64,000 nt of DNA from positions 52,284 to 116,283 of the forward strand of contig CAZRQU010000001.1 in the NCBI GenBank assembly GCA_964602485.1, written 5' to 3'. Source of the DNA: an uncultured Gammaproteobacteria bacterium. GTDB taxonomy: Bacteria; Patescibacteriota; Patescibacteriia; Patescibacteriales; WJLG01. The translations under genes and the position numbers were made by a program. The stretch's first letter is position 1, and the number at the start of each line of letters is the position of its first letter. Shown in pieces: positions 1-64,000 of the stretch. The notes below the pieces were generated by a model. It was not told where the DNA came from, did not search any database, and saw only the letters and a program-made list of their open reading frames with translations.

Positions 1-468
1 ATTAAGCCGGGCAATTCCATGCCGGTCAAATATATTCCAGCCGGAGTTGAGGTATTTTGCGTAGAGTTGAATCCTGGACAAGGAGCCAAATTGGCCAGAG
101 GTGCGGGCAATTCCATATTCATCATGGGTGTTGAGGGAGATTTTGCTCAGCTAAGGATGCCGTCTGGAGAAATAAGATTAGTTAAGAAGGAATGTCTTTG
201 CACTATAGGTTCTGCTAGTAATGCTGATAGGAGACATATCAAATATGGATTGGCCGGTAGAAAGAGAAAGTTGGGATGGAGACCTACTGTTCGTGGATCA
301 GCTATGAATCCTATAGATCATCCTCACGGAGGTGGAGAAGGAAATCAGCCTATCGGTTTGAAGAATCCTAAAGATCCATGGGGTAAACCAGCCCTGGGGG
401 TTAAGACCAGAAAGAAGAAAGCTAGTGATAAATTGATAGTTAAGAGAAGAAAGAAGAGAAAAAGATAA
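1..468 (+). CDS. rplB: 50S ribosomal protein L2, C-terminal part (gene runs off the 5' edge)
   Basis: The frame is open from base 1. The translation has the L2 C-terminal signature RGSAMNPIDHPHGGGEG and S19 follows. Confidence 0.95.
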   Translation: MKPGNSMPVKYIPAGVEVFCVELNPGQGAKLARGAGNSIFIMGVEGDFAQLRMPSGEIRLVKKECLCTIGSASNADRRHIKYGLAGRKRKLGWRPTVRGSAMNPIDHPHGGGEGNQPIGLKNPKDPWGKPALGVKTRKKKASDKLIVKRRKKRKR

Positions 469-479
469 TAATAAATAAT

Positions 480-755
480 ATGGGAAGAAGTCTTAAAAAG
501 GGGCCATACATAAACCCCAGAATACTAAAAAAGATCCAAGCTTTGAAGCCGGGAGATAAGACAGTGGTCAAAGTTTGGGATAGAGCATGTACCATTACTC
601 CGGAAATGGTTGGTTTTACCATAGGTGTTCACAACGGTAAGACCCATGTGCCGGTGTTGGTAGTGGAAAATATGGTTGGCCATAGGTTAGGCGAATTCGC
701 TCCGACAAAGAAATTCATTTCCCATGGAGGTAAAATGGCCAAAGATGCTGGTTAA
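480..755 (+). CDS. rpsS: 30S ribosomal protein S19
   Basis: 91 aa starting MGRSLKKGPYI, with the GHRLGEFAPT motif. It lies between L2 and L22. Confidence 0.97.
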   Translation: MGRSLKKGPYINPRILKKIQALKPGDKTVVKVWDRACTITPEMVGFTIGVHNGKTHVPVLVVENMVGHRLGEFAPTKKFISHGGKMAKDAG

Positions 756-776
756 TAAGGTTTTGTAAATATATAT

Positions 777-1340
777 ATGGATATAAAAGCAAGTGCAAAA
801 CACGTAAAAATGAGCCCTAAAAAGATAAGGTTAGTAGCAGATCTTGTACGCGGTTTGGAATTGGGTAAAGCTCGTGATATACTAAAATTCACTAACAAAA
901 AGGCAGTAAAGCCGATCTTGAAACTGATCGATTCCGCTGTTGCCAATGCGGAGAATAATTATGAATTGGATAAAAGCAATCTTTTTATAAAAGAGATCAT
1001 GGTTGACGAAGGACTGACAATGAAACGTTGGATGCCAAGGGCTTACGGAAGAGCCACCAGGATAAACAAGAGAATGAGCCATATAAGATTGATATTGGGC
1101 GAAATAAAGGATAGCGGAGTGGTGGAGTCCAAAAAGCAAGAGATAGAGAAACCGGTTAATTTGGAGGATATGGTCAAGCAGGCGGAAAAGAGCGCCGAGA
1201 AGGGTGACAAAAAAGAAAAGAAAGATGACAAGAAAGAGCAGACAAAGAAGACCAAGAACGAAGACAAGACCAATGAGAAACAGAAGGGCACATCCAAAAA
1301 AGGATTTACCGGCAAAATATTTCAAAGAAAATCAGGATAA
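777..1340 (+). CDS. rplV: 50S ribosomal protein L22 with a Lys/Glu-rich C-terminal extension of about 75 aa
   Basis: The N-terminal 110 aa are L22-like (KHVKMSPKKIRLVADLVRG ... RINKRMSHI). The tail is a KKEKKDDKKEQTKK low-complexity stretch. Confidence 0.93.
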   Translation: MDIKASAKHVKMSPKKIRLVADLVRGLELGKARDILKFTNKKAVKPILKLIDSAVANAENNYELDKSNLFIKEIMVDEGLTMKRWMPRAYGRATRINKRMSHIRLILGEIKDSGVVESKKQEIEKPVNLEDMVKQAEKSAEKGDKKEKKDDKKEQTKKTKNEDKTNEKQKGTSKKGFTGKIFQRKSG

Positions 1341-1369
1341 TTATTAATATTGGTTAAATCAAATACAGT

Positions 1370-2053
1370 ATGGGTAAAAAAGTTAATCCAAAAATAATAA
1401 GATTAGGGGTAACGAAAAAGTGGCCTTCGGTTTGGTTTTCTTCAGGTAAAGATTATATCAAGAATATACAGCAGGACATTCAGGTAAGAAAACATTTAAC
1501 CCAAAAATTATCCGAAGCCGGCGTTGATGATATAATCATAGAAAGAGGAACAAAGAAGATAGATATAATAATCAATACGGCTAAACCGGGCGTGGTCATT
1601 GGTCGCGGAGGAACAGGTATCGATGATCTGAAGAAAGAGATCCATGATAAGTTTTTGAAGAATTACAGAATGGGTGAGATAAATATAAATATAAAAGAAT
1701 ACGATAAGCCTAATCTTAGTGCCCAGATAATACTGCAATCAATGATATCCGATATTGAGAAAAGAATGCCTTACAAAAGAGTAATGAAACAGGCTATATC
1801 AAGAATAGAGAGAGCTGGTGCCCTGGGATGTAAGGTTGTGGTTGCCGGAAGATTGAATGGAGCCGAGATAGCCAGGACAGAGAAGCTAGTTTCAGGCAAG
1901 ATCCCTTTGCAGACATTGAGAGCCGATATCGATTATTCCAGAGGACATGCCACAACTACCTATGGTTCTGTCGGAGTCAAGGTTTGGATATATCGTGGAG
2001 AGATATTCTCCAAGGATAAAGATAAAAAAGGAGAAGTAATAGGAAGAAAATAA
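1370..2053 (+). CDS. rpsC: 30S ribosomal protein S3
   Basis: Starts MGKKVNPKIIRLG, has a KH-domain GRGG motif, and sits in the S3 position of the operon. Confidence 0.97.
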   Translation: MGKKVNPKIIRLGVTKKWPSVWFSSGKDYIKNIQQDIQVRKHLTQKLSEAGVDDIIIERGTKKIDIIINTAKPGVVIGRGGTGIDDLKKEIHDKFLKNYRMGEININIKEYDKPNLSAQIILQSMISDIEKRMPYKRVMKQAISRIERAGALGCKVVVAGRLNGAEIARTEKLVSGKIPLQTLRADIDYSRGHATTTYGSVGVKVWIYRGEIFSKDKDKKGEVIGRK

Positions 2054-2064
2054 TTTTTTAAAAT

Positions 2065-2469
2065 ATGTTGGTACCGAAAAAGCAAAAATACAGAAAATCG
2101 CATAAAGCTAAAAGGGGTGGTAAAGCCACCAGTATGAACAGTGTTGATTTTGGCAGCTTTGGATTAAAAGCTTTGACAGCCGGATGGGTAACATCAAGGC
2201 AGCTTGAAGCCGCTCGTAGAGTTATGACAAGATATACTAGAAAAGGCGGCAGGATATGGATAAGAGTGTTCCCGGATAGGCCGGTTACCAAAAAGGGAGG
2301 AGAGACCCCAATGGGTAAAGGAAAAGGAAGTGTAGACCATTATATAGTACCGGTCAAGCCTGGCGTGGTAATGTTCGAAATGGAGGGTATAGCAGAAAAT
2401 ATGGCTCAAAAAGCAATGGAGTCAGCCGCCTATAAATTACCGGTAAAATGTAAATTCGTTAAGGAATAA
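2065..2469 (+). CDS. rplP: 50S ribosomal protein L16
   Basis: Starts MLVPKKQKYRK and contains RQLEAARRVMTRYTRKGG. Confidence 0.97.
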   Translation: MLVPKKQKYRKSHKAKRGGKATSMNSVDFGSFGLKALTAGWVTSRQLEAARRVMTRYTRKGGRIWIRVFPDRPVTKKGGETPMGKGKGSVDHYIVPVKPGVVMFEMEGIAENMAQKAMESAAYKLPVKCKFVKE

Positions 2470-2475
2470 AATATT

Positions 2476-2670
2476 ATGGAGTTAAAGGAACTAAAGAAAA
2501 AAAGCGAGGATGAATTGCATTCTTTATTGGCAGAGACAAGAGAGAAGATAAGAGGCTTACGTTTTAAGGATGCCAATAAGCAATTAAAGAACGTCAGAGA
2601 GATAAGAGAGGCCAAAAAAATGGTTGCTCAGGTCCTGACATTGCTTAACTCTAAAAGAAATAAGCAGTAA
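2476..2670 (+). CDS. rpmC: 50S ribosomal protein L29
   Basis: 64 aa with L29-like LKELKKKSEDEL ... LRFK. It lies between L16 and S17. Confidence 0.9.
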   Translation: MELKELKKKSEDELHSLLAETREKIRGLRFKDANKQLKNVREIREAKKMVAQVLTLLNSKRNKQ

Positions 2671-2675
2671 TTTAT

Positions 2676-2924
2676 ATGGATAATAAAGATAACAAAAAAA
2701 ACGTAAGAAGATTTGAAGGTGTGGTTGTTAGTGATAAGCAAGATAAGACTTTAGTAGTAGAGGTTGAGAATGTGAGACTGCATCCGAAATATAAGAAAAG
2801 ATATACGGTTAGTAAGAGATATAAAGTTCATGATGATAAGAATAAGTTCAGAGAAGGGGATCAGGTCACTTTTGCAGAATGCCGGCCTATAAGTAAGGAA
2901 AAAAGATGGAGAGTAGTATACTAG
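2676..2924 (+). CDS. rpsQ: 30S ribosomal protein S17
   Basis: 82 aa with GVVVSDKQDKTLVVEV ... HPKYKKRY ... VHD. Confidence 0.93.
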   Translation: MDNKDNKKNVRRFEGVVVSDKQDKTLVVEVENVRLHPKYKKRYTVSKRYKVHDDKNKFREGDQVTFAECRPISKEKRWRVVY

Positions 2925-2931
2925 GAATTCA

Positions 2932-2992
2932 GTTGATCAGGCGTTTATGGCCCGAATAGCATAAAGCTAAGAAGGGCAAGCAGCTGATCAAC
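2932..2992 (+). repeat. Intergenic inverted repeat GTTGATCAG (2932-2940) / CTGATCAAC (2984-2992), 43-nt spacer, between rpsQ and rplN
   Basis: The 9-bp reverse complement is perfect when read directly. A GCCC/GGGC pair lies inside the spacer. Confidence 0.7.
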
Positions 2993-3013
2993 CAATTAAC
3001 CAGGTAACTAATA
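2992..3013 (+). repeat. 22-nt module CCAATTAACCAGGTAACTAATA, ending 2 nt before the rplN ATG
   Basis: The same 22-mer recurs inverted at 4601-4622 with one mismatch. The AATTAACCA core recurs upstream of rpsH and atpE. Confidence 0.75.
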
Positions 3014-3015
3014 AT

Positions 3016-3384
3016 ATGATACAAGTAGAATCAAAAATAAAAGTAGCTGACAATTCCGGTGCTAGACTAGTCCAGTGCATCAAGGTTAAAGGCGGTTATA
3101 AAAGACGTTACGCCAGAGTGGGGGACGTGATAACTGCTTCTGTAAAAGAAGCCACTCCGCATGCGGCCATCAAGAAGAGTGATAAGGTCACGGCCGTGAT
3201 AGTCAGAACCAAGAAAGAAACAAGAAGAGAAGATGGAACCTGTTTGCGTTTCGACGAAAATTCTTGCGTTATTATTGATGATAAAAATAATCCAAGAGGT
3301 ACCAGGGTTTTTGGTCCGATAGCCAGAGAAGTTAGAAGAAAAGGATTTTTCAAGATAGCTTCGCTTGCTCCAGAAGTACTATAA
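3016..3384 (+). CDS. rplN: 50S ribosomal protein L14
   Basis: Starts [17 protein letters not shown] and ends ...[10 protein letters not shown]. Confidence 0.97.
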
Positions 3385-3493
3385 TTGAATTAGTAGTAGC
3401 ATTAGTAGGTTAGCGCGTGTTTGGTGAAAGAGGAGATTACAAAGTACACGCCAATTTACGAATTAAATGCTAATCTACGAATGTAAATATCTT

Positions 3494-3826
3494 ATGAAGA
3501 TAAAAAAAGGCGACAAAGTAAAAATACTGACAGGTAAGGACAGGAACAAAACCGGAAAGGTGTTGCAGGTTTTTACCGATAGGAATAAAGCCAGCGTAGA
3601 AGGTTTAAATCTTTCTGTTAAGCATATAAGACCTAGACGTGAAGGAGAAAAAGGACAAAGAATAGAATTTCCATCACCTATGAATATTTCCAATTTATCT
3701 TTGGTTTGTCCTAAATGCGGCAAGTCTTGCCGAGTTGGTTATCAGTATAAGGAAGAAAAGAAAGGTGATAAGGTAAAAAAGAGCAAGATAAGATATTGTA
3801 AAAAATGCAAAGCCAATATAGATTAA
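3494..3826 (+). CDS. rplX: 50S ribosomal protein L24 with a C-terminal CxxC...CxxC segment
   Basis: MKIKKGDKVKILTGKDRNKTGKV is the typical L24 N-terminus, so the ATG at 3494 is preferred over the one at 3467. The C-terminus has CPKCG...CKKC. Confidence 0.9.
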   Translation: MKIKKGDKVKILTGKDRNKTGKVLQVFTDRNKASVEGLNLSVKHIRPRREGEKGQRIEFPSPMNISNLSLVCPKCGKSCRVGYQYKEEKKGDKVKKSKIRYCKKCKANID

Positions 3827-3830
3827 AATT

Positions 3831-4376
3831 ATGAGATTGAAAGAATTATACAAAAAAGAAATAATACCAGCCTTAAAGAAAGAATTGGATGTAAAGAATA
3901 GTCTTGCTATTCCTCACTTGTCCAAGGTTTCTATAAATGTAGGGTTTGGCAAACATACCAAAGAAAAGGATTACGCTGATTCGGTAGTAAAGAATTTGAC
4001 CGCCATAAGCGGACAAAAGCCGTCTTTGGCCAAAGCAAAAAAAGCCATTTCAGCTTTTAAGATAAGGCAGGGAATGACCATTGGCGCCAGAGTGACCTTG
4101 CGCGGGGATAGGATGTATGATTTTATCGAAAAATTGGTTAATATATATTTCCCAAGAGTTCGTGATTTTAGAGGTATCAGCGTCAGATCTATTGACGATA
4201 AAGGCAATTTGACCATAGGGTTCAAAGAGGTTTTGGCTTTCCCGGAGATAGAAGAACAGAATTTGGAGAATGTTCATGGTCTTGAGGTCAGTATTTCCAC
4301 TACCGCAAAGGATCGTGAGCAAGGATCAGCTTTATTTAGAGCTTTGAATTTCCCTTTTAAGAAAGAAGATAAATAA
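3831..4376 (+). CDS. rplE: 50S ribosomal protein L5
   Basis: 181 aa, L5-like throughout ([14 protein letters not shown] ... [12 protein letters not shown]). Confidence 0.97.
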
Positions 4377-4392
4377 CAGTCAATTATCATAT

Positions 4393-4578
4393 ATGGCTAG
4401 AAAAGCATTAATAGCAAAAGCAAAAAGAAAACCTAAATATCCTACCAGGGTAATAAGACGTTGTTGGCGTTGTGGTCGTAATAGGGGGTATATAAGGGAT
4501 TTCGGATTGTGCCGAATATGTTTCAGGGAATTGGCCGATAAAGGTGAATTGCCCGGAGTTAAGAAATCATCTTGGTAA
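4393..4578 (+). CDS. rpsZ: 30S ribosomal protein S14, type Z (zinc-binding, 61 aa)
   Basis: 61 aa with CWRCGR...CRIC and a KKSSW C-terminus. Confidence 0.95.
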
Positions 4579-4600
4579 TTTAGTAATTAGTATATTAGTA

Positions 4601-4622
4601 TATTAGTTACTTGGTTAATTGG
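4601..4622 (-). repeat. Inverted copy (21/22 identical) of the 22-nt module at 2992-3013
   Basis: The reverse complement of TATTAGTTACTTGGTTAATTGG is CCAATTAACCAAGTAACTAATA. It is preceded by tandem ATTAGTAT units at 4586-4608. Confidence 0.75.
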
Positions 4623-4694
4623 GGGTTTTAAAGAAAGATAGAATAAAAGTGATACCAACAATCGATCAACTAAGTAACAAATTAACCATAAGTT

Positions 4695-5096
4695 ATGACA
4701 GATCCAATTTCAGACATGCTAACAAGAATTAGAAACGCGTCTGCCGTCAGAAAGCCGGAGGTGGTTTTGCCAATGAGCAAAATGAAATATCAGATAGGGA
4801 AGATACTGGAAAAGGAGAATTTGATCTCCAAATGCGAAAAAGAAGAAGCCGGAGAAAATAAGCAGGGCGGTAATTTGAAATTGACATTAAGATACAGGAA
4901 AAGTGGCAAGCCAGCTATAAATAGTTTAAAGAGGATAAGTAAACCAAGTAGAAAGGTGTATGTGGGCAAGAATGAGATACCAAAAGTATTGAACGGGTTC
5001 GGAATGGCCATAATTTCTACATCTAACGGATTGATGACCAGTAAAGAAGCACACGACAAGAAGTTGGGAGGAGAAGTTATCTGTGAAATATATTAA
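4695..5096 (+). CDS. rpsH: 30S ribosomal protein S8
   Basis: Starts MTDPISDMLTRIRNA and ends GGEVICEIY. Confidence 0.96.
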   Translation: MTDPISDMLTRIRNASAVRKPEVVLPMSKMKYQIGKILEKENLISKCEKEEAGENKQGGNLKLTLRYRKSGKPAINSLKRISKPSRKVYVGKNEIPKVLNGFGMAIISTSNGLMTSKEAHDKKLGGEVICEIY

Positions 5097-5142
5097 TATA
5101 TTAGGCTATTAGTTAAATAATTGATCAAAACGATTAACATAT

Positions 5143-5688
5143 ATGTCAAGATTAGGAAAATTACCAATAAAGTTAAAGCCGGAAACCCAAGCTAAGATAG
5201 AAGAGGGTTTTATAATAGTAAAAGGTTCCAAAGGTGAATTGAAACAGAAGTTGAACGATCTGGTTGATGTTAATATTGATGATAATAGTATAATCGTAGA
5301 CGTAAAGAATAAGAACAGAGAAGAAGAAAAGGCTCAATGGGGGCTTTTTAGAAGTTTGATAAACAATATGGTCAAAGGGGTTGAAGAAGGCTTTGAGAGA
5401 AAATTGGAAATAAACGGTGTAGGTTATAAAGCCGCGGTTTCAGGTAATAAATTGATATTGAATGTAGGTTATTCCAATCCCAGGGAATTCGAATTCCCAG
5501 AAGGTATAACCATAGCTGTCGAAGGCAATGTTATTACGGTTTCAGGTATAGATAAACAGGTGGTTGGAGAAACAGCTGCCCAGATAAGAAAAATAAGAAA
5601 ACCGGAGCCTTATAAGGGTAAAGGTATAAAATATTCAGACGAGATAATAATAAGAAAAGAAGGTAAGGCAGTGTCCAAAGGTGAATAA
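5143..5688 (+). CDS. rplF: 50S ribosomal protein L6
   Basis: Starts MSRLGKLPI, contains GVGYKA and PEPYKGKGIKY. Confidence 0.96.
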   Translation: MSRLGKLPIKLKPETQAKIEEGFIIVKGSKGELKQKLNDLVDVNIDDNSIIVDVKNKNREEEKAQWGLFRSLINNMVKGVEEGFERKLEINGVGYKAAVSGNKLILNVGYSNPREFEFPEGITIAVEGNVITVSGIDKQVVGETAAQIRKIRKPEPYKGKGIKYSDEIIIRKEGKAVSKGE

Positions 5689-5700
5689 TATTAAGAATAT

Positions 5701-6057
5701 ATGAATAAAGAAAAAGAAAACAAGTTAAGACAGACCAGAAGACACAAAAGGATCAGGGCTAAGATAAGTGGAACTGCTTCTAAGCCTAGACTTAGTGTTT
5801 TTAGGTCCAATAAAGGCTTTTTCCTTCAATTGATAGATGATGAAAATGGTAATACTCTAGTGAGCGCTGACATAAAAGAGATGAAATCAGGAAAAGGAGC
5901 TGGAATGGATAGAGCTTTTGAATTAGGTAAGATATTGGCCAAAAAGGCTCTTGAGAAGAAGATAAAGGAAGCAGTTTTCGATAAAGGGTCTTATAGATAT
6001 CATGGTAAGGTCAAAGCCATAGCTGAAGGCGCTAGAGAAGGTGGCTTGGAATTCTAA
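5701..6057 (+). CDS. rplR: 50S ribosomal protein L18
   Basis: Contains RRHKRIRAKISGT...PRLSVFRSNK and YHGKVKAIAEGAREGGLEF. Confidence 0.95.
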   Translation: MNKEKENKLRQTRRHKRIRAKISGTASKPRLSVFRSNKGFFLQLIDDENGNTLVSADIKEMKSGKGAGMDRAFELGKILAKKALEKKIKEAVFDKGSYRYHGKVKAIAEGAREGGLEF

Positions 6058-6079
6058 TCAAATTTAATCATTTTTTGAT

Positions 6080-6790
6080 ATGGCAGAAGAAAATAAACAA
6101 TCGAATAATAAAGAGGCCAAAGAAGGACAAGGCAAGAAGGAAATGAATAAGAAGCCAAAGACAGACAGAAAAGAAACAGTTGGCAACAAGAGAAATGGAG
6201 GCAAGCCGTCAAGGTTCAGAAAGGATAGACGGGGCGCTGACAAGAAAGATGATTTTGATCAGAGGATATTGGATATAGCCAGAGTGACCAGAGTTATGGC
6301 CGGAGGAAAAAGAATGCGTTTCAGGGCTTGTGTGGCAGTTGGTGATAAAAAAGGGAAGATAGGCGTTGGAGTAGCTAAGGGAGCTGATGTGACCATTGCG
6401 GTCAATAAGGCCGTCAACAAGGCTAAAAGGACAATGATAGATGTGCCTATGGTCAATGATACCATCCCTCACGAGATATATAACAAGTTCGGTGCCGCTA
6501 AGTTGATATTCAAACCGACCAAGACCGGTCGCGGTGTTATCGCTGGAGGCGTGGTGCGCGTCGTTTTGGAATTGGCTGGCATAAAGAATATAACCAGTAA
6601 GATACTAGGAACCAACAATAAGTTGAATAATGCCAAATGCACTGTTGAAGCTTTGAGCAGGTTGAAAAAAGTTGATAATGGCAAGAAGAAGATCGAGAAA
6701 AAAGAAGAAGCTGGTAATAAAGGAAAAGATAAGAAGGACAACAATAAAGAGAACGCCGGAAATACTAAAGATGAAAAGAATAAAAAGTAA
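6080..6790 (+). CDS. rpsE: 30S ribosomal protein S5 with Lys-rich N- and C-terminal extensions
   Basis: The core has RVTRVMAGGKRMRFRACVAVGD...GVGVAKG. About 65 aa of basic N-terminal extension and about 35 aa of KKEE-rich C-terminal extension flank it. Confidence 0.93.
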   Translation: MAEENKQSNNKEAKEGQGKKEMNKKPKTDRKETVGNKRNGGKPSRFRKDRRGADKKDDFDQRILDIARVTRVMAGGKRMRFRACVAVGDKKGKIGVGVAKGADVTIAVNKAVNKAKRTMIDVPMVNDTIPHEIYNKFGAAKLIFKPTKTGRGVIAGGVVRVVLELAGIKNITSKILGTNNKLNNAKCTVEALSRLKKVDNGKKKIEKKEEAGNKGKDKKDNNKENAGNTKDEKNKK

Positions 6791-6795
6791 AAAAT

Positions 6796-7206
6796 ATGGC
6801 TTTAAGATCAGACAATATAAAAACCAATAAAAAAAAGAGGAAAAGGGTCGGTCGTGGAAATTCTTCCGGCGATGGTAACTATTGTGGTAGAGGAATGAAA
6901 GGGCAAAAGGCCAGGTCAGGTGTTTCTGGACTTAAGCGCCTTGGTATGAGACAGATGCTTTTGGCCACTCCTAAGGTGCGTGGTTTTAAGTCGGATAAAC
7001 CCAAAGATCAGATCGTAAAGATCTCACAGATAAATAAGAATTTCAAAGATGGCGACAAGATCGATCCATCCGCTTTGGTCAAGAAGGGCTTGGTAGACAA
7101 GGTTAGATCCCCAATAAAGATATTGGGCGGAGAGGACCTTAAGGTCAAAGTTGATTTCAAGGGAGTAAAATTAAGCTCAAGTGTCATCGAACAGCTTAAA
7201 AAATAG
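6796..7206 (+). CDS. rplO: 50S ribosomal protein L15
   Basis: Contains RVGRGNSSG...GRGMKGQKARSG. It starts 5 nt after the S5 stop, so no L30 gene fits between them. Confidence 0.93.
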   Translation: MALRSDNIKTNKKKRKRVGRGNSSGDGNYCGRGMKGQKARSGVSGLKRLGMRQMLLATPKVRGFKSDKPKDQIVKISQINKNFKDGDKIDPSALVKKGLVDKVRSPIKILGGEDLKVKVDFKGVKLSSSVIEQLKK

Positions 7207-7215
7207 GATCAAATT

Positions 7216-8493
7216 ATGAAAGTATTCGACAAACTATCTCAGATATGGAGGGCTCGGGACCTAAGGAAGAATATAATATTCGTCCTGATGATGTTGGTTA
7301 TTTTCAGGTTCGCTGCTCATATACCCATACCTAGTGTCAACGCTCAGGCTCTAAGGGAACTTTTTTCCTCTAACCAGATGTTAGGTCTTTTGAATCTTTT
7401 TTCTGGCGGAGGAATGCAGAATTTTTCCATAGTGATGATGGGTATAGCTCCGTACATCACGGCTTCCATCATATTTCAACTGCTAGCGATGGTCATTCCG
7501 GCCTTGGAAGAGATGCAAAAAGAGGAAGCTGGGCGACAGAAGATAAATATGTGGACAAGATGGGCCACGGTGCCCTTGGCCGCTATGCAGTCTCTTTCAA
7601 TGATAACTTTGTTAAGAAGGTCTTCTTATGATATTTTGGGTGATGTTTCTTCTTTTGATCTTTTTTCCATGGTCACAGTGATCACTGCCGGTACAGTCTT
7701 CCTTATGTGGATAGGCGAATTGATCAGTGAGAAGAATATAGGTAACGGAATATCTTTACTGATATTTGCCGGTATAATTTCCAGTTTACCTCAAGCGATA
7801 CAACAGACAGTGGCTACTTATGATCCGAGTCAATTGTTTACTATAATAAGTTTCGTGGCTATAGCCGTTATTACGGTTATTGGCATAGTGATCATAAACG
7901 AAGGGCAGAGAAAGATACCAGTACAACATGCTCGACAGGTTAGGGGGCATAAGATGTATGGAGGAACTTCCACTCATTTGCCTTTAAGAGTCAATATGGC
8001 TGGCGTGATACCTATAATATTCGCTATTGCCTTGGTCACTTTTCCGGCTACTTTGGCTCAATTCTTCAGAGGAGCCAAAACTGCGTGGATAGCCGACCTT
8101 TCACAGTGGGTTATAGATATTCTTAATAACCAATTGATATACGGTATATTCTATTTTGTGTTGGTGTTCGCTTTCACTTATTTTTACACTGAAGTGATCT
8201 TCCATCCTGACAGGATAGCTGAGAATTTGCAGAAACAGGGAGCTTTCATCCCTGGTATCAGACCAGGTTCCAACACCAGGGATTATCTGGCTTACACTGT
8301 CCATAGGATAGTTTTCGTAGGCGCTTTGTTCTTGGCTGGCATAGCCATTCTCCCATTGATAATGAGATATTTTACCGGCACTCAATCATTGGCCATTGGA
8401 GGAACCAGTTTATTGATAGTCGTTTCAGTTGTGGTTGAAACCGTCAAACAGATAGAATCGCAATTAACAATGAGAGAATACGAATCCAAATAG
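7216..8493 (+). CDS. secY: Preprotein translocase subunit SecY
   Basis: 425 aa with 10 predicted TM segments. It has the SecY motifs LFSGG....SI..LGI.PYI.ASI and sits after L15. Confidence 0.97.
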   Translation: MKVFDKLSQIWRARDLRKNIIFVLMMLVIFRFAAHIPIPSVNAQALRELFSSNQMLGLLNLFSGGGMQNFSIVMMGIAPYITASIIFQLLAMVIPALEEMQKEEAGRQKINMWTRWATVPLAAMQSLSMITLLRRSSYDILGDVSSFDLFSMVTVITAGTVFLMWIGELISEKNIGNGISLLIFAGIISSLPQAIQQTVATYDPSQLFTIISFVAIAVITVIGIVIINEGQRKIPVQHARQVRGHKMYGGTSTHLPLRVNMAGVIPIIFAIALVTFPATLAQFFRGAKTAWIADLSQWVIDILNNQLIYGIFYFVLVFAFTYFYTEVIFHPDRIAENLQKQGAFIPGIRPGSNTRDYLAYTVHRIVFVGALFLAGIAILPLIMRYFTGTQSLAIGGTSLLIVVSVVVETVKQIESQLTMREYESK

Positions 8494-8516
8494 ACATAGA
8501 TATATTATAAGAAGCG

Positions 8517-8541
8517 AAAAGCCCTGCCTAGGGGCTTTTTT
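8517..8541 (+). terminator. Rho-independent terminator after secY
   Basis: AAAGCCC-tgcctag-GGGCTTT stem-loop followed by a T-run. Confidence 0.7.
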
Positions 8542-8614
8542 GTTGGTGAAAAATGTACTATAATGATATTGTAGCAGGTGACACCTGCTGTATTAGAATT
8601 TTCGTTAAAAACAT

Positions 8615-8911
8615 ATGGGAAAAATATCCGATCTACCAAAAGCAGGCCCTAAATTTAGGGCAAAAAACCACATAAGCAGTTTTCGGCGCAAACTGAAAAG
8701 TGCTTGCCGACATGGAGGATTGAAGAATCTTGAAGATAATATACCGGCCATAGTGGATGTCATAAAGGATTATGAGGAATACATACAGGAAGGCAGGTTT
8801 TCTCGTCGTCAAAAGATAGCAGCCAGACGAAAGATAAAAAAGATAGATGATAATCTTTCTAGAGATGATATTAGGGAGATAAATAAGATATTGGACCATT
8901 TAAGGGATTAA
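8615..8911 (+). CDS. Hypothetical basic protein (98 aa)
   Basis: Clean ORF with an ATG start. Its stop lies 1 nt before the next start, so the two look translationally coupled. I recognise no family. Confidence 0.5.
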   Translation: MGKISDLPKAGPKFRAKNHISSFRRKLKSACRHGGLKNLEDNIPAIVDVIKDYEEYIQEGRFSRRQKIAARRKIKKIDDNLSRDDIREINKILDHLRD

Positions 8912-8912
8912 A

Positions 8913-9569
8913 ATGACTCAAGCAAACAACCTGTCAGAAAAACAAATAAGGGAAAAGCTCAGAGGAGAGAGTTTGGGTTCTGTTTTTAGTTCCAAAGTAA
9001 GAGGCAATCTTGACGCCAGTAGTACTAAAGCTGGAAAAGAAAGGTTGGCGGATAGATTAGCTGGCAAAAGCCTTAGCCAAAGAAAGGCTGTATATAAAGA
9101 ATTGGGTATAGGTGGTCGGGGCATACAGCGTATAGAAAGTATGATAGTTGGAAAGAGGGAGCCGACAAGAATGGAGAAGAAGATGATGAGAAGGAAGCAA
9201 GAATCTAAGAAAAGAAGGAATATCATGATGTCCAAAAGATCGGCAGAGGAGTCTGGAGGTATCTCTTCTTCAGGAGGGGCTACGGGTTATGAAGAAAGTA
9301 CGGGCGAATTTGCCGGTGGGCAAGTTAGAACTAAAAGCAGGGTCTCTATGGTGGGGCGTAAAGCGGATAAGAATGAAAGTGGCACTGCCTTGGGGGGTGC
9401 TAAAAAGAAAGGTTTTGCTTTGGACGATCCTGGCAGTAAAAGAGGTTTTGCCGGAGGCAAGGGGGCATCTGGACCAAGTAAAGGAGGGTTTGCTGGAAAA
9501 CCAAGCAAGAAAAGCGGTTTAGGAGGGCCATCCACTCCCGGCGGCGGCGGTCGCCCCTTGGGGTTTTGA
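8913..9569 (+). CDS. Hypothetical basic protein with a Gly-rich GFAG-repeat tail (218 aa)
   Basis: The ORF has a K/R-rich N-terminal half. The C-terminal half repeats EFAGG, GFALDD, GFAGGKG, GGFAGKP and ends GGGGRPLGF. Confidence 0.5.
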   Translation: MTQANNLSEKQIREKLRGESLGSVFSSKVRGNLDASSTKAGKERLADRLAGKSLSQRKAVYKELGIGGRGIQRIESMIVGKREPTRMEKKMMRRKQESKKRRNIMMSKRSAEESGGISSSGGATGYEESTGEFAGGQVRTKSRVSMVGRKADKNESGTALGGAKKKGFALDDPGSKRGFAGGKGASGPSKGGFAGKPSKKSGLGGPSTPGGGGRPLGF

Positions 9570-9586
9570 ATCATTAATTGTATTAT

Positions 9587-10561
9587 ATGATATTAACTCT
9601 TGTATTGTTCGTAATTGGTTTTATTTTTTTGATCAAGGGAGCCGACATATTGGTTGACGGCTCTTCTTCTATTGCCAAGAAGATGAAGATATCAGATATG
9701 GTCATTGGGTTGACTATCGTTGCTTTTGGTACTTCAGCTCCGGAATTGATAATTAGCTCCATAGCTTCTTTCAAAGGTAGCACCGGAATATCTTTAGGTA
9801 ATATAATTGGTTCCAATATATCCAATACTTTATTAATACTGGGAACAGCCGCTATTATAACACCCTTAGTGATCAAGAAACATACGATCCACAAAGAGAT
9901 ACCATTCTCTCTGTTGGCGGTGATAGCGGTGGCTATAATGATAAATGATTTTGCTATGGACGGGCATACCTTGAATGCTCTTACCAGAAGCGATGGCTTG
10001 GTCTTGATACTCTTCTTTATTATATTCATGTATTATACTTTTGGAATGAGCAATAATAAGGAAAGCGTACTTGAGGGTATGACCTCGAAGAACGAAGTGG
10101 AAGAATTCCATAATTTTAAATCCGTAGCGATGATAGTGATCGGTTTGTTTGGATTGTTTCTCGGTGGTAAATGGATAGTCGAAGGGGCAACTGAGATAGC
10201 GTTGACCCTTGGTCTGTCAGAGGCTTTGGTCGGTTTGACCATTGTAGCTATTGGAACATCCTTGCCGGAATTGGCCGCTTCGGCCGTAGCTGCTCGCAGA
10301 GGGAAGGCTGATATGGCTATCGGGAATGTGATCGGTTCCAATATTTTTAATTTTTTATGGGTGCTGGGAGTGGCTTCTACCATTAGTCCTATTGATTTCG
10401 ATACTATTCTTAATTTTGATATCCTGTCTTTGATAGGAGCTACTTTCATTTTGATATTGTTGATGTATATGGGAAAGAAAAGAGTATTGGATAAATACGA
10501 AGGTCTTGCTCTTTTGGGGTTATATTTCTTTTACATAAGTTTTTTAATTTATAGAGGATAG
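9587..10561 (+). CDS. Ca2+/cation antiporter, CaCA (YrbG-like) family
   Basis: The two alpha-repeat signatures GTSAPEL and GTSLPEL are present, with about 10 TM segments. The ATG at 9587 is preferred over the TTG at 9578 used by the track. Confidence 0.85.
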   Translation: MILTLVLFVIGFIFLIKGADILVDGSSSIAKKMKISDMVIGLTIVAFGTSAPELIISSIASFKGSTGISLGNIIGSNISNTLLILGTAAIITPLVIKKHTIHKEIPFSLLAVIAVAIMINDFAMDGHTLNALTRSDGLVLILFFIIFMYYTFGMSNNKESVLEGMTSKNEVEEFHNFKSVAMIVIGLFGLFLGGKWIVEGATEIALTLGLSEALVGLTIVAIGTSLPELAASAVAARRGKADMAIGNVIGSNIFNFLWVLGVASTISPIDFDTILNFDILSLIGATFILILLMYMGKKRVLDKYEGLALLGLYFFYISFLIYRG

Positions 10562-10566
10562 ACATT

Positions 10567-11232
10567 ATGAAAAAAAAGACGATGATAGTTTTTTTAGGAC
10601 CTCCGGGGTCTGGAAAAGGCACTCAAGCAGACAGTGTTTCGGAAAAGACGGGATTGCCAAAAATATCAGTAGGCGGGATATTTAGGCGAGAGATAGCTAG
10701 CGGTTCGAAGATAGGTAAAAAGGTCGAAGAGCGTATCGAGAAAGGGAAATTGATAACAACTGACCTTACCAACGAATTGTTGTCCAAAGAATTGGCTTCG
10801 ATAAATTCTGACTCTGGGTTCATTCTTGACGGTTACCCAAGAAAAGAGGATCAAATAGAATATACTCAAAGCAAAATAGATGAATTTTTGGAGCATGGTG
10901 GGAGCGCTTTTGTGATCTATATAGATATTACGGATAATGTGGTCAAAGAAAGAATAGGCGGAAGAAGATCTTGTTCTTGCGGAGAGAGTTTTCATATAAA
11001 ATATGACCCCCCAAAAGAGATGGGCATATGTGATACTTGCGGTAAGCAGCTATTCCAACGTGAAGATGATTCTGATGAAGCGGTTGAAAAGAGGCTAGAG
11101 ATCTTCCATAAGGAGAATGAACCTATATTGGATTATTTCAAAGATAAGGATTGTTTTTATAAAATAAATGGCAAACAGCCGATCAAAGAGGTCGAGAAAG
11201 AGATATTTGATCTATTGAATTTGGGGGAATAA
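10567..11232 (+). CDS. adk: Adenylate kinase (zinc-lid type)
   Basis: P-loop GPPGSGKGTQ, and a lid with CSCG...CDTCG. Confidence 0.95.
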   Translation: MKKKTMIVFLGPPGSGKGTQADSVSEKTGLPKISVGGIFRREIASGSKIGKKVEERIEKGKLITTDLTNELLSKELASINSDSGFILDGYPRKEDQIEYTQSKIDEFLEHGGSAFVIYIDITDNVVKERIGGRRSCSCGESFHIKYDPPKEMGICDTCGKQLFQREDDSDEAVEKRLEIFHKENEPILDYFKDKDCFYKINGKQPIKEVEKEIFDLLNLGE

Positions 11233-11236
11233 ACAT

Positions 11237-12049
11237 ATGACCAGTAAGAAAACAAAAGAAGAAATAAAGATATTAAGAGAAGGAGGGAAAAAGCTTTCAT
11301 CTATTTTGAAGAAGGTTAAAAAAGAGGTAAGGCCGGGGGTAAGTACTGAATTCTTGGAAGAGATCGCTTGTAAACTTATGAAAGAAGCTGGAGGGCGTCC
11401 TGCTTTTAAGAATTTTGAGATATTCTCCGGTGAATATTTTCCTACGGCTTTATGCACCTCGATAAACGAAGAAGTGGTTCATGCTCCGGCGATTCCCGGC
11501 AGAGTGCTTGAAGAAGGGGATATGATCGGGATCGATGTCGGGATGGAGTATCCCCTGAATGGCGGTAAAGTGGATAACAGATACTCTCGCCTAGGAGGGT
11601 TTTATACTGATATGTCGCAAACCGTGGCTGTTGGTAAAATAAGCAAAGAAAAGATCAAGATAATGGAAACGACCAAAAAATGTTTGGAATTGGCGATAAA
11701 AAAAGCTAAACCAGGCAACACCTTGAATGATATAGGGAAGGTCATACAAAAAAAAGCCGAAAGGGATGGTTTTTCGGTCGTTAGGGATCTGGTCGGTCAT
11801 GGTGTGGGGTATAAGGTCCATGAGGAGCCGCAAGTCTTTAATTATGATTTTGTTAAAGAAGGCATTAAGGATATGGTTTTAGAGCCAGGTCTAGTTATAG
11901 CTATAGAGCCCATGTTGAATGCTGGAGGGCCGGCTGTCAAAAGCGGTCCTGATGGTTTTAGCGTAGTTACTGCTGATGGCAGTGTAAGCGCTCATTTTGA
12001 GCATACTATTGCTATTACTGAAAAAGGGAATATTATAATAACTGCTTGA
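11237..12049 (+). CDS. map: Methionine aminopeptidase type I
   Basis: Contains GIDVG, GHGVG, HEEP and IAIEPM metal-ligand contexts. It follows adk as in spc-type clusters. Confidence 0.95.
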   Translation: MTSKKTKEEIKILREGGKKLSSILKKVKKEVRPGVSTEFLEEIACKLMKEAGGRPAFKNFEIFSGEYFPTALCTSINEEVVHAPAIPGRVLEEGDMIGIDVGMEYPLNGGKVDNRYSRLGGFYTDMSQTVAVGKISKEKIKIMETTKKCLELAIKKAKPGNTLNDIGKVIQKKAERDGFSVVRDLVGHGVGYKVHEEPQVFNYDFVKEGIKDMVLEPGLVIAIEPMLNAGGPAVKSGPDGFSVVTADGSVSAHFEHTIAITEKGNIIITA

Positions 12050-12054
12050 TCATT

Positions 12055-12462
12055 ATGACAGACAAGGAAGAGAAGATAATTTTAGGAATTGATTGGGGAG
12101 AGAAAAGAATAGGCTTAGCCGAGGCTGATAGTTTGACTAAGGTGGCTGTTCCTCTTTTTTCAGTGGGTAATATGAAAGAGCTGGAAGAGGTTGTGTCCCA
12201 GGAGGGGGCCGATATTCTGATAATAGGACAGCCGGTCAAGATGTCCGGTGACAAAGAGTCTATAAATCCTGATTTTTTGGGTTTTATTGAGAGATTAAAA
12301 AATAGATTGCCGAACAAAAGGATAGAGTTGTTCGATGAAAGGCTCACGAGCAAACAGGCCGATTCCTTGCCAGGAGATAAGCGAAATAAGGCTGGCCGGG
12401 ATGAAGTGGCAGCTATGTTGATATTACAAGGTTATTTGGACTTATATGGAGACGACTTTTAA
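12055..12462 (+). CDS. ruvX: YqgF/RuvX-like putative Holliday junction resolvase / pre-16S rRNA nuclease
   Basis: Contains ILGIDWGEKRIGLA and ends DE.AA..ILQGYLD. The ATG at 12055 is preferred over the TTG at 12046. Confidence 0.85.
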   Translation: MTDKEEKIILGIDWGEKRIGLAEADSLTKVAVPLFSVGNMKELEEVVSQEGADILIIGQPVKMSGDKESINPDFLGFIERLKNRLPNKRIELFDERLTSKQADSLPGDKRNKAGRDEVAAMLILQGYLDLYGDDF

Positions 12463-13078
12463 TACACAAGCTCTTGTTGTGGATCGATATCCATTTAAAG
12501 AGTTCGATAGTCGAGTGATCGTCTTTTCCAAGGATAAAGGCAGACTCGATCTGGTGGCTAGAGGTGCGAGAAGATCAACCTCTAAGATAGCTTGTCATAT
12601 AGAGCCGATATCCATTTCAAGTATAATGATAGTTCCCGGTAAGACATATGATTATGCGGGGTCGGTCAAAGGCAGCAACTTTTATTCAGGGATCAAAAAA
12701 GATCTTGATAAGGTTATGTTGGCCGGTCGAGCTCTTTGCTTGATAAAGAATATAACCAAGGAAGGGGAGGAAGGCGATTTTCCCCGACAGTATGGTATAT
12801 TGAAGGATTTTTTTGATATTTTAGATAAAGAGGATAGGGACAGTAAGGAGAAAATATATATTTTCTTTGCTTTTAAGATGCTTTATGAACTTGGATTTTT
12901 GCCTGACCCAGAGGTGATATTCAGAGATGATCGTCGTCAGCAAATACTAACATCTATCTTAAAAGATGATTTTGAAAAAGCTTGTGGATCTCAAGTTAGT
13001 AGCAGGGATGTGGCCGATATAAGGTCTAAGATAAGAAAATTTTTGGATTTTAATTTAGAATTCCCTAAAGCTTGCTAA
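12446..13078 (+). CDS. recO: DNA repair protein RecO
   Basis: The N-terminal OB-like region (ALVVDRYPFKEFDSRVIVFSKDKGRLDLVARGARRSTSK) matches the RecO pattern. It overlaps ruvX by 17 nt. Confidence 0.78.
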   Translation: METTFNTQALVVDRYPFKEFDSRVIVFSKDKGRLDLVARGARRSTSKIACHIEPISISSIMIVPGKTYDYAGSVKGSNFYSGIKKDLDKVMLAGRALCLIKNITKEGEEGDFPRQYGILKDFFDILDKEDRDSKEKIYIFFAFKMLYELGFLPDPEVIFRDDRRQQILTSILKDDFEKACGSQVSSRDVADIRSKIRKFLDFNLEFPKAC

Positions 13079-13160
13079 ATAAAGGGAAATAAGATAACAT
13101 AATATGTGATCGTCCCGCTAAAAGATTCGATCATAATATAAGTAATAATTTAAATATTTT

Positions 13161-14942
13161 ATGCTTAGAACTCATACTTGTGGTGAATTAAAGAAGGAGA
13201 ATGTAGGAGGAGAGGTGGAGCTATCCGGCTGGGTCCATAGTCGACGTGATCACGGCGGAGTTATCTTTATAGACCTTAGGGATCGTTATGGATTGACTCA
13301 GATAAAATTCGATCCTAACAAAGATTCCAAGACTTGGCAGAAGGCTGATGGGCTAAGGAATGAGTGGGTGGTGAAGGTTAAAGGTCAAGTAATAGCCAGG
13401 CCGGAAGATATGGTAAACCCTAAGCTAGAAACAGGAGAAGTGGAAGTGGAGGTTTCCGAGCTTGATATATTGAATGCTTCCAAGATCCCTCCCTTTGAGA
13501 TAAACGAAGAGAAAAAGACAAAGGCTTCTGAGTCTTTGCGTTTGAAATATCGCTTTTTGGATCTTAGAAAGAAACGTTTACAGAATATATTGAAGACCAG
13601 GAATGATCTTATTAGATATGTGAGGAATTATTTCAATGAGCGTGATTTCTTGGAGGTCCAGACTCCCATACTGGCCAATTCTTCTCCGGAAGGGGCGCGT
13701 GATTATTTAGTGCCTTCACGTTTGTATCCGGGTAAATTCTATGCCTTGCCTCAAGCTCCTCAACAATTCAAACAACTTTTGATGGTAGGAGGGGTTGATA
13801 AGTATTTTCAAATAGCTCCTTGTTTTCGAGACGAGGATCCGCGAGCGGATAGGCATCCGGGGTCATTCTATCAGATAGATATGGAAATGAGCTTTGTCGA
13901 GCAGGAAGATATTTGGGATACGGTTGAGCCTTTAATGATCGAGCTTTCAGAAAAATTCGGGAAAAAGGAGATAATTAAGAAGCCTTTTCCAAAGATACCT
14001 TATAAAGAGTGCTTGATCAAGTATGGTATAGATAAGCCGGATCTTCGTTTTGATATGGAGATAGAGCCTGTAACTGATATGGTGAAGGATTGCGGATTTT
14101 CGGTTTTTTCCGAGGCGGTTAAGAATGGCGGAGTGGTTCACGCCTTGAAAGCAGACAACTCCGAAGGCAAATTCACTAGAAAGATCATTGATGAGTTGAC
14201 CGAAGCTGCTCGAGCTAAGGGAGCTAAAGGATTGGCCTATATTATAGTCAAAGAAGAGGGGTTGCAGTCGCCCATAATAAAATTTTTAGGTGATGACTTG
14301 GCCCAAGAAATAGTGAAATATTTGAAAGCCAAAGCGGGGGATATAGTATTTTTCGGAGCTGATGATCTTAGAACGGTTTGCGCTTCTTTAGGAGAGGTTC
14401 GCTCTAGATGTGGTGATATTTTGGAGTTAAAGGATCCTAAAAAGATAGCATGGGTTTGGGTGATAGATTTTCCAATGTATGATTATTCTGAGATAGAAGA
14501 GGGAAAGATAGATTTTTCCCACAATCCTTTTTCTATGCCTCAGGGCGGAATGGATGATCTGGAAAATAAGGACCCCTTGGATATTTTAGCTTTTCAATAC
14601 GATCTGGTCGCCAATGGTTTGGAGATATCTTCCGGAGCCATCAGGAACCATGATCCGAAGATAATGTATAAAGCCTTTGAAATAGCTGGTTACACCAAGG
14701 AGCAAGTGGATGAGAAATTCGGACATATGATCAATGCCTTTGAATATGGCGCTCCTCCGCACGGAGGTTTTGCTCCCGGGTTGGATAGGTTATTGATGAT
14801 ATTATTGGGCTGTGATTCTATTCGTGATATATATGCCTTTCCTAAAGATGGTCAGGCTAAGGATACGATGCTTGGCGCTCCTAGTGATGTATCTGAAAAA
14901 CAGTTAAAGGAACTCGGTCTCAAAATAATCAAGGATGAATAA
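13161..14942 (+). CDS. aspS: Aspartyl-tRNA synthetase (bacterial type with GAD insertion)
   Basis: 593 aa with LRTHTCGEL, FRDEDPRADR, a GLEISSGAIR.H region and GGFAPGLDRL class II motifs. Confidence 0.96.
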   Translation: MLRTHTCGELKKENVGGEVELSGWVHSRRDHGGVIFIDLRDRYGLTQIKFDPNKDSKTWQKADGLRNEWVVKVKGQVIARPEDMVNPKLETGEVEVEVSELDILNASKIPPFEINEEKKTKASESLRLKYRFLDLRKKRLQNILKTRNDLIRYVRNYFNERDFLEVQTPILANSSPEGARDYLVPSRLYPGKFYALPQAPQQFKQLLMVGGVDKYFQIAPCFRDEDPRADRHPGSFYQIDMEMSFVEQEDIWDTVEPLMIELSEKFGKKEIIKKPFPKIPYKECLIKYGIDKPDLRFDMEIEPVTDMVKDCGFSVFSEAVKNGGVVHALKADNSEGKFTRKIIDELTEAARAKGAKGLAYIIVKEEGLQSPIIKFLGDDLAQEIVKYLKAKAGDIVFFGADDLRTVCASLGEVRSRCGDILELKDPKKIAWVWVIDFPMYDYSEIEEGKIDFSHNPFSMPQGGMDDLENKDPLDILAFQYDLVANGLEISSGAIRNHDPKIMYKAFEIAGYTKEQVDEKFGHMINAFEYGAPPHGGFAPGLDRLLMILLGCDSIRDIYAFPKDGQAKDTMLGAPSDVSEKQLKELGLKIIKDE

Positions 14943-14952
14943 TAATTAAAAT

Positions 14953-15912
14953 ATGATCTTTATGGAAGAGAACAAGGGGAACGCGGCCAAATTCGCTTTC
15001 TTTTATCTTTTGTCTTTGGTCGGACTTATTTTCGTATCAATATCGGTTGGTACGATAATATTCGAGATAATAAATAAATTCATTGATGACCCCGCTGGAT
15101 ATTATGGTGGTGCTTTTAACGATCAGGCGGTCAAATTCGCTATTTCCGCTATCTTCGTGGCCGGCCCGATATTTTATGTGGTAACATCTTTTATTTATAA
15201 GAGTCTCTACAAAGGAGAACTGGACAAGGACTCGGGGGTCCGTCGTTGGTTGACCTATTTTATACTTTTTGTTTCTTCAGTAGTTATGATAGGTTGGCTG
15301 ATAGGGGTTATAAACAATTTTCTTAACGGAGAAATAACCTTGAAGTTCGTATTAAAGGCTTTAACTTCATTAATGATCGCTTCTGGGATATTCAGTTTTT
15401 ATCTTTATGACATAAGGAGAGAAGATATTCACCAAAAGAAAGACAAGGTTATAAAGGTGTTCTTTTATGTTTCTTTGGTGATCGTTTCATCTGTGTTCAT
15501 TGCTTCTTTTTTTATGATAGATTCCCCTAAAAAAGCCAATGAGAAGAAGATAGACCGACGAATAATCAATAATTTCAGGCAGGTTGATACTTGTGTCGAA
15601 GAATATCATAGGAACAATGATAAACTTCCCGAGAATATGGCTTCGATAAAACAAGAATGTAATTACATTCTTGACGACGAGTTAAAGGATCCAGAAACAG
15701 GCGATATGTTCGAATATAAGATAGTTGGAGATGGCGAGTATGAACTCTGCGCCGAATTCAGGACATCGAACATAGAAGAGGGCAGTGATCACCCTTATTC
15801 TTTTGATAGAAAAGAGGATCTTCACGCATCAGGATGGCAATGCCTAAAAAGAGAGGTTTACGAGGAAAAAAAAGAACAAGCCCCTGACATTGAGCCAGCT
15901 TTAGAAAGTTAA
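14953..15912 (+). CDS. Multi-pass membrane protein with a Cys-containing C-terminal domain (N-terminal module resembles DUF5671-type proteins common in CPR)
   Basis: Five hydrophobic segments are followed by a soluble domain of about 130 aa. The family assignment is from memory only. Confidence 0.5.
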   Translation: MIFMEENKGNAAKFAFFYLLSLVGLIFVSISVGTIIFEIINKFIDDPAGYYGGAFNDQAVKFAISAIFVAGPIFYVVTSFIYKSLYKGELDKDSGVRRWLTYFILFVSSVVMIGWLIGVINNFLNGEITLKFVLKALTSLMIASGIFSFYLYDIRREDIHQKKDKVIKVFFYVSLVIVSSVFIASFFMIDSPKKANEKKIDRRIINNFRQVDTCVEEYHRNNDKLPENMASIKQECNYILDDELKDPETGDMFEYKIVGDGEYELCAEFRTSNIEEGSDHPYSFDRKEDLHASGWQCLKREVYEEKKEQAPDIEPALES

Positions 15913-15938
15913 TATGCATTCACTTGAATTGATGATTG

Positions 15939-15947
15939 TGGTATAAT
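15939..15947 (+). promoter_or_regulatory. Extended -10 promoter element TGgTATAAT
   Basis: TGGTATAAT read directly, about 110 nt upstream of the 16059 start. No good -35 is present. Confidence 0.4.
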
Positions 15948-16058
15948 ATATAACATAAGAAGATATTTTTATATCAAGATCCGTTTTCTCCTAAGAATGC
16001 GGGGTGTCAAGTGCCGGGTTTTTAGACCGGAGCAGTTGACCATGACCCATACTTCAAT

Positions 16059-16847
16059 ATGAGCACTAAAGTTGATAATGCCTCTGTACAAGGGTATCTT
16101 CAGGACAAAGGTATAAAGCATGATATTTTAGACCACAAAACGGTCTATACAGCCATTGATGCGGCCAATACCATGAAGAAGAAAATGAACGAAATAGTTA
16201 AATCCTTATTGGTCAAGGCTGATAAGAAATATTTTTTGGTTTGTTTGCCGGCCGACCATAATCTTGATCTTAAAAAAGTAAAGAAAATAATAAAAGAAGA
16301 AACAGGCGAGAAGGTCAAAGCTGTTCAAATACCGGATGAAAAGACGATGAAAAGGTTCGCCAAAGCTAAAGACGCCAGCCTTTCAGCTTTTGGCACTATA
16401 CATGATCTACCGGTCATACTTGATAGAAAATTAGGCAAGCTAAAAAAGGCGGTATTCTCTTCAGGAAAGCTTGATCACTCAATAGAGATGGCTGTAAAGG
16501 ATTTCGTTAAATTGGAAAATGCCATTCTGGGTAATTTTGGAATAAAGAAGAAAGTTAAAATAATAAAGCCTGCTCCTTCCAAGAAGAAGGGGGAGGCAAA
16601 GGCTATGAAAAAGGCAACAAAAAAGAAAGCCACTCCAAAGAAGACCGCTAAGAAACCGGCTAAGAAAGCGGTGAAGAAGACCGCTAAGAAAGCGGTGAAG
16701 AAAACAGTCAGGAAACCGGCCAAAAAGAAAGCAGCCACTAAGAAGACTGCTAAGAAGAAACCGGCTAAGAAAGCGGTGAAGAAGACCGCTAAGAAGCCGG
16801 TTAGGAAACCGGCCAAAAAGAGAACGACCGCTAAGAAAAAGAAATAG
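16059..16847 (+). CDS. YbaK/EbsC-like aminoacyl-tRNA deacylase domain fused to a histone-H1-like Lys/Ala/Pro tail of about 95 aa
   Basis: The N-terminal 165 aa or so follow the YbaK pattern (H..VYTA.DAA....IVKSLLVK....FLVCLPADH.LDLKKV). The C-terminus is AKKPAKKAVKKTAKK repeats. Confidence 0.65.
   Translation: MSTKVDNASVQGYLQDKGIKHDILDHKTVYTAIDAANTMKKKMNEIVKSLLVKADKKYFLVCLPADHNLDLKKVKKIIKEETGEKVKAVQIPDEKTMKRFAKAKDASLSAFGTIHDLPVILDRKLGKLKKAVFSSGKLDHSIEMAVKDFVKLENAILGNFGIKKKVKIIKPAPSKKKGEAKAMKKATKKKATPKKTAKKPAKKAVKKTAKKAVKKTVRKPAKKKAATKKTAKKKPAKKAVKKTAKKPVRKPAKKRTTAKKKK
16653..16821 (+). repeat. Internal direct duplication of about 105 bp in the Lys-rich tail
   Basis: The 38-mer AAACCGGCTAAGAAAGCGGTGAAGAAGACCGCTAAGAA occurs at 16653-16690 and again at 16758-16795. 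GGAAACCGGCCAAAAAGA occurs at 16711-16728 and 16804-16821. Confidence 0.85.
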
Positions 16848-16868
16848 TAGCTTCATACCAAAAGGAGG

Positions 16869-16900
16869 ATCCGCCTTAGGCTTTTGTTTAAGGCGGATTT
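16869..16900 (+). terminator. Hairpin terminator after the YbaK-like gene
   Basis: ATCCGCCTTA-loop-TAAGGCGGAT followed by TTTAGGCATTTTT, so the T-run is interrupted. Confidence 0.5.
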
Positions 16901-16932
16901 AGGCATTTTTAGAATTTTTTCGTGATCTTATT

Positions 16933-17652
16933 ATGATGAACATCAAGATCGATAAATTCGAAGGTCCGTTAGGGTTGCTTTTGACAATGATAGAGAAAGA
17001 AAAACTTGATATTACGGAAGTCAATCTAGCAAAGGTTGCCGACCAGTATGTGGAACATATAAAGAGATCCAAAGAGATAGATCCTGATGTGTTGGCAGAT
17101 TTTTTGGTTATAGCAGCCAAATTGCTTTACATAAAGTCAAAAGCCCTTTTACCATATCTTTTTCCTGAGGAAGATGATGAAGTGGGCGATCTGGAAGGCC
17201 AGCTCAGGATGTACAGAGAGTTCTTAAAAGCCAGCTTGGCTGTTGAGGAAAGAATAAAAAAAGAGAATTTTTTATTCAGCCCTAGTAATAACCTATTGGA
17301 AAGAGCTTCTGATTTTTCCGATCTTTTCGCCTTTTCACCACCAAAGAAAACAAAGCCAAATAACCTAAAGATTGCTTATGAGAGTTTTTTACAAAGAAGA
17401 AGACCGAAAAATAAAATTCTTCGCGAAGAGACCATTGAATATAAGATCAATATCGAGGATAGGATATTAAGCATAGAGAAGGCCTTGGTCGAGAAGATAA
17501 CTTTCAATTTTTCTAAACTGCTTGAGAGAGTAGAGTCAAAAACAGAAGTGATAGTCAGCTTTTTGGCTTTGCTTGAATTAATGAAAAGCAAGACAGTGGC
17601 CGCTGAGCAGTCGACCCCTTTTTCAGATATAACCATCAGTAAAAAGCAATGA
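16933..17652 (+). CDS. scpA: Segregation and condensation protein A
   Basis: Contains KIDKFEGPLGLLLTMIEKEKLDITEVNLAKVADQY, typical of ScpA. It is coupled to scpB by an ATGA overlap. Confidence 0.9.
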   Translation: MMNIKIDKFEGPLGLLLTMIEKEKLDITEVNLAKVADQYVEHIKRSKEIDPDVLADFLVIAAKLLYIKSKALLPYLFPEEDDEVGDLEGQLRMYREFLKASLAVEERIKKENFLFSPSNNLLERASDFSDLFAFSPPKKTKPNNLKIAYESFLQRRRPKNKILREETIEYKINIEDRILSIEKALVEKITFNFSKLLERVESKTEVIVSFLALLELMKSKTVAAEQSTPFSDITISKKQ

Positions 17653-18224
17653 ATATGAACATAAGATCACAAATAGAGGCAGTGCTTTTTATGTCTGCCC
17701 GTCCAATGTCTATAAAAAAATTAGCTAAAGCCATAGAGGCAGAAGAGAACGAGGTCAAGGATGCTTGCGAAAAACTTTTTTTTGAATATAAAGAAAGGGA
17801 TGGAGGATTGATAATAGTCAAAAAGGAGAACAAAATACAAATGGCCACTTCCGGAGACGTTTCCAAGACCATCCAAAAGTTCATTAAAGATGAGACCACA
17901 GGCGAGCTTTCACGACCGAGTCTGGAGACATTGACCATAATAGCTTACAGGGGGCCGGTGTCCAAAACGGACCTTGATAGAATAAGAGGGGTTAATTGTT
18001 CTCTTATATTAAGGAATTTGCTAGTTAGAGGTTTAGTCGAATCAAAAGAAGATAAAGAGGAAGCTTTTTACAGTGTTTCTTTTGATTTTTTGAAATTCTT
18101 AGGTGTTGGAGACGTTAAGGATCTACCTGACTATGAAAGGTTGAGTAAAGATGATTGTATTGATAGAATATTAGAAGAAAAGGAGCAAAATGATATCAAT
18201 ATAAACAAGCAAACATATGTCTAA
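17649..18224 (+). CDS. scpB: Segregation and condensation protein B
   Basis: Contains IEAVLFMSARPMSIKKLA, LS...LETLTIIAY.GPV.K and IRGV. Confidence 0.9.
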   Translation: MNMNIRSQIEAVLFMSARPMSIKKLAKAIEAEENEVKDACEKLFFEYKERDGGLIIVKKENKIQMATSGDVSKTIQKFIKDETTGELSRPSLETLTIIAYRGPVSKTDLDRIRGVNCSLILRNLLVRGLVESKEDKEEAFYSVSFDFLKFLGVGDVKDLPDYERLSKDDCIDRILEEKEQNDININKQTYV

Positions 18225-18510
18225 TTTCGAACAAGGTATTTTAGGATCTACGGCAAAAGAAGAGAAGGAGGTGGCTTTTGACAGCACTATGAGCCTTGAA
18301 GAATATATGAAAGTGCAGAAGAATGAGGCCTTGAGCGACCCTAATATGTATTTTGCCGGCTTAGAGCTTGAACGAAAGCCATCAGAAGAAGAAGCGATCA
18401 TGTATTATATGCAACATGGTGGTCCGGAAGATTTCGCTTACAGGAACTTACGGCATCGTAGTGATATCGATGAAGAGACTAAAAATAAATACTATAATAA
18501 AATTAGCTAG
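18217..18510 (+). CDS. Hypothetical acidic protein (97 aa)
   Basis: The ORF overlaps the scpB stop by 8 nt. I recognise no family. Confidence 0.45.
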   Translation: MSNFEQGILGSTAKEEKEVAFDSTMSLEEYMKVQKNEALSDPNMYFAGLELERKPSEEEAIMYYMQHGGPEDFAYRNLRHRSDIDEETKNKYYNKIS

Positions 18511-18520
18511 AAAGTAAGTT

Positions 18521-19516
18521 ATGTTCATGCCAGCGGTAATAAGTGTTTTGGTTTCAGCTTTGCTTATGAATTTCAACCCGGTTACGGAAAGGGAATTTGC
18601 GGGCATAGGCCCGGCAAAAGCCAGCCAGGATGGCCGAGTGCTGGGGGCTGTCGAGATCATGAAGAGTGTGCCAAGAAAGGTTAATAAGAGCTTTGGTTTC
18701 TCTAACCACTTGCCTGACAACCAGAACCACCCCACCGTTCCTCAAAGAAAAAAGGATTCGAAGCCTTTTGATTTTTCAGCGGCTAGTGCCATAGTCATAG
18801 ACAGTAATACCGATATGCCTCTTTGGGATAAAAGTTCACAAGAGATCAGATCGATAGCCAGTATAAGCAAACTAATGACTGCTTTGGTCTTTTTGGATAA
18901 TAATCCTGGTTGGGATAAGGTGTATGAGATAAAAGCAAACGACAGAAGGGAAGGCGGCAGAATATATCTCAATACCGGAGAAAAAGTAAGAGTAAAGGAT
19001 CTTTTTTATTTAAGTTTGGTAGGTTCTGCCAATACCGCCACCATATCCTTGGTCAGATCAACAGGGATGGATGAAGCTTCATTTATTCGAGAGATGAATA
19101 AAAAAGCGCGTTCTTTGGGGCTTGAAAAGACAAATTTTGCTGATCCGTCCGGATTGAGCAGATTTAATGTGTCAACTGCCAGAGAGGTGGCCAGATTGGC
19201 ACAAAAGAGCTTTTTGGATGAGGACATCAGGCGAGCCACCTTGAAGAGAGATTATTCCTTTGAGACGATGGATGGACGCAAGATATTCGTCAATTCAACA
19301 GATAAACTTTTAGAGATATTTCCAGCCAATGGTATAAATATAGTTGGTGGAAAAACTGGTTATACTAATTCCGCAGGTTCATGTTTTGTCGGCCAATTCG
19401 TTAATAGAGAAGGGGAAAAAATTATCTCCGTGGTTTTAGGAAGCCAGGGAATGAATGATAGGTTCAAGCACACAAAAGACCTGGTGGAATGGGTATATTC
19501 GAGCTATGTTTGGTAA
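18521..19516 (+). CDS. D-alanyl-D-alanine carboxypeptidase (peptidase S11, PBP5-like)
   Basis: It has an N-terminal hydrophobic signal or anchor. The SxxK (SISK), SxN (SAN) and KTG (KTGYT) motifs occur in the right order. Confidence 0.85.
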   Translation: MFMPAVISVLVSALLMNFNPVTEREFAGIGPAKASQDGRVLGAVEIMKSVPRKVNKSFGFSNHLPDNQNHPTVPQRKKDSKPFDFSAASAIVIDSNTDMPLWDKSSQEIRSIASISKLMTALVFLDNNPGWDKVYEIKANDRREGGRIYLNTGEKVRVKDLFYLSLVGSANTATISLVRSTGMDEASFIREMNKKARSLGLEKTNFADPSGLSRFNVSTAREVARLAQKSFLDEDIRRATLKRDYSFETMDGRKIFVNSTDKLLEIFPANGINIVGGKTGYTNSAGSCFVGQFVNREGEKIISVVLGSQGMNDRFKHTKDLVEWVYSSYVW

Positions 19517-19611
19517 TTTGCCAGTTTATGGTTTTTAATTTATACTCTAATAAGAGGTTGGATCAGTATATGATATTAAATACTATTTAATTAATAATAA
19601 ATAATAAGAAT

Positions 19612-20385
19612 ATGGCTAATAAGCAAGAAGAAAAAATAATCATAGCTAATTGGAAAATGAAATTAGGGCTGGAAGATAGTGTTAAATTAGCGGATGATTT
19701 CAATAATAAGTTCGCAGACTTCGAGCAAAAGGAGAAAACTGTCGTGGTTTGTCCCTCACTGATATCATTGACCAAGGTCAAGGATAATTTAGGGGATTTT
19801 GTAAAGATGGGCGCTCAGAACGTTTTTTGGGAGATACAAGGTTCTTACACAGGGGAGATATCGCCCAAGGATCTGGAATCAACTGGTTGTGAATATGTCA
19901 TAATAGGACATTCTGAAAGAAGGAAACATTTATTGGAGAATTATGCCATGATACACCAAAAGGTGAAGACCGCTTTGAACTCTTCTAATTTGAAGCCCAT
20001 AGTTTGCATAGGAGAGGAAGCTGATGATAGGAAAACGGATAAAAGGGATTATGTCCTTATGAATCAGATCCAGCAGGCCTTGGGAGGTGTTACGGTTGAT
20101 GGAGATCAACAGATAATAGTTGCTTATGAACCTGTTTGGGCAATTGGTTCAGGAACCGCTTTGGATCCCGAGGAAGCTAAATATGCACATAAGATAATAA
20201 GGTTAGCTTTGAATGATATGTTCGGTATGAAAGTGGTTGAGAATAATTTCAAGATAATATACGGAGGAAGCGTTACTAGTGAGAATGTTAGCGGTTTTAC
20301 TGACCTTAATGATATAGACGGTCTATTGGTAGGAGGGGCAAGTCTTAAAGCTGACGAATTCCGCAAGATTTGTGAAAGGATCTAA
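19612..20385 (+). CDS. tpiA: Triosephosphate isomerase
   Basis: Contains ANWKM, IIGHSERR, AYEPVWAIG.G and YGGSV. Confidence 0.95.
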   Translation: MANKQEEKIIIANWKMKLGLEDSVKLADDFNNKFADFEQKEKTVVVCPSLISLTKVKDNLGDFVKMGAQNVFWEIQGSYTGEISPKDLESTGCEYVIIGHSERRKHLLENYAMIHQKVKTALNSSNLKPIVCIGEEADDRKTDKRDYVLMNQIQQALGGVTVDGDQQIIVAYEPVWAIGSGTALDPEEAKYAHKIIRLALNDMFGMKVVENNFKIIYGGSVTSENVSGFTDLNDIDGLLVGGASLKADEFRKICERI

Positions 20386-20400
20386 ATTTATATTTAGAAA

Positions 20401-21201
20401 ATGAAAATGGCCAATATTATTCCTTTAGTTTTGATCGGGATCAGCTTATCAGCGATCGTGGTAATAGTAGTCAGGAAATTCTCTTCTTTAGCTAATCTGG
20501 ATGTGGATACTATACCAGCCGAAAAAGAAGCTAAATTCAAAGAGCAACTAGTGGAAAGCCGTCTTAATAGGGGGGTTACCAAAACTATCTCTCGTTTGAC
20601 TTGGATATTTAGGGAAATATCAGGCAGGATCGGAAAATATTTTTCTTGGGCAGGGGACAAGCTGAATGACATGAAGAAAGAGTATAATAGCGAGGCTGAG
20701 CATTCTCTTAACGAAGACGAGAAGATGGAAAAGATAGAAAGTTTGTTCTCGTCACTCGAAGGGATGGATGAAAGGGATGATTTTTCCGAAATGGAGAGCA
20801 TATTGATAAAGATAATAGGTTTGGACGGTAAGAATGTCCCGGCTTTCAAAGCCTTGGGCGAGCTTTATTATAAGAGTAGGAAATATGAAGAGGCTAAACA
20901 GGCTTTGGAGCATGTTTTAAAGCTCGTAGATGACAATGAGACTGACCAGCAAGCGAAGATATATTACGACCTGGCTTTGGTCCATAAAGAGACCCAGGAT
21001 ACGGAAAAGGCCTTTGAGAGTATAAAGAAATCTGTTAAATTTTCGTCCAACAACCCTCGTTTCCTTGACGCGATGCTAGAAATAAGTATAATGAATAAAG
21101 ATAAGATATTAGCCAGTGATACTTTAGACAAATTAAAGCAAGTCAATCCGGATAATAAGAAATTGGAGGAATGGGGAAGCAGGATAGAAAAGATGGAATA
21201 G
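20401..21201 (+). CDS. Membrane-anchored TPR-repeat protein
   Basis: N-terminal TM segment (IIPLVLIGISLSAIVVIVV). The C-terminal half has TPR-like AxxYYxxxxYEEAxxxxE units. Confidence 0.65.
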   Translation: MKMANIIPLVLIGISLSAIVVIVVRKFSSLANLDVDTIPAEKEAKFKEQLVESRLNRGVTKTISRLTWIFREISGRIGKYFSWAGDKLNDMKKEYNSEAEHSLNEDEKMEKIESLFSSLEGMDERDDFSEMESILIKIIGLDGKNVPAFKALGELYYKSRKYEEAKQALEHVLKLVDDNETDQQAKIYYDLALVHKETQDTEKAFESIKKSVKFSSNNPRFLDAMLEISIMNKDKILASDTLDKLKQVNPDNKKLEEWGSRIEKME

Positions 21202-21297
21202 TTAGAACATCATCTTTTTAAACAAGCTTCTTCTTGGGGCTTGTTTTTAGGTTTATTCTCGCTAGTAGTATTAAGGGTATAGCGCATTGGTCGTAGT

Positions 21298-21370
<73 letters not shown>

Positions 21371-21380
21371 CATCACCTTT

Positions 21381-21439
21381 AAATTGTAAATTACAGATCG
21401 CAAACTGCAAATATTTTTACACTTTGTAATTTGCAATTT
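21381..21439 (-). repeat. Palindromic intergenic repeat element, copy A (between the two tRNAs)
   Basis: AAATTGTAAATTACA (21381-21395) matches the reverse complement of TGTAATTTGCAATTT (21425-21439) at 14 of 15 positions. The reverse complement of this spacer aligns with 51749-51810. Confidence 0.7.
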
Positions 21440-21451
21440 GAATTTTGTATC

Positions 21452-21534
21452 GGGTCGGTACCAAAGCGGTCAAATGGGGCAGACTGTAAATCTGCTGGCT
21501 TTCGCCTTCGCAAGTTCGAATCTTGCCCGGCCCA
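21452..21534 (+). tRNA. tRNA-Tyr (anticodon GUA), long variable arm
   Basis: Acceptor GGGTCGG/CCGGCCC with one G-U pair, anticodon arm GCAGA-CTGTAAA-TCTGC, long variable arm, T arm GCAAG-TTCGAAT-CTTGC. No CCA is encoded. Confidence 0.9.
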
Positions 21535-21536
21535 CA

Positions 21537-21564
21537 AAGATCCCACCAAAGGTGGGATCTTTTT
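21537..21564. terminator. Bidirectional rho-independent terminator (tRNA pair / comFC)
   Basis: AAGATCCCACC-aaa-GGTGGGATCTT followed by TTTT. A-runs and T-runs flank both sides. Confidence 0.8.
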
Positions 21565-21600
21565 ATGGTGATAGCCCGGTTAAAGATCGAATTTTCCTTT

Positions 21601-22242
21601 TTAACCCTTGGCTACGACCATGGCCTTTACTTCTTTAGCTCCGGCTTCCTTGAGTGTCTTTGCACATTCGTTCAAAGTAGCGCCAGTGGTAATAACATCA
21701 TCGATCAGGATAATTCTTTTTTTGAGCAAAAAGAGGCTGTCCCACCGGAAGCAATTTTTTATATTATTTATCCTTCTTTGACGACCGACTTTAGCTTGAG
21801 GGGTGTTATCCTTTATCCTTAAGAGTCCTTTGGACAGCGGTTTTTTATTTAGGCTGGCAATATGTTTAGCCAATAATTCACTTTGATTAAATCCTCGCCA
21901 CCTTTTTTTAAAAGCAGACAAAGGAACCGGCACTAGTTCGTATTTGTTCACATCCAACTCTTTTTTCTTAATGGATCGGCAGAGCATATCTCCGAATATG
22001 TCAGCTATATCAGTAACAAGCCCATATTTCATGGTTTTTATCATTTTTGATATCAGAGGGTTGTCATATTCAAATAAAAAAAACACGCCATTCAGGTATT
22101 TTAAATGGGCGTTATCGGTTATTATTTTCGATCTTGGCTCTAATATGTTCAAGCACTTTTGACATAGCCATTGTCCATCCTTGCCGCAATTCAAGCATTC
22201 TATCGGAAATAAGACATCCTTGATCGACGCTAATAGGTTCAT
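21601..22242 (-). CDS. comFC: ComF family protein (ComFC-like phosphoribosyltransferase)
   Basis: N-terminal zinc finger C..C...C..C. The C-terminus has the PRTase motif ILIDDVITTGATL. Confidence 0.85.
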   Translation of the reverse strand: MNLLASIKDVLFPIECLNCGKDGQWLCQKCLNILEPRSKIITDNAHLKYLNGVFFLFEYDNPLISKMIKTMKYGLVTDIADIFGDMLCRSIKKKELDVNKYELVPVPLSAFKKRWRGFNQSELLAKHIASLNKKPLSKGLLRIKDNTPQAKVGRQRRINNIKNCFRWDSLFLLKKRIILIDDVITTGATLNECAKTLKEAGAKEVKAMVVAKG

Positions 22243-22244
22243 CG

Positions 22245-23507
22245 TTAGTTCAATTCTATCTTATGTAGCCTTTCGGTTGTCTTGTCAGTAAAATAAAGAT
22301 TGCTTTCATCCTCGGATATCATCATTTGACTTATGTTAAAAGCTTTGTCAGGGATAGCTATAAGTTTCTTCATACCTGTTCTGAGGTCTATTTTGTATAA
22401 CTTATCTTGAGTGTTGTCAGCTAACTCGGGAAACATACCCGCTCCTTCGGGGAGCTCTTCAGGAACGGCGCAGTAAACCTGATCGTTATTACCAAAAGTG
22501 CATTTTTCAGCCCAGGTTTCCACTCCTAGGCTGCCCCTGCCGGTTCCGATCGATTCTCCTTGAGCATTGACTATCCATAATTTGGGTTTGAGTTCATCTT
22601 CTGTGGAATATACGCTGTATAGTAGCTTGTCGCCCTCTGTTGACCATTTTGGCTGAAAACCTCGCCCCTCTATGATCGTTGATTTGAAATTCTCTTTATT
22701 CTTTCCCACAAAGAACACTTCCTGCCTATTGAAATCAACTCCTCTAGTGTGCATGGCTATGGTTTGGTCGTTCGGCGACCATGAAGGGTAGACCTTGTCG
22801 GCGTTCTCTCCGATCTTTTCGATCGCCTGACTTCTTGATCCATCAGGGTTGGAGATGGCCAGCCATCTGTTTTCCGGGTCTATACCAATGCTTTTCATAA
22901 CTATTTTATCGCCTTTATCGGAAAATCTAAAATCTTCCCAGTGTTTAGGTAAGGTCACTTGTTTTTCTTGCTCAAAGTCGTAGACGATATTCGATCCATC
23001 CGGATATTCTATTATAGCCTTGCTTTCGGCCGGAGACCAGTTGACCTTATCCACTCCGTAAAATTCCTTTTCTGAAAGCAGAACTTTATTGCCATCTTTA
23101 TCGACCCTATAAAAATGACCATCTTTTCGGTCATAATATCTAAGATCAGAACCGTTATCATGAAGTGAGGGGTTTAGAGTAGGGGATTCGACCAATTCCG
23201 TGGTTCTGGTTACGCCACCCCTGGCTTTGTCATCGATCTCTATTCTCTGTTTGTCCTGACCTTCGGTTATACCGGTTATTACTCTTTCTTCACCCTCTTC
23301 GGTTATGATAACTCCCTCTCCTTCCTCTGCTTCCGGCAAAAGTCCCCCGGGAGTGGTGGTGACTACTTCTTTTTCTCCTGGTATCACTTCCTCGGGTGCC
23401 GTTGCGGGCTTGAAGAAGGTATTATAGATAATAAAACCTATCAGAGCCACTAGAGCCAAGAATATTATTAAAAAAAAGATTTTTTTATATTTTCTCCAAA
23501 AACCCAT
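22245..23507 (-). CDS. Membrane-anchored TolB-like beta-propeller (PD40-repeat) protein
   Basis: N-terminal TM segment. W-SP-type repeats recur (VNWSPAESKAI, YPSWSPNDQTIA, QPKWSTEGDKLLY). Confidence 0.7.
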   Translation of the reverse strand: MGFWRKYKKIFFLIIFLALVALIGFIIYNTFFKPATAPEEVIPGEKEVVTTTPGGLLPEAEEGEGVIITEEGEERVITGITEGQDKQRIEIDDKARGGVTRTTELVESPTLNPSLHDNGSDLRYYDRKDGHFYRVDKDGNKVLLSEKEFYGVDKVNWSPAESKAIIEYPDGSNIVYDFEQEKQVTLPKHWEDFRFSDKGDKIVMKSIGIDPENRWLAISNPDGSRSQAIEKIGENADKVYPSWSPNDQTIAMHTRGVDFNRQEVFFVGKNKENFKSTIIEGRGFQPKWSTEGDKLLYSVYSTEDELKPKLWIVNAQGESIGTGRGSLGVETWAEKCTFGNNDQVYCAVPEELPEGAGMFPELADNTQDKLYKIDLRTGMKKLIAIPDKAFNISQMMISEDESNLYFTDKTTERLHKIELN

Positions 23508-23562
23508 GATCTTATCCTTTGAAATATGTCCCTTTAAGAGAGTTTTTAAGGGCTATTTCATT

Positions 23563-23591
23563 TTGGTGTATTTAAATTTTTGTGTTATAAT
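23563..23591 (+). promoter_or_regulatory. Sigma70-type promoter for the pil operon (TTGGTG - 17 nt - TGtTATAAT)
   Basis: -35 TTGGTG at 23563-23568 and extended -10 TGTTATAAT at 23583-23591, about 95 nt upstream of pilM. Confidence 0.5.
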
Positions 23592-23684
23592 TATGTTTGA
23601 GGGAAAGGTGCGTAACCATCCTCATAACTTTTATATTAATATTATACAATATTAATAAATTTAACACAAAGATTTGCTATACTT

Positions 23685-24740
23685 ATGGGTTTGTTTTCTT
23701 CAAATGAGGGCTACCTAGGGATCGACATAGGCAGTTTTTCTATAAAATTGGTGGAGTTGGTCAAGAATAAAGGCGAGGTGGAATTATCTACCTATGCTTT
23801 TTCTGAGAACAAGGATATATCTTCTGACTCCAGTCGGTTAAAGGACCCTGAATATATCATAAAGATAATAGAACAGCTTTATCAAAAGTCTGAGGCGACC
23901 AGCAGATCAGCGGTCTCGACCATTCCTTCTTTTTCTGTTTTTTCATCAGTTATAAACCTTCACAATGTCGACAAAAGAGAGATGGGGGAGGCAATAGAAT
24001 GGGAAGCCAAGAAATTGATACCACTCCCTTTGGAGGAGATGGTCTTGGACTGGAAGGTCATAGACGATACAAGTAGCGAGAAGAATAATATAAAGGTTTT
24101 TCTTACAGGTTCGCCCAAAAAACTCATAAAGAAATATGTGAACATTTTTCGTCGCACTCAGCTTGATCTTCTAAGTTTGGAAACTGAGAGTTTTTCCTTG
24201 GTCAGGGCCTTGGTGGGCGATGATAAGTCTACTATGATGATAGTTCAAATGGGGGCCAGTAATACCGACATATCAGTTGTTCAAAAAGGCATACCGATAC
24301 TGAATAGAAGTATAGATGTTGGAGGGTTGAGTATAACGAAAGCGATCAGTGGTAATTTGAATGTCGGTTTGTATAGAGCTGAACAATTCAAAAAGGATAT
24401 GGGGATGAACACTGAAAAAGCAGCTGGCGGAGTCATCCCGAAGACCATCGCCAGTTCTATAAATCCGATAATAAACGAAATAAAATACCTTTTGAATCTT
24501 TATAAGAATAGCAGTTCAGGCAGAGAAGGTAGTGGCAACGTTGAGAAGATAATATTATCCGGAGGGTCGGTCATGTTGCCTAACTTCGCCGACTATCTGT
24601 CTGATAATCTTAATATGAATGTCATAATAGGCGATCCTTGGGCCAGAGTTTCGTATCCCAAGGAATTAAAGCCCGTATTGGCCGAAACAGGACCTAGTAT
24701 GTCCATAGCTATAGGTTCGGCCATTAGGGAAATAGAATAA
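23685..24740 (+). CDS. pilM: Type IV pilus assembly protein PilM (actin-like ATPase fold)
   Basis: Contains GIDIGS.SIKLVEL, an FtsA/PilM-like architecture, and leads the pilN/pilO-like genes. Confidence 0.9.
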   Translation: MGLFSSNEGYLGIDIGSFSIKLVELVKNKGEVELSTYAFSENKDISSDSSRLKDPEYIIKIIEQLYQKSEATSRSAVSTIPSFSVFSSVINLHNVDKREMGEAIEWEAKKLIPLPLEEMVLDWKVIDDTSSEKNNIKVFLTGSPKKLIKKYVNIFRRTQLDLLSLETESFSLVRALVGDDKSTMMIVQMGASNTDISVVQKGIPILNRSIDVGGLSITKAISGNLNVGLYRAEQFKKDMGMNTEKAAGGVIPKTIASSINPIINEIKYLLNLYKNSSSGREGSGNVEKIILSGGSVMLPNFADYLSDNLNMNVIIGDPWARVSYPKELKPVLAETGPSMSIAIGSAIREIE

Positions 24741-24742
24741 TT

Positions 24743-25699
24743 ATGGATTTCGCCTCTTTTTTCAAAAATAATAAGAATAGCGGACAAGCCCCTGATTCTC
24801 CGTCAGGAGAAAGTGTTTCACAAGAAGGGCAGGGTGGGGATGAGAAGAAGATGGATTTTTTAAAGGGTGTTGAAGATGAAGGGATCGATACGACCCCGAT
24901 AAGAAAATCGTCCAAAAGCCGTTTGAATGATATGTTGATATCTCCTCCGCCTGAGGGGCCGGCTGATCCTGGCCAGGACGACGAAGATAGCAATGATCAG
25001 GATACCGAGCCCAAAAAGAATGAATCAAGGGTGTCTCCGCCTAAGAAGCCAAAGAAAAGTTTTTTTTCCGGTCTTTTAAGCAAACTTAAAAATAAAAGCG
25101 ACAAAGGGGGACTTTTAGGAGGCAAGGGTGGTGATGTTCTTGAGGTTAACTTGGTCAAAGATGAGATAATAAAATTCTTTGATTGGCAGAAGAATATTTT
25201 GTTTTTGTTCTTAGCCATATTCGCTTCTTTGTTCATTCTTACTATAGCTTATTGGGGCATTTCATGGTGGGGCAATCGCATGCAGGTGGAAAAGGATCAG
25301 TTCTTGGCTCAAGATTATTATCGTTTGAATAAGCAGATAAGGGAGTTAGAGCCGAAGATAGAGGAAGTATCCAGGTTCCAGCATAAATTGGATATGGTCA
25401 ATCATCTTTTGGACGATCATATATATTGGACCAACTTTTTCGATTTTTTGGAAAAGAACACCTTGGAAGATGTTTACTTCTTTGATTTTAGCGGTGATAC
25501 CAATGGTTCATACAACCTGGGTGGCCGAGCTCGTTATTTTGAGGTGCTTGATGCTCAAAAAAAGAAATTCCTAGAAGATGATCGAGTTACTTCTGCGCAG
25601 ATAAAGAGTGGCAATGTGGTCTCGGGCGGAAAAAAGGAATCTCCAGGCGTAGCTTTTAATATAACCTTTTCGGTTGATCCGGAAATATTCTATAAATAA
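24743..25699 (+). CDS. PilN-like bitopic protein with a disordered N-terminal extension of about 135 aa
   Basis: An EVNLVKDE motif (compare the PilN INLLP motif) lies about 15 aa before the single TM segment, followed by a coiled coil. It sits in the pilN position after pilM. Confidence 0.6.
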   Translation: MDFASFFKNNKNSGQAPDSPSGESVSQEGQGGDEKKMDFLKGVEDEGIDTTPIRKSSKSRLNDMLISPPPEGPADPGQDDEDSNDQDTEPKKNESRVSPPKKPKKSFFSGLLSKLKNKSDKGGLLGGKGGDVLEVNLVKDEIIKFFDWQKNILFLFLAIFASLFILTIAYWGISWWGNRMQVEKDQFLAQDYYRLNKQIRELEPKIEEVSRFQHKLDMVNHLLDDHIYWTNFFDFLEKNTLEDVYFFDFSGDTNGSYNLGGRARYFEVLDAQKKKFLEDDRVTSAQIKSGNVVSGGKKESPGVAFNITFSVDPEIFYK

Positions 25700-25704
25700 T
25701 AATT

Positions 25705-26361
25705 ATGGCCAAAGACACAGCCAAAGAAAAAAAAGAGATAAGGAAGCTGGAAAGAAGAAAGGCGCTTATAAAGAATGTCAATGAATTCTTGGATAATAAT
25801 TTCAAGTGGTTCATTATTTTGGTTGTGGTGATCATTTTATTGTCCGGTTATTTTTTCTTATTGAAGCCGAAAAGAGAGAGCTCAGAGAAGATGTTGAGGG
25901 TGATCAATCAAAAAAGGGAGGAAGATTACTATAACAAAAAAGAAGAACTCAAAAAGATAAAAGACCTTTTATTGGTCTATTCGAGAATAAGTTCTTCGTA
26001 TATAGACAAGATAAACTCTATTGCTCCTCCTGACATAGATGACCTGTTCACAGAGATGAACCAGCTTATTTCCAATCAGGGGCTTTTCGTGCAATCGCTC
26101 AATATAAACAAAGTAAATATTAGAGATCCTAAATTAGCTAAAAAGAACAAGAATGATCAGGAGTATAGTGAAGAGATAGGCGGAATAAAGGTCTCTATAA
26201 GCGTTAGAGGTACTGATTATGAAGCTTTTAAAAATCTACTGCATTCATTGGAGAACAATCTTAGGCTGATAGATGTTGAAAGGGTTGATTTCGATCCCAA
26301 GAGTCAATCCACTAAATTGTTGTTATCCACTTATTATACAAAAAAGAAAGATAAAAAATAA
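25705..26361 (+). CDS. PilO-like bitopic protein
   Basis: Short basic N-terminus, one TM segment, a coiled coil and a C-terminal alpha/beta region. It sits in the pilO position. Confidence 0.55.
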   Translation: MAKDTAKEKKEIRKLERRKALIKNVNEFLDNNFKWFIILVVVIILLSGYFFLLKPKRESSEKMLRVINQKREEDYYNKKEELKKIKDLLLVYSRISSSYIDKINSIAPPDIDDLFTEMNQLISNQGLFVQSLNINKVNIRDPKLAKKNKNDQEYSEEIGGIKVSISVRGTDYEAFKNLLHSLENNLRLIDVERVDFDPKSQSTKLLLSTYYTKKKDKK

Positions 26362-26364
26362 ATT

Positions 26365-26634
26365 ATGAATTCTAATGTAGGGAAGATAATTATATATTTT
26401 TTGGTTATAGGTTTTATAATAGCTTTTTTGATATACTTCTATAATAGCTTGGCGACCGATGATGTTGGTAAGGATTTTATAGAAATAAAGACAAGATCCA
26501 CCAAGACCAACATCAGAGAAGATATAAATTTGGAATTACTGCAAGAGCAAAAATTTATAAACTTGCAGAGCAATAGTAGTGAGCGAGCCGTCTTCAAGGC
26601 CGGCAAAAGAAACCCCTTTGAACCTTACGATTAA
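26365..26634 (+). CDS. Small bitopic membrane protein (89 aa) in the pil operon
   Basis: N-terminal TM segment (IIIYFLVIGFIIAFLIYFY). It occupies the slot between pilO-like and pilB. Confidence 0.45.
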   Translation: MNSNVGKIIIYFLVIGFIIAFLIYFYNSLATDDVGKDFIEIKTRSTKTNIREDINLELLQEQKFINLQSNSSERAVFKAGKRNPFEPYD

Positions 26635-26669
26635 GAGAAAGTATTTAAATACGCAACCTTTTTTGAAAT

Positions 26670-28445
26670 ATGCCAGATGCAAAAGAAAATTTATTGGATC
26701 TCTTGTTGGAGCACAAGATAATAAATGAAAAACAGTATAAGGATATAGCTGGAAAGGCCAAAAAGAGCAACAGAAAAGTGGAGGATATATTGGTGGAGAG
26801 GGATATAATGAACATAGAAGAGGTGGTGAGGTTCAAGGCCAGAATATACAACATTCCTTATCAGTACATAGAAGAGAGCAAAATAACAGAAGAGGCTTTG
26901 AATGTTATTCCTTTTGAGGTGGCCAAGAATTATTCCATAGCCTGCTTTGAAAAGACTGATAACAAGATCAAAGTGGGAATGATAGATCCTTATAATTCAA
27001 AGGCTATAGAAGCTGTTAATTTTTTGGTCAAGGAACAGGGGTTGGTAGCTGAGTTCTACCTGATATCAAAGGATAGTTTGAAGAAAATATTCGATCGTTA
27101 CGGCAATCTGGAAAAAGAGATATCGAGTGCCTTGGAGTCCAAGGCGCAAGAAGAGCATAAAGACACTAAAAAAGAAGAAGGATCGGAGGATGTGGAATTA
27201 TTTTCTTCGGGCGAGGACATATCAGAAGCTCCGGTGGCCAGGATAGTTTCGGTGATAATCAGGCATGCGGTAGAAGAAAACGCCAGTGATATACATATAG
27301 AGCCAATGCAAAAGGAAACCAGGGTCCGCTATCGTGTAGATGGTATATTAAGAACATCCTTGGTTCTGCCTAAAAGCATACACAATTCAGTAGTTGGTCG
27401 TGTGAAGGTTTTGGCCAGAATGAAGATAGATGAGACCAGAGTTCCGCAAGACGGCAGGATAAGACTGGTGATAAACAAAAAACAAATAGACTTCAGGGTC
27501 TCGACCATGCCTCTTATGGGTCAAGAGAAGGTAGTGATGAGAATATTGAATCTTGGTAAAGGTATACCTAAATTGGAAGAGCTGGGATTTTCTAGTAATA
27601 ATTTGAGGATAGTCAGTAGGAACATGAAAAAGACCTTCGGACTTTTATTGGTTACCGGGCCTACTGGATCCGGTAAGTCAACTACTTTAGCTTCTGTACT
27701 AAATATACTCAACAAAGAGCAGGTCAACATAGTTACTTTGGAAGATCCTATTGAATATTATGTAAAAGGGGTCAACCAGTCACAAATAAAACCCAATATC
27801 AATTATAGTTTCGCTAATGGGCTAAGGTCGATCTTGCGTCAGGATCCCGATATAATCATGGTCGGTGAGATCCGTGATAAAGAAACGGCCGAATTGAGTG
27901 TTAATGCCGGTTTGACCGGTCATTTCGTTCTTTCCACTTTGCATACCAATAATGCTTTGGATGCCATTCCTCGTCTTCAAGATATGGGGGTGGAACCCTT
28001 TTTGTTAGGGTCGACCTTGAACACTATTATTGCCCAGAGACTGGTAAGAAAAATATGTCCGAACTGTAAAAAAGAGGTCAAAATAGACCCTAATCTCATA
28101 GAAGTGGTCAAAAAGGAACTTAAAGAAGTGCCGGAAGAATTATTACAAGAAAGAACAAGCGGTATATCAGGATTTGATGTGAATAGTCTGGATGAAGCTG
28201 TCTTTTATGAGGGGGAAGGATGTTCTCATTGCGGTAATACCGGCTATAGCGGAAGAACGGCCATTCTTGAGCTTATAGATATAAACGACAATATCAAGGA
28301 GGTGATCATGGATAAGTCCAGATTATTGAAAAAGAAGGATATACAGCAGGATCAGGGCTTCATAACCATGAAACAGGATGGGATAATAAAATGTTTACAA
28401 AGTTTGACCACCATCCAAGAGGTCTTAAGAGTCGTTCAGGAATAA
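26670..28445 (+). CDS. pilB: Type IV pilus assembly (extension) ATPase PilB/GspE family
   Basis: All motifs are canonical: Walker A GPTGSGKST, Asp box LEDPIEY, Walker B DPDIIMVGEIRD, His box TGHFVLSTLHTN, and a tetracysteine CPNC...CSHC. Confidence 0.95.
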   Translation: MPDAKENLLDLLLEHKIINEKQYKDIAGKAKKSNRKVEDILVERDIMNIEEVVRFKARIYNIPYQYIEESKITEEALNVIPFEVAKNYSIACFEKTDNKIKVGMIDPYNSKAIEAVNFLVKEQGLVAEFYLISKDSLKKIFDRYGNLEKEISSALESKAQEEHKDTKKEEGSEDVELFSSGEDISEAPVARIVSVIIRHAVEENASDIHIEPMQKETRVRYRVDGILRTSLVLPKSIHNSVVGRVKVLARMKIDETRVPQDGRIRLVINKKQIDFRVSTMPLMGQEKVVMRILNLGKGIPKLEELGFSSNNLRIVSRNMKKTFGLLLVTGPTGSGKSTTLASVLNILNKEQVNIVTLEDPIEYYVKGVNQSQIKPNINYSFANGLRSILRQDPDIIMVGEIRDKETAELSVNAGLTGHFVLSTLHTNNALDAIPRLQDMGVEPFLLGSTLNTIIAQRLVRKICPNCKKEVKIDPNLIEVVKKELKEVPEELLQERTSGISGFDVNSLDEAVFYEGEGCSHCGNTGYSGRTAILELIDINDNIKEVIMDKSRLLKKKDIQQDQGFITMKQDGIIKCLQSLTTIQEVLRVVQE

Positions 28446-28446
28446 T

Positions 28447-28842
28447 ATGGATAACAAGAAGAGAAAAATATTATTGGTTGAAGATGATCCCTTTTTTATA
28501 GATCTGTATTCTGCTAAACTTAAAAAAGGAGGTTTTGATGTGGCGGTGGCGGATGATGAGAGGGAAGGTTTTGAAAAAGCCATCACCGAGAAGCCGGAGG
28601 TCATTCTTTTGGATATAAGTTTGCCTGAGCATGAGGATTTTTGGTTGTTAAAGAAGATAAAAGACAATAAAAAGACCAAAGATGTGCCCGTGATGGTCTT
28701 GAGTGATCTTACTAATGACAGCGAAATAGCTAAAGCTTTTTCTTTCGGGGCTTGTGATTATCTGGTTAGATCACAGATAGTTTTCAGAGAAGTGATAAAC
28801 AAGATAAATAGTAATATTAAAAAAGAGGATAAAAAGGATTAA
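28447..28842 (+). CDS. Stand-alone response-regulator receiver domain (CheY-like), atypical
   Basis: The LLVEDD acidic pocket and the LLDISLP phospho-acceptor context are present. The conserved Lys of the (Y)xxKP motif reads DYLVRS. Confidence 0.8.
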   Translation: MDNKKRKILLVEDDPFFIDLYSAKLKKGGFDVAVADDEREGFEKAITEKPEVILLDISLPEHEDFWLLKKIKDNKKTKDVPVMVLSDLTNDSEIAKAFSFGACDYLVRSQIVFREVINKINSNIKKEDKKD

Positions 28843-28843
28843 T

Positions 28844-29896
28844 ATGGAAATAAAATCCGCCTTATTAAAAAAAGTGTTGCCGCAAATGGCGCAAAGGAAG
28901 GCCTCTAGTCTTCACCTATCCGTTGGTAGTGCTCCTATGATGAGGATATATGGGAGGTTGGTGTCATTGGATGAAGAGGGGGTTATGAAAAGGGACGATA
29001 TAGAAAAAGTAGTCCAATCCTTCATAAAAGAAGAAGAAGTTTTAGAGTTAAAGAAGAAAAGAGAGGTTCTTATGGTTAAGGATTTTGGAGATGATCTGCG
29101 TTTTCGGGTTAATATTTTTTTCCAAAAGAACAACCTTTCCGTATCTTTTAGTTATATCTCTGAAGAGATAAGGGGTTTGGATAGCTTGGGTTTGCCGGAA
29201 ATATTCAAAAAGAATATAAGCTCCAACTCCGGACTTTTAATAGTTGCCGGGCCGAACGATTCTGGTAGGACTTCCACCATAGCCAGCCTGGTAGAAAAGA
29301 TAAATCTTGAAGAGAAGAAATTCGGCATTACCTTGGAGAAGCCAATAGAAAGATTCTTTGTCAACAAACAGAGTATAATAGATCAAAGGCAGGTGGGTTC
29401 TGATGTTAATTCTTATGTTGATGGCCTTAAACATTGCTTGGAGGAAGATGTTGATTTTGTTTATATAGATGAGATAAAGGATGGATTTGAAGATGCTTTA
29501 CCTTTTATACTTGAACTGTCCTCTGGTAATTGTTTGGTGATAATAGAAGTTAACGGAGAAAGCTCTATTAGAGTATTGGAGAAGATATTGAATACGAATT
29601 GTAGTAATTTTTCACGTGAATCCATACGTTTCTTGTTAGCTGACGTCCTTCTGGGTATAATAGTTCAAAGATTGATCCCTAACCAAAGTGGAGACCTTTC
29701 ACTGGCTATAGAGGCGTTATTATCCAACTTTGCGGTAAAATCTCTTATCAGGGAAGGAAAGATATATCAATTAGAGAGCGTTATCCAGAATTCGGCTGAA
29801 GAGGGAACAGTAAGCATGGAAAAATCCATAAAAGAATTGATAATTTCCGGCAAGGTGGATCCCGGAGAAGTGGAGAATATCAATTTAGAGATATAA
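28844..29896 (+). CDS. PilT-like hexameric ATPase homolog with degenerate catalytic motifs
   Basis: It aligns with PilT without gaps across the ATPase core. Walker A is GPNDSGRTS (canonical GPTGSGKST), the Asp box is LEKPIE (EDPIE) and the His box is SGNCLVIIEVN (TGHLVFGTLHT). Confidence 0.8.
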   Translation: MEIKSALLKKVLPQMAQRKASSLHLSVGSAPMMRIYGRLVSLDEEGVMKRDDIEKVVQSFIKEEEVLELKKKREVLMVKDFGDDLRFRVNIFFQKNNLSVSFSYISEEIRGLDSLGLPEIFKKNISSNSGLLIVAGPNDSGRTSTIASLVEKINLEEKKFGITLEKPIERFFVNKQSIIDQRQVGSDVNSYVDGLKHCLEEDVDFVYIDEIKDGFEDALPFILELSSGNCLVIIEVNGESSIRVLEKILNTNCSNFSRESIRFLLADVLLGIIVQRLIPNQSGDLSLAIEALLSNFAVKSLIREGKIYQLESVIQNSAEEGTVSMEKSIKELIISGKVDPGEVENINLEI

Positions 29897-29899
29897 TTT

Positions 29900-31105
29900 A
29901 TGCCAATATTCAGTTATAAAGCTTTAGATTTTCGCGGAAAAAAGGTCCAAGGGATGGTCAATGGCTTCAACAGAAGCGCGGCCGCGGAAGCCTTGAGCGA
30001 AAGAGGATATGAGGTCCAGTCTATCACTGATAAGACGGATAGTTTGGAATTGAAGATACTGATGATGATCAATCCGGTGAAGACCAAAGATCTGGTGATC
30101 TTTTCCAGACAATTTTCGGTAATGATATCTGCTAATTTAGCCTTGGTGCAATCTTTAAAGATAGTGGCTGAGCAAACAGAGAACATAACTCTAAAATCAG
30201 TGATTTCCGAAGTGGCTTATGAAGTTGATAGCGGGGCATCATTGTCCAGTGCTTTGGCGAAAAGATCCAAGATCTTTTCGGATTTCTATGTGAATGTCGT
30301 TAAGTCAGGTGAGACTTCAGGTAAATTGGATGAGGTTTTGACCTATTTGGCAGACGAAATGGAAAAGGATCATGATATGATAAGCCAGATCAAGGGAGCT
30401 ATGATATATCCGGCTTTCGTTCTTTTTGGGTTGACTGTCGTTGGTGCCATAATGATGATAGTTGTAGTCCCTAAGTTAACTGATATATTGGAACAAACCG
30501 GAGGCGATCTGCCAATGACCACTCAGATAGTGATGGCTATATCAGGGTTTTTGGTGAATTATTGGGTGTTGTGTTTGATCTTGTTGATAGCGGCTATAAT
30601 AGGCTTGAGATTTTATATAGCCACAGATCAAGGAAAAAGGTATTTTGATATGATAAAATTGAGATTGCCTGTTTTTGGTAAGTTGTTCAGGCATATCTAT
30701 ATGGTTCGTTTCACCAGATCCATGGACACTTTGATCTCAGGAGGGGTTAATATAACCAGAGGACTTGAGATAGTTGCTGACGTTATAGGTAACGAGGTTT
30801 ACAGGGATATAATCAAAAAGAGTGTCAAAGAGGTCAAAGAAGGTAATCCTTTGTCTTCCGTGTTCGAGAATAGCAGGGAGGTTCCCAGAATGATACCGCA
30901 AATGATAAATGTGGGTGAAAAGACCGGTAAGTTAGATCTGGTCCTAAGGAAGATATCCGATTTTTATACCAGGGAGATCAATAATACTTTGGACAATTTG
31001 GTTACTTTGTTGGAGCCAACTATCATGATAGTCATGGGTGTGGCCGTAGGTGTTATGGTGGCAGCTATAATTATGCCTATGTATAATTTAGCTAGTCAAT
31101 TCTAG
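29900..31105 (+). CDS. pilC: Type IV pilus platform protein PilC (GspF family)
   Basis: 401 aa with a duplicated GspF domain, three TM segments, and the N-terminus MPIFSYKALD..G. Confidence 0.93.
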   Translation: MPIFSYKALDFRGKKVQGMVNGFNRSAAAEALSERGYEVQSITDKTDSLELKILMMINPVKTKDLVIFSRQFSVMISANLALVQSLKIVAEQTENITLKSVISEVAYEVDSGASLSSALAKRSKIFSDFYVNVVKSGETSGKLDEVLTYLADEMEKDHDMISQIKGAMIYPAFVLFGLTVVGAIMMIVVVPKLTDILEQTGGDLPMTTQIVMAISGFLVNYWVLCLILLIAAIIGLRFYIATDQGKRYFDMIKLRLPVFGKLFRHIYMVRFTRSMDTLISGGVNITRGLEIVADVIGNEVYRDIIKKSVKEVKEGNPLSSVFENSREVPRMIPQMINVGEKTGKLDLVLRKISDFYTREINNTLDNLVTLLEPTIMIVMGVAVGVMVAAIIMPMYNLASQF

Positions 31106-31154
31106 ATAGTCGGTCTTTGCACTTTTTGTATGTTGATCATCTCAGGTACATCGT

Positions 31155-31649
31155 ATGTCAATATTGATAGATCCTTTTAATAAGGATAAAAATAAAAAAG
31201 AAGGCGTTTCTATGAGAATGAAAAGTATAGCGATAGTTATAGTTGCCTTTATAGTTGTTCTGGGTCTTTCCTTTTTTTGGCAAAATTCAGATAGTAATAA
31301 AAGGGATAGAACTAGGTTAAACGACCTAAAAGAGGTGAGGGAAGCCTTATTCTTCTACTATAATGAGAATGGATACTATCCTTCTTCGATATCAGATTGG
31401 AACACGGACAGGCTCGATTATGGGGCCGACCCTAGGACGGGTTCCAGTGATTATGATAATTTAGCCTCTTTAATATCTCACAGAATATCAAAACTGCCCA
31501 AGGATCCGCTGAATAAGGCCAATAGTCCGACTGTGAACAAGAAATATCTTTATCGTTATGTTTCCAGTCCAGATGGTCAAAATTTCGCTATTATATATGA
31601 AACAGAAGAGCCTAACGATGAATCTCCTATGATCATGGAGGGATGGTAG
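31155..31649 (+). CDS. Pilin-like protein lacking a class III (prepilin) signal
   Basis: NKRDRTRLNDLKEVREALFFYYNENGYYP parallels [30 protein letters not shown] in PilA. The N-terminus is an ordinary hydrophobic helix with no G/FTLIE motif. Confidence 0.5.
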   Translation: MSILIDPFNKDKNKKEGVSMRMKSIAIVIVAFIVVLGLSFFWQNSDSNKRDRTRLNDLKEVREALFFYYNENGYYPSSISDWNTDRLDYGADPRTGSSDYDNLASLISHRISKLPKDPLNKANSPTVNKKYLYRYVSSPDGQNFAIIYETEEPNDESPMIMEGW

Positions 31650-31699
31650 CCAAAAAAAACAAGAGGTGAGCGAATAGTGGGTATTTATAGGTGTAAGTG

Positions 31700-31728
31700 T
31701 TGTTTGCTTTTAGCTTGTGTGTTATAAT
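31700..31728 (+). promoter_or_regulatory. Sigma70-type promoter for pilA (TTGTTT - 17 nt - TGtTATAAT)
   Basis: Extended -10 at 31720-31728. It shares TGTGTTATAATTAT with the pilM promoter. The leader is about 85 nt and ends in the strong SD GAGGAGGTG. Confidence 0.55.
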
Positions 31729-31818
31729 TATAATATACAAATAATTATTTATCTAAACCCCCATGTTCCACGTTAGCGAATATGAGCTGATGTGGATATG
31801 AGAGAGAGGAGGTGAGCT

Positions 31819-32253
31819 ATGAACAAAAAAGGTTTTACTTTGATCGAATTGCTGGTCGTTATCGCTATTATAGGTATATTGTCGACGCTTTCCGTAATAG
31901 CCCTTAATAACGCTAGGCAAAAATCAAGAGACGCTAGGCGGGTAGCTGACATGAAGCAGGTACAAACCGCTTTAGAGCTTTACTACAATGATGAGAATGG
32001 TTATCCGGGAACTGTCACTTTTAACGGAACGTCAGCTATTGTTGGCCCGACCAACTCCACTACCTATATGGCTGTGGTCCCGCAAAATCCCCAGCCGTGG
32101 GATGATGGGAGTTGCGGTAACTCCAACTATGTCTATAACGCTTCTTCCACAGGAGCTAGCTCTTATTATATAGACTATTGTTTGGGTAGCGACACCGGAG
32201 GAATTGGTGCTGGAGACCATAATGCCACACCAGCAGGAATAGCAGATCCATAA
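31819..32253 (+). CDS. pilA: Type IV major pilin (prepilin with N-terminal methylation motif)
   Basis: [21 protein letters not shown] is a canonical class III signal. A GGAGG SD lies 7 nt upstream. Confidence 0.92.
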
Positions 32254-32286
32254 AATTCTTAAAAGGCCTGTTAAGAAATTTTTAAG

Positions 32287-32313
32287 GAAGCGGTTTATCC
32301 CGCTTCTTTTTTT
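32287..32313 (+). terminator. Rho-independent terminator after pilA
   Basis: GAAGCGG-tttatc-CCGCTTC followed by T7. Confidence 0.8.
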
Positions 32314-32408
32314 ATATTGAGAGTTCATATTCTTGTAGAGTTATAAGATGTTAATTTTGTATTTTTTAAACCAAATTAACTATTAGAACTTTGTTTGCTT
32401 GATAATTG

Positions 32409-32417
32409 TGATATAAT
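32409..32417 (+). promoter_or_regulatory. Extended -10 element TGaTATAAT ending 8 nt before the ATG at 32426
   Basis: Read directly. The spacing implies a leaderless or near-leaderless mRNA if the element is used. Confidence 0.35.
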
Positions 32418-32425
32418 TTTAATAT

Positions 32426-34498
32426 ATGGATGATCTAAAGGAAAAAACAGTAAGGGCTAGCGATCATTTGACGGAGTTCTTATTTTTATCCGTTGTTTTT
32501 ATATTGCCTTTGGCATTTTCTTGTTTTTTTTGGAACTTTGATGTTTTTGGGTTATTCAAGACATCTATTTTTAGAGGTTTTTCATCCTTGGTTATCTTGT
32601 CTTTTTTGTTCAATGTCTTGGTTAAAGGGAGGTTAAGGTCCATAAAAAATAAGGGAGCGGTCTTATTTTCATTCTTTTTGTCATTGTCTTTTCTTCTCTC
32701 AACTGTCTTTTCAGTAGATCCTATTGTTTCGTTTTGGGGTGTTTATGGTAAATATCAGGGGTTTTATACCTTAATATCTTATATAGTATTATTTTTATTT
32801 TTACTTGTTTGGCTTAAAGGGCATGGGCAGATAAAAAGGATAATAATAACAACAGTGATATCGTCTTTGTTGGTTTGTGTTTATGGCCTGATCCAATTGT
32901 TTGGTTGGGATATTGCTCCTTGGAAAGAAGCAGCAGAAGATACGGGCAGGATATTTTCTACTATGGGGCAGCCGAATTTTTTAGGACATTTTTTGGCAAT
33001 GATGATCCCTTTGACCGTTTATTATGCTTTTTTTGAGGTAGGGAAAGCGAGTTTGCGCCTACCGCTGTTGGTATTATCTATCCTGCAGCTGGTTTGCCTT
33101 TTTTTTACTTATAGTCGGGCGGCCTGGGTGGCCTTATTGTTGTCAGGTTTGTTATTTTTGGTCCTTTATCTTTATTTAAAAAAGGGACGGCGGGCAGGCA
33201 GTATATCCGTTATTGTTATATTTGTCTTGTTAGCGTCCTTAGTATCTGTTATCGCATTTGAAATTTTGCCTGAACCAAGAACTAGTGATCCTTTGTTAAA
33301 GAAAAAGGTTCTAGGTCTTTTTGATATTGATTCCGGATCAATAGGCTCAAGAACTGGTTACTGGAAAGCTTCCATAGAAGAGATATCAGAGGCATCTTTT
33401 CCAAGAAAGGTTTTTGGATATGGACCTGATGCTATAAGCGATGTGTTCTTTAGAAGATATGAAAGTTCTTGGTCTATCAGCGAAAGACTGGGAAGATTCC
33501 CTCAAAGGGCTCATAATTCCTTTTTGGACAATGTTTTGCAATTCGGTTTTTTTGGCTTGGCCGTTTGGGCGATCTTTGCTTTGTACATCATTAGAAGGAT
33601 ACTCCGTTATTTAAAAGAAAAGAAAGGGGACAGGTATTATGCGCTGGTTCTTGCTTTATCTTTTTGCCTGGCGGTTAATTTTTTCAATGGTCTTTTTAGT
33701 TTCTCTCTGGTCGTTAATAGCGTTTATTTTTATTTGTTGCTTGGCTTATTGTTTTATTGTCTGGATAATGACGGAGAAGACAGGGTTTGGAATATCTCTT
33801 GGCCTAATTGGCTTAGAGTTGTGGTTGTTTTTCTTTTTTTAATCCTTTTTTCCACAATGGTCTTTTACCATGATATCCGCCCTTTGAAAGCAGACCACCA
33901 TTATATGCTTTCTATAAAATTCGATAATAAGAAAGATCATTTTCGATCTTGGTATCATATGCGACAAGCAGTCATTCTTGATCCTGATAATAAGCATTAT
34001 CTGTACAGTTTTTTTTCTAAGTCAGTAGAGAACTTAAAAAGGATGGAAGCGGGCGATATGAGAGATGAGGTCGCTCAGGCTGTTTCTTTCTTGACCGATG
34101 GTTTTTCAACCGAGTATAAGGATCTAAGATACTCCTTGAGCTTAGCGGCAGCCAAAAGTGTTCTTGGCTATTATGGTTATATCGATAAACAAGAGGCTGA
34201 TTTGGAATATATAAAGTTAATGGATAGGTATTCTGAGGTTAGCGCTGTTTATAAATATTATGGATTTTTCAATATTAAGATAGGAGAGTATCTTAAGGCT
34301 ATCGATGCTTTAGAAAATGGTATTGACCTTCTACCCCCCTTGAGTGAATTGGAGCAAGATACCGAACGAAAACAGGCCGTGGTTTCCGAGCTGGTTGATA
34401 TGTATGAAGGACTGGTTAAGGCCTATGAGAATGTGGGAGAGCAGGAGAGGGCAGATGATTACGATAGAAAGAAAAGATCATTGATAGATGATCTTTAG
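32426..34498 (+). CDS. O-antigen ligase / Wzy_C-family polytopic membrane protein with a C-terminal TPR-like domain
   Basis: Contains YSRAAWVALLLSG and a periplasmic loop with RAHNSFLDNVLQFGFFGL, typical of Wzy_C (WaaL/PglL/TfpO). About 12 TM segments and about 200 aa of helical repeats. Confidence 0.72.
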   Translation: MDDLKEKTVRASDHLTEFLFLSVVFILPLAFSCFFWNFDVFGLFKTSIFRGFSSLVILSFLFNVLVKGRLRSIKNKGAVLFSFFLSLSFLLSTVFSVDPIVSFWGVYGKYQGFYTLISYIVLFLFLLVWLKGHGQIKRIIITTVISSLLVCVYGLIQLFGWDIAPWKEAAEDTGRIFSTMGQPNFLGHFLAMMIPLTVYYAFFEVGKASLRLPLLVLSILQLVCLFFTYSRAAWVALLLSGLLFLVLYLYLKKGRRAGSISVIVIFVLLASLVSVIAFEILPEPRTSDPLLKKKVLGLFDIDSGSIGSRTGYWKASIEEISEASFPRKVFGYGPDAISDVFFRRYESSWSISERLGRFPQRAHNSFLDNVLQFGFFGLAVWAIFALYIIRRILRYLKEKKGDRYYALVLALSFCLAVNFFNGLFSFSLVVNSVYFYLLLGLLFYCLDNDGEDRVWNISWPNWLRVVVVFLFLILFSTMVFYHDIRPLKADHHYMLSIKFDNKKDHFRSWYHMRQAVILDPDNKHYLYSFFSKSVENLKRMEAGDMRDEVAQAVSFLTDGFSTEYKDLRYSLSLAAAKSVLGYYGYIDKQEADLEYIKLMDRYSEVSAVYKYYGFFNIKIGEYLKAIDALENGIDLLPPLSELEQDTERKQAVVSELVDMYEGLVKAYENVGEQERADDYDRKKRSLIDDL

Positions 34499-34516
34499 AG
34501 AGGGCGAATAAGGACA

Positions 34517-35407
34517 ATGTTTAGCTTGTACAAATTTTTTAGACACTTTATGGATAAAAAAAATGTAAAATATAATATCTCTGCTTGTGTGGTGGTTTGT
34601 AATGAGGAAGAGGTCATAACCAGATGTCTTGAGAGTATAAAAGAAGTAGTGGATGAGATAAACATTCTTCATGATGGCCCATGTTCTGATAAGACTATTG
34701 AAATAGCTCGTCGGTATACTGATAATATATATATGATGGAGAAGAAAGGTTCAGCTCAGCCTCATCGAGCTTATAGCTACGAGATATCAGCTGGACCCTG
34801 GATACTGCAGATCGATGCCGATGAATTTTTGAGCGTTGAAGCGATCGATGATCTTAGGCAATTGACCAAGAATGATAGGGTAAGCGCTTATGAATTATTG
34901 TGGCCTTTGTGGGATGGGCAAAAGCGTTTATCTAGCCAGTGGCCTTATAAGCTTTGTTTGTTCAAGAAAGATGATATATCTTATATAGGGCTTCCTCATT
35001 TCAAGCCTTTAGTAAAAGGAAGGGTAGAGAGGCAGGGGGTTGTGCTAGAACATAGGCCGCGATATAATAATTTCAGTCGAGAGAAATTCTTTGAAAAATG
35101 GTTATCTTGGGCCAGATTGCATGCCCGGTCCTACCTAAAGGATTTTTCCCAAATACCCAAATTCAATTACTCGGGAAATGATTGGCCTTCCAAGATGGCT
35201 CTTAGGAGACGTTTCCCTTTACTCCTTATACCTTTTGAGTTTCTTATCACCTTCATTAAGGATGTAAGGGTTTTACCTTTGAGACATCTGTTGATATCTT
35301 TGAAAGTAGCCTTTATGTATGCTTGTTATCGAGTAGCTGTCAATTATTATGTATTCAAATATAAAAATATCGATCGTTTTAGCTTAAAGTCCGAAGATCG
35401 AAGCTGA
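34517..35407 (+). CDS. Glycosyltransferase family 2
   Basis: Contains ISACVVVCNEE, a DG.SDKT region and QIDADEF (DxD), the GT2 pattern. Confidence 0.82.
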   Translation: MFSLYKFFRHFMDKKNVKYNISACVVVCNEEEVITRCLESIKEVVDEINILHDGPCSDKTIEIARRYTDNIYMMEKKGSAQPHRAYSYEISAGPWILQIDADEFLSVEAIDDLRQLTKNDRVSAYELLWPLWDGQKRLSSQWPYKLCLFKKDDISYIGLPHFKPLVKGRVERQGVVLEHRPRYNNFSREKFFEKWLSWARLHARSYLKDFSQIPKFNYSGNDWPSKMALRRRFPLLLIPFEFLITFIKDVRVLPLRHLLISLKVAFMYACYRVAVNYYVFKYKNIDRFSLKSEDRS

Positions 35408-35528
35408 CTGCTTTTTTAAAGAATAGGATTTCCGATCCAATATTGGAATTTTTGATCGTAAAATAGGTGTTTGCAATATGTATAAAAAATTTGAACACTT
35501 CGTTAAATAAGATCAAAGTAATTTTTTT

Positions 35529-36326
35529 ATGATATATTTATTTTCTTTTTTTATTTTTTTGATAGGGTTGATAATGGGGAGTTTCCTTAATTGTTTGATA
35601 TGGCGCATCCATCAAGGTGAGAGTACCTGGGATCGCTCTTACTGCCCTAAATGCAAGGGAAAGATAGCCTGGTATGATAATATACCCGTTCTAAGCTTTT
35701 TATTGTTAAGGGGTCGTTGTCGTAAATGCCGTAAAGCGATATCGGTTCAATATCCTTTAGTGGAACTAGCAATGGGGATCCTTTTTGTTTTAGCTTTTTT
35801 CCATAAGGTATCCGAACCGTTCTATTTTGATCTTTCTTATCCTCTTGAAAGCTTGCCTTTGTTATCCCTGGTAAGGGATTGGCTGATAATCTTCGTTTGT
35901 TTGGCTATTTTGGTCTATGATTGGCGTTGGTATATAATACCGGATATCATAATATTACCAGCCGTGGTGATCATTTCGATAGTCAATATTGCCATAGGTG
36001 GGGAATTCTTGGATATACTTTGGCCGGCCCTTATCGGCGGGACCTTCTTCGCCATTCAGTTTTTCGTCTCTCGCGGAAAATGGATAGGTGGTGGTGATGT
36101 TCGTTTTGGCGTATTTATGGGAGTAGCCTTAGCTGACTTGAATCTTTTGATAGTGGCCCTTCTTTTGGCTTATTGGAGCGGTGCTTTGGCCGGGGTTGCA
36201 CTCATGGCTTACAAGAAGAAAAAATGGACCAGCCGTATGCCTTTGGGTATATTTTTGTCTTTGGGAACTGTTTTGGCCCTATTTTTGGGTAAGAGTATGA
36301 TAGATTGGTATTTTGGCCTCCTTTAA
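35529..36326 (+). CDS. pilD: Prepilin peptidase / N-methyltransferase PilD (peptidase A24)
   Basis: Contains CPKC...CRKC, WYDNIPVLSFLLLRGRC and GGGDV. Confidence 0.93.
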   Translation: MIYLFSFFIFLIGLIMGSFLNCLIWRIHQGESTWDRSYCPKCKGKIAWYDNIPVLSFLLLRGRCRKCRKAISVQYPLVELAMGILFVLAFFHKVSEPFYFDLSYPLESLPLLSLVRDWLIIFVCLAILVYDWRWYIIPDIIILPAVVIISIVNIAIGGEFLDILWPALIGGTFFAIQFFVSRGKWIGGGDVRFGVFMGVALADLNLLIVALLLAYWSGALAGVALMAYKKKKWTSRMPLGIFLSLGTVLALFLGKSMIDWYFGLL

Positions 36327-36339
36327 GTTCGATAATGTG

Positions 36340-36368
36340 TTGCCAGAGGGCTTGAATTATAGTATAAT
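36340..36368 (+). promoter_or_regulatory. Near-consensus sigma70 promoter for ftsA-ftsZ (TTGCCA - 17 nt - TATAAT)
   Basis: -35 at 36340-36345 and -10 at 36363-36368, overlapping the pilD 3' end and the intergenic region. Confidence 0.6.
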
Positions 36369-36457
36369 GGGAATATAATAAATCGTATAAATAAATTATA
36401 CATACCTTAATTCCGAAACCCGAAGCCCTGTTCCAAGGGGAGGGTGTTTGAAAAGTT

Positions 36458-37720
36458 ATGAAAGAAGATATATTAGCAGGTTTGGATGTAGGTTCGACCG
36501 AGATCAGGCTAGTTGTTGGCCAGCGTGCGAACCAGGAAGATGAAAGAATACAAATAATCGGAGCCACCTCTGTCCCGGCTGAGGGTGTTTCTAAAGGGAT
36601 AATAAAAAGTATAGATGATGCCACTTCTTCAATTTCTGCCCTTTTAGAGAAAGCGGAAAGATTGATAGGTGTACCGATAAACAATGTTTGGGCCAGCATA
36701 AACGATCCATATATCCGTTGTAACAGAAGCAAAGGAGTGGTGGCTGTCGGCAGGTCCAATGGAGAGATAACCCAGGAGGATATGAATAGGGCTATAGAAG
36801 CTGCTCGAGCATTGTCCGTTCCGACCAATTACGAGATAATACATGTCATACCTATAAAATTCACGGTTGACAACCAAGAGGATGTTAAGGATCCGATAGG
36901 TATGAACGGTATAAGATTGGAAGTGGAAGCTTTGATAATCCAAGCCATGAGCAGTCAGGTGAAGAACCTGACCAAGTCCATATACCGAACCGGCTTGGAT
37001 ATAGAGGACATAATACTTTCACCTTTGGCAGCTGCCGAGGCTGTGGTCACCAATAAACAAAAGGAATTGGGAGTGGCAGTCGTCACCATGGGGGCGGCCA
37101 CTACCGGTCTATCGGTATACGAAGAAGGCCATTTGATACATACGGCCGTGTTGCCGGTCGGTTCCGAGCATATAACCTCTGATATAGCTATTGGCCTTCG
37201 TTGCCCGATAAATCTAGCTGATAGGGTAAAATTGGAACATGGTAATGCCAACCCCGGTAATTTTAATGCCAGGGATCAAGTTGATATATCCGATCTAGCC
37301 AAAGAAGAAGATGTTGATGACGACATAACCAATATTTCCAAAAAATATGTTGCTGAAATAATTCAGGCTAGGGTCGAAGAGATATTCGAAAAAGTGGATG
37401 AGGAACTTAAGAAGATAGACAGGTCCGGAATGCTTCCAGCCGGAATTGTTCTTGTGGGAGGAGGCGCTAAATTGGAAGGGATAGTGGATGTTTCTAAAGA
37501 TAAACTAAGGCTTCCAGTTTCTGTCGGATCAAGTAAGAATGTGGATATACTTATAGATAAGGTCAATGATCCAAGAACACTAACCTCCTTAGGCCTTGTT
37601 GTTTGGGGAGATATGATGACCGCTGGAAAAAGCGGAGGTTCATTCTTCGGAGGTAAGAACACTATCGATAAGACCATAGGCAAGATCAAGGATTTCCTTT
37701 CTAACCTAACTATAAAATAA
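36458..37720 (+). CDS. ftsA: Cell division protein FtsA
   Basis: Contains [13 protein letters not shown] and an actin-like fold with the FtsA 1C insertion. It lies immediately upstream of ftsZ. Confidence 0.93.
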
Positions 37721-37733
37721 TTTTTTTATCATT

Positions 37734-38975
37734 ATGGCTGAAGTAAAACCTACAGTTGAAACCTTTGCTAAGATCAAAGTTGTCGGCGTTGGAGGAGGCG
37801 GAAGCAGCGCTGTTCAAAGGATGATAGAAAAGGGGATAAGAGGAGTGGAGTTCGTAGCTATCAATACTGATGTGCAGGCGTTGCATTACAACAAGGCTCA
37901 AAAGAAGCTACATATAGGGAAGACCACCACTAAGGGGCTGGGGGCTGGAATGAATCCGGACCTTGGCAGACAATCAGCTGAGGAGTCTCAGAATGAGATC
38001 AGGGAAATATTGAAAGATACGGATATGGTTTTTGTTACTTGCGGACTTGGTGGCGGAACCGGGACAGGGGCCGCTCCGGTAGTGGCCGAAATAGCCAAGG
38101 ACATAGGAGCTTTGACCGTGGCGGTGGTGACCAAGCCTTTCTCTTTTGAAGGTGGACAAAGAAAGTCCATAGCCGAAAGAGGGTTCACTGAATTGGCTGA
38201 TAAGGTTGATACCATAATAACAATAAACAATGATAAATTATTGCAGATAATAGACAAGAAAACATCTTTATTGGAAGCATTTTCAGTGGCGGATGATATT
38301 TTACGCCAAGGTGTCCAGGGTATTGCCGAGATCATAACGATCCCTGGAATAATCAATGCTGATTTCGCTGACGTCAAGGCTGTGATGGCTGATGCCGGAT
38401 CCGCCTTGATGGGTATAGGTCAAGCTTCGGGAGAGAATCGGGCTGCGGAAGCAGCCAAGGCAGCTATCAATTCACCTTTGTTGGATATGTCCATAGAGGG
38501 TGCCAGAGGAGTGGTCTTTACTATCACTGGCGGGACCAATTTGGGTATGAACGAGGTTTCAGAGGCTGCCAAGACCATTACTGCTTCAACAGATGAGGAT
38601 GCCAAGATAGTCTTTGGTGCGGTTATCGATGAAAAACTTAAGGATGAGATAAAGATAACGGTGGTGGCTACCGGATTCGATAGTCAGAACAGAGATGCGG
38701 TCAAACATGCAAAACAAAAAAGTGTTTCCTATACTCCGTCCAGCTTCTTGAAAGAAGAACAGAAAAAAGAAGAACCTGGTAAAAAATCTTGGTTTGATAT
38801 CGGGCGTTCAAAGAAAGAGGAAGAAGAAGATGAAGATATAAAGAACGGAAGCAAAAAGAATAAAGTGACTTCCATAAAGCAAGCTCAACAAGAGCCGGCC
38901 AACGGTAACGATATGGAAGAAGAGGATGAAGGCGATTTGGGTATTCCGGCATTCATTCGGAAGAAGATGAAATGA
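37734..38975 (+). CDS. ftsZ: Cell division GTPase FtsZ
   Basis: Contains the [10 protein letters not shown] and [10 protein letters not shown] tubulin signature and the C-terminal peptide [11 protein letters not shown]. Confidence 0.97.
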
Positions 38976-39003
38976 TCATCAAACAATATATTTTTATAAA
39001 AGA

Positions 39004-39032
39004 CCGGAAGCAAAAAGCTTTTGGTTTTTTTT
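39004..39032 (+). terminator. Rho-independent terminator after ftsZ
   Basis: CCGGAAGC-aaaaa-GCTTTTGG (includes G-U pairs) followed by T8. Confidence 0.7.
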
Positions 39033-39044
39033 GTTCGATTTTTT

Positions 39045-39053
39045 TGGTATAAT
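39045..39053 (+). promoter_or_regulatory. Extended -10 element TGgTATAAT
   Basis: Read directly, 30 nt upstream of the 39083 start. Confidence 0.45.
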
Positions 39054-39082
39054 ATCATTAAGAATGATCAATTACGCATAAT

Positions 39083-40060
39083 ATGAAAAATTTCATCAGC
39101 TTTGTTGTTTTTTTAACTTCCTTATTCATATCGCTTTCCGGTTTTCAGGCTTTAGCATCAACCGATGTTTTTCCAGAAGATGTGAGTTATGATTATGTTT
39201 ATTTTAATGAACAAAGAGGCCCTTATCATATTAAGGATGATGTTCTTTTAAGGCCCGGACAAACCATAAAGATAGATAAAGGCGCTGTGTTCTTTTTTAA
39301 TGAAGGAGCTGATCTGTGTTTTCAGGATAGGGAATGTCTGAAGGGTGAATGGCTATATAAGGACGGGCTAGGGGGCAGTATGATAGAAGTTCGTTCTGAC
39401 ATTTTGATATCTATAGAGGAGGGCAGCAGTAGGGTTAGATATCTTTTTGATCAAGTTGATCACCGTTATGATGTTGAGAAAGAGTTGAATATCGGGATAA
39501 AGAGCTTATATGACCCGGTGATCGATCTTAAAATAAGGGACTCTGATTCCGATCATCATAATATGATGATCTATTTATCAAATGTCATATTCGACCCTGA
39601 TGTTAAATTCGATGGCGAAGCCCCTTATGAGGCGCAGTATGACAATGGGTATGATAATGAGGATGTAAATAATTCAAATGACCCCGAGAGTAATATACCC
39701 TCCAGATCAGTGGCCGGGAGAATATTTTTGCAGGTTGAAGAGAACGGAGAGGCTTGGTATGTAAATCCGGAAAATGGCCAAAGATATTATTTAGGCCGTC
39801 CGGCTGACGCCTTTACCATAATGAGGGATCTGGCTTTAGGGGTAAAGCATAGTTTTATCGAGGACAATGATCTTTTCCCCGAAAGAGTGGCCGGCAGGAT
39901 AATTTTAGATGTTGAAGACAAAGGAAAAGCTTATTACATAAATCCTTCTGACAAGAAAGCTTATTATCTTGGCCGTCCGACTGACGCTTTTACCATAATG
40001 AGAGAACAGGGGATAGGGATAAAGAATGACGATCTAGAAAGGATACCCCAAGCATTTTGA
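39083..40060 (+). CDS. Secreted protein with two tandem C-terminal repeats of about 58 aa
   Basis: It has a signal peptide (FQALA/ST). The repeats are VAGRIFLQVEENGEAWYVNPENGQRYYLGRPADAFTIMRDLALGV and VAGRIILDVEDKGKAYYINPSDKKAYYLGRPTDAFTIMREQGIGI. Confidence 0.6.
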   Translation: MKNFISFVVFLTSLFISLSGFQALASTDVFPEDVSYDYVYFNEQRGPYHIKDDVLLRPGQTIKIDKGAVFFFNEGADLCFQDRECLKGEWLYKDGLGGSMIEVRSDILISIEEGSSRVRYLFDQVDHRYDVEKELNIGIKSLYDPVIDLKIRDSDSDHHNMMIYLSNVIFDPDVKFDGEAPYEAQYDNGYDNEDVNNSNDPESNIPSRSVAGRIFLQVEENGEAWYVNPENGQRYYLGRPADAFTIMRDLALGVKHSFIEDNDLFPERVAGRIILDVEDKGKAYYINPSDKKAYYLGRPTDAFTIMREQGIGIKNDDLERIPQAF

Positions 40061-40080
40061 TCCGTTTGATGTATTGATAA

Positions 40081-40109
40081 AAAAAGCTTCCATATAGTGG
40101 AAGCTTTTT
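40081..40109. terminator. Bidirectional terminator between convergent genes
   Basis: AAAAAGCTTCCA-tatag-TGGAAGCTTTTT. Confidence 0.8.
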
Positions 40110-40125
40110 ATTATTGGTCAATTGG

Positions 40126-41061
40126 TTATTTTCTTTTAGGGTCAAGTTTTAACTTCCCCTTGAATATCTTATATGCATCTTCCGGTGAATATCCGTATAG
40201 TATGACCGAAGATATCGCATTGGCCATCCTTACGGCCTCAGTGAGAGGCCTTTGGTATATATTCCTGCCAACAGCGCACCCTTTGGTTCCTGATATTTTT
40301 GATTGTTCGTGGAGCATTTTAAGGAATTTTTTCTCATCCTTCTTTTCTCCGCCTACGCAAATTATCCCACTGCGTCCGGCCGCTGTCACCACTTCTTGAT
40401 ACTCCTGAGCCGTTTTTTTGGAATGTCTTTTGTAAGGGTAGTTTATCTTTATGAAATCACCACCGACACAAAGACCGACTCCGGCCGCTCCAGCCAATAG
40501 GTGTATATCCTTCTCATCTTTGATAGCTTTGCCTCGCGGATACATCCATAAGACCGTGAGCAGTCCTTCTTGATGAGCTTTATAACATATTCTGGCTGCT
40601 TGGCCAAAAGAGTCAGCTTCGAAAGAACTGCCTATATATACGGTATAGCCTACACCAACTATATTAAGCCCTGAGTCTTTTTTAAAGTCTATTATATTTT
40701 CCATGGAAAGCCATCTGTTACTAAAGGGATCGCTGACACTGGTCTTGACCAAATTCGTTTTTGAGTTGACTTTCACAATAAGAGGTATTTTAGGATCTAT
40801 ATCAGCATATCTGGCTATCAAACCGACTTGGGCGGCAAACACTCCTATATTGGCCTCTTTGGCTATCTCAAAGTAATGTTTTGGGTCAGCTGCTTCCGAA
40901 GGTATGCCCGGGCCTACGAAATCGGAATTCAAATGCTCCACCTTTTGATCGCCAGCGAACATCATCATTTTTCCCGTACCGCGAGTAGCGATCCTCCAAT
41001 TCTTTATATATTCCTTATGCTTTGATCTAGGTACAGTTCGTGGTATTATTGGTTTTTTCAT
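40126..41061 (-). CDS. Class I fructose-bisphosphate aldolase (DhnA/FbaB-type)
   Basis: 311 aa resembling archaeal-type class I aldolases: GTGKMMMFAGDQKVEH, LIVKVN (the Schiff-base Lys context) and VLWMYPRG. Confidence 0.75.
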   Translation of the reverse strand: MKKPIIPRTVPRSKHKEYIKNWRIATRGTGKMMMFAGDQKVEHLNSDFVGPGIPSEAADPKHYFEIAKEANIGVFAAQVGLIARYADIDPKIPLIVKVNSKTNLVKTSVSDPFSNRWLSMENIIDFKKDSGLNIVGVGYTVYIGSSFEADSFGQAARICYKAHQEGLLTVLWMYPRGKAIKDEKDIHLLAGAAGVGLCVGGDFIKINYPYKRHSKKTAQEYQEVVTAAGRSGIICVGGEKKDEKKFLKMLHEQSKISGTKGCAVGRNIYQRPLTEAVRMANAISSVILYGYSPEDAYKIFKGKLKLDPKRK

Positions 41062-41074
41062 AACACTGTTTTTA

Positions 41075-41083
41075 TGTTAGAAT
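41075..41083 (+). promoter_or_regulatory. Extended -10-like element TGtTAGAAT upstream of gpmI
   Basis: Read directly, 57 nt upstream of the ATG at 41140. Confidence 0.4.
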
Positions 41084-41139
41084 ATATTAGTAAGGATAGA
41101 AAATATCATTATTTTATATTATAACACGAAAAAGAGATT

Positions 41140-42726
41140 ATGAATAATGCCAAGCCGGTGGTTCTTGCCATATTGGATGGCTGGGGTGAGTGGGATATCA
41201 ATAAGGGCAACGCCATAAGAATGGCAAAATTGAATACTTTCAGAGAACTTGATAAGTGCTACCCAAAGACTTATTTGCAGGCTTCCGGAATGTCCGTAGG
41301 CTTACCCTGGGGAATTAGGGGTAATTCAGAGGTTGGGCATCAAACCATTGGGTCCGGACAGATAATTTTTCAATTTCTCCCTACTATAACCACTTCCATA
41401 ACCGATGGTTCTTTTTTTGAGAATAAAGCTTTGAGATCAGCTTTTGATAAAGCTAAGAACAAAGGATCTGCTTTGCATTTTTGGGGTCTTTTAAGCGATG
41501 GAGGTGTTCATTCTCATATAGATCATTTGTTCGCTCTTATAGAAATGGCGGCTAAAGAAGGAATAAAGGATGTCTATGTGCATGCTGTTACTGATGGTCG
41601 AGACACCCATCCTAAAAAGGCCAAGAAATATCTTGAAGATCTGCAAGAGAAGATAAGAACGGAAAAGGTGGGCAAGATAGCTACGATCTGCGGAAGATAT
41701 TTTTCTATGGACAGGAATAATAATTGGGACAGGATAGAAAGATCTTTTTTGGCCATGGTCAATGGTGAGGGCATAGAAGAAAAGGAGGTTCTTAAGGCCG
41801 TGGACAAACAATATGAAAGAGATATAACCGACGAATATTTGGAACCGGTGGTGATGGTAGATGATTCTGGTGCTCCAGTAGGTAGAATAAAGGAGGATGA
41901 CGCAGTTATTTGTTTTAATTTTAGAAAGGATAGATCAAGACAGTTGACCAAGGCATTGTCTGTTTCTGATTTTTCCAAATTCGAAAAAGCAAAGACTGTC
42001 AACGGTTTGAAATGCGTATGTTTTGCCGAATATGAGAAAGGATTGCCCGTAGAAGTAGCCTTTGTCACCAAAAAGATAACTACAAGGTTAGGAGAGGTGC
42101 TTTCAAGTAATGATAAAAAGCAATTAAGGATAGCTGAAACCGAGAAGTATGCCCATGTAACCTATTTCTTTAATGGCGGCATAGAGAAGCCCTTCCCAGG
42201 GGAGGATAGAGTGGTGATCCCTTCAAAAAGAGTGAAAAGCTATGCTGAGATACCCGAGATGAGCGCTCCGGAGGTTATGCAAAGATTATTGTCTGCCATA
42301 GACGAAGAGAGACACGATTTTATTTTGGTTAATTTTGCTAATCCTGACATGGTGGGCCATACAGGTATTCTGGAAGCGGGGGTCAGAGCGGTCGAATATA
42401 TTGATGAGCAGGTGGGGATATTGATGAATAAAATTTTGGAAAAAGGCGGACATATGTTACTGACGGCTGATCATGGAAATGTGGAAGAGATGATCAATGT
42501 GCATACAGGCGAGACCGACACTAAACACTCTAAGAACCCAGTCCCTTGTTGGTATATAAATCCTGATAATTGCAACTCTTCCGGATTTAGCGAGAGTAGA
42601 AGAATGGATATAGATGGTATGTTGATCGATCTGGCTCCGACCGTACTGGATATAATGGGGCTGCCCAAGCCGAGCGATATGATAGGTAGAAGTTTGCTTG
42701 AACTTTTTGGGGATCAAATGAGTTGA
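41140..42726 (+). CDS. gpmI: 2,3-bisphosphoglycerate-independent phosphoglycerate mutase
   Basis: 528 aa with VLAILDGWG, NSEVGH, ETEKYAHVTYFFNGG, NFANPDMVGHTG and TADHGN. Confidence 0.95.
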   Translation: MNNAKPVVLAILDGWGEWDINKGNAIRMAKLNTFRELDKCYPKTYLQASGMSVGLPWGIRGNSEVGHQTIGSGQIIFQFLPTITTSITDGSFFENKALRSAFDKAKNKGSALHFWGLLSDGGVHSHIDHLFALIEMAAKEGIKDVYVHAVTDGRDTHPKKAKKYLEDLQEKIRTEKVGKIATICGRYFSMDRNNNWDRIERSFLAMVNGEGIEEKEVLKAVDKQYERDITDEYLEPVVMVDDSGAPVGRIKEDDAVICFNFRKDRSRQLTKALSVSDFSKFEKAKTVNGLKCVCFAEYEKGLPVEVAFVTKKITTRLGEVLSSNDKKQLRIAETEKYAHVTYFFNGGIEKPFPGEDRVVIPSKRVKSYAEIPEMSAPEVMQRLLSAIDEERHDFILVNFANPDMVGHTGILEAGVRAVEYIDEQVGILMNKILEKGGHMLLTADHGNVEEMINVHTGETDTKHSKNPVPCWYINPDNCNSSGFSESRRMDIDGMLIDLAPTVLDIMGLPKPSDMIGRSLLELFGDQMS

Positions 42727-42750
42727 TATCGATAATTGATATAAAGGATA

Positions 42751-42785
42751 AAAAAACAACCTTTTTTAAAGAAGGTTGTTTTTTG
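42751..42785. terminator. Bidirectional terminator between gpmI and the ferredoxin gene
   Basis: AAAAAACAACCTT-ttttaaag-AAGGTTGTTTTTT. Confidence 0.8.
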
Positions 42786-42793
42786 GAATTTTC

Positions 42794-42970
42794 TTATTCT
42801 TCTACGAATATAGCCTCTACTGGACATTGATCGGAAGCTTTCATGGCGCAGTCTTTATTTTCTCCGATGACTTTTGCTTTTCCTTCCTGGGTCAGCTGGA
42901 ACGTGCCCGGGCAGATCTCGGTGCATCGGCCGCATCCGATGCATTTGTTTTGGTCCACTTTGATAGTCAT
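42794..42970 (-). CDS. Small [4Fe-4S]/[3Fe-4S] ferredoxin (58 aa), absent from the supplied ORF track
   Basis: Hand translation of the minus strand gives MTIKVDQNKCIGCGRCTEICPGTFQLTQEGKAKVIGENKDCAMKASDQCPVEAIFVEE*. It has a CxxCxxCxxxCP motif plus a distal C...CP. Confidence 0.8.
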   Translation of the reverse strand: MTIKVDQNKCIGCGRCTEICPGTFQLTQEGKAKVIGENKDCAMKASDQCPVEAIFVEE

Positions 42971-43067
42971 ATGATTGTTCTATGATCAAAGATAAATATT
43001 AATCATTATTAATTATACATAAAAATTCAAAAAAAATAAAGATTTTTAGCCAAGCAGACCAAGACTA

Positions 43068-43095
43068 TTGACAAATTGGTGCAATATGTTAACCT
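43068..43095 (+). promoter_or_regulatory. Candidate promoter for rplJ-rplL (TTGACA - 16 nt - TAACCT)
   Basis: The -35 at 43068-43073 is consensus. The -10 is weak. Confidence 0.35.
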
Positions 43096-43107
43096 ATAAA
43101 CAAATAA

Positions 43108-43216
43108 AAGCCCGAGAAAGCAGGCAAGGAATTCCCTTATAAGACCCGCTTGAGGCACAAGTAGCGCTTTTTAAGGCGTTGCCACCTCTTTGCTCGCGGC
43201 TTTCCGGGAGTTTTTT
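43108..43216 (+). promoter_or_regulatory. Structured GC-enriched leader with a terminator/antiterminator arrangement (candidate L10-type r-protein leader)
   Basis: CTCGCGG (43193-43199) can pair with CCGGGAG (43204-43210), which is followed by T6. It can alternatively pair with GCCCGAG (43110-43116). GGCAA (43123-43127) can pair with TTGCC (43179-43183). Confidence 0.4.
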
Positions 43217-43295
43217 GTATTATTCGGGATATATTTTTCGATCAAAACCCCTTGTTTTTAATAAAAAATAACATAAATTTAAAATTTTAAGATAT

Positions 43296-43829
43296 ATGCC
43301 TAAGACAAAACAACAAAAGAAGGAGATCGTCGATTCCTTGAAAGATAAGCTAAACCGATCAAAATCTGTGATATTCACTAGTTTTGATGGTTTGGGCGTC
43401 AAAGAGAACGAGGATCTCAGAAGTAAGTTAAGAGAGAATTCAAGCGAATATTGCGTAGCTAAAAAGACTTTACTGGATCTTGTTTTTCAAGATATGGACG
43501 ATGTTTCCCCTCAAGATTTCGAGGGCAGAGTAGCTGCGGTCTTCGGGTACGAAGACGAAGTAGCTGCTGCTAAAACTATCAGTGACTTTCGTAAGGAGTT
43601 GGGGAAGGATGATGATCATAAAGTTTCCTTTCTTGGCGGAATTTTGGAAGACAAGTTTTTGACCAAGGAAGAAGTGGTAAATCTTTCTAAATTGCCTTCA
43701 AAGCAAGAGTTGTATGCCAAATTGGTCGGCTCTATGAACGCTCCGGTTTCCGGATTCGTCAATGCTTTATCCGGCAATCTTAGGAATTTGGTCTATGCCC
43801 TTAAGGCCATAGAAGAGAAAAAAGCATAA
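43296..43829 (+). CDS. rplJ: 50S ribosomal protein L10
   Basis: 177 aa with a KQQKKEIVDSLKDKL start typical of L10. L7/L12 follows. Confidence 0.93.
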   Translation: MPKTKQQKKEIVDSLKDKLNRSKSVIFTSFDGLGVKENEDLRSKLRENSSEYCVAKKTLLDLVFQDMDDVSPQDFEGRVAAVFGYEDEVAAAKTISDFRKELGKDDDHKVSFLGGILEDKFLTKEEVVNLSKLPSKQELYAKLVGSMNAPVSGFVNALSGNLRNLVYALKAIEEKKA

Positions 43830-43900
43830 ATTAAGATAAATTAAAATAATTTTGCATATTCATTACGCGTTAGGTGTTATGAATAATGCGATATTCAATT

Positions 43901-44380
43901 ATGTCAGAGGAAAAAAAGAACACTCCAGCTGAAGAAGCTCAGGAGGAAAAGAAAGAAGAGACAACTTCAACTGAAGAGACAAAAGAAGTTGAGGTTCCTA
44001 AAAAATTCAAATCCTTAGTGGAAGAAATAGAAAAAATGAGCGTTTTGGATCTTTCAGAATTGGTAAAGATCTTGGAAGATAAATTCGGCGTTTCTGCCGC
44101 TGCCCCGGCTATGGCTGTGGCCGCTGCTCCGGGAGCTGCCGGTGCTGAAGGCGGTGAAGCTGAAGAAAAAGATAGCTTCGACGTTGAACTTACCGAAGCG
44201 GGCGGAAACAAGATAGCCGTCATTAAAGCTGTTAGAGCTGTTACCGAGATGGGACTTAAAGAAGCCAAAGAATTGGTGGATGGTGCTCCTAAGGTAGTGA
44301 AAGAAGGCGCTAAGAAAGAAGAAGCTGAAGACATAAAGAAGCAGTTGGAAGAAGCGGGAGCCAAGATAACTTTGAAATAA
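43901..44380 (+). CDS. rplL: 50S ribosomal protein L7/L12 with an acidic N-terminal extension of about 35 aa
   Basis: Contains [17 protein letters not shown], an Ala-rich hinge and the C-terminal domain [28 protein letters not shown]. The ATG at 43901 is preferred over the one at 43886. Confidence 0.93.
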
Positions 44381-44404
44381 GTATCAGTATCGTTCTCTTT
44401 ATAA

Positions 44405-44436
44405 AAAACCCCGGTATTTCCGGGGTTTTTGTTTTT
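44405..44436. terminator. Bidirectional terminator after rplL
   Basis: AAAACCCCGG-tattt-CCGGGGTTTTT. Confidence 0.85.
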
Positions 44437-44456
44437 GGGATATATATTCTTTTCGT

Positions 44457-46748
44457 TTAGGAGGATGCTTCCATATGGGAAAGCTCACTTTTATAGACAG
44501 AGTTATTCTTTAAGACATATATTTTCATACTTTTTTCAGACACATCTATATCTTCTATGTTTTCCATATCGAACACATATTGGCTTATGAACTTACCTTC
44601 TTTATCAAAGACTACCAGACGTTTATTTATCGGTTCGAATATATAGATATACTCATGTTCGGAAGAGGTTATTATTTTGTTGGCATTCTTTATCGGTTCA
44701 TATAATTCTTCATTTTCGAATTCCTCTTCTTCTCCGCGAAGTAGTTTTTTTATAGTTCCGTCTACTTTAAGGATATAAATATAGCCGTCAATGGCTATAT
44801 CAACTATTTTTGAGAGATCCTCATTGGTTTTGAGCCACTCAGAAGGGGAGGAAAAACCATTATTGGTTCGACTGTAGCGATAGATCTGTTTTCTTCCGAG
44901 AAGATATAAATTGTTATTGAAAGAAGCCATTGATATTATATTGTCATTACCGGGAAGTCCTATAGGTATATTTTTTATATTCTCCCTGCGCCCTTCCTTT
45001 TCAACTATTAGGATATTATCCTTATTCAAATAGTTTATCCCGCTATCGGTGGCTGTCGGATAGTCCAAGTAATGAACATTGTCGGGCAGTTCATTGTTGG
45101 CTGTATTTATATCCTCTAGAAGATCTATTTTGTATATGGATTCTTGGCTCGAATCGCCAAGGTATACCGTATTGTTGTGTATTATTAGATTTTGGGCGTT
45201 TGCTTTATCGTTAAGAACAGAGAAATCAGCTATATTATCTCCAGTTTCAACCTTTTTTATGTGCCTTATTCTATTTATTTGTTCTTCTTGTTTTGCTGTT
45301 ATTTTTTTTAATTTTTCGTTTCCTTGTTTTTTATCTTCAGCTATGGAAGCCAAGAGTTCTTTGTTCTCCCAGAGAAGTTGTTTAGCCTTGTCTTCGTTGT
45401 TGTAAAGAAGATTAGCGTCTATTTTGTTTTGTTTTTTCTCTATTTTTTCCACCAATGACCCAAAGGCTTCTTTTTGAGCCAGTTTTTCATTTTTCTGTTT
45501 GGTGATGGTTAGGTTTATTGAAAAAACGATCAATAATACGAAAGCTGATATCAAGATCGCTTTGTGTTTGTTCTTCAGCCCTCCTTCCGTCTCTTTTTTG
45601 CTGAATTTATCTTTAAGGATCGCCAATGACCTTTTTGTCTTTTGCCCCAAGTCAAGAACCTTCTTCTTATTGGTCATATTCTTTACGGTAGATATTGCAA
45701 GAAAAAAGACAAAGCTTACAGCTTTGGATATATTGGATAATATATTTTTCAATAATCCTTTTCTTCTTTTGAATGATATGTGCTCCTTAAAGAGACGGAA
45801 GTTCTTTTGGGCAAAGTTATCCTTTTTCTTAGGCTCTGAATCTCGAGTTTTTTTAATTTTTTTGAGATTTATTATACCGGAAGGAGCCATTATGTTCTCT
45901 GTTTGATGCTCAACCGCATCTATCTGGTTCATATACCTTTTGCTCTTCTCTTCCATTTCTTTTTTTAGGCCTTCTTTACTCACCTCATCGCTAGTCGAGT
46001 TTTTAATTATTATGCCCAAAAAGGTTATATAGGCGTTTACTTGTGAAAGAGTGTTCTTTATTTGTTCCGCCGCTCCGGTGGGGGACAGTTTCGTTATTAT
46101 GTTCACTATTTGTTTGCTTGAGATGTATTCGTACAGAGCTTCATTGCCCATCATGAAATATCCGCCCGAAGGAATTCGTCCGCTGGTAAAATTGGAGAAT
46201 AGTTTGTTGATATTCACGGCCTTAGGGTCTTGCTCGCGGTTTTCACCGACTTCCGTTATTTTGTGTTCTATCTTTTCCGGTTCAAAGACCTTTCCTCCTT
46301 TTTTCTTCAAAGTGCCGGTTTTTTCCTTGTATATTAGAAAATTCCTATTTTTGCCAACGACTGAAAAGTGCAACTCCTCATCATGAATGACTGCTGCTGT
46401 GACATTGAAGGCGTAGGGGCTTATTTTTATTTTTTCTTGATTTAGGAAGTTTACCAGATCCCTGTTAGTTTTAGCTAAGGAGTCTTGGAAGATATTTTCG
46501 GTCCTTATGCTATCTACTTTCTCTTTAAGCAAGAGCTTTTCATTTTGGTAATAATTATAATTTATGTTGTTTATAAGGAAGTTTATTACCTTGAGAGCGG
46601 CTGGCTTGCTGGATTCCATCTCTATCAAAATAAAAAGTCTTCCAGCTAAGTTCTCTTTATAAGAATCGGGCTGGGCTATGAAGATGTCGCTTGATGAGCT
46701 GGATTTTTGCTCGCTGTTGAGTATCAGAGAGGCTGTTTTGTAATACAT
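44457..46748 (-). CDS. Large bitopic membrane protein (763 aa), function unknown
   Basis: A long clean ORF. The architecture is a cytoplasmic N-terminal domain of about 390 aa, one TM segment (AILISAFVLLIVFSINLTI), a coiled coil, and a beta-rich C-terminal domain of about 270 aa. Confidence 0.6.
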   Translation of the reverse strand: MYYKTASLILNSEQKSSSSSDIFIAQPDSYKENLAGRLFILIEMESSKPAALKVINFLINNINYNYYQNEKLLLKEKVDSIRTENIFQDSLAKTNRDLVNFLNQEKIKISPYAFNVTAAVIHDEELHFSVVGKNRNFLIYKEKTGTLKKKGGKVFEPEKIEHKITEVGENREQDPKAVNINKLFSNFTSGRIPSGGYFMMGNEALYEYISSKQIVNIITKLSPTGAAEQIKNTLSQVNAYITFLGIIIKNSTSDEVSKEGLKKEMEEKSKRYMNQIDAVEHQTENIMAPSGIINLKKIKKTRDSEPKKKDNFAQKNFRLFKEHISFKRRKGLLKNILSNISKAVSFVFFLAISTVKNMTNKKKVLDLGQKTKRSLAILKDKFSKKETEGGLKNKHKAILISAFVLLIVFSINLTITKQKNEKLAQKEAFGSLVEKIEKKQNKIDANLLYNNEDKAKQLLWENKELLASIAEDKKQGNEKLKKITAKQEEQINRIRHIKKVETGDNIADFSVLNDKANAQNLIIHNNTVYLGDSSQESIYKIDLLEDINTANNELPDNVHYLDYPTATDSGINYLNKDNILIVEKEGRRENIKNIPIGLPGNDNIISMASFNNNLYLLGRKQIYRYSRTNNGFSSPSEWLKTNEDLSKIVDIAIDGYIYILKVDGTIKKLLRGEEEEFENEELYEPIKNANKIITSSEHEYIYIFEPINKRLVVFDKEGKFISQYVFDMENIEDIDVSEKSMKIYVLKNNSVYKSELSHMEASS

Positions 46749-46848
46749 TGGCTATTTGTATGTAAAAATTGGCCAATTAAGCAATTGACGTTTCCTTTAA
46801 TATATTATACTATAAAAAGGCAAAATAAGTAAAATATCAATAATATAT

Positions 46849-47505
46849 ATGTTGAACAAATTGTTCGGTTCCAACACTCGAACCAAGCTTCTGAAACAAT
46901 TCCTTTTCAACTCAGAAGAGGGTTATTATATAAGGCAACTGGCCAGGGATCTGGGTTTACAGGTTAATTCAGTGAGAAGAGAATTGGATAATTTGGAAGA
47001 ATTGGGGCTATTGTCATCTGATATAGCTGAAGCAAAAGAAGAGGAAGATGAATATTGTTTGAATGGGATCAGGGATCTGAAGAAAGAAAAAAAGAAGACA
47101 AAGAGTAAACAGGTAAAACCTCAAGATAAAAAATATTTCAAGGTCAACAAAGATTTTCCGGTATTCGAGGATCTGCGGTCACTGGTTATGAAATCGCAAG
47201 TCCTTCATAAAGATCAATTCGCCAAGGATCTTTTGAAAATATGTAAGCCCAAGTTGCTCATTTTGACAGGGGTGTTCATAAATAGACCCGAGGTGGGCAT
47301 AGATGTCTTCATAGTGGGTAGATTGTCGAAGGATAAGCTCAGGCCGGTTATTAGGCGTTTGGAAAAAGATCTTGACAGGGAGATAAATTTTACCATTATG
47401 GCTCCTTCGGAGTTCAAGTATCGCCGAGAAATAGCCGATGTTTTCCTGTATAGTGTTTTGGAAAACGAAAAGATGATCATGATAGATGAGATAGGGATAA
47501 GTTAG
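46849..47505 (+). CDS. Winged-helix (ArsR-like) DNA-binding protein with an uncharacterised C-terminal domain
   Basis: Contains LFGSNTRTKLLKQFL....YYIRQLARDLGLQVNSVRRELDNLEELGLL, a wHTH pattern. Confidence 0.65.
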   Translation: MLNKLFGSNTRTKLLKQFLFNSEEGYYIRQLARDLGLQVNSVRRELDNLEELGLLSSDIAEAKEEEDEYCLNGIRDLKKEKKKTKSKQVKPQDKKYFKVNKDFPVFEDLRSLVMKSQVLHKDQFAKDLLKICKPKLLILTGVFINRPEVGIDVFIVGRLSKDKLRPVIRRLEKDLDREINFTIMAPSEFKYRREIADVFLYSVLENEKMIMIDEIGIS

Positions 47506-47554
47506 TGATCTCAAGCATTTTATCCTGAGGGTTTCTGATTATTAGGGATATTTC

Positions 47555-47583
47555 TTGACTTGGAAAATAAGTTTTGTTAATAT
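47555..47583 (+). promoter_or_regulatory. Sigma70-type promoter of the atp operon (TTGACT - 17 nt - TGtTAATAT)
   Basis: -35 at 47555-47560 and extended -10 at 47575-47583. Confidence 0.55.
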
Positions 47584-47651
47584 ATTAATCGAAAACAAGT
47601 TTAAATCCGCACCGTTTCGGGTTGCTAGGATTTATTTTTTTTCCAGTAAAT

Positions 47652-47939
47652 ATGAAAAAGAAGCCAGGGCCTGTTAATGGCGATACAAAAGAGATATTCC
47701 GGTCAATGGCTTGGTATACCAGCGCTTCCATTTTCGGACCTTTGGTCATTATCGGAGGAGCTGGCCATTTGCTTGATAAATATTTCGGCACTGAGCCGAT
47801 CATAACTATAGTTGCCGTATTGGTGGCCTTTGTGGCTTCCAATATTCTCCTTTTAAAGAGAGCTATGTCCATCACTGGTCAGATAACCGAGATCGGCAAG
47901 CAGGGCAAGAACTATGATCCAGAGGAAGAAGAGGAATAA
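47652..47939 (+). CDS. atpZ: AtpZ/AtpI-like small membrane protein of the F-ATPase operon
   Basis: Two TM helices directly upstream of atpB. The ATG at 47652 is preferred over the TTG at 47622. Confidence 0.6.
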   Translation: MKKKPGPVNGDTKEIFRSMAWYTSASIFGPLVIIGGAGHLLDKYFGTEPIITIVAVLVAFVASNILLLKRAMSITGQITEIGKQGKNYDPEEEEE

Positions 47940-47972
47940 TAATAAGGAGGATAGCCGTAGTTGTAAAAAAAT

Positions 47973-48779
47973 ATGGAATTGAATATATCATTGGCTCCAC
48001 AAACATTATTTGAGATAGCCGGTTTTCCGGTGACCAATGCTTTTTTTTGGATGTTCGTCATTTCCTTGTTCTTAACTGTGGCTTTCGTTATTATAGCCAA
48101 TAATCTCAGATCGGTACCTAAAGGGATGCAGAATTTCATTGAAGTTTTCTTTGAATCAGCTTGGGATTTCGTAAAAACCACGGTCGGTAGCGAGAAAAAG
48201 GCGAAAAAGATGTTTCCTCTGGTCTTCACTATATTCATATTTGTATTGTTCAGTAATCTTTTTACATTCATACCTGGGCAGGCGGCAGTGATCTTGGCTA
48301 GGGAAGAAGGGAAGGTGTCGGTGTTCAGGTCGGTTATGTCGGATTATGGAATAGTTTTCTTGATGACGATCATCGCCATAATCATAGTGCAAATAGTGGC
48401 TATCGGAGTCAATGGACCATTGGGTTATTTAGGTAGATTCTTTAACTTTTCAGGAGTTAAAGAATTTTTTGTTTTATTGACCAAAGGTAAATTCAAACCG
48501 GTTCAATTGGCTCAAGGGTTATTGGATGTATTTTTGGGTTTAATGGAGATCGTTAGTGAATTCGCCAAAGTATTATCCATGTCATTTAGGTTATTCGGCA
48601 ATATGTTTGCCGGAGAGGTCTTAGGGGCAGTAATGTTGTTTTTGGCCCCTTTCTTTCTGCCTGTTCCTTTTTTATTTCTAGGGCTTTTGACAGCTTTTGT
48701 GCAAGCGTTCGTTTTTGCGGTTTTAACCTTGGTGTTCATAGATATGGCCTCCGAGTCTGAAACAGCCAACGCTGATTAG
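47973..48779 (+). CDS. atpB: F0F1 ATP synthase subunit a
   Basis: Contains the SMSFRLFGNMFAGE motif with the essential Arg, and about 5 TM segments. Confidence 0.93.
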   Translation: MELNISLAPQTLFEIAGFPVTNAFFWMFVISLFLTVAFVIIANNLRSVPKGMQNFIEVFFESAWDFVKTTVGSEKKAKKMFPLVFTIFIFVLFSNLFTFIPGQAAVILAREEGKVSVFRSVMSDYGIVFLMTIIAIIIVQIVAIGVNGPLGYLGRFFNFSGVKEFFVLLTKGKFKPVQLAQGLLDVFLGLMEIVSEFAKVLSMSFRLFGNMFAGEVLGAVMLFLAPFFLPVPFLFLGLLTAFVQAFVFAVLTLVFIDMASESETANAD

Positions 48780-48787
48780 ATGTTTTA

Positions 48788-48845
48788 TTGATCGGCTAAC
48801 TGTGAGTTGACCGATCAACAGATCAGCTAATTAACCAATTAACCA
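48788..48845 (+). repeat. Hairpin TTGATCGG/CCGATCAA followed by two AATTAACCA units, upstream of atpE
   Basis: Arms at 48788-48795 and 48811-48818. GATCAAC lies at 48813-48819 and AATTAACCA at 48829-48837 and 48837-48845. The layout matches the modules at rplN and rpsH. Confidence 0.7.
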
Positions 48846-48849
48846 ATAA

Positions 48850-49083
<234 letters not shown>

Positions 49084-49230
49084 GCATCAAGAGGATAGAT
49101 AGATTCCACCTGTTATTTTTCGGGTGGAGACCTTTATTCTTTTGAAAAAAATGAGAACGATATGATATTAGAGGCATCACCCGATGATGGCGGCCATAAT
49201 ATCCATTCGTGTCATTAGTATTGAGATAAT

Positions 49231-49728
49231 ATGGAATTATTGAATTCACTAGGTATAAACATAAAGATATTGATCGCCCAGTTGATCAATTTCAGTGTTA
49301 TGCTTTTTATCCTCTGGAAGTTTGCCTATAGGCCGATGAGGAAGTTTTTGGAGGAGAGAAGGAGCAAAATAGAGAAAGGGGTGGAGAATGCTGAGAAAGC
49401 AGAAGAACGTTTAAAGGAAATAGATGAGAAAGAATCAGAAGTTATAAAAGATGCTAAAAAAGAAGCGGCTAAGATACTTGAGGATGCCAGAGAACAGGCC
49501 GAAGAGAATAAGAAGAGGATGATAGATAAAGCCAAGGAAGAGATCGGCACTATAATAAATAAAGAAAAAGAGAATATACAAGTAGAGAAGTCAGAGACAT
49601 TGAAGGAAATAAAAAAGGAGGTAGGGGAACTGATAGCTATTGGAGTGGAAAAGGTTATAGAAGAAAAAATGAATGCTAAGAAAGACAAGGAAATGATAGA
49701 GAGATCTATTAAGAATATCGGTAAATAA
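49231..49728 (+). CDS. atpF: F0F1 ATP synthase subunit b
   Basis: N-terminal TM segment followed by a long charged helix, in the expected operon position. Confidence 0.85.
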   Translation: MELLNSLGINIKILIAQLINFSVMLFILWKFAYRPMRKFLEERRSKIEKGVENAEKAEERLKEIDEKESEVIKDAKKEAAKILEDAREQAEENKKRMIDKAKEEIGTIINKEKENIQVEKSETLKEIKKEVGELIAIGVEKVIEEKMNAKKDKEMIERSIKNIGK

Positions 49729-49753
49729 TTCGAGAAAATTTTGATATAAAGAT

Positions 49754-50155
49754 ATGAATATAAAACCAAAACAATACGCGATCGCCTTATTTGAGAGTTT
49801 GAAGGACGCTAAGGACAAAGAACAGAAAGAGATCGTGCAGAGATTCGTTTCTAAACTGATCGACAATAACGACATTTCAAAAATAGAGCCGATGATCAGC
49901 TATTTTGAGGAATTATTCAATAAATATGAAGATATAGCTGAGGCCCAGATCATAAGCGTCTATGAACTGGATAAGAATATCCTTAGTATGCTTAAAAAAC
50001 TAATATCCGAAAGGACTCAAGCCGAGAACATTAATATAAGCGAAAAGAAAGACAAGGGCCTTTTGGGAGGTGTAGTGCTTCGTTATGGAGATAGATCCCT
50101 GGACCTTAGCCTGAAAAGAAGACTGGAAGGATTCAAGAGGCAAATGATCAGTTAA
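49754..50155 (+). CDS. atpH: F0F1 ATP synthase subunit delta (short, 133 aa)
   Basis: Contains YAIALFES and the C-terminal LLGGVVLRYGDRSLDLSLKRRLE, typical of OSCP/delta. Confidence 0.75.
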   Translation: MNIKPKQYAIALFESLKDAKDKEQKEIVQRFVSKLIDNNDISKIEPMISYFEELFNKYEDIAEAQIISVYELDKNILSMLKKLISERTQAENINISEKKDKGLLGGVVLRYGDRSLDLSLKRRLEGFKRQMIS

Positions 50156-50200
50156 TAGGGGAGGTAGTTAATAATTCATCATTCATTATTGATAAAAAAT

Positions 50201-51727
50201 ATGTCTAATACAAAAGATTTCATTGTAGAACAGATAAAAAAACAGATCGGACAATATGAATCAGAAGCTCGCGAACAGAATTTTGGAAAAGTTATAGAAG
50301 TAGGAGATGGTATTGCCCGAATATCAGGCCTTTCTGAAGTTATGATGTCGGAAATGCTTGAGTTCAAGACCGCTTCCGGATCTCGTTTCGGGGTGGCCTT
50401 GAATCTGGAGGAAGATAGTGTTGGCTCCATTGTTTTGGATGATCATGAAGCCATAAAAGAAGGAGATGAGGTTCTAGCCACGAAGAAAATACTGGAGGTG
50501 CCTGTGTCCGATGAGATAGTTGGAAGGATACTTGATCCTTTGGGTCAAGCTTTGGACGGCAAGGATAATATCAAGACCGACACTTATTATCCGGTAGAAA
50601 AAGTAGCCCCCGGCGTTATGGCCAGAGAGTCGGTCGGTCAGCCTTTGCAGACCGGTATCAAGGCCATTGATTCCATGATCCCTATCGGAAGAGGTCAGAG
50701 AGAGTTGATAATAGGCGATAGACAGATAGGTAAGAGCGCCATAGCTATTGATACGATAATAAACCAGAAAGGACAAGGAGTTAAATGTATATATGTGGCG
50801 GTTGGTCAAAAAGAATCCAAAGTGGCCAGTATATCGGCTAAATTGAAAGAAGCCGGAGCTATGGATTATACCACTATCGTGGTCGCCGGAGCTTCTGACC
50901 CGGCATCGCTTCTATATATAGCTCCTTATGCCGGTTGTGCTATGGCTGAATATTTCTTGGATAAAGGTGAAGATGTCCTTATTGTCTATGATGATCTTTC
51001 CAAGCAGGCAGCTGCTTATAGGGAAATATCATTGTTGCTTAGAAGGCCTCCCGGACGTGAAGCTTATCCCGGTGATGTTTTTTATCTTCATTCAAGGCTT
51101 TTGGAAAGAGCTTGTAAGTTGAATAAGGATAATGGAGGAGGTTCAATAACCGCTTTACCGATAATAGAAACTCAAGCCGGAGATGTTTCCGCTTATATAC
51201 CGACCAATGTCATATCTATTACTGATGGTCAAATATACTTAGAACCGGATCTTTTCTACCAGGGACAACGACCGGCTATCAATGCCGGTATATCCGTTTC
51301 CCGCGTAGGGTCTTCAGCCCAGATAAAGGCTATGAAAAAAGTGGCCGGAAAGATGAGACTTGAAGTGGCGCAGTATAGGGAATTGGCTGCCTTTGCCCAA
51401 TTCGGTTCTGATCTTGATGAAGAGACCAAGTCCAGATTGGAAAGAGGTAAGAGGATCGTGGAAATATTGAAACAAAAACAATACGAACCGGTCTCCACCG
51501 AGGACCAAGTAGCCATATTCTTTGCTGTTACCGGCGGCTTTATGGATGATATCCCCGTGGATAAGATAACTGATCTTGAGACAGGATTACTGGACTATAT
51601 AAAAGAAAGATCATTTAACAGTTTGAAGAAGATAAAAGAAACCGGTTTGCTGGAAGATGATGTTAAAGAGGAGTTGACCAAAGTGATAAAAGATTACAAA
51701 GACACCTTGGATCATGTTGAAAAATAA
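50201..51727 (+). CDS. atpA: F0F1 ATP synthase subunit alpha
   Basis: Contains GDRQIGKS (Walker A) and is alpha-like throughout. The ATG at 50201 is preferred over the TTG at 50189. Confidence 0.97.
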
Positions 51728-51807
51728 CAAATTGCAAAGAGCAAATAACAAATTGCAAAGAGCAAAAATAAGATATTTGCAGTTTGCACATTGATATTTG
51801 CAGTTTG
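51722..51807 (+). repeat. Palindromic intergenic repeat element, copy B, with internal 21-bp-period duplications
   Basis: AAATAACAAATTGCAAAGAGC occurs twice in tandem (51722-51742 and 51743-51763). GATATTTGCAGTTTG occurs twice (51772-51786 and 51793-51807). The two unit types are mutually complementary. Confidence 0.8.
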
Positions 51808-51814
51808 AATAAAA

Positions 51815-52810
51815 ATGTCAAATACCAAAGATATAAAAAGAAGAATATCATCGGTTGGCAATACCAAGAAGATAACCAGAGCTATGGAGATGGTGGCGGC
51901 TGCCAAAATGAGAAAAGCCACTGAAGCGGTTTTGGCTACCCGGACATATGCCAACCTATCTTGGACCACTGTTTTGAATATATCTCAATCCGTTAATTCA
52001 GGTAAATACGCCCATCCTTTGTTGGCTGAGAGAAAAGAGATCAAAAGAGAGGCAGTGATCCTTATAGCCTCCAATCGAGGTCTTTGTGGTGGTTTTAACT
52101 CTTCTGTGATACAAAAAGCGGTAGACTCCATAAGAAAATATGGCACTAGCGAGCATGAGCTGACCAGAAATCTTAAAAAAGAGATAAAAAAGGATGTCGA
52201 TTTCATCGTTGTAGGGAAAAGAGGTCTTTCCGTAAAAAGCAGATATGGGTGCAATGTGGTGGCCGATTTTGAAAAGGCGGATGTTTGTTATGAAGTGAAA
52301 GAAGTGATGCCGGTAGCAAAAATGGTGATCAGTGATTTTTTGTCAGGAAAATATGACAAGGTCATGGTGGCCTATACCGATTTTATCACTCCGGCAAAGC
52401 AGATACCCAGAGTAAAACAGCTTTTGCCGATAGATCTAAAGGCTAAAGATCATCACCTAGGGGTAGTTGGCGATGATCCAAGGATCGGTGTTGATCGAGA
52501 TTTTATAAAAGAGAAAGAAGACAAATATCTCAAAGATGAAAAGAATAGTTATATGTTCACCTATGAGCCTAGTGCTGAAGAGATATTGGAAGAAATGTTG
52601 CCAAGGTTGATAGAGGTTCAACTTTTCCAGGCCTTATTGGAGTCGAACGCTTCAGAGCATAGTGCCAGAATGAGCGCTATGCACCAAGCAACAGAGGCGG
52701 CTGAGGATCTTGTTAAGGAATTGAAATTATATTACAACAAAGCCAGACAGGCCGCCATAACGAATGAAATATCAGAGATCGTGGCCGGCGTAAATGCTTT
52801 ATCTGATTAG
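51815..52810 (+). CDS. atpG: F0F1 ATP synthase subunit gamma
   Basis: Contains KDIKRRI.SV.NTKKITRAMEMVAAAKMRKA and the C-terminal ITNEISEIVAG. Confidence 0.93.
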   Translation: MSNTKDIKRRISSVGNTKKITRAMEMVAAAKMRKATEAVLATRTYANLSWTTVLNISQSVNSGKYAHPLLAERKEIKREAVILIASNRGLCGGFNSSVIQKAVDSIRKYGTSEHELTRNLKKEIKKDVDFIVVGKRGLSVKSRYGCNVVADFEKADVCYEVKEVMPVAKMVISDFLSGKYDKVMVAYTDFITPAKQIPRVKQLLPIDLKAKDHHLGVVGDDPRIGVDRDFIKEKEDKYLKDEKNSYMFTYEPSAEEILEEMLPRLIEVQLFQALLESNASEHSARMSAMHQATEAAEDLVKELKLYYNKARQAAITNEISEIVAGVNALSD

Positions 52811-52900
52811 GCTGTTTTGTCCTATGAATTATGCTTTGGATCTTTTTGGACCAAGATATTAAAATTTTTTAAAAATTTAGAATTTTAAATTAAAAATTAG

Positions 52901-54292
<1,392 letters not shown>

Positions 54293-54339
54293 TTTTTAAG
54301 AGACCCTGTATTAGCGGCTATACAGGATATAATTGTTAA

Positions 54340-54397
54340 ATTGTTATATTGTTTTGAATAGCGGTATAACAATTCAGTAATATAGCAATATAACAAT
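54340..54397 (+). promoter_or_regulatory. 12-bp perfect inverted repeat whose 3' arm covers the first two bases (AT) of the atpC start codon
   Basis: ATTGTTATATTG (54340-54351) is the reverse complement of CAATATAACAAT (54386-54397). A third TATAACAAT copy at 54365-54373 offers an alternative partner. Confidence 0.45.
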
Positions 54398-54833
54398 GGA
54401 TAATAAAATGATAAAATTTGAAATAGTCACTCCGGAAAAGCACATATTAAAGGAATATGTTAAGCAGGTTACAGTTCCTACCAGAGAAGGGGATGTGACC
54501 ATTTTACCAAAACACACTCCCTTAATATCGACTTTAAGGTCTGGAGTTTTGGAGTTTTCCAAAGAGGACGGCAGTCAAGAGGTGGCTTTTGTTTCCGGAG
54601 GATTCTTAGAGGTTTTGCGGAATAAAGTGGTAGTTTTGGCTGATGCAGCTGAAAGAGCAGAAGAAATAGATGAGGTTAAGGTGACTGAGGCTAGATCGAA
54701 AGCAGAGAAAGAGATGCAGGAGATAAGATCGGATGATAGTGAAAGATTTGCTAATATTAGTTCAAAAATTGAAAGAGAATTGGCCAAGACCAAAGCACTT
54801 AAAAGGTGGAAGTCATTGAAGAACATAAAGTGA
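54396..54833 (+). CDS. atpC: F0F1 ATP synthase subunit epsilon
   Basis: Contains IVTPE..., GD..ILP.H.PLIS.L..G and a C-terminal helical hairpin. Confidence 0.9.
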   Translation: MDNKMIKFEIVTPEKHILKEYVKQVTVPTREGDVTILPKHTPLISTLRSGVLEFSKEDGSQEVAFVSGGFLEVLRNKVVVLADAAERAEEIDEVKVTEARSKAEKEMQEIRSDDSERFANISSKIERELAKTKALKRWKSLKNIK

Positions 54834-54901
54834 TCAAGATCACTTGCCAAAGAGTTTTTTGCGTGCTAGTCTAAATATACAAAATAAACAAAATATTTGA
54901 A

Positions 54902-54936
54902 AAGACAGATAGCTTTTAAAGCGCTGTCTTTTTTGT
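54902..54936 (+). terminator. Rho-independent terminator of the atp operon
   Basis: AAGACAG...CTGTCTT followed by TTTT. Confidence 0.75.
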
Positions 54937-55036
54937 GTTTTTTGACAATTAGGCTTGGCTATTGACAAAAATAGAAAAAAGTGCTACTGTCAATAGAATT
55001 GATTTTATAATTATTTAGAATAGTCAATTGAATAGT

Positions 55037-55828
55037 ATGTTATTGAAGGATTATCTAAAATTGATATTAAGGAAAAAGCAGACACTTGTTTCTATTTTTG
55101 TAGCATTTTTTCTGATAACCAGCTTGATCATAGTTGCTCAACCTCCCAGGTACGGATCTTCCGTGAAGCTTTTGGTGGTGCGTGTCAGTGGAGAAAAGGT
55201 TGACCCATATGTGGTTTCCAGATCCAACGAGCAATTAAGTGAGCTTTTAGCCAGAATGGTCCATTCTTATACTTTTTTCGAAAAGGTAATGGATTCAGAT
55301 TTCAATATAAAGGAGAATTATTTTTCCGGAAGTAAAACTGATCAAATAAAGAAGTGGGAAAGAGCTGTTAATGTCACCACTTTGGCTGACACCGGTTTGA
55401 TAGAGATAGAGACATATCATATAGGCAGGAATCAGGCCGAGCAATTGGCTAGAGCTGTCGCTTATACCTTGCAAACCAATCATCAGCTTTATCATGGCTA
55501 TGGAACTTCTGTTAGTTTAAGAGAAATAGATACGCCTATAACCTCTAATTATCCTGTTAAGCCTGATCTGGTTATAACCTTATCTTTGACGGTATTTTTG
55601 TCTCTTATATCTTTTCTTGTTTATATATATACTTTTCCGGAAGAGAAGTATGATATTAGGATCTGGCCGACAAAAAAGGCAACTAAAAAGATAAAAGAAC
55701 AAAATGATCATAATAACTTTATTCATAATGATATAGCGGAAGATGAAGACAGTGATAACGATGATAATGATAGTGATCCGGAAAGTTATTTCCACAAGTC
55801 TGGAGATATGAACAATGTGTTAAGATAA
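55037..55828 (+). CDS. Wzz-like polysaccharide chain-length determinant protein
   Basis: Contains LKDYLKLILRKK followed by TM1, a periplasmic domain of about 150 aa, TM2 and an acidic tail. The ATG at 55037 is preferred over the TTG at 55028. Confidence 0.6.
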   Translation: MLLKDYLKLILRKKQTLVSIFVAFFLITSLIIVAQPPRYGSSVKLLVVRVSGEKVDPYVVSRSNEQLSELLARMVHSYTFFEKVMDSDFNIKENYFSGSKTDQIKKWERAVNVTTLADTGLIEIETYHIGRNQAEQLARAVAYTLQTNHQLYHGYGTSVSLREIDTPITSNYPVKPDLVITLSLTVFLSLISFLVYIYTFPEEKYDIRIWPTKKATKKIKEQNDHNNFIHNDIAEDEDSDNDDNDSDPESYFHKSGDMNNVLR

Positions 55829-55939
55829 TTGGGTTTTTGAATTCGGACAGGTATCTTCCCTGTCCGAGATCAAGGACCTAAAGAAGTTCCTTGAAAGCAA
55901 CTTACAATAAAGAAAGAACAACCCAAAAAGGAGGCTCTT

Positions 55940-57532
55940 ATGAAGCCAGTAGTTTTTCTTATGCTTTTCGCGAGCATGTCTTTTGGGGGGATCTTTGGGA
56001 ATGGGGCGGACAAAGCCCTGATCGAAGATCTCTCAACTGATGTTGATTCACTCTCTTCCCAGCTCTCCGATAAGGAGTGGGAGCTTGAATTGGCCGAGGC
56101 GGCTAAGAGGGAAGCTGCGCTGGCCAAGGATCGCCTATTAAGGGAGATCGGTGGTTACAAGACCACTATTGAGTCCCTGCAGGTCTCTTTGGCCGCAAGT
56201 GGCCGAGAATGCCGAGAGCTTTCGGCTTATGCCAAGCTGCATGAGAAGCGGCAGAAGGTCAGCGTAGTGGAAAGGCTGGGTCTATCTCCGGTTCATAATG
56301 GACCTCCGGAAAGCTACTTGACCGATCCCCGAGTGAAAGCTCGGATCAAGAAGACCATTAAGGCAATGCCGTTGATACCCGAGCTTGAACAAGCGTTCAT
56401 AGCTCAGGTCGACACGGCCGCGCCGACTACCGGTAGGCTAGACAATGGGCTATATGAATTCATGGGTTTTTCCAAGTTCAGATACTTGGGTTATACCTAT
56501 GTAGCCCTGGATTCGACTGCTGATGATTATGCCTGGACTTTTCCTCCGGTTGATGCTTGGGGAAGAAAGGCGCAATTGACCATTCCGTGGGCATGTTTTA
56601 ATCCCACGATCAGATGGCTTTTGGCTGACACGGTCATCCAGAGGGATACCGTGAAGGTGGATAGCATAATCGAGATCAGGGTGGAATCACCACCCGATAC
56701 GGTAGTTAGGGACAGTATCATCATTGATACCATCTGCCCGCCTCCGGAACCTCCTCAGGATAAGAAGCAAAGTCGTTGTAAATGGGGAGAGCTGTTCATG
56801 TGGTTGGGGCATTATTCTCCGGTCCCTCATCTTGATGAGGGCAGGGGGGAATTCCTCGGTTCCATGGGAGAGGTCTTCTTCGGATGCAGTCGGACCAATT
56901 TTGGCCTTGGTTATTATGCCAATGGTTGGGACTGGAAGACATATTCCGGCAGATCGAGCGGCTTTGAGGCTGCCGCTGGTCCGGCGCTCAACTTTGCTTG
57001 GCGCAGGGCCAGACTGATGTTGTTTGCGTACTATGACATTGAAGGGTCGTGGTTCGAAAGCGATCATCAGGAGGATGTGTATACGTCCCGCCAGTGGTCT
57101 CACTCGGTGTATCCGGGCCTGACCTTCAGTGTCTGGTCAGCCGATGGAGACCGGTGGTTCGAGTCTTGGCTGAACTCCCAGATAATGGTTGAGGGCTACA
57201 AGCTCTCACACGTTGACGGGCAAGTTCAAAGCAGGGAAAATGACCCTGCAAATGACAAGACTTGCATCTTCTTCGGCTCCCGGCTATTTCCGTTTTCGGG
57301 ATTCGGGGTCGATAAGAAAATGCACCTTGGCTTTTCGGCCAAGGTGTCCCACACTCTGGAAGATGAGCGGGTAGAGCTGATCCTGGGTCCAGTCATCGAC
57401 ATAAACCATGTTCTCAAACTCTCCTTTGATTGGAAGGGAACTTTCAATTCTCAGTGGGAGAAAGAGAACGGCAATTCAGTGGGGGTCGTTCTGGATCTGG
57501 ATGTCGTCAATGCAGTCAATCGAAACAGGTAA
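55940..57532 (+). CDS. Exported protein: signal peptide, coiled coil and a C-terminal beta-barrel-like region (530 aa); first gene of the GC-rich island
   Basis: AAAAAGGAGG SD lies 6 nt upstream. The N-terminus MKPVVFLMLFASMSFGGIFG is hydrophobic. The last 230 aa or so show alternating aromatic/hydrophobic beta-strand patterns. Local GC is about 52%. Confidence 0.6.
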   Translation: MKPVVFLMLFASMSFGGIFGNGADKALIEDLSTDVDSLSSQLSDKEWELELAEAAKREAALAKDRLLREIGGYKTTIESLQVSLAASGRECRELSAYAKLHEKRQKVSVVERLGLSPVHNGPPESYLTDPRVKARIKKTIKAMPLIPELEQAFIAQVDTAAPTTGRLDNGLYEFMGFSKFRYLGYTYVALDSTADDYAWTFPPVDAWGRKAQLTIPWACFNPTIRWLLADTVIQRDTVKVDSIIEIRVESPPDTVVRDSIIIDTICPPPEPPQDKKQSRCKWGELFMWLGHYSPVPHLDEGRGEFLGSMGEVFFGCSRTNFGLGYYANGWDWKTYSGRSSGFEAAAGPALNFAWRRARLMLFAYYDIEGSWFESDHQEDVYTSRQWSHSVYPGLTFSVWSADGDRWFESWLNSQIMVEGYKLSHVDGQVQSRENDPANDKTCIFFGSRLFPFSGFGVDKKMHLGFSAKVSHTLEDERVELILGPVIDINHVLKLSFDWKGTFNSQWEKENGNSVGVVLDLDVVNAVNRNR

Positions 57533-57559
57533 GTAACTTTCAACCAAAAGGAGGTACCT

Positions 57560-57991
57560 ATGCGTACCAACAGTTTTGTTTCTTTCATGGCCCTTGTTGT
57601 TCTTTTCATTTCCGCTACCATCGTTTCGGCAGCGGATTTCACTGCCCCGGCTGACGGTCGTCACTACGGCGTGACCACCACCGGTATCTATTTCATCTCC
57701 CAGGAGATGGTGGATGCGGTGGAAGGTTCCTCGCCGAAAGTGCGCACTGCCAAGAACGGGTGGATGGATGAGAGCATGACCCTGAATAACGGGTACTATA
57801 CCTGGGATTCGGGAGCAATGCTCTCAACCGCTTTTGCCGTGACCTGGTGTGTGAACATCGGTGGGAATCGTTTCCTGCCGCACGCATTGGAGCAGGCGGA
57901 GAATCCGGGCAAGTACATCCGCGAGAACGAAGATATCGTGGAGAACGGGGTCGGAGGTTATAACTTCCGAACCAAGCCTATCAACAAATAG
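57560..57991 (+). CDS. Small secreted protein (143 aa), unknown function; second gene of the island
   Basis: AAAAGGAGG SD lies 6 nt upstream. The signal peptide ends in the VSA/AD cleavage context. Confidence 0.6.
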   Translation: MRTNSFVSFMALVVLFISATIVSAADFTAPADGRHYGVTTTGIYFISQEMVDAVEGSSPKVRTAKNGWMDESMTLNNGYYTWDSGAMLSTAFAVTWCVNIGGNRFLPHALEQAENPGKYIRENEDIVENGVGGYNFRTKPINK

Positions 57992-58012
57992 GTTTGTACT
58001 CCCGGCCTTTAT

Positions 58013-58070
58013 GGGCGCTCCTTCAACAATGCAAAATATCGCATTGTTGCAAAGAGCGCCCTTCTTTTTT
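58013..58070 (+). terminator. Long compound hairpin terminator inside the island
   Basis: GGGCGCTC...GAGCGCCC encloses CAACAATGC...GCATTGTTG and is followed by TTCTTTTTT. Confidence 0.75.
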
Positions 58071-58159
58071 ATCTAGTGTTCAAGAAAGATGATCTGAATC
58101 ATCACATTATCCTTTTTGGACATTAACACAAATAAACGATCAGAAAAGGAGAGTGAAAA

Positions 58160-59242
58160 ATGAAGATCTTTAAGATCTTGGGAGTTGTAGTCGTTGTGAT
58201 CTTGATATTGGGATGTGCCGGCGGGCATCGAATAAGGCTGCCCGAAAGGCCTAAATTGGCGGTCTATTGGACTTCGCCAGTCATGTCCGAAGCTGAGGCC
58301 GACTCTTTGGCCAGGTTCCATTTGGTGATCGCTGATATGGAGAATTTGGTCAACAATCCCAACAACCTAAAGAGGCTCAAGCGCCGAAATAAGGAGTTGA
58401 TACTTCTGTGTTACTCCAATCCGATGGAGATCTGGACCAATGGAGTTCGAAATCGTCCGATACATAAGAAATATCGGCGTTTGATAAAAAATGAGCGACC
58501 CGGTTATTTGTTGGACCAACCTTCGGGGGATCCGGCAATATTTTGGAGAAATATGAGGATGCTTAATCTTTCTTCGTGGTGTCCAGTCGAAAAAGGCGAG
58601 AAGTACAGCCGATTTGCGGCCGAATTCCTCTTGAAAGAGGTGCTTGCCGACCCGATATGGGACGGGTACTTCATGGACAATTGTACTGCTCATATAGCCT
58701 GGATAGGCAATTATGGGCGAAACAATGGCCTTGATGCCAATAATGACGGACATGTTGATAATTATGATCAGCTGGACCGGGCCTGGAAAGAAGGTGTGAG
58801 AGATTTTTTAACTCGCATCAGACAAGCTAAGGACAGCTCGTTCATAATGATCGGCAATAAGGGGTCGTTAGCCTTCTTGGATATCGTCGACGGTAAGATG
58901 TTCGAAGAGTTTCCTAATGACTATCTTGGGGATAAGAGAGCAGGAGGCTGGTATCAGTGTTTGGACAATTATGAGCAGATAGGCGATATGTCCATAATCC
59001 ATGCCCGTCAAGTGCCCAACAACCCTGAATATCGATCGTTCATTTTGGCCAGTTCTTTGATGGGAGACGGATACTATGCCTATGCTCAAGATTTTTTCCG
59101 ATACTTTCCTGAATATGAAGATATCGGAAAGCCGATCGGAGAGATGAGAGAACTTTGTCCCGGATTGTTCGAAAGGAAATTCGAGAACGGCATTGTTAAG
59201 GTCTGGCCCGAAGAAAGGAAGGGCGAGATCGTCCGTTTCTAA
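58160..59242 (+). CDS. Lipoprotein, possibly a glycoside-hydrolase-like TIM-barrel protein (360 aa); third gene of the island
   Basis: AAAAGGAGAG SD is present. Lipobox ILILG/C is present. The GH-like assignment (GH114/GHL-type) is a weak recollection from the motif spacing (VIADMEN, YFMDNC, MFEEFP). Confidence 0.5.
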   Translation: MKIFKILGVVVVVILILGCAGGHRIRLPERPKLAVYWTSPVMSEAEADSLARFHLVIADMENLVNNPNNLKRLKRRNKELILLCYSNPMEIWTNGVRNRPIHKKYRRLIKNERPGYLLDQPSGDPAIFWRNMRMLNLSSWCPVEKGEKYSRFAAEFLLKEVLADPIWDGYFMDNCTAHIAWIGNYGRNNGLDANNDGHVDNYDQLDRAWKEGVRDFLTRIRQAKDSSFIMIGNKGSLAFLDIVDGKMFEEFPNDYLGDKRAGGWYQCLDNYEQIGDMSIIHARQVPNNPEYRSFILASSLMGDGYYAYAQDFFRYFPEYEDIGKPIGEMRELCPGLFERKFENGIVKVWPEERKGEIVRF

Positions 59243-59257
59243 CAGTTAATGATCCAA

Positions 59258-59297
59258 AGCGGAGAGGTGTCTAAAAGACCTTCTCCGCTTCTTTTTT
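59258..59297 (+). terminator. Rho-independent terminator closing the island
   Basis: AAGCGGAGAGG-loop-CCTTCTCCGCTT followed by a T-run. Confidence 0.8.
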
Positions 59298-59323
59298 GAT
59301 TTATTTAATGTTAATATATAGAT

Positions 59324-60703
59324 ATGAATATCTTCACTGAGAGCAAGAAAAATAAGGAATATTTCTTTGTACCCATTATTTTGGGAATTTTAATGCTGTT
59401 TTCCGCTTTAGTATCTCAGATGTATCCGGAATTATCATTGTTGATAATAGTCTCAGTGGCCTTTTTATTTATTTTAAGCGCCAAATTGGAATGGGGTCTT
59501 TATTTGATGGCCTTTTTCCTTCCGGTGATAGATTGGCATTTTATATTTTATAGGTTCGAGATACCATTCATAGATCTTTTGGCATTGCTTGTCCTAACAG
59601 CTTTTATAATAAGGAAAGCCTATATTCTTTTTTTTGAAAAAGAGGATCTTTCCCTTGTTTGGCCTATATTTTGGCCTTTTGTTTTCTTTTTTTCAGCCAT
59701 AATGATCTCTGGAATTTTTTCAGATTATCCCACAAGCAGTGTTTGGTATGGTATTCGCTGGGTATTATTCCCTTATTTAGCCTATGTACTCATGCCGGTC
59801 AATATAATAAAAAAAGGGCAAGTATTGAAAAAGACCTTATTCTTTTTCTTTATTTCCGGAGTGGTCGTTTCTTTAATGGGTATGGCCTCGGTCTTTATAG
59901 GTGAGGGGATGGAATTCGTAAGAGTCAGACCCTTGGCCATATTCGGTATCTTTCCTTTGGGAGCCAACCATAATCTTATAGCAGAGACTTTGGTAGTGAC
60001 CTCTTTTTTTACTTTGGCTTTTTCTTTGTGGCTAAAGAATGAAAGACTTAAGAAGATCATTAATGTTTTGGTTATTGCCCAAGGAGCGGTTCTTTTGGCG
60101 ACTTTTTCCAGAGCGGGTTGGATAGCTTTATTTTGTCAGGTTTTATTCTACTTACTCATAAAAGGGCGGGAGGCTTTTAAGAAAGCTTTACCTGTATTTT
60201 TGCTTGTGATCATATTGTCTTTCCCTCTTATGGCCTATATGTATAGGTTGCAAAATGAGTATAGTGTTGGGGTTAGTTCTACCGAGAATAGATTATTGAT
60301 GTATCAAATAGCTTGGGAAGGATTTAAGGAAAGACCGCTTTTAGGCCAGGGCTCTGGAGATTTTTTAGAGTTGGTCAATCAGAATATACGTTTTCGGGCC
60401 CAGTACGGAAAACCTTTGGATTCTCATGGAGTTTGGCAAAAGGTTTTGGCTGAGAATGGGCTGTTGGGATTGTTCGCTTTTGTTTTTTTGGTATTGGCTA
60501 TATTCAAGGAATTGTCCAGAGAACTTAGGTTAGTAAGGAAGAAAAGGAGAAAGATGCTTTTACTGCTGACCTCTGCCGCTGTTTTGGGGATCTTTGTGAT
60601 GATATCTTTCAACACCTCTTACTATAAAGGTAAGTTATTTTTGCCGATCGGTATCAGCTTAGCTATAGTAAATATGATAAAAGAAGAGAGAAATGAAAAA
60701 TAA
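59324..60703 (+). CDS. O-antigen ligase / Wzy-family polytopic membrane protein
   Basis: Contains ATFSRAGWIALFCQV and the loop PLDSHGVWQKVLAENGLLGL, the Wzy_C pattern. About 11 TM segments. Confidence 0.72.
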   Translation: MNIFTESKKNKEYFFVPIILGILMLFSALVSQMYPELSLLIIVSVAFLFILSAKLEWGLYLMAFFLPVIDWHFIFYRFEIPFIDLLALLVLTAFIIRKAYILFFEKEDLSLVWPIFWPFVFFFSAIMISGIFSDYPTSSVWYGIRWVLFPYLAYVLMPVNIIKKGQVLKKTLFFFFISGVVVSLMGMASVFIGEGMEFVRVRPLAIFGIFPLGANHNLIAETLVVTSFFTLAFSLWLKNERLKKIINVLVIAQGAVLLATFSRAGWIALFCQVLFYLLIKGREAFKKALPVFLLVIILSFPLMAYMYRLQNEYSVGVSSTENRLLMYQIAWEGFKERPLLGQGSGDFLELVNQNIRFRAQYGKPLDSHGVWQKVLAENGLLGLFAFVFLVLAIFKELSRELRLVRKKRRKMLLLLTSAAVLGIFVMISFNTSYYKGKLFLPIGISLAIVNMIKEERNEK

Positions 60704-61781
60704 GATAAAAATAATACATATAATACCATCGCTTGATCTTGGCGGAGCCGAGAGATTGTTGTTCGATCTGGTTTCGCGTCTTGATAAGGATATTTTTGAT
60801 GTTAAAGTGCTTTGCCTAAAACGGGGTGGACATTTTTCAGACATGATCGAAAGGTCCGGCACCAAGGTGATATTCAGAAACAGGCCTTCTGTCCCTTTGT
60901 TTATGGATATTGTTTGGTTATTTTCCTTTTTAAAAAAGGAAAGACCGGATATAGTCCATACTCATCTTTTCGGAGCTGATGTCTATGGCCGCTTGGCCGC
61001 TCGTTTGGCTGGTGTACCCAAGGTGGTCTCTACTGAGCATAATTTGAATATTTCTGAGAATTTTTTGAAAAGAATAATGAAAAGAGCGACTTCTTACTTG
61101 GCCGATGTAGTGATCGCTGTTTCAGAGGCAGTGTCAGTTTATGTGCAGAAAAAAGAAGGAGTGGCCAAGAGTAAAGTAAAGGTCATACATAATGGTGTGG
61201 CAGTGGATGATTTTTTGTATGAAAAAAGGGATTATGATAGTCAAAAATATCCGGTAGTCGGCTTTGTCGGCCGTTTAACCAGGCAAAAAGGAGTGGATAT
61301 CCTGTTAGATGCTTTAGCTAATACTGAATTACCGATCAAGTGTAAGATAGCCGGTGATGGAGAGATGAGCAAGGAATTGAAAAATATTTCTTCTGATAAA
61401 GGGCTTGATGAAAGAGTTCAATTTTTGGGTGGAGTCAATAATGTTCAGGATTTTCTTAAAGCTGTTGATATTTTTGTTTTTCCCTCTCGCTGGGAAGGTT
61501 TTGGTATAGCCTTGGTAGAAGCCGGTCTGTCCGGCTTGCCGGTGATCGTCAGCCGGGTTGACGGCATCAAGGAAATAATAAGTAAAGATAAGGACGGTCT
61601 TTTTTTCAAGACAGGGGACGCCGACGAGCTTGCCAGAAAATTGGACGATCTTTCTCGCGACAGTAAAAAAAGAAAGACCTTGGGGAATAATCTGCAAAAG
61701 AAATGTTTGAAATATTTTTCTTTAAAGAAGATGATAGAGGAATATCAAGCAGTGTATGAACAGTTGGCTAAAGATATATGA
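60693..61781 (+). CDS. Glycosyltransferase family 4 (GT-B, Glycos_transf_1)
   Basis: Contains GGAERLL at the N-terminus and FPSRWEGFGIALVEAGLSGLPVI (the EX7E motif). Confidence 0.85.
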   Translation: MKNKIKIIHIIPSLDLGGAERLLFDLVSRLDKDIFDVKVLCLKRGGHFSDMIERSGTKVIFRNRPSVPLFMDIVWLFSFLKKERPDIVHTHLFGADVYGRLAARLAGVPKVVSTEHNLNISENFLKRIMKRATSYLADVVIAVSEAVSVYVQKKEGVAKSKVKVIHNGVAVDDFLYEKRDYDSQKYPVVGFVGRLTRQKGVDILLDALANTELPIKCKIAGDGEMSKELKNISSDKGLDERVQFLGGVNNVQDFLKAVDIFVFPSRWEGFGIALVEAGLSGLPVIVSRVDGIKEIISKDKDGLFFKTGDADELARKLDDLSRDSKKRKTLGNNLQKKCLKYFSLKKMIEEYQAVYEQLAKDI

Positions 61782-63001
61782 AGATACTTCTTATAAACAA
61801 ATATCATTATTTGAAAGGAGGGGCTGAGAGGTGCTATTTTGACACCGCTAAGCTTTTGCAAGAAGCCGGACACGAAGTGGCTTTCTTTTCAATGAAGGGA
61901 GATGAAAATGTTTCGACCAAATGGTCCAAATATTTCATTGATCGGATAGACTATGATGATCTGCCGACCATAAAAAGCAAGATCAAGGCTTCCCTGTCCT
62001 TGGTTTATAATTTTTCAGCTAAGAGACGTTTGAAAAGATTAATAAAGGATTTCAAGCCGGACGTCGCTCATCTGCATAATATCTATCATCAATTATCCCC
62101 ATCTATCATAGATGCCTTAAGGAGGGAGGGGGTGCCGATGGCGATGACCTTGCATGACTATAAGTTGATATGCCCTAACTATAAAATGTTAGTTAGGGGA
62201 AAGGTGTGGGAGAAGAGCAAGCCCGATAGATATTATCGATGTTTTTTGGATAAATGTTTTAAAGATTCTTATTTTAAAAGCCTTTTGGTCACCTTGGAGG
62301 CATATTTACACAATAAGATATTCAAGACTTATGACAAAGTTGATGTTTTTATTTCTCCCAGTAGATTTTTGAAGAAGAAATTCAAAGAGTTTGGATTCGC
62401 TAACAAGATAGAGTATCTGCCCAATCCTTTCTTTGCAAGGAATAAAGCGGATACCAAGCGATCCAAAGAAGGTGATTTTATTTTATATTTCGGTCGTTTA
62501 AGCCAGGAAAAAGGAGTAGGGGCTTTGATCAGGGCTTTTTCAAATTTGGATACTGATCTGAAATTGAAAATAGCCGGTGTTGGTGATAAGGAGAAGGCCT
62601 TGAAGAAAGAGGCTAAGAAATTGGACAAGGTTGATCTTTTGGGTTTTTGCAAAGATGAAAAATTAGATAACTTGATAAAAAAAGCGGTCTTTATTGTTGT
62701 TCCTTCTCGTTGGTATGAGAATGCACCTTATTCTGTGGTAGAAGCTATGGGGGCCGGCAAGGTTGTTCTATGTTCTGACCTGGGAGGATTGCCGGAATTG
62801 GTTCAAGACGGTTATTCCGGATTCATATTCAGGGCTTTTAGTGAACAAGATCTTGAAGATAAGATGAGGTATATAATAGACAAGCGCGGTTCGCTTGATA
62901 AGATAGGCAGGCGAGCCAGTCAAGAGGTGAAAAGAAAAAATGATCCGGATATTTATTTGAAAAAATTGGAAAAGATATATACTAATTTAAAAAATAGCTA
63001 A
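61778..63001 (+). CDS. Glycosyltransferase family 4 (GT-B, Glycos_transf_1)
   Basis: Contains KGGAERCYF and VVPSRWYENAPYSVVEAMGAGKVVL (the EX7E motif). An ATGA overlap joins it to the previous GT4 gene. Confidence 0.85.
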   Translation: MKILLINKYHYLKGGAERCYFDTAKLLQEAGHEVAFFSMKGDENVSTKWSKYFIDRIDYDDLPTIKSKIKASLSLVYNFSAKRRLKRLIKDFKPDVAHLHNIYHQLSPSIIDALRREGVPMAMTLHDYKLICPNYKMLVRGKVWEKSKPDRYYRCFLDKCFKDSYFKSLLVTLEAYLHNKIFKTYDKVDVFISPSRFLKKKFKEFGFANKIEYLPNPFFARNKADTKRSKEGDFILYFGRLSQEKGVGALIRAFSNLDTDLKLKIAGVGDKEKALKKEAKKLDKVDLLGFCKDEKLDNLIKKAVFIVVPSRWYENAPYSVVEAMGAGKVVLCSDLGGLPELVQDGYSGFIFRAFSEQDLEDKMRYIIDKRGSLDKIGRRASQEVKRKNDPDIYLKKLEKIYTNLKNS

Positions 63002-63016
63002 TTTTAGCTATTTTTT
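62990..63016 (+). terminator. Hairpin terminator overlapping the GT4 stop codon
   Basis: AAAAATAGCTA-attt-TAGCTATTTTT. Confidence 0.6.
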
Positions 63017-63044
63017 AAATTAGTATACCTGAAGGGTTTTACTA

Positions 63045-63073
63045 TTGACATTTTTTAACTTTTATGATATGGT
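63045..63073 (+). promoter_or_regulatory. Sigma70-type promoter (TTGACA - 17 nt - TATGGT, with TGa extension)
   Basis: -35 consensus at 63045-63050 and extended -10 at 63065-63073. Confidence 0.5.
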
Positions 63074-63129
63074 AGGATGATTATGGAAAAGCAATATAAA
63101 ACCAATTTTAAATAAAATTTAAACATATT

Positions 63130-64000
63130 ATGAACAAACTGAAAAGAATTTCCATCTTTTTCGTCTTGGTCTTCTTTGTGGTCGGCATTTTAGTGGCGGT
63201 TCCTGGAGAGACCAAGAAGAAGGCCTATTATTCCGGCGAAGCCATTAATTATAATGGCCAGGTATACGTAGGCACCACCAATACCGGCAGTTTCGAATTG
63301 CTGGCTTTGGAGAACGGAGAGCTTTATAAGAAGCTTACCATCTCTTCCTATGATAGGGAGTCAGATGAGTTCTATGATTGTGAGCTTTTTGAGGAAGCCG
63401 ATCGTTTGTATGTCCATTTGGTCAATGGTCGTTATCTTTATAAGTACGACATTACCGATCCTATGACTCCGGAATTAGTTAAGGAGGTCAAGGATAATTC
63501 CTGGGATTGGTTCATCAGGATCAAAAGGGTAGATGGTAAACTAGTTACCATTGGTAGCAAACAGATCAAGATCTGGAATGATGATTATCAAGTAGTGAAC
63601 TCTTATGATGTTAGTGACGAGAGTTTAAAGAACAGTGATCACCCTGAGAATATAACTTTTTCCAACAATGGCGATTATTTCATTTCTGCCAAAAAGGATA
63701 AGGTTAGTATCTATGATTCCAATAATAGAGCAAGTGTGGCCGAATTCAATATAGCTGCCGCTGATAATAAGAGAGGCATGGTCAATGATGGCCAAAACAG
63801 CTTGATCTACCTGGTTGATGATGAGTCATTGAAGGCTATAGATTTCCAAGGGGATGTAGTAGATGAGTTTACCCACGATTCACATGTTGGCTACAATGTG
63901 GTTGAGTCAAACGATCCTAACTACCTTTATTTTTCCGATGGTATCGGTGTCGTAAAGGTTAGAAGATCAGACTTGGAGCCGGTAGACTGGCAGTATTCTA
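63130..64000 (+). CDS. Secreted or membrane-anchored beta-rich protein, 3'-truncated by the window edge (not in the ORF track)
   Basis: The ATG at 63130 opens a frame with no stop to base 64000. The translation starts MNKLKRISIFFVLVFFVVGILVAVPG and continues with repetitive beta-strand-like segments. Confidence 0.65.
   Translation, partial: MNKLKRISIFFVLVFFVVGILVAVPGETKKKAYYSGEAINYNGQVYVGTTNTGSFELLALENGELYKKLTISSYDRESDEFYDCELFEEADRLYVHLVNGRYLYKYDITDPMTPELVKEVKDNSWDWFIRIKRVDGKLVTIGSKQIKIWNDDYQVVNSYDVSDESLKNSDHPENITFSNNGDYFISAKKDKVSIYDSNNRASVAEFNIAAADNKRGMVNDGQNSLIYLVDDESLKAIDFQGDVVDEFTHDSHVGYNVVESNDPNYLYFSDGIGVVKVRRSDLEPVDWQYS

Follow-up and report, generated by a model that had tools for sequence, protein, structure and literature searches.

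Type IV pili of Patescibacteria are thought to be central to host attachment, movement and DNA uptake (PMC11623550). Access to the pilus machine is a matter of stochastic competition between PilB and PilT (PMC11656802). In PilT-like ATPases two arginine fingers, both Walker motifs (A and B), the catalytic glutamate and the Asp-box glutamate are reported to be completely conserved, and a His-box histidine coordinates the γ-phosphate; the role of Walker B is taken here from the same work (PMC5424180). The variant H229A of PaPilT is non-functional (PMC6858323), and PilT that is dead for ATP binding or for hydrolysis retains partial function (PMC6762196). For a PilT homologue of Bdellovibrio bacteriovorus, PilT1 (Bd1510), a regulatory or stabilizing role was suggested by its authors (PMC4237445).

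We analyzed a pilus operon within a 64-kb stretch of DNA (the window), in which all features described here lie on the + strand. The operon encodes a PilT homologue of 350 residues (28844–29896), referred to as PilT', and a single-domain, CheY-like receiver of 131 residues (28447–28842; PF00072, E = 1.6e-16). Both open reading frames are as described in a first-pass annotation of this DNA. Upstream of the receiver lie the gene of the extension ATPase PilB (26670–28445; T2SSE, E = 5e-126) and a segment with pilM, pilN-like and pilO-like genes and a small ORF (23685–26634; PilM_2, E = 2.8e-43), whose order matches that of related loci. Downstream of pilT' follow the gene of the platform protein PilC (29900–31105; T2SSF, E = 5e-61) and two pilin or pilin-like genes (31155–31649 and 31819–32253, the second with an N_methyl match), the position of which is kept across related loci. 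A further segment (32426–36326) codes for a Wzy_C-family membrane protein, a GT2 glycosyltransferase (Wzy_C and GT2 matches) and a prepilin peptidase; the ORF at 35529–36326 is a phmmer match to the PilD homologues of related loci, which carry PF01478. The intergenic gaps are 1 nt between pilB and the receiver gene, 1 nt between the receiver gene and pilT' and 3 nt between pilT' and pilC.

Related loci were retrieved as ±10 kb around each gene, and a metagenome scan with a central family member contributed about five usable family loci. Of the related loci, 15 distinct ones include upstream DNA, and the order pilMNO-pilB-receiver-pilT'-pilC is present in every one of them. In the same 15 of 15 loci the receiver gene lies between pilB and pilT', which bears out the co-conservation of the two genes that had been put forward for checking.

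PilT' aligns with Aquifex PilT (2ewv) with a HMMER E-value of 4e-48. Between residue 8 and the end of Walker B it has no gaps; two 1-residue insertions follow. Against TIGR01420 (pilT_fam) the protein scores 243.6 bits, below the cutoff of 319.1, with profile positions 2–330 of 343 matched. The AF2 model has a pLDDT of 91.4. A superposition with GmPilT4 (Foldseek) resulted in a TM-score of 0.87–0.88 and an r.m.s.d. of 2.2–2.5 Å for ~340 columns. The model corresponds to the two-domain fold of PilT without the N-terminal domains or zinc-binding cysteines of PilB, and we are confident in this predicted assignment. An identity as PilU was rejected, since the motifs are degenerate and there is no adjacent pilT.

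The motifs of PilT' were verified by translation, and their columns agree in HMMER, MAFFT and a canonical-only PilT profile HMM. Canonical motifs were not recovered by this formal profile alignment, which placed the same columns against each other, so that the refuting condition named in the first-pass annotation did not arise. The Walker A motif reads GPNDSGRTS (29249–29275): Lys142 is replaced by arginine, as first annotated, and the P-loop glycines as well as Thr143 are kept. From general P-loop behavior, loss of hydrolysis is assumed for Arg142. The first arginine finger is present (R88, in RFR). The γ-phosphate arginine finger (GmPilB R286, mapped through chain 6olj; GmPilT R98) is occupied by Ser103 (29150–29152), a further loss that the first-pass annotation does not contain. 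In the Asp box, EKPIE (29336–29350), the aspartate is lost as had been claimed (Asp166 to Lys), but both glutamates (E165 and E169), including the Mg-binding one, are retained. The substitution is located away from the Mg ligand, and the partner of the Asp-box aspartate (equivalent to GmPilT R195) is a glutamate in PilT'.

The Walker B motif FVYIDEIKD (29456–29482) had been counted among the lost signatures, which was an over-call: the catalytic Glu210 is kept, and the atypical glycine is replaced by the classical Asp209, which recreates an hhhhDE motif. The canonical His box ETGHLVFGTLHT aligns to SGNCLVIIEVNG (29522–29557), where T221 is replaced by G228, the first histidine (H223) by Cys230 and the γ-phosphate histidine (H230) by Asn237. 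Both histidines are thus gone, as noted before, though the register given at that time was off by one. The segment further contains the new conserved residues N229 and E235. For the PilT-specific AIRNLIRE helix, PilT' has the variant AVKSLIRE (29732–29755), identical at 5 of 8 positions and conserved among family members. With these corrections, the motif changes are confirmed.

Among canonical PilT representatives (n = 72) each motif residue occurs in 71–72 of 72 sequences, with the Walker A lysine and the arginine of finger 2 in 72/72; it is at such invariant positions that PilT' deviates, in agreement with the first reading. PilB of the same operon served as an internal control. It keeps every motif in the window and is likewise invariant and canonical in 12/12 related loci with a complete pilB. 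A genome-collection scan with the family alignment gave, among the matches listed, only canonical PilTs with 28–36% identity; our canonical control loci were taken from these listed matches, and the PilTs of other Patescibacteria among them are canonical. The degeneracy is not lineage-wide drift, as had been argued from PilB, but neither is it peculiar to the window gene.

Judged from the sequences collected, the remodeling is clade-wide among the in-operon PilT homologues of many Patescibacteria. In representatives lacking the His box (n = 77) the Walker A position is lysine in 44 and arginine in 31, the catalytic glutamate is present in 34/77 and the arginine of finger 2 in 43/77, and E165 and E169 are found in 76/77. 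The P-loop glycines and the Mg-binding glutamate are near-invariant throughout this degenerate clade, while Walker A Lys/Arg, the catalytic glutamate, the arginine finger and the His box vary. The family of the window protein (120 clusters) has a Walker A lysine in 112/120 (93%) and arginine in 8/120, the change having at least four independent origins. Its members keep Thr143 well, the catalytic glutamate in 88% and the regained Walker B aspartate in 62%. G228, N229, E235 and N237 are 93–99% conserved (Asn237 in 112/120), which indicates that constraint at the substituted positions has shifted and was not lost. The finger 2 position holds Asn, His or Ser, arginine being absent throughout. In the sister family a Walker A arginine is found in 86/118 and, together with EKPIE, forms the consensus; H223 is replaced by arginine in 111/118 and the Asp-box aspartate by Lys or Arg in 86/118.

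The Patescibacteria clade of these PilT-like proteins has moderate tree support. As its sister group, a canonical clade that includes receiver-carrying loci receives 10–15% bootstrap. The closest named relatives of the window are Falkowbacteria. The degenerate clade is large and apparently undescribed so far; searching the literature on Patescibacteria (the candidate phyla radiation) for a PilT of degenerate type, a receiver in a pilus operon or a pseudo-ATPase brought up nothing relevant.

The pilT' gene is under strong purifying selection. The dN values against a relative are 0.091 (pilT'), 0.159 (pilB), 0.175 (pilC) and 0.217 (receiver gene), which makes pilT' the slowest-evolving of these operon genes; only dN ranks were used, because dS was saturated. 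Its ORF is intact and of a length typical of the family. The identical protein is encoded in an independent assembly, and relatives at 85% identity have the same motif states. As the slowest-evolving gene of its operon and a member of a Patescibacteria clade, pilT' represents neither decay nor a one-off.

The receiver scores 60.9 bits against PF00072 (gathering score 30.2) and has E12-D13, D56, S86 and Y105. The first-pass annotation correctly described an intact Asp pocket and an Arg-Ser pair (Arg108-Ser109) at the usual position of the conserved lysine at the end of β5. The arginine is, however, a subclade trait, limited to the window, L006, L087, L097 and P0122–P0124, with lysine in the other family members; none of them has the expected 'KP' pair, the family reading K-A. 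A literature search on CheY K109R yielded nothing usable. EpsW is among the NCBIfam matches of the window receiver (E = 9e-12). The receiver homologue search gave seven matches, and receiver diversity was therefore drawn from the fetched loci. HisKA or HATPase_c domains were found neither among the window ORFs of at least 250 residues, which agrees with the histidine kinase having been reported as missing from the window, nor among the called genes of the related loci. In at least four other Patescibacteria loci a member of the same receiver family lies between pilB and a pilT that is fully canonical, and the receiver can thus no longer be viewed as a partner specific to degenerate PilT.

Based on these results we propose, with a probability of roughly one half, that PilT' is a nucleotide-binding, poorly hydrolyzing switch or plug that derives from PilT and is under receiver control. 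Catalytic residues that vary freely on a fixed scaffold for nucleotide and Mg binding are what one would expect of a protein that binds nucleotide but has ceased to be a committed hydrolase. The active site would have been remodeled such that selection no longer acts on ATP turnover. Both sensors of the γ-phosphate, arginine finger 2 and the histidine of the His box (now Asn), are missing from it, and in the window lineage the Walker A lysine as well, being arginine. PilT' retains the fold of PilT, the glycines and Ser/Thr of the P-loop and the Asp-box glutamates that bind Mg; continued binding of Mg-nucleotide and assembly into a PilT-type hexamer are therefore very probable. We infer that binding occurs without efficient hydrolysis and that the nucleotide-bound hexamer would compete with PilB for the PilC/PilM socket. 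Docking of PilT' could then stop extension and permit a retraction that is slow, weakly powered or unpowered. By its phosphorylation state, the translationally coupled receiver, if it contacts PilT', PilB, PilM or PilC, may bias which hexamer engages. As the degenerate clade always stands beside a CheY-like receiver, its pili are probably controlled by a nucleotide-binding switch and not by a normal motor. The regulatory pseudo-ATPase module suggested in the first-pass annotation thus survives in the conserved pairing, the free catalytic residues and the fixed scaffold, but its receiver is not specific and its ATPase belongs to a whole clade; its phrase 'rather than a retraction motor' we would retain as a deduction from sequence.

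It is conceivable, if rather doubtful, that pilT' encodes a genuine ATP-driven retraction motor with a non-canonical active site. Such a motor would use a lineage-specific chemistry in which Asn237, which could serve as a sensor-1-like γ-phosphate contact, Asp209 as a Mg-coordinating residue and Arg142 or other basic residues act as substitutes. In the operon, pilT' stands exactly where other Patescibacteria have canonical pilT, and its strong purifying selection, the AIRNLIRE-like helix, the retained T143, E165, E169 and E210 and the high conservation of G228, N229, E235 and N237 would all suit a motor, as would the new basic residues of the sister family at H223 and at the Asp-box aspartate. 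The frequencies of the Walker A lysine (93%), the catalytic glutamate (88%) and the regained aspartate (62%) in the window family, along with Thr143, are those that we would expect if most members hydrolyze ATP. Against this, more than half of the clade representatives have lost the catalytic glutamate and Walker A alternates freely between Lys and Arg; a committed hydrolase would not tolerate either, as the 72/72 of canonical PilT illustrate. In addition, the γ-phosphate arginine finger is absent throughout the window family, and the PaPilT variant H229A is non-functional (PMC6858323).

PilT' might also be an accessory paralogue or adaptor whose function requires a canonical PilT or PilU from another part of the genome, which we consider improbable. 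Precedents are the in-operon PilT1 of Bdellovibrio, accompanied by a canonical PilT2 (PMC4237445), and the PilU-dependent retraction that ATPase-dead PilT supports (PMC6762196); moreover, at least two loci of Patescibacteria (L041 and L047) have an orphan canonical pilT with neither pilB nor pilC next to it. However, no second PilT, PilB or receiver was found within the 64-kb window and no second PilT-like gene within ±6–10 kb in any related locus, and for the cultivated Saccharibacterium TM7x just one PilT is reported, encoded in the main operon (PMC11623550). Pseudogene decay or a sequencing, assembly or alignment artefact, for which one could cite the joint absence of several canonical residues and a related contig (L091) with the gene split into two ORFs, was rejected as extremely unlikely in view of the intact ORF, the identical protein in the independent assembly L001, the motif states shared by relatives, the lowest dN in the operon, the high-confidence fold prediction and the concurrence of three alignment methods, profile alignment included.

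Tentatively, much of Patescibacteria might have exchanged the retraction motor of the core type IV pilus operon for a pseudo-ATPase derived from PilT, with Arg or Lys in Walker A, the His box missing and the catalytic glutamate or arginine finger often absent. Together with a dedicated CheY-like receiver it would form a phospho-regulated nucleotide switch; retraction in these ultrasmall bacteria would then be gated and not ATP-driven, and their genomes would contain no canonical PilT. The degenerate clade is a natural, strongly selected exception that is routinely annotated as 'PilT' in public databases. Should its proteins be binders and not motors, predictions of twitching or powered retraction for many Patescibacteria would need revision, and the clade would provide a natural system in which docking and switching by PilT can be told apart from its ATPase function. 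The conserved order of pilB, receiver gene and pilT points to a simple circuit that would control pilus dynamics where signaling genes are very few.

Compared with canonical PilT (Aquifex 2ewv, Geobacter PilT4 6ojx, P. aeruginosa 3jvv), PilT' has the fold, the length and the pilB-pilC slot in common, together with the RFR finger 1, the P-loop glycines, the Asp-box and catalytic glutamates and the AIRNLIRE-like helix. It differs by arginine for the Walker A lysine, serine at finger 2, lysine for the Asp-box aspartate, glutamate for the R195 equivalent, aspartate for the Walker B glycine, glycine for T221 and Cys and Asn for the His-box histidines. PilT1 of Bdellovibrio bacteriovorus resembles PilT' in its location inside a pilB-pilT-pilC operon and in lacking catalytic signatures (PMC4237445). 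PilT1, however, is described as having no Walker A motif at all, whereas the P-loop of PilT' is intact apart from the Lys-to-Arg exchange, and Bdellovibrio has its canonical PilT2 elsewhere in the genome, while the window clade is very large and has a receiver gene always adjacent.

In V. cholerae and P. aeruginosa a PilT hexamer can aid PilU-dependent retraction as an adaptor without binding or hydrolyzing ATP itself (PMC6762196). PilU has canonical motifs and requires PilT, and its gene lies directly downstream of pilT; the window operon has no such partner. Examples of stand-alone receivers that determine the acting pilus ATPase or its site of action are PilG and PilH of Pil-Chp, the Synechocystis PATAN response regulators binding PilB1 and EpsW of M. 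xanthus. These are parts of chemosensory systems whose kinases are known, and their genes do not lie between pilB and pilT, in contrast to the window receiver family, which has no kinase nearby and, in the window subclade, carries arginine for the conserved lysine.

The region 23685–36326 of the window forms a single type IV pilus operon on the plus strand. It begins with pilM (23685–24740), followed by pilN-like and pilO-like genes and a small ORF (24743–26634), pilB (26670–28445), the gene of a 131-residue CheY-like receiver (28447–28842), pilT' (28844–29896), which encodes the 350-residue PilT-like protein, pilC (29900–31105), two pilin or pilin-like genes (31155–32253), a Wzy_C-family protein (32426–34498), a GT2 glycosyltransferase (34517–35407) and, as the last gene, a prepilin peptidase (35529–36326). 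Only one nucleotide separates pilB from the receiver gene and the latter from pilT' (TAA-N-ATG in both cases); the spacing between pilT' and pilC is 3 nt. Homologue searches identified metagenome-assembled genomes of Candidatus Falkowbacteria and of the 'Patescibacteria group' as the closest named relatives.

Upstream of pilM and divergent from it lie a ComF-family gene (TIGR00201, E = 1.6e-29; 21601–22242, minus strand) and a gene for a 420-residue beta-propeller-like protein (22245–23507, minus strand), an arrangement that links the operon to DNA uptake. The propeller gene occupies the same position in the related loci L002, L006, L097, L098 and L102, and L006 also contains a ComF-like phosphoribosyltransferase. 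Almost all genes of the window are on the plus strand, with a strong strand asymmetry over the whole 64 kb; the GC skew is positive in all 2-kb bins (1–64000) except 22–24 kb, the site of the two minus-strand genes. The Wzy_C protein downstream of the pilin genes, an O-antigen-ligase-like membrane protein, is a candidate pilin glycosylation enzyme. Its gene also follows the pilins in most of those related loci whose sequence extends far enough downstream, and the relatives' protein often carries TPR repeats. A second Wzy_C gene (59324–60703, plus strand) is accompanied by two GT4 glycosyltransferases (59–63 kb), and a 530-residue ORF without Pfam match (55940–57532, plus strand) is located in the window's single GC-rich segment (0.52 vs 0.36–0.44 in the rest). 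In one related locus only (L004, 11056–11448), a small 23S_rRNA_IVP gene (PF05635) is inserted between pilT' and pilC.

An HMMER comparison of pilT' with Aquifex PilT (PDB-entry 2ewv) resulted in an E-value of 4e-48, the alignment being gapless from residue 8 to Walker B and containing two single-residue insertions thereafter. The NCBIfam model pilT_fam covers the protein end to end with 243.6 bits, under its cutoff of 319.1. An AlphaFold2 model calculated from 115 family sequences (pLDDT 91.4, pTM 0.89) superimposes on Geobacter PilT4 structures with TM-scores of 0.87–0.88 and r.m.s.d. values of 2.2–2.5 Å. We read the motifs from the HMMER pairwise alignment, from a MAFFT alignment with two PilTs of the PDB and from a profile HMM of canonical PilTs only. 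All three agree, and the residues were confirmed by translation. The motif table of the first-pass annotation was right in substance, although it had placed the His box one residue out of register; the formal profile alignment yielded the same motif columns and recovered neither a canonical Walker A nor a canonical His box.

Walker A is changed from GPTGSGKST to GPNDSGRTS, which includes the reported exchange of Lys142 for Arg and retains the glycines and Thr143. The Asp box reads EKPIE instead of EDPIE: the Asp is indeed replaced by Lys, but both Glu residues are kept. In the His box (ETGHLVFGTLHT in canonical PilT, SGNCLVIIEVNG in pilT') both histidines are lost, as had been noted, the first being replaced by Cys230 and the one contacting the gamma-phosphate by Asn237. 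Walker B, in contrast, had been over-called as degenerate, since the change from VGEMRD to IDEIKD (Gly to Asp) restores the classical hhhhDE pattern, normally absent from PilT-like ATPases (PMC5424180), and retains the catalytic Glu210. A further loss, absent from that annotation, concerns arginine finger 2 (ALRSL to SFSYI, Arg to Ser103). Numbered via PDB chain 6olj, R286 of Geobacter PilB, which coordinates the gamma-phosphate, corresponds to Ser103 (MAFFT and canonical-only profile), and R271 to the retained R88. Because the residue equivalent to GmPilT R195, the partner of the Asp-box Asp, is Glu200, Lys166 and Glu200 may have exchanged charges; other members of the family do not generally share this pair.

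Operon genes were compared with those of the relative L102, using only the ranking of dN as synonymous sites were saturated. The lowest dN was obtained for pilT' (0.091, 85% amino acid identity), followed by pilB (0.159, 77%), pilC (0.175, 74%), pilM (0.181, 72%) and the receiver (0.217, 66%). Together with an identical pilT' protein in an independent assembly, this excludes both a pseudogene and an artefact.

Among 5.8 billion proteins searched, 3145 were homologues of pilT' at E ≤ 1e-10; we treat the best 120 clusters of these (48–100% identity) as the window family. The remodelled site is common to all 120. Their His-box equivalent reads [SA]-G-N-[SCT]-L-V-I-L-E-[MIV]-N, with G228 in 119, N229 in 118, E235 in 119 and N237 in 112 clusters. 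Position 103 is occupied by Asn (52), His (31) or Ser (25), position 209 by Asp (75) or Gly (29), and Glu210 is retained in 105/120. At position 142, Lys (112) prevails over Arg (8), which arose independently at least four times within the family. On a short metagenomic contig (L091, 464–1515) the homologue is split into two ORFs, owing either to a frameshift or to an error of assembly.

In a search of 1.84 billion cluster representatives the window family proved to be part of a far broader set, whose members were divided by the presence of both histidines. R88, R103, K142, E165, E169 and E210 are each found in 72/72 representatives with the pair, D166 and R200 each in 71/72. Among the 77 without it, E165 and E169 each persist in 76 and the P-loop glycines in approximately 60 of 61 aligned single-domain members, whereas Glu210 is retained in only 34, arginine finger 2 in 43 and D166 in 23; residue 142 is Lys in 44 and Arg in 31. 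A sister family, the P0141 group (118 clusters from Patescibacteria, including Kerfeldbacteria), has Arg in Walker A (86/118), E[KR]PIE (86/118), Arg for the first His (111/118) and Asn for the gamma-phosphate His (78/118). The two oddest features of the window protein are thus the consensus of its sister family. In a neighbour-joining tree of 112 sequences the window family was recovered in 95/100 bootstraps; all degenerate sequences clustered together in 83/100, a grouping to which long-branch attraction possibly contributes.

The initial view that a canonical PilB in the same operon argues against lineage-wide drift holds. In 12 related loci with complete pilB, GPTGSGKST, both arginine fingers, EDP[IVM]E, VGEIRD and TGH...[LI]HT are invariant, and PilTs from 18 other Patescibacteria loci (including Saccharibacteria, Berkelbacteria, Parcubacteria, Wolfebacteria, Kaiserbacteria and Peregrinibacteria) are fully canonical, so that the degeneracy is neither compositional drift nor phylum-wide. 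Some proteins of 700–1000 residues among the closest canonical relatives (P0128–P0132, P0136, P0137, P0140) contain two stretches that HMMER matches to the pilT' query, one spanning the C-terminal ~330 residues, and could consist of two PilTs fused in tandem. Orphan canonical pilT genes do exist in the phylum, as shown by L041 and L047, two Patescibacteria or Peregrinibacteria contigs on which neither pilB nor pilC lies within the flanks retrieved around a canonical pilT.

The receiver was correctly described as having an intact Asp pocket and a replaced Lys: the acidic pair E12-D13, the acceptor D56, S86 and Y105 are present, and Arg108-Ser109 occupies the usual Lys position. Lys-Pro occurs in no member of the receiver family compared. 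Most members have DY[LI]IKAHF, and Lys-to-Arg receivers are found only in the window subclade (L006, L087, L097, P0122–P0124). In CheY, the K109R exchange still permits phosphorylation, but signalling by the variant is poor. In agreement with the first-pass annotation, neither the window ORFs of ≥250 residues nor the genes called in related loci contained a histidine kinase domain. The suggested check of co-conservation gave a receiver gene directly upstream of pilT' in 15/15 distinct related loci with upstream DNA (L002, L004, L006, L087, L088, L089, L091, L093, L097–L100, L102, L103, L104). All parts of the degenerate clade are represented among them, and one member comes from an 877-kb contig. 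Since a homologous receiver also separates pilB from pilT in four further loci of Patescibacteria (L009, L010, L060, L081), in which pilT is canonical, gene order indicates that the pairing predates, or is independent of, the degeneration of pilT'.

In a full-text literature search, neither a degenerate PilT clade nor a receiver encoded in the pilus operon of these bacteria was found to have been described; in databases the members of the clade carry the names 'twitching motility protein PilT' or 'PilT/PilU family ATPase'. The sole experimental study on Patescibacteria, in Saccharibacteria, reported a PilT in which the Walker A and B boxes are conserved. The His-box histidine has been claimed to be conserved in all family members; judged by its sequence, pilT' is a PilT homologue that contradicts this.

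The scaffold for binding nucleotide and Mg does not vary, the residues of catalysis and gamma-phosphate sensing are free to change, and purifying selection is strong overall, a pattern that fits selection for nucleotide binding and docking, not turnover. PilB and PilT vie for one socket on the pilus machine (PMC11656802), and PilT variants impaired in binding or hydrolysing ATP remain partly functional (PMC6762196). Based on this combination we favour pilT' as a PilT-derived hexameric switch or plug. Its hexamer would displace PilB and would allow slow or weakly powered retraction, and the co-translated receiver would tip the balance between this hexamer and that of PilB. An active motor whose chemistry has been altered is the main alternative; the retention of Lys142, Thr143 and Glu210 in most window-family members and the Walker B Asp gained there both speak for it, and Asn237 could act as a sensor-1-like contact. 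As a third possibility, pilT' might serve as an adaptor to a canonical PilT whose gene lies elsewhere in the genome, a reading for which PilT1/PilT2 of Bdellovibrio (PMC4237445) provide both the precedent and the model.
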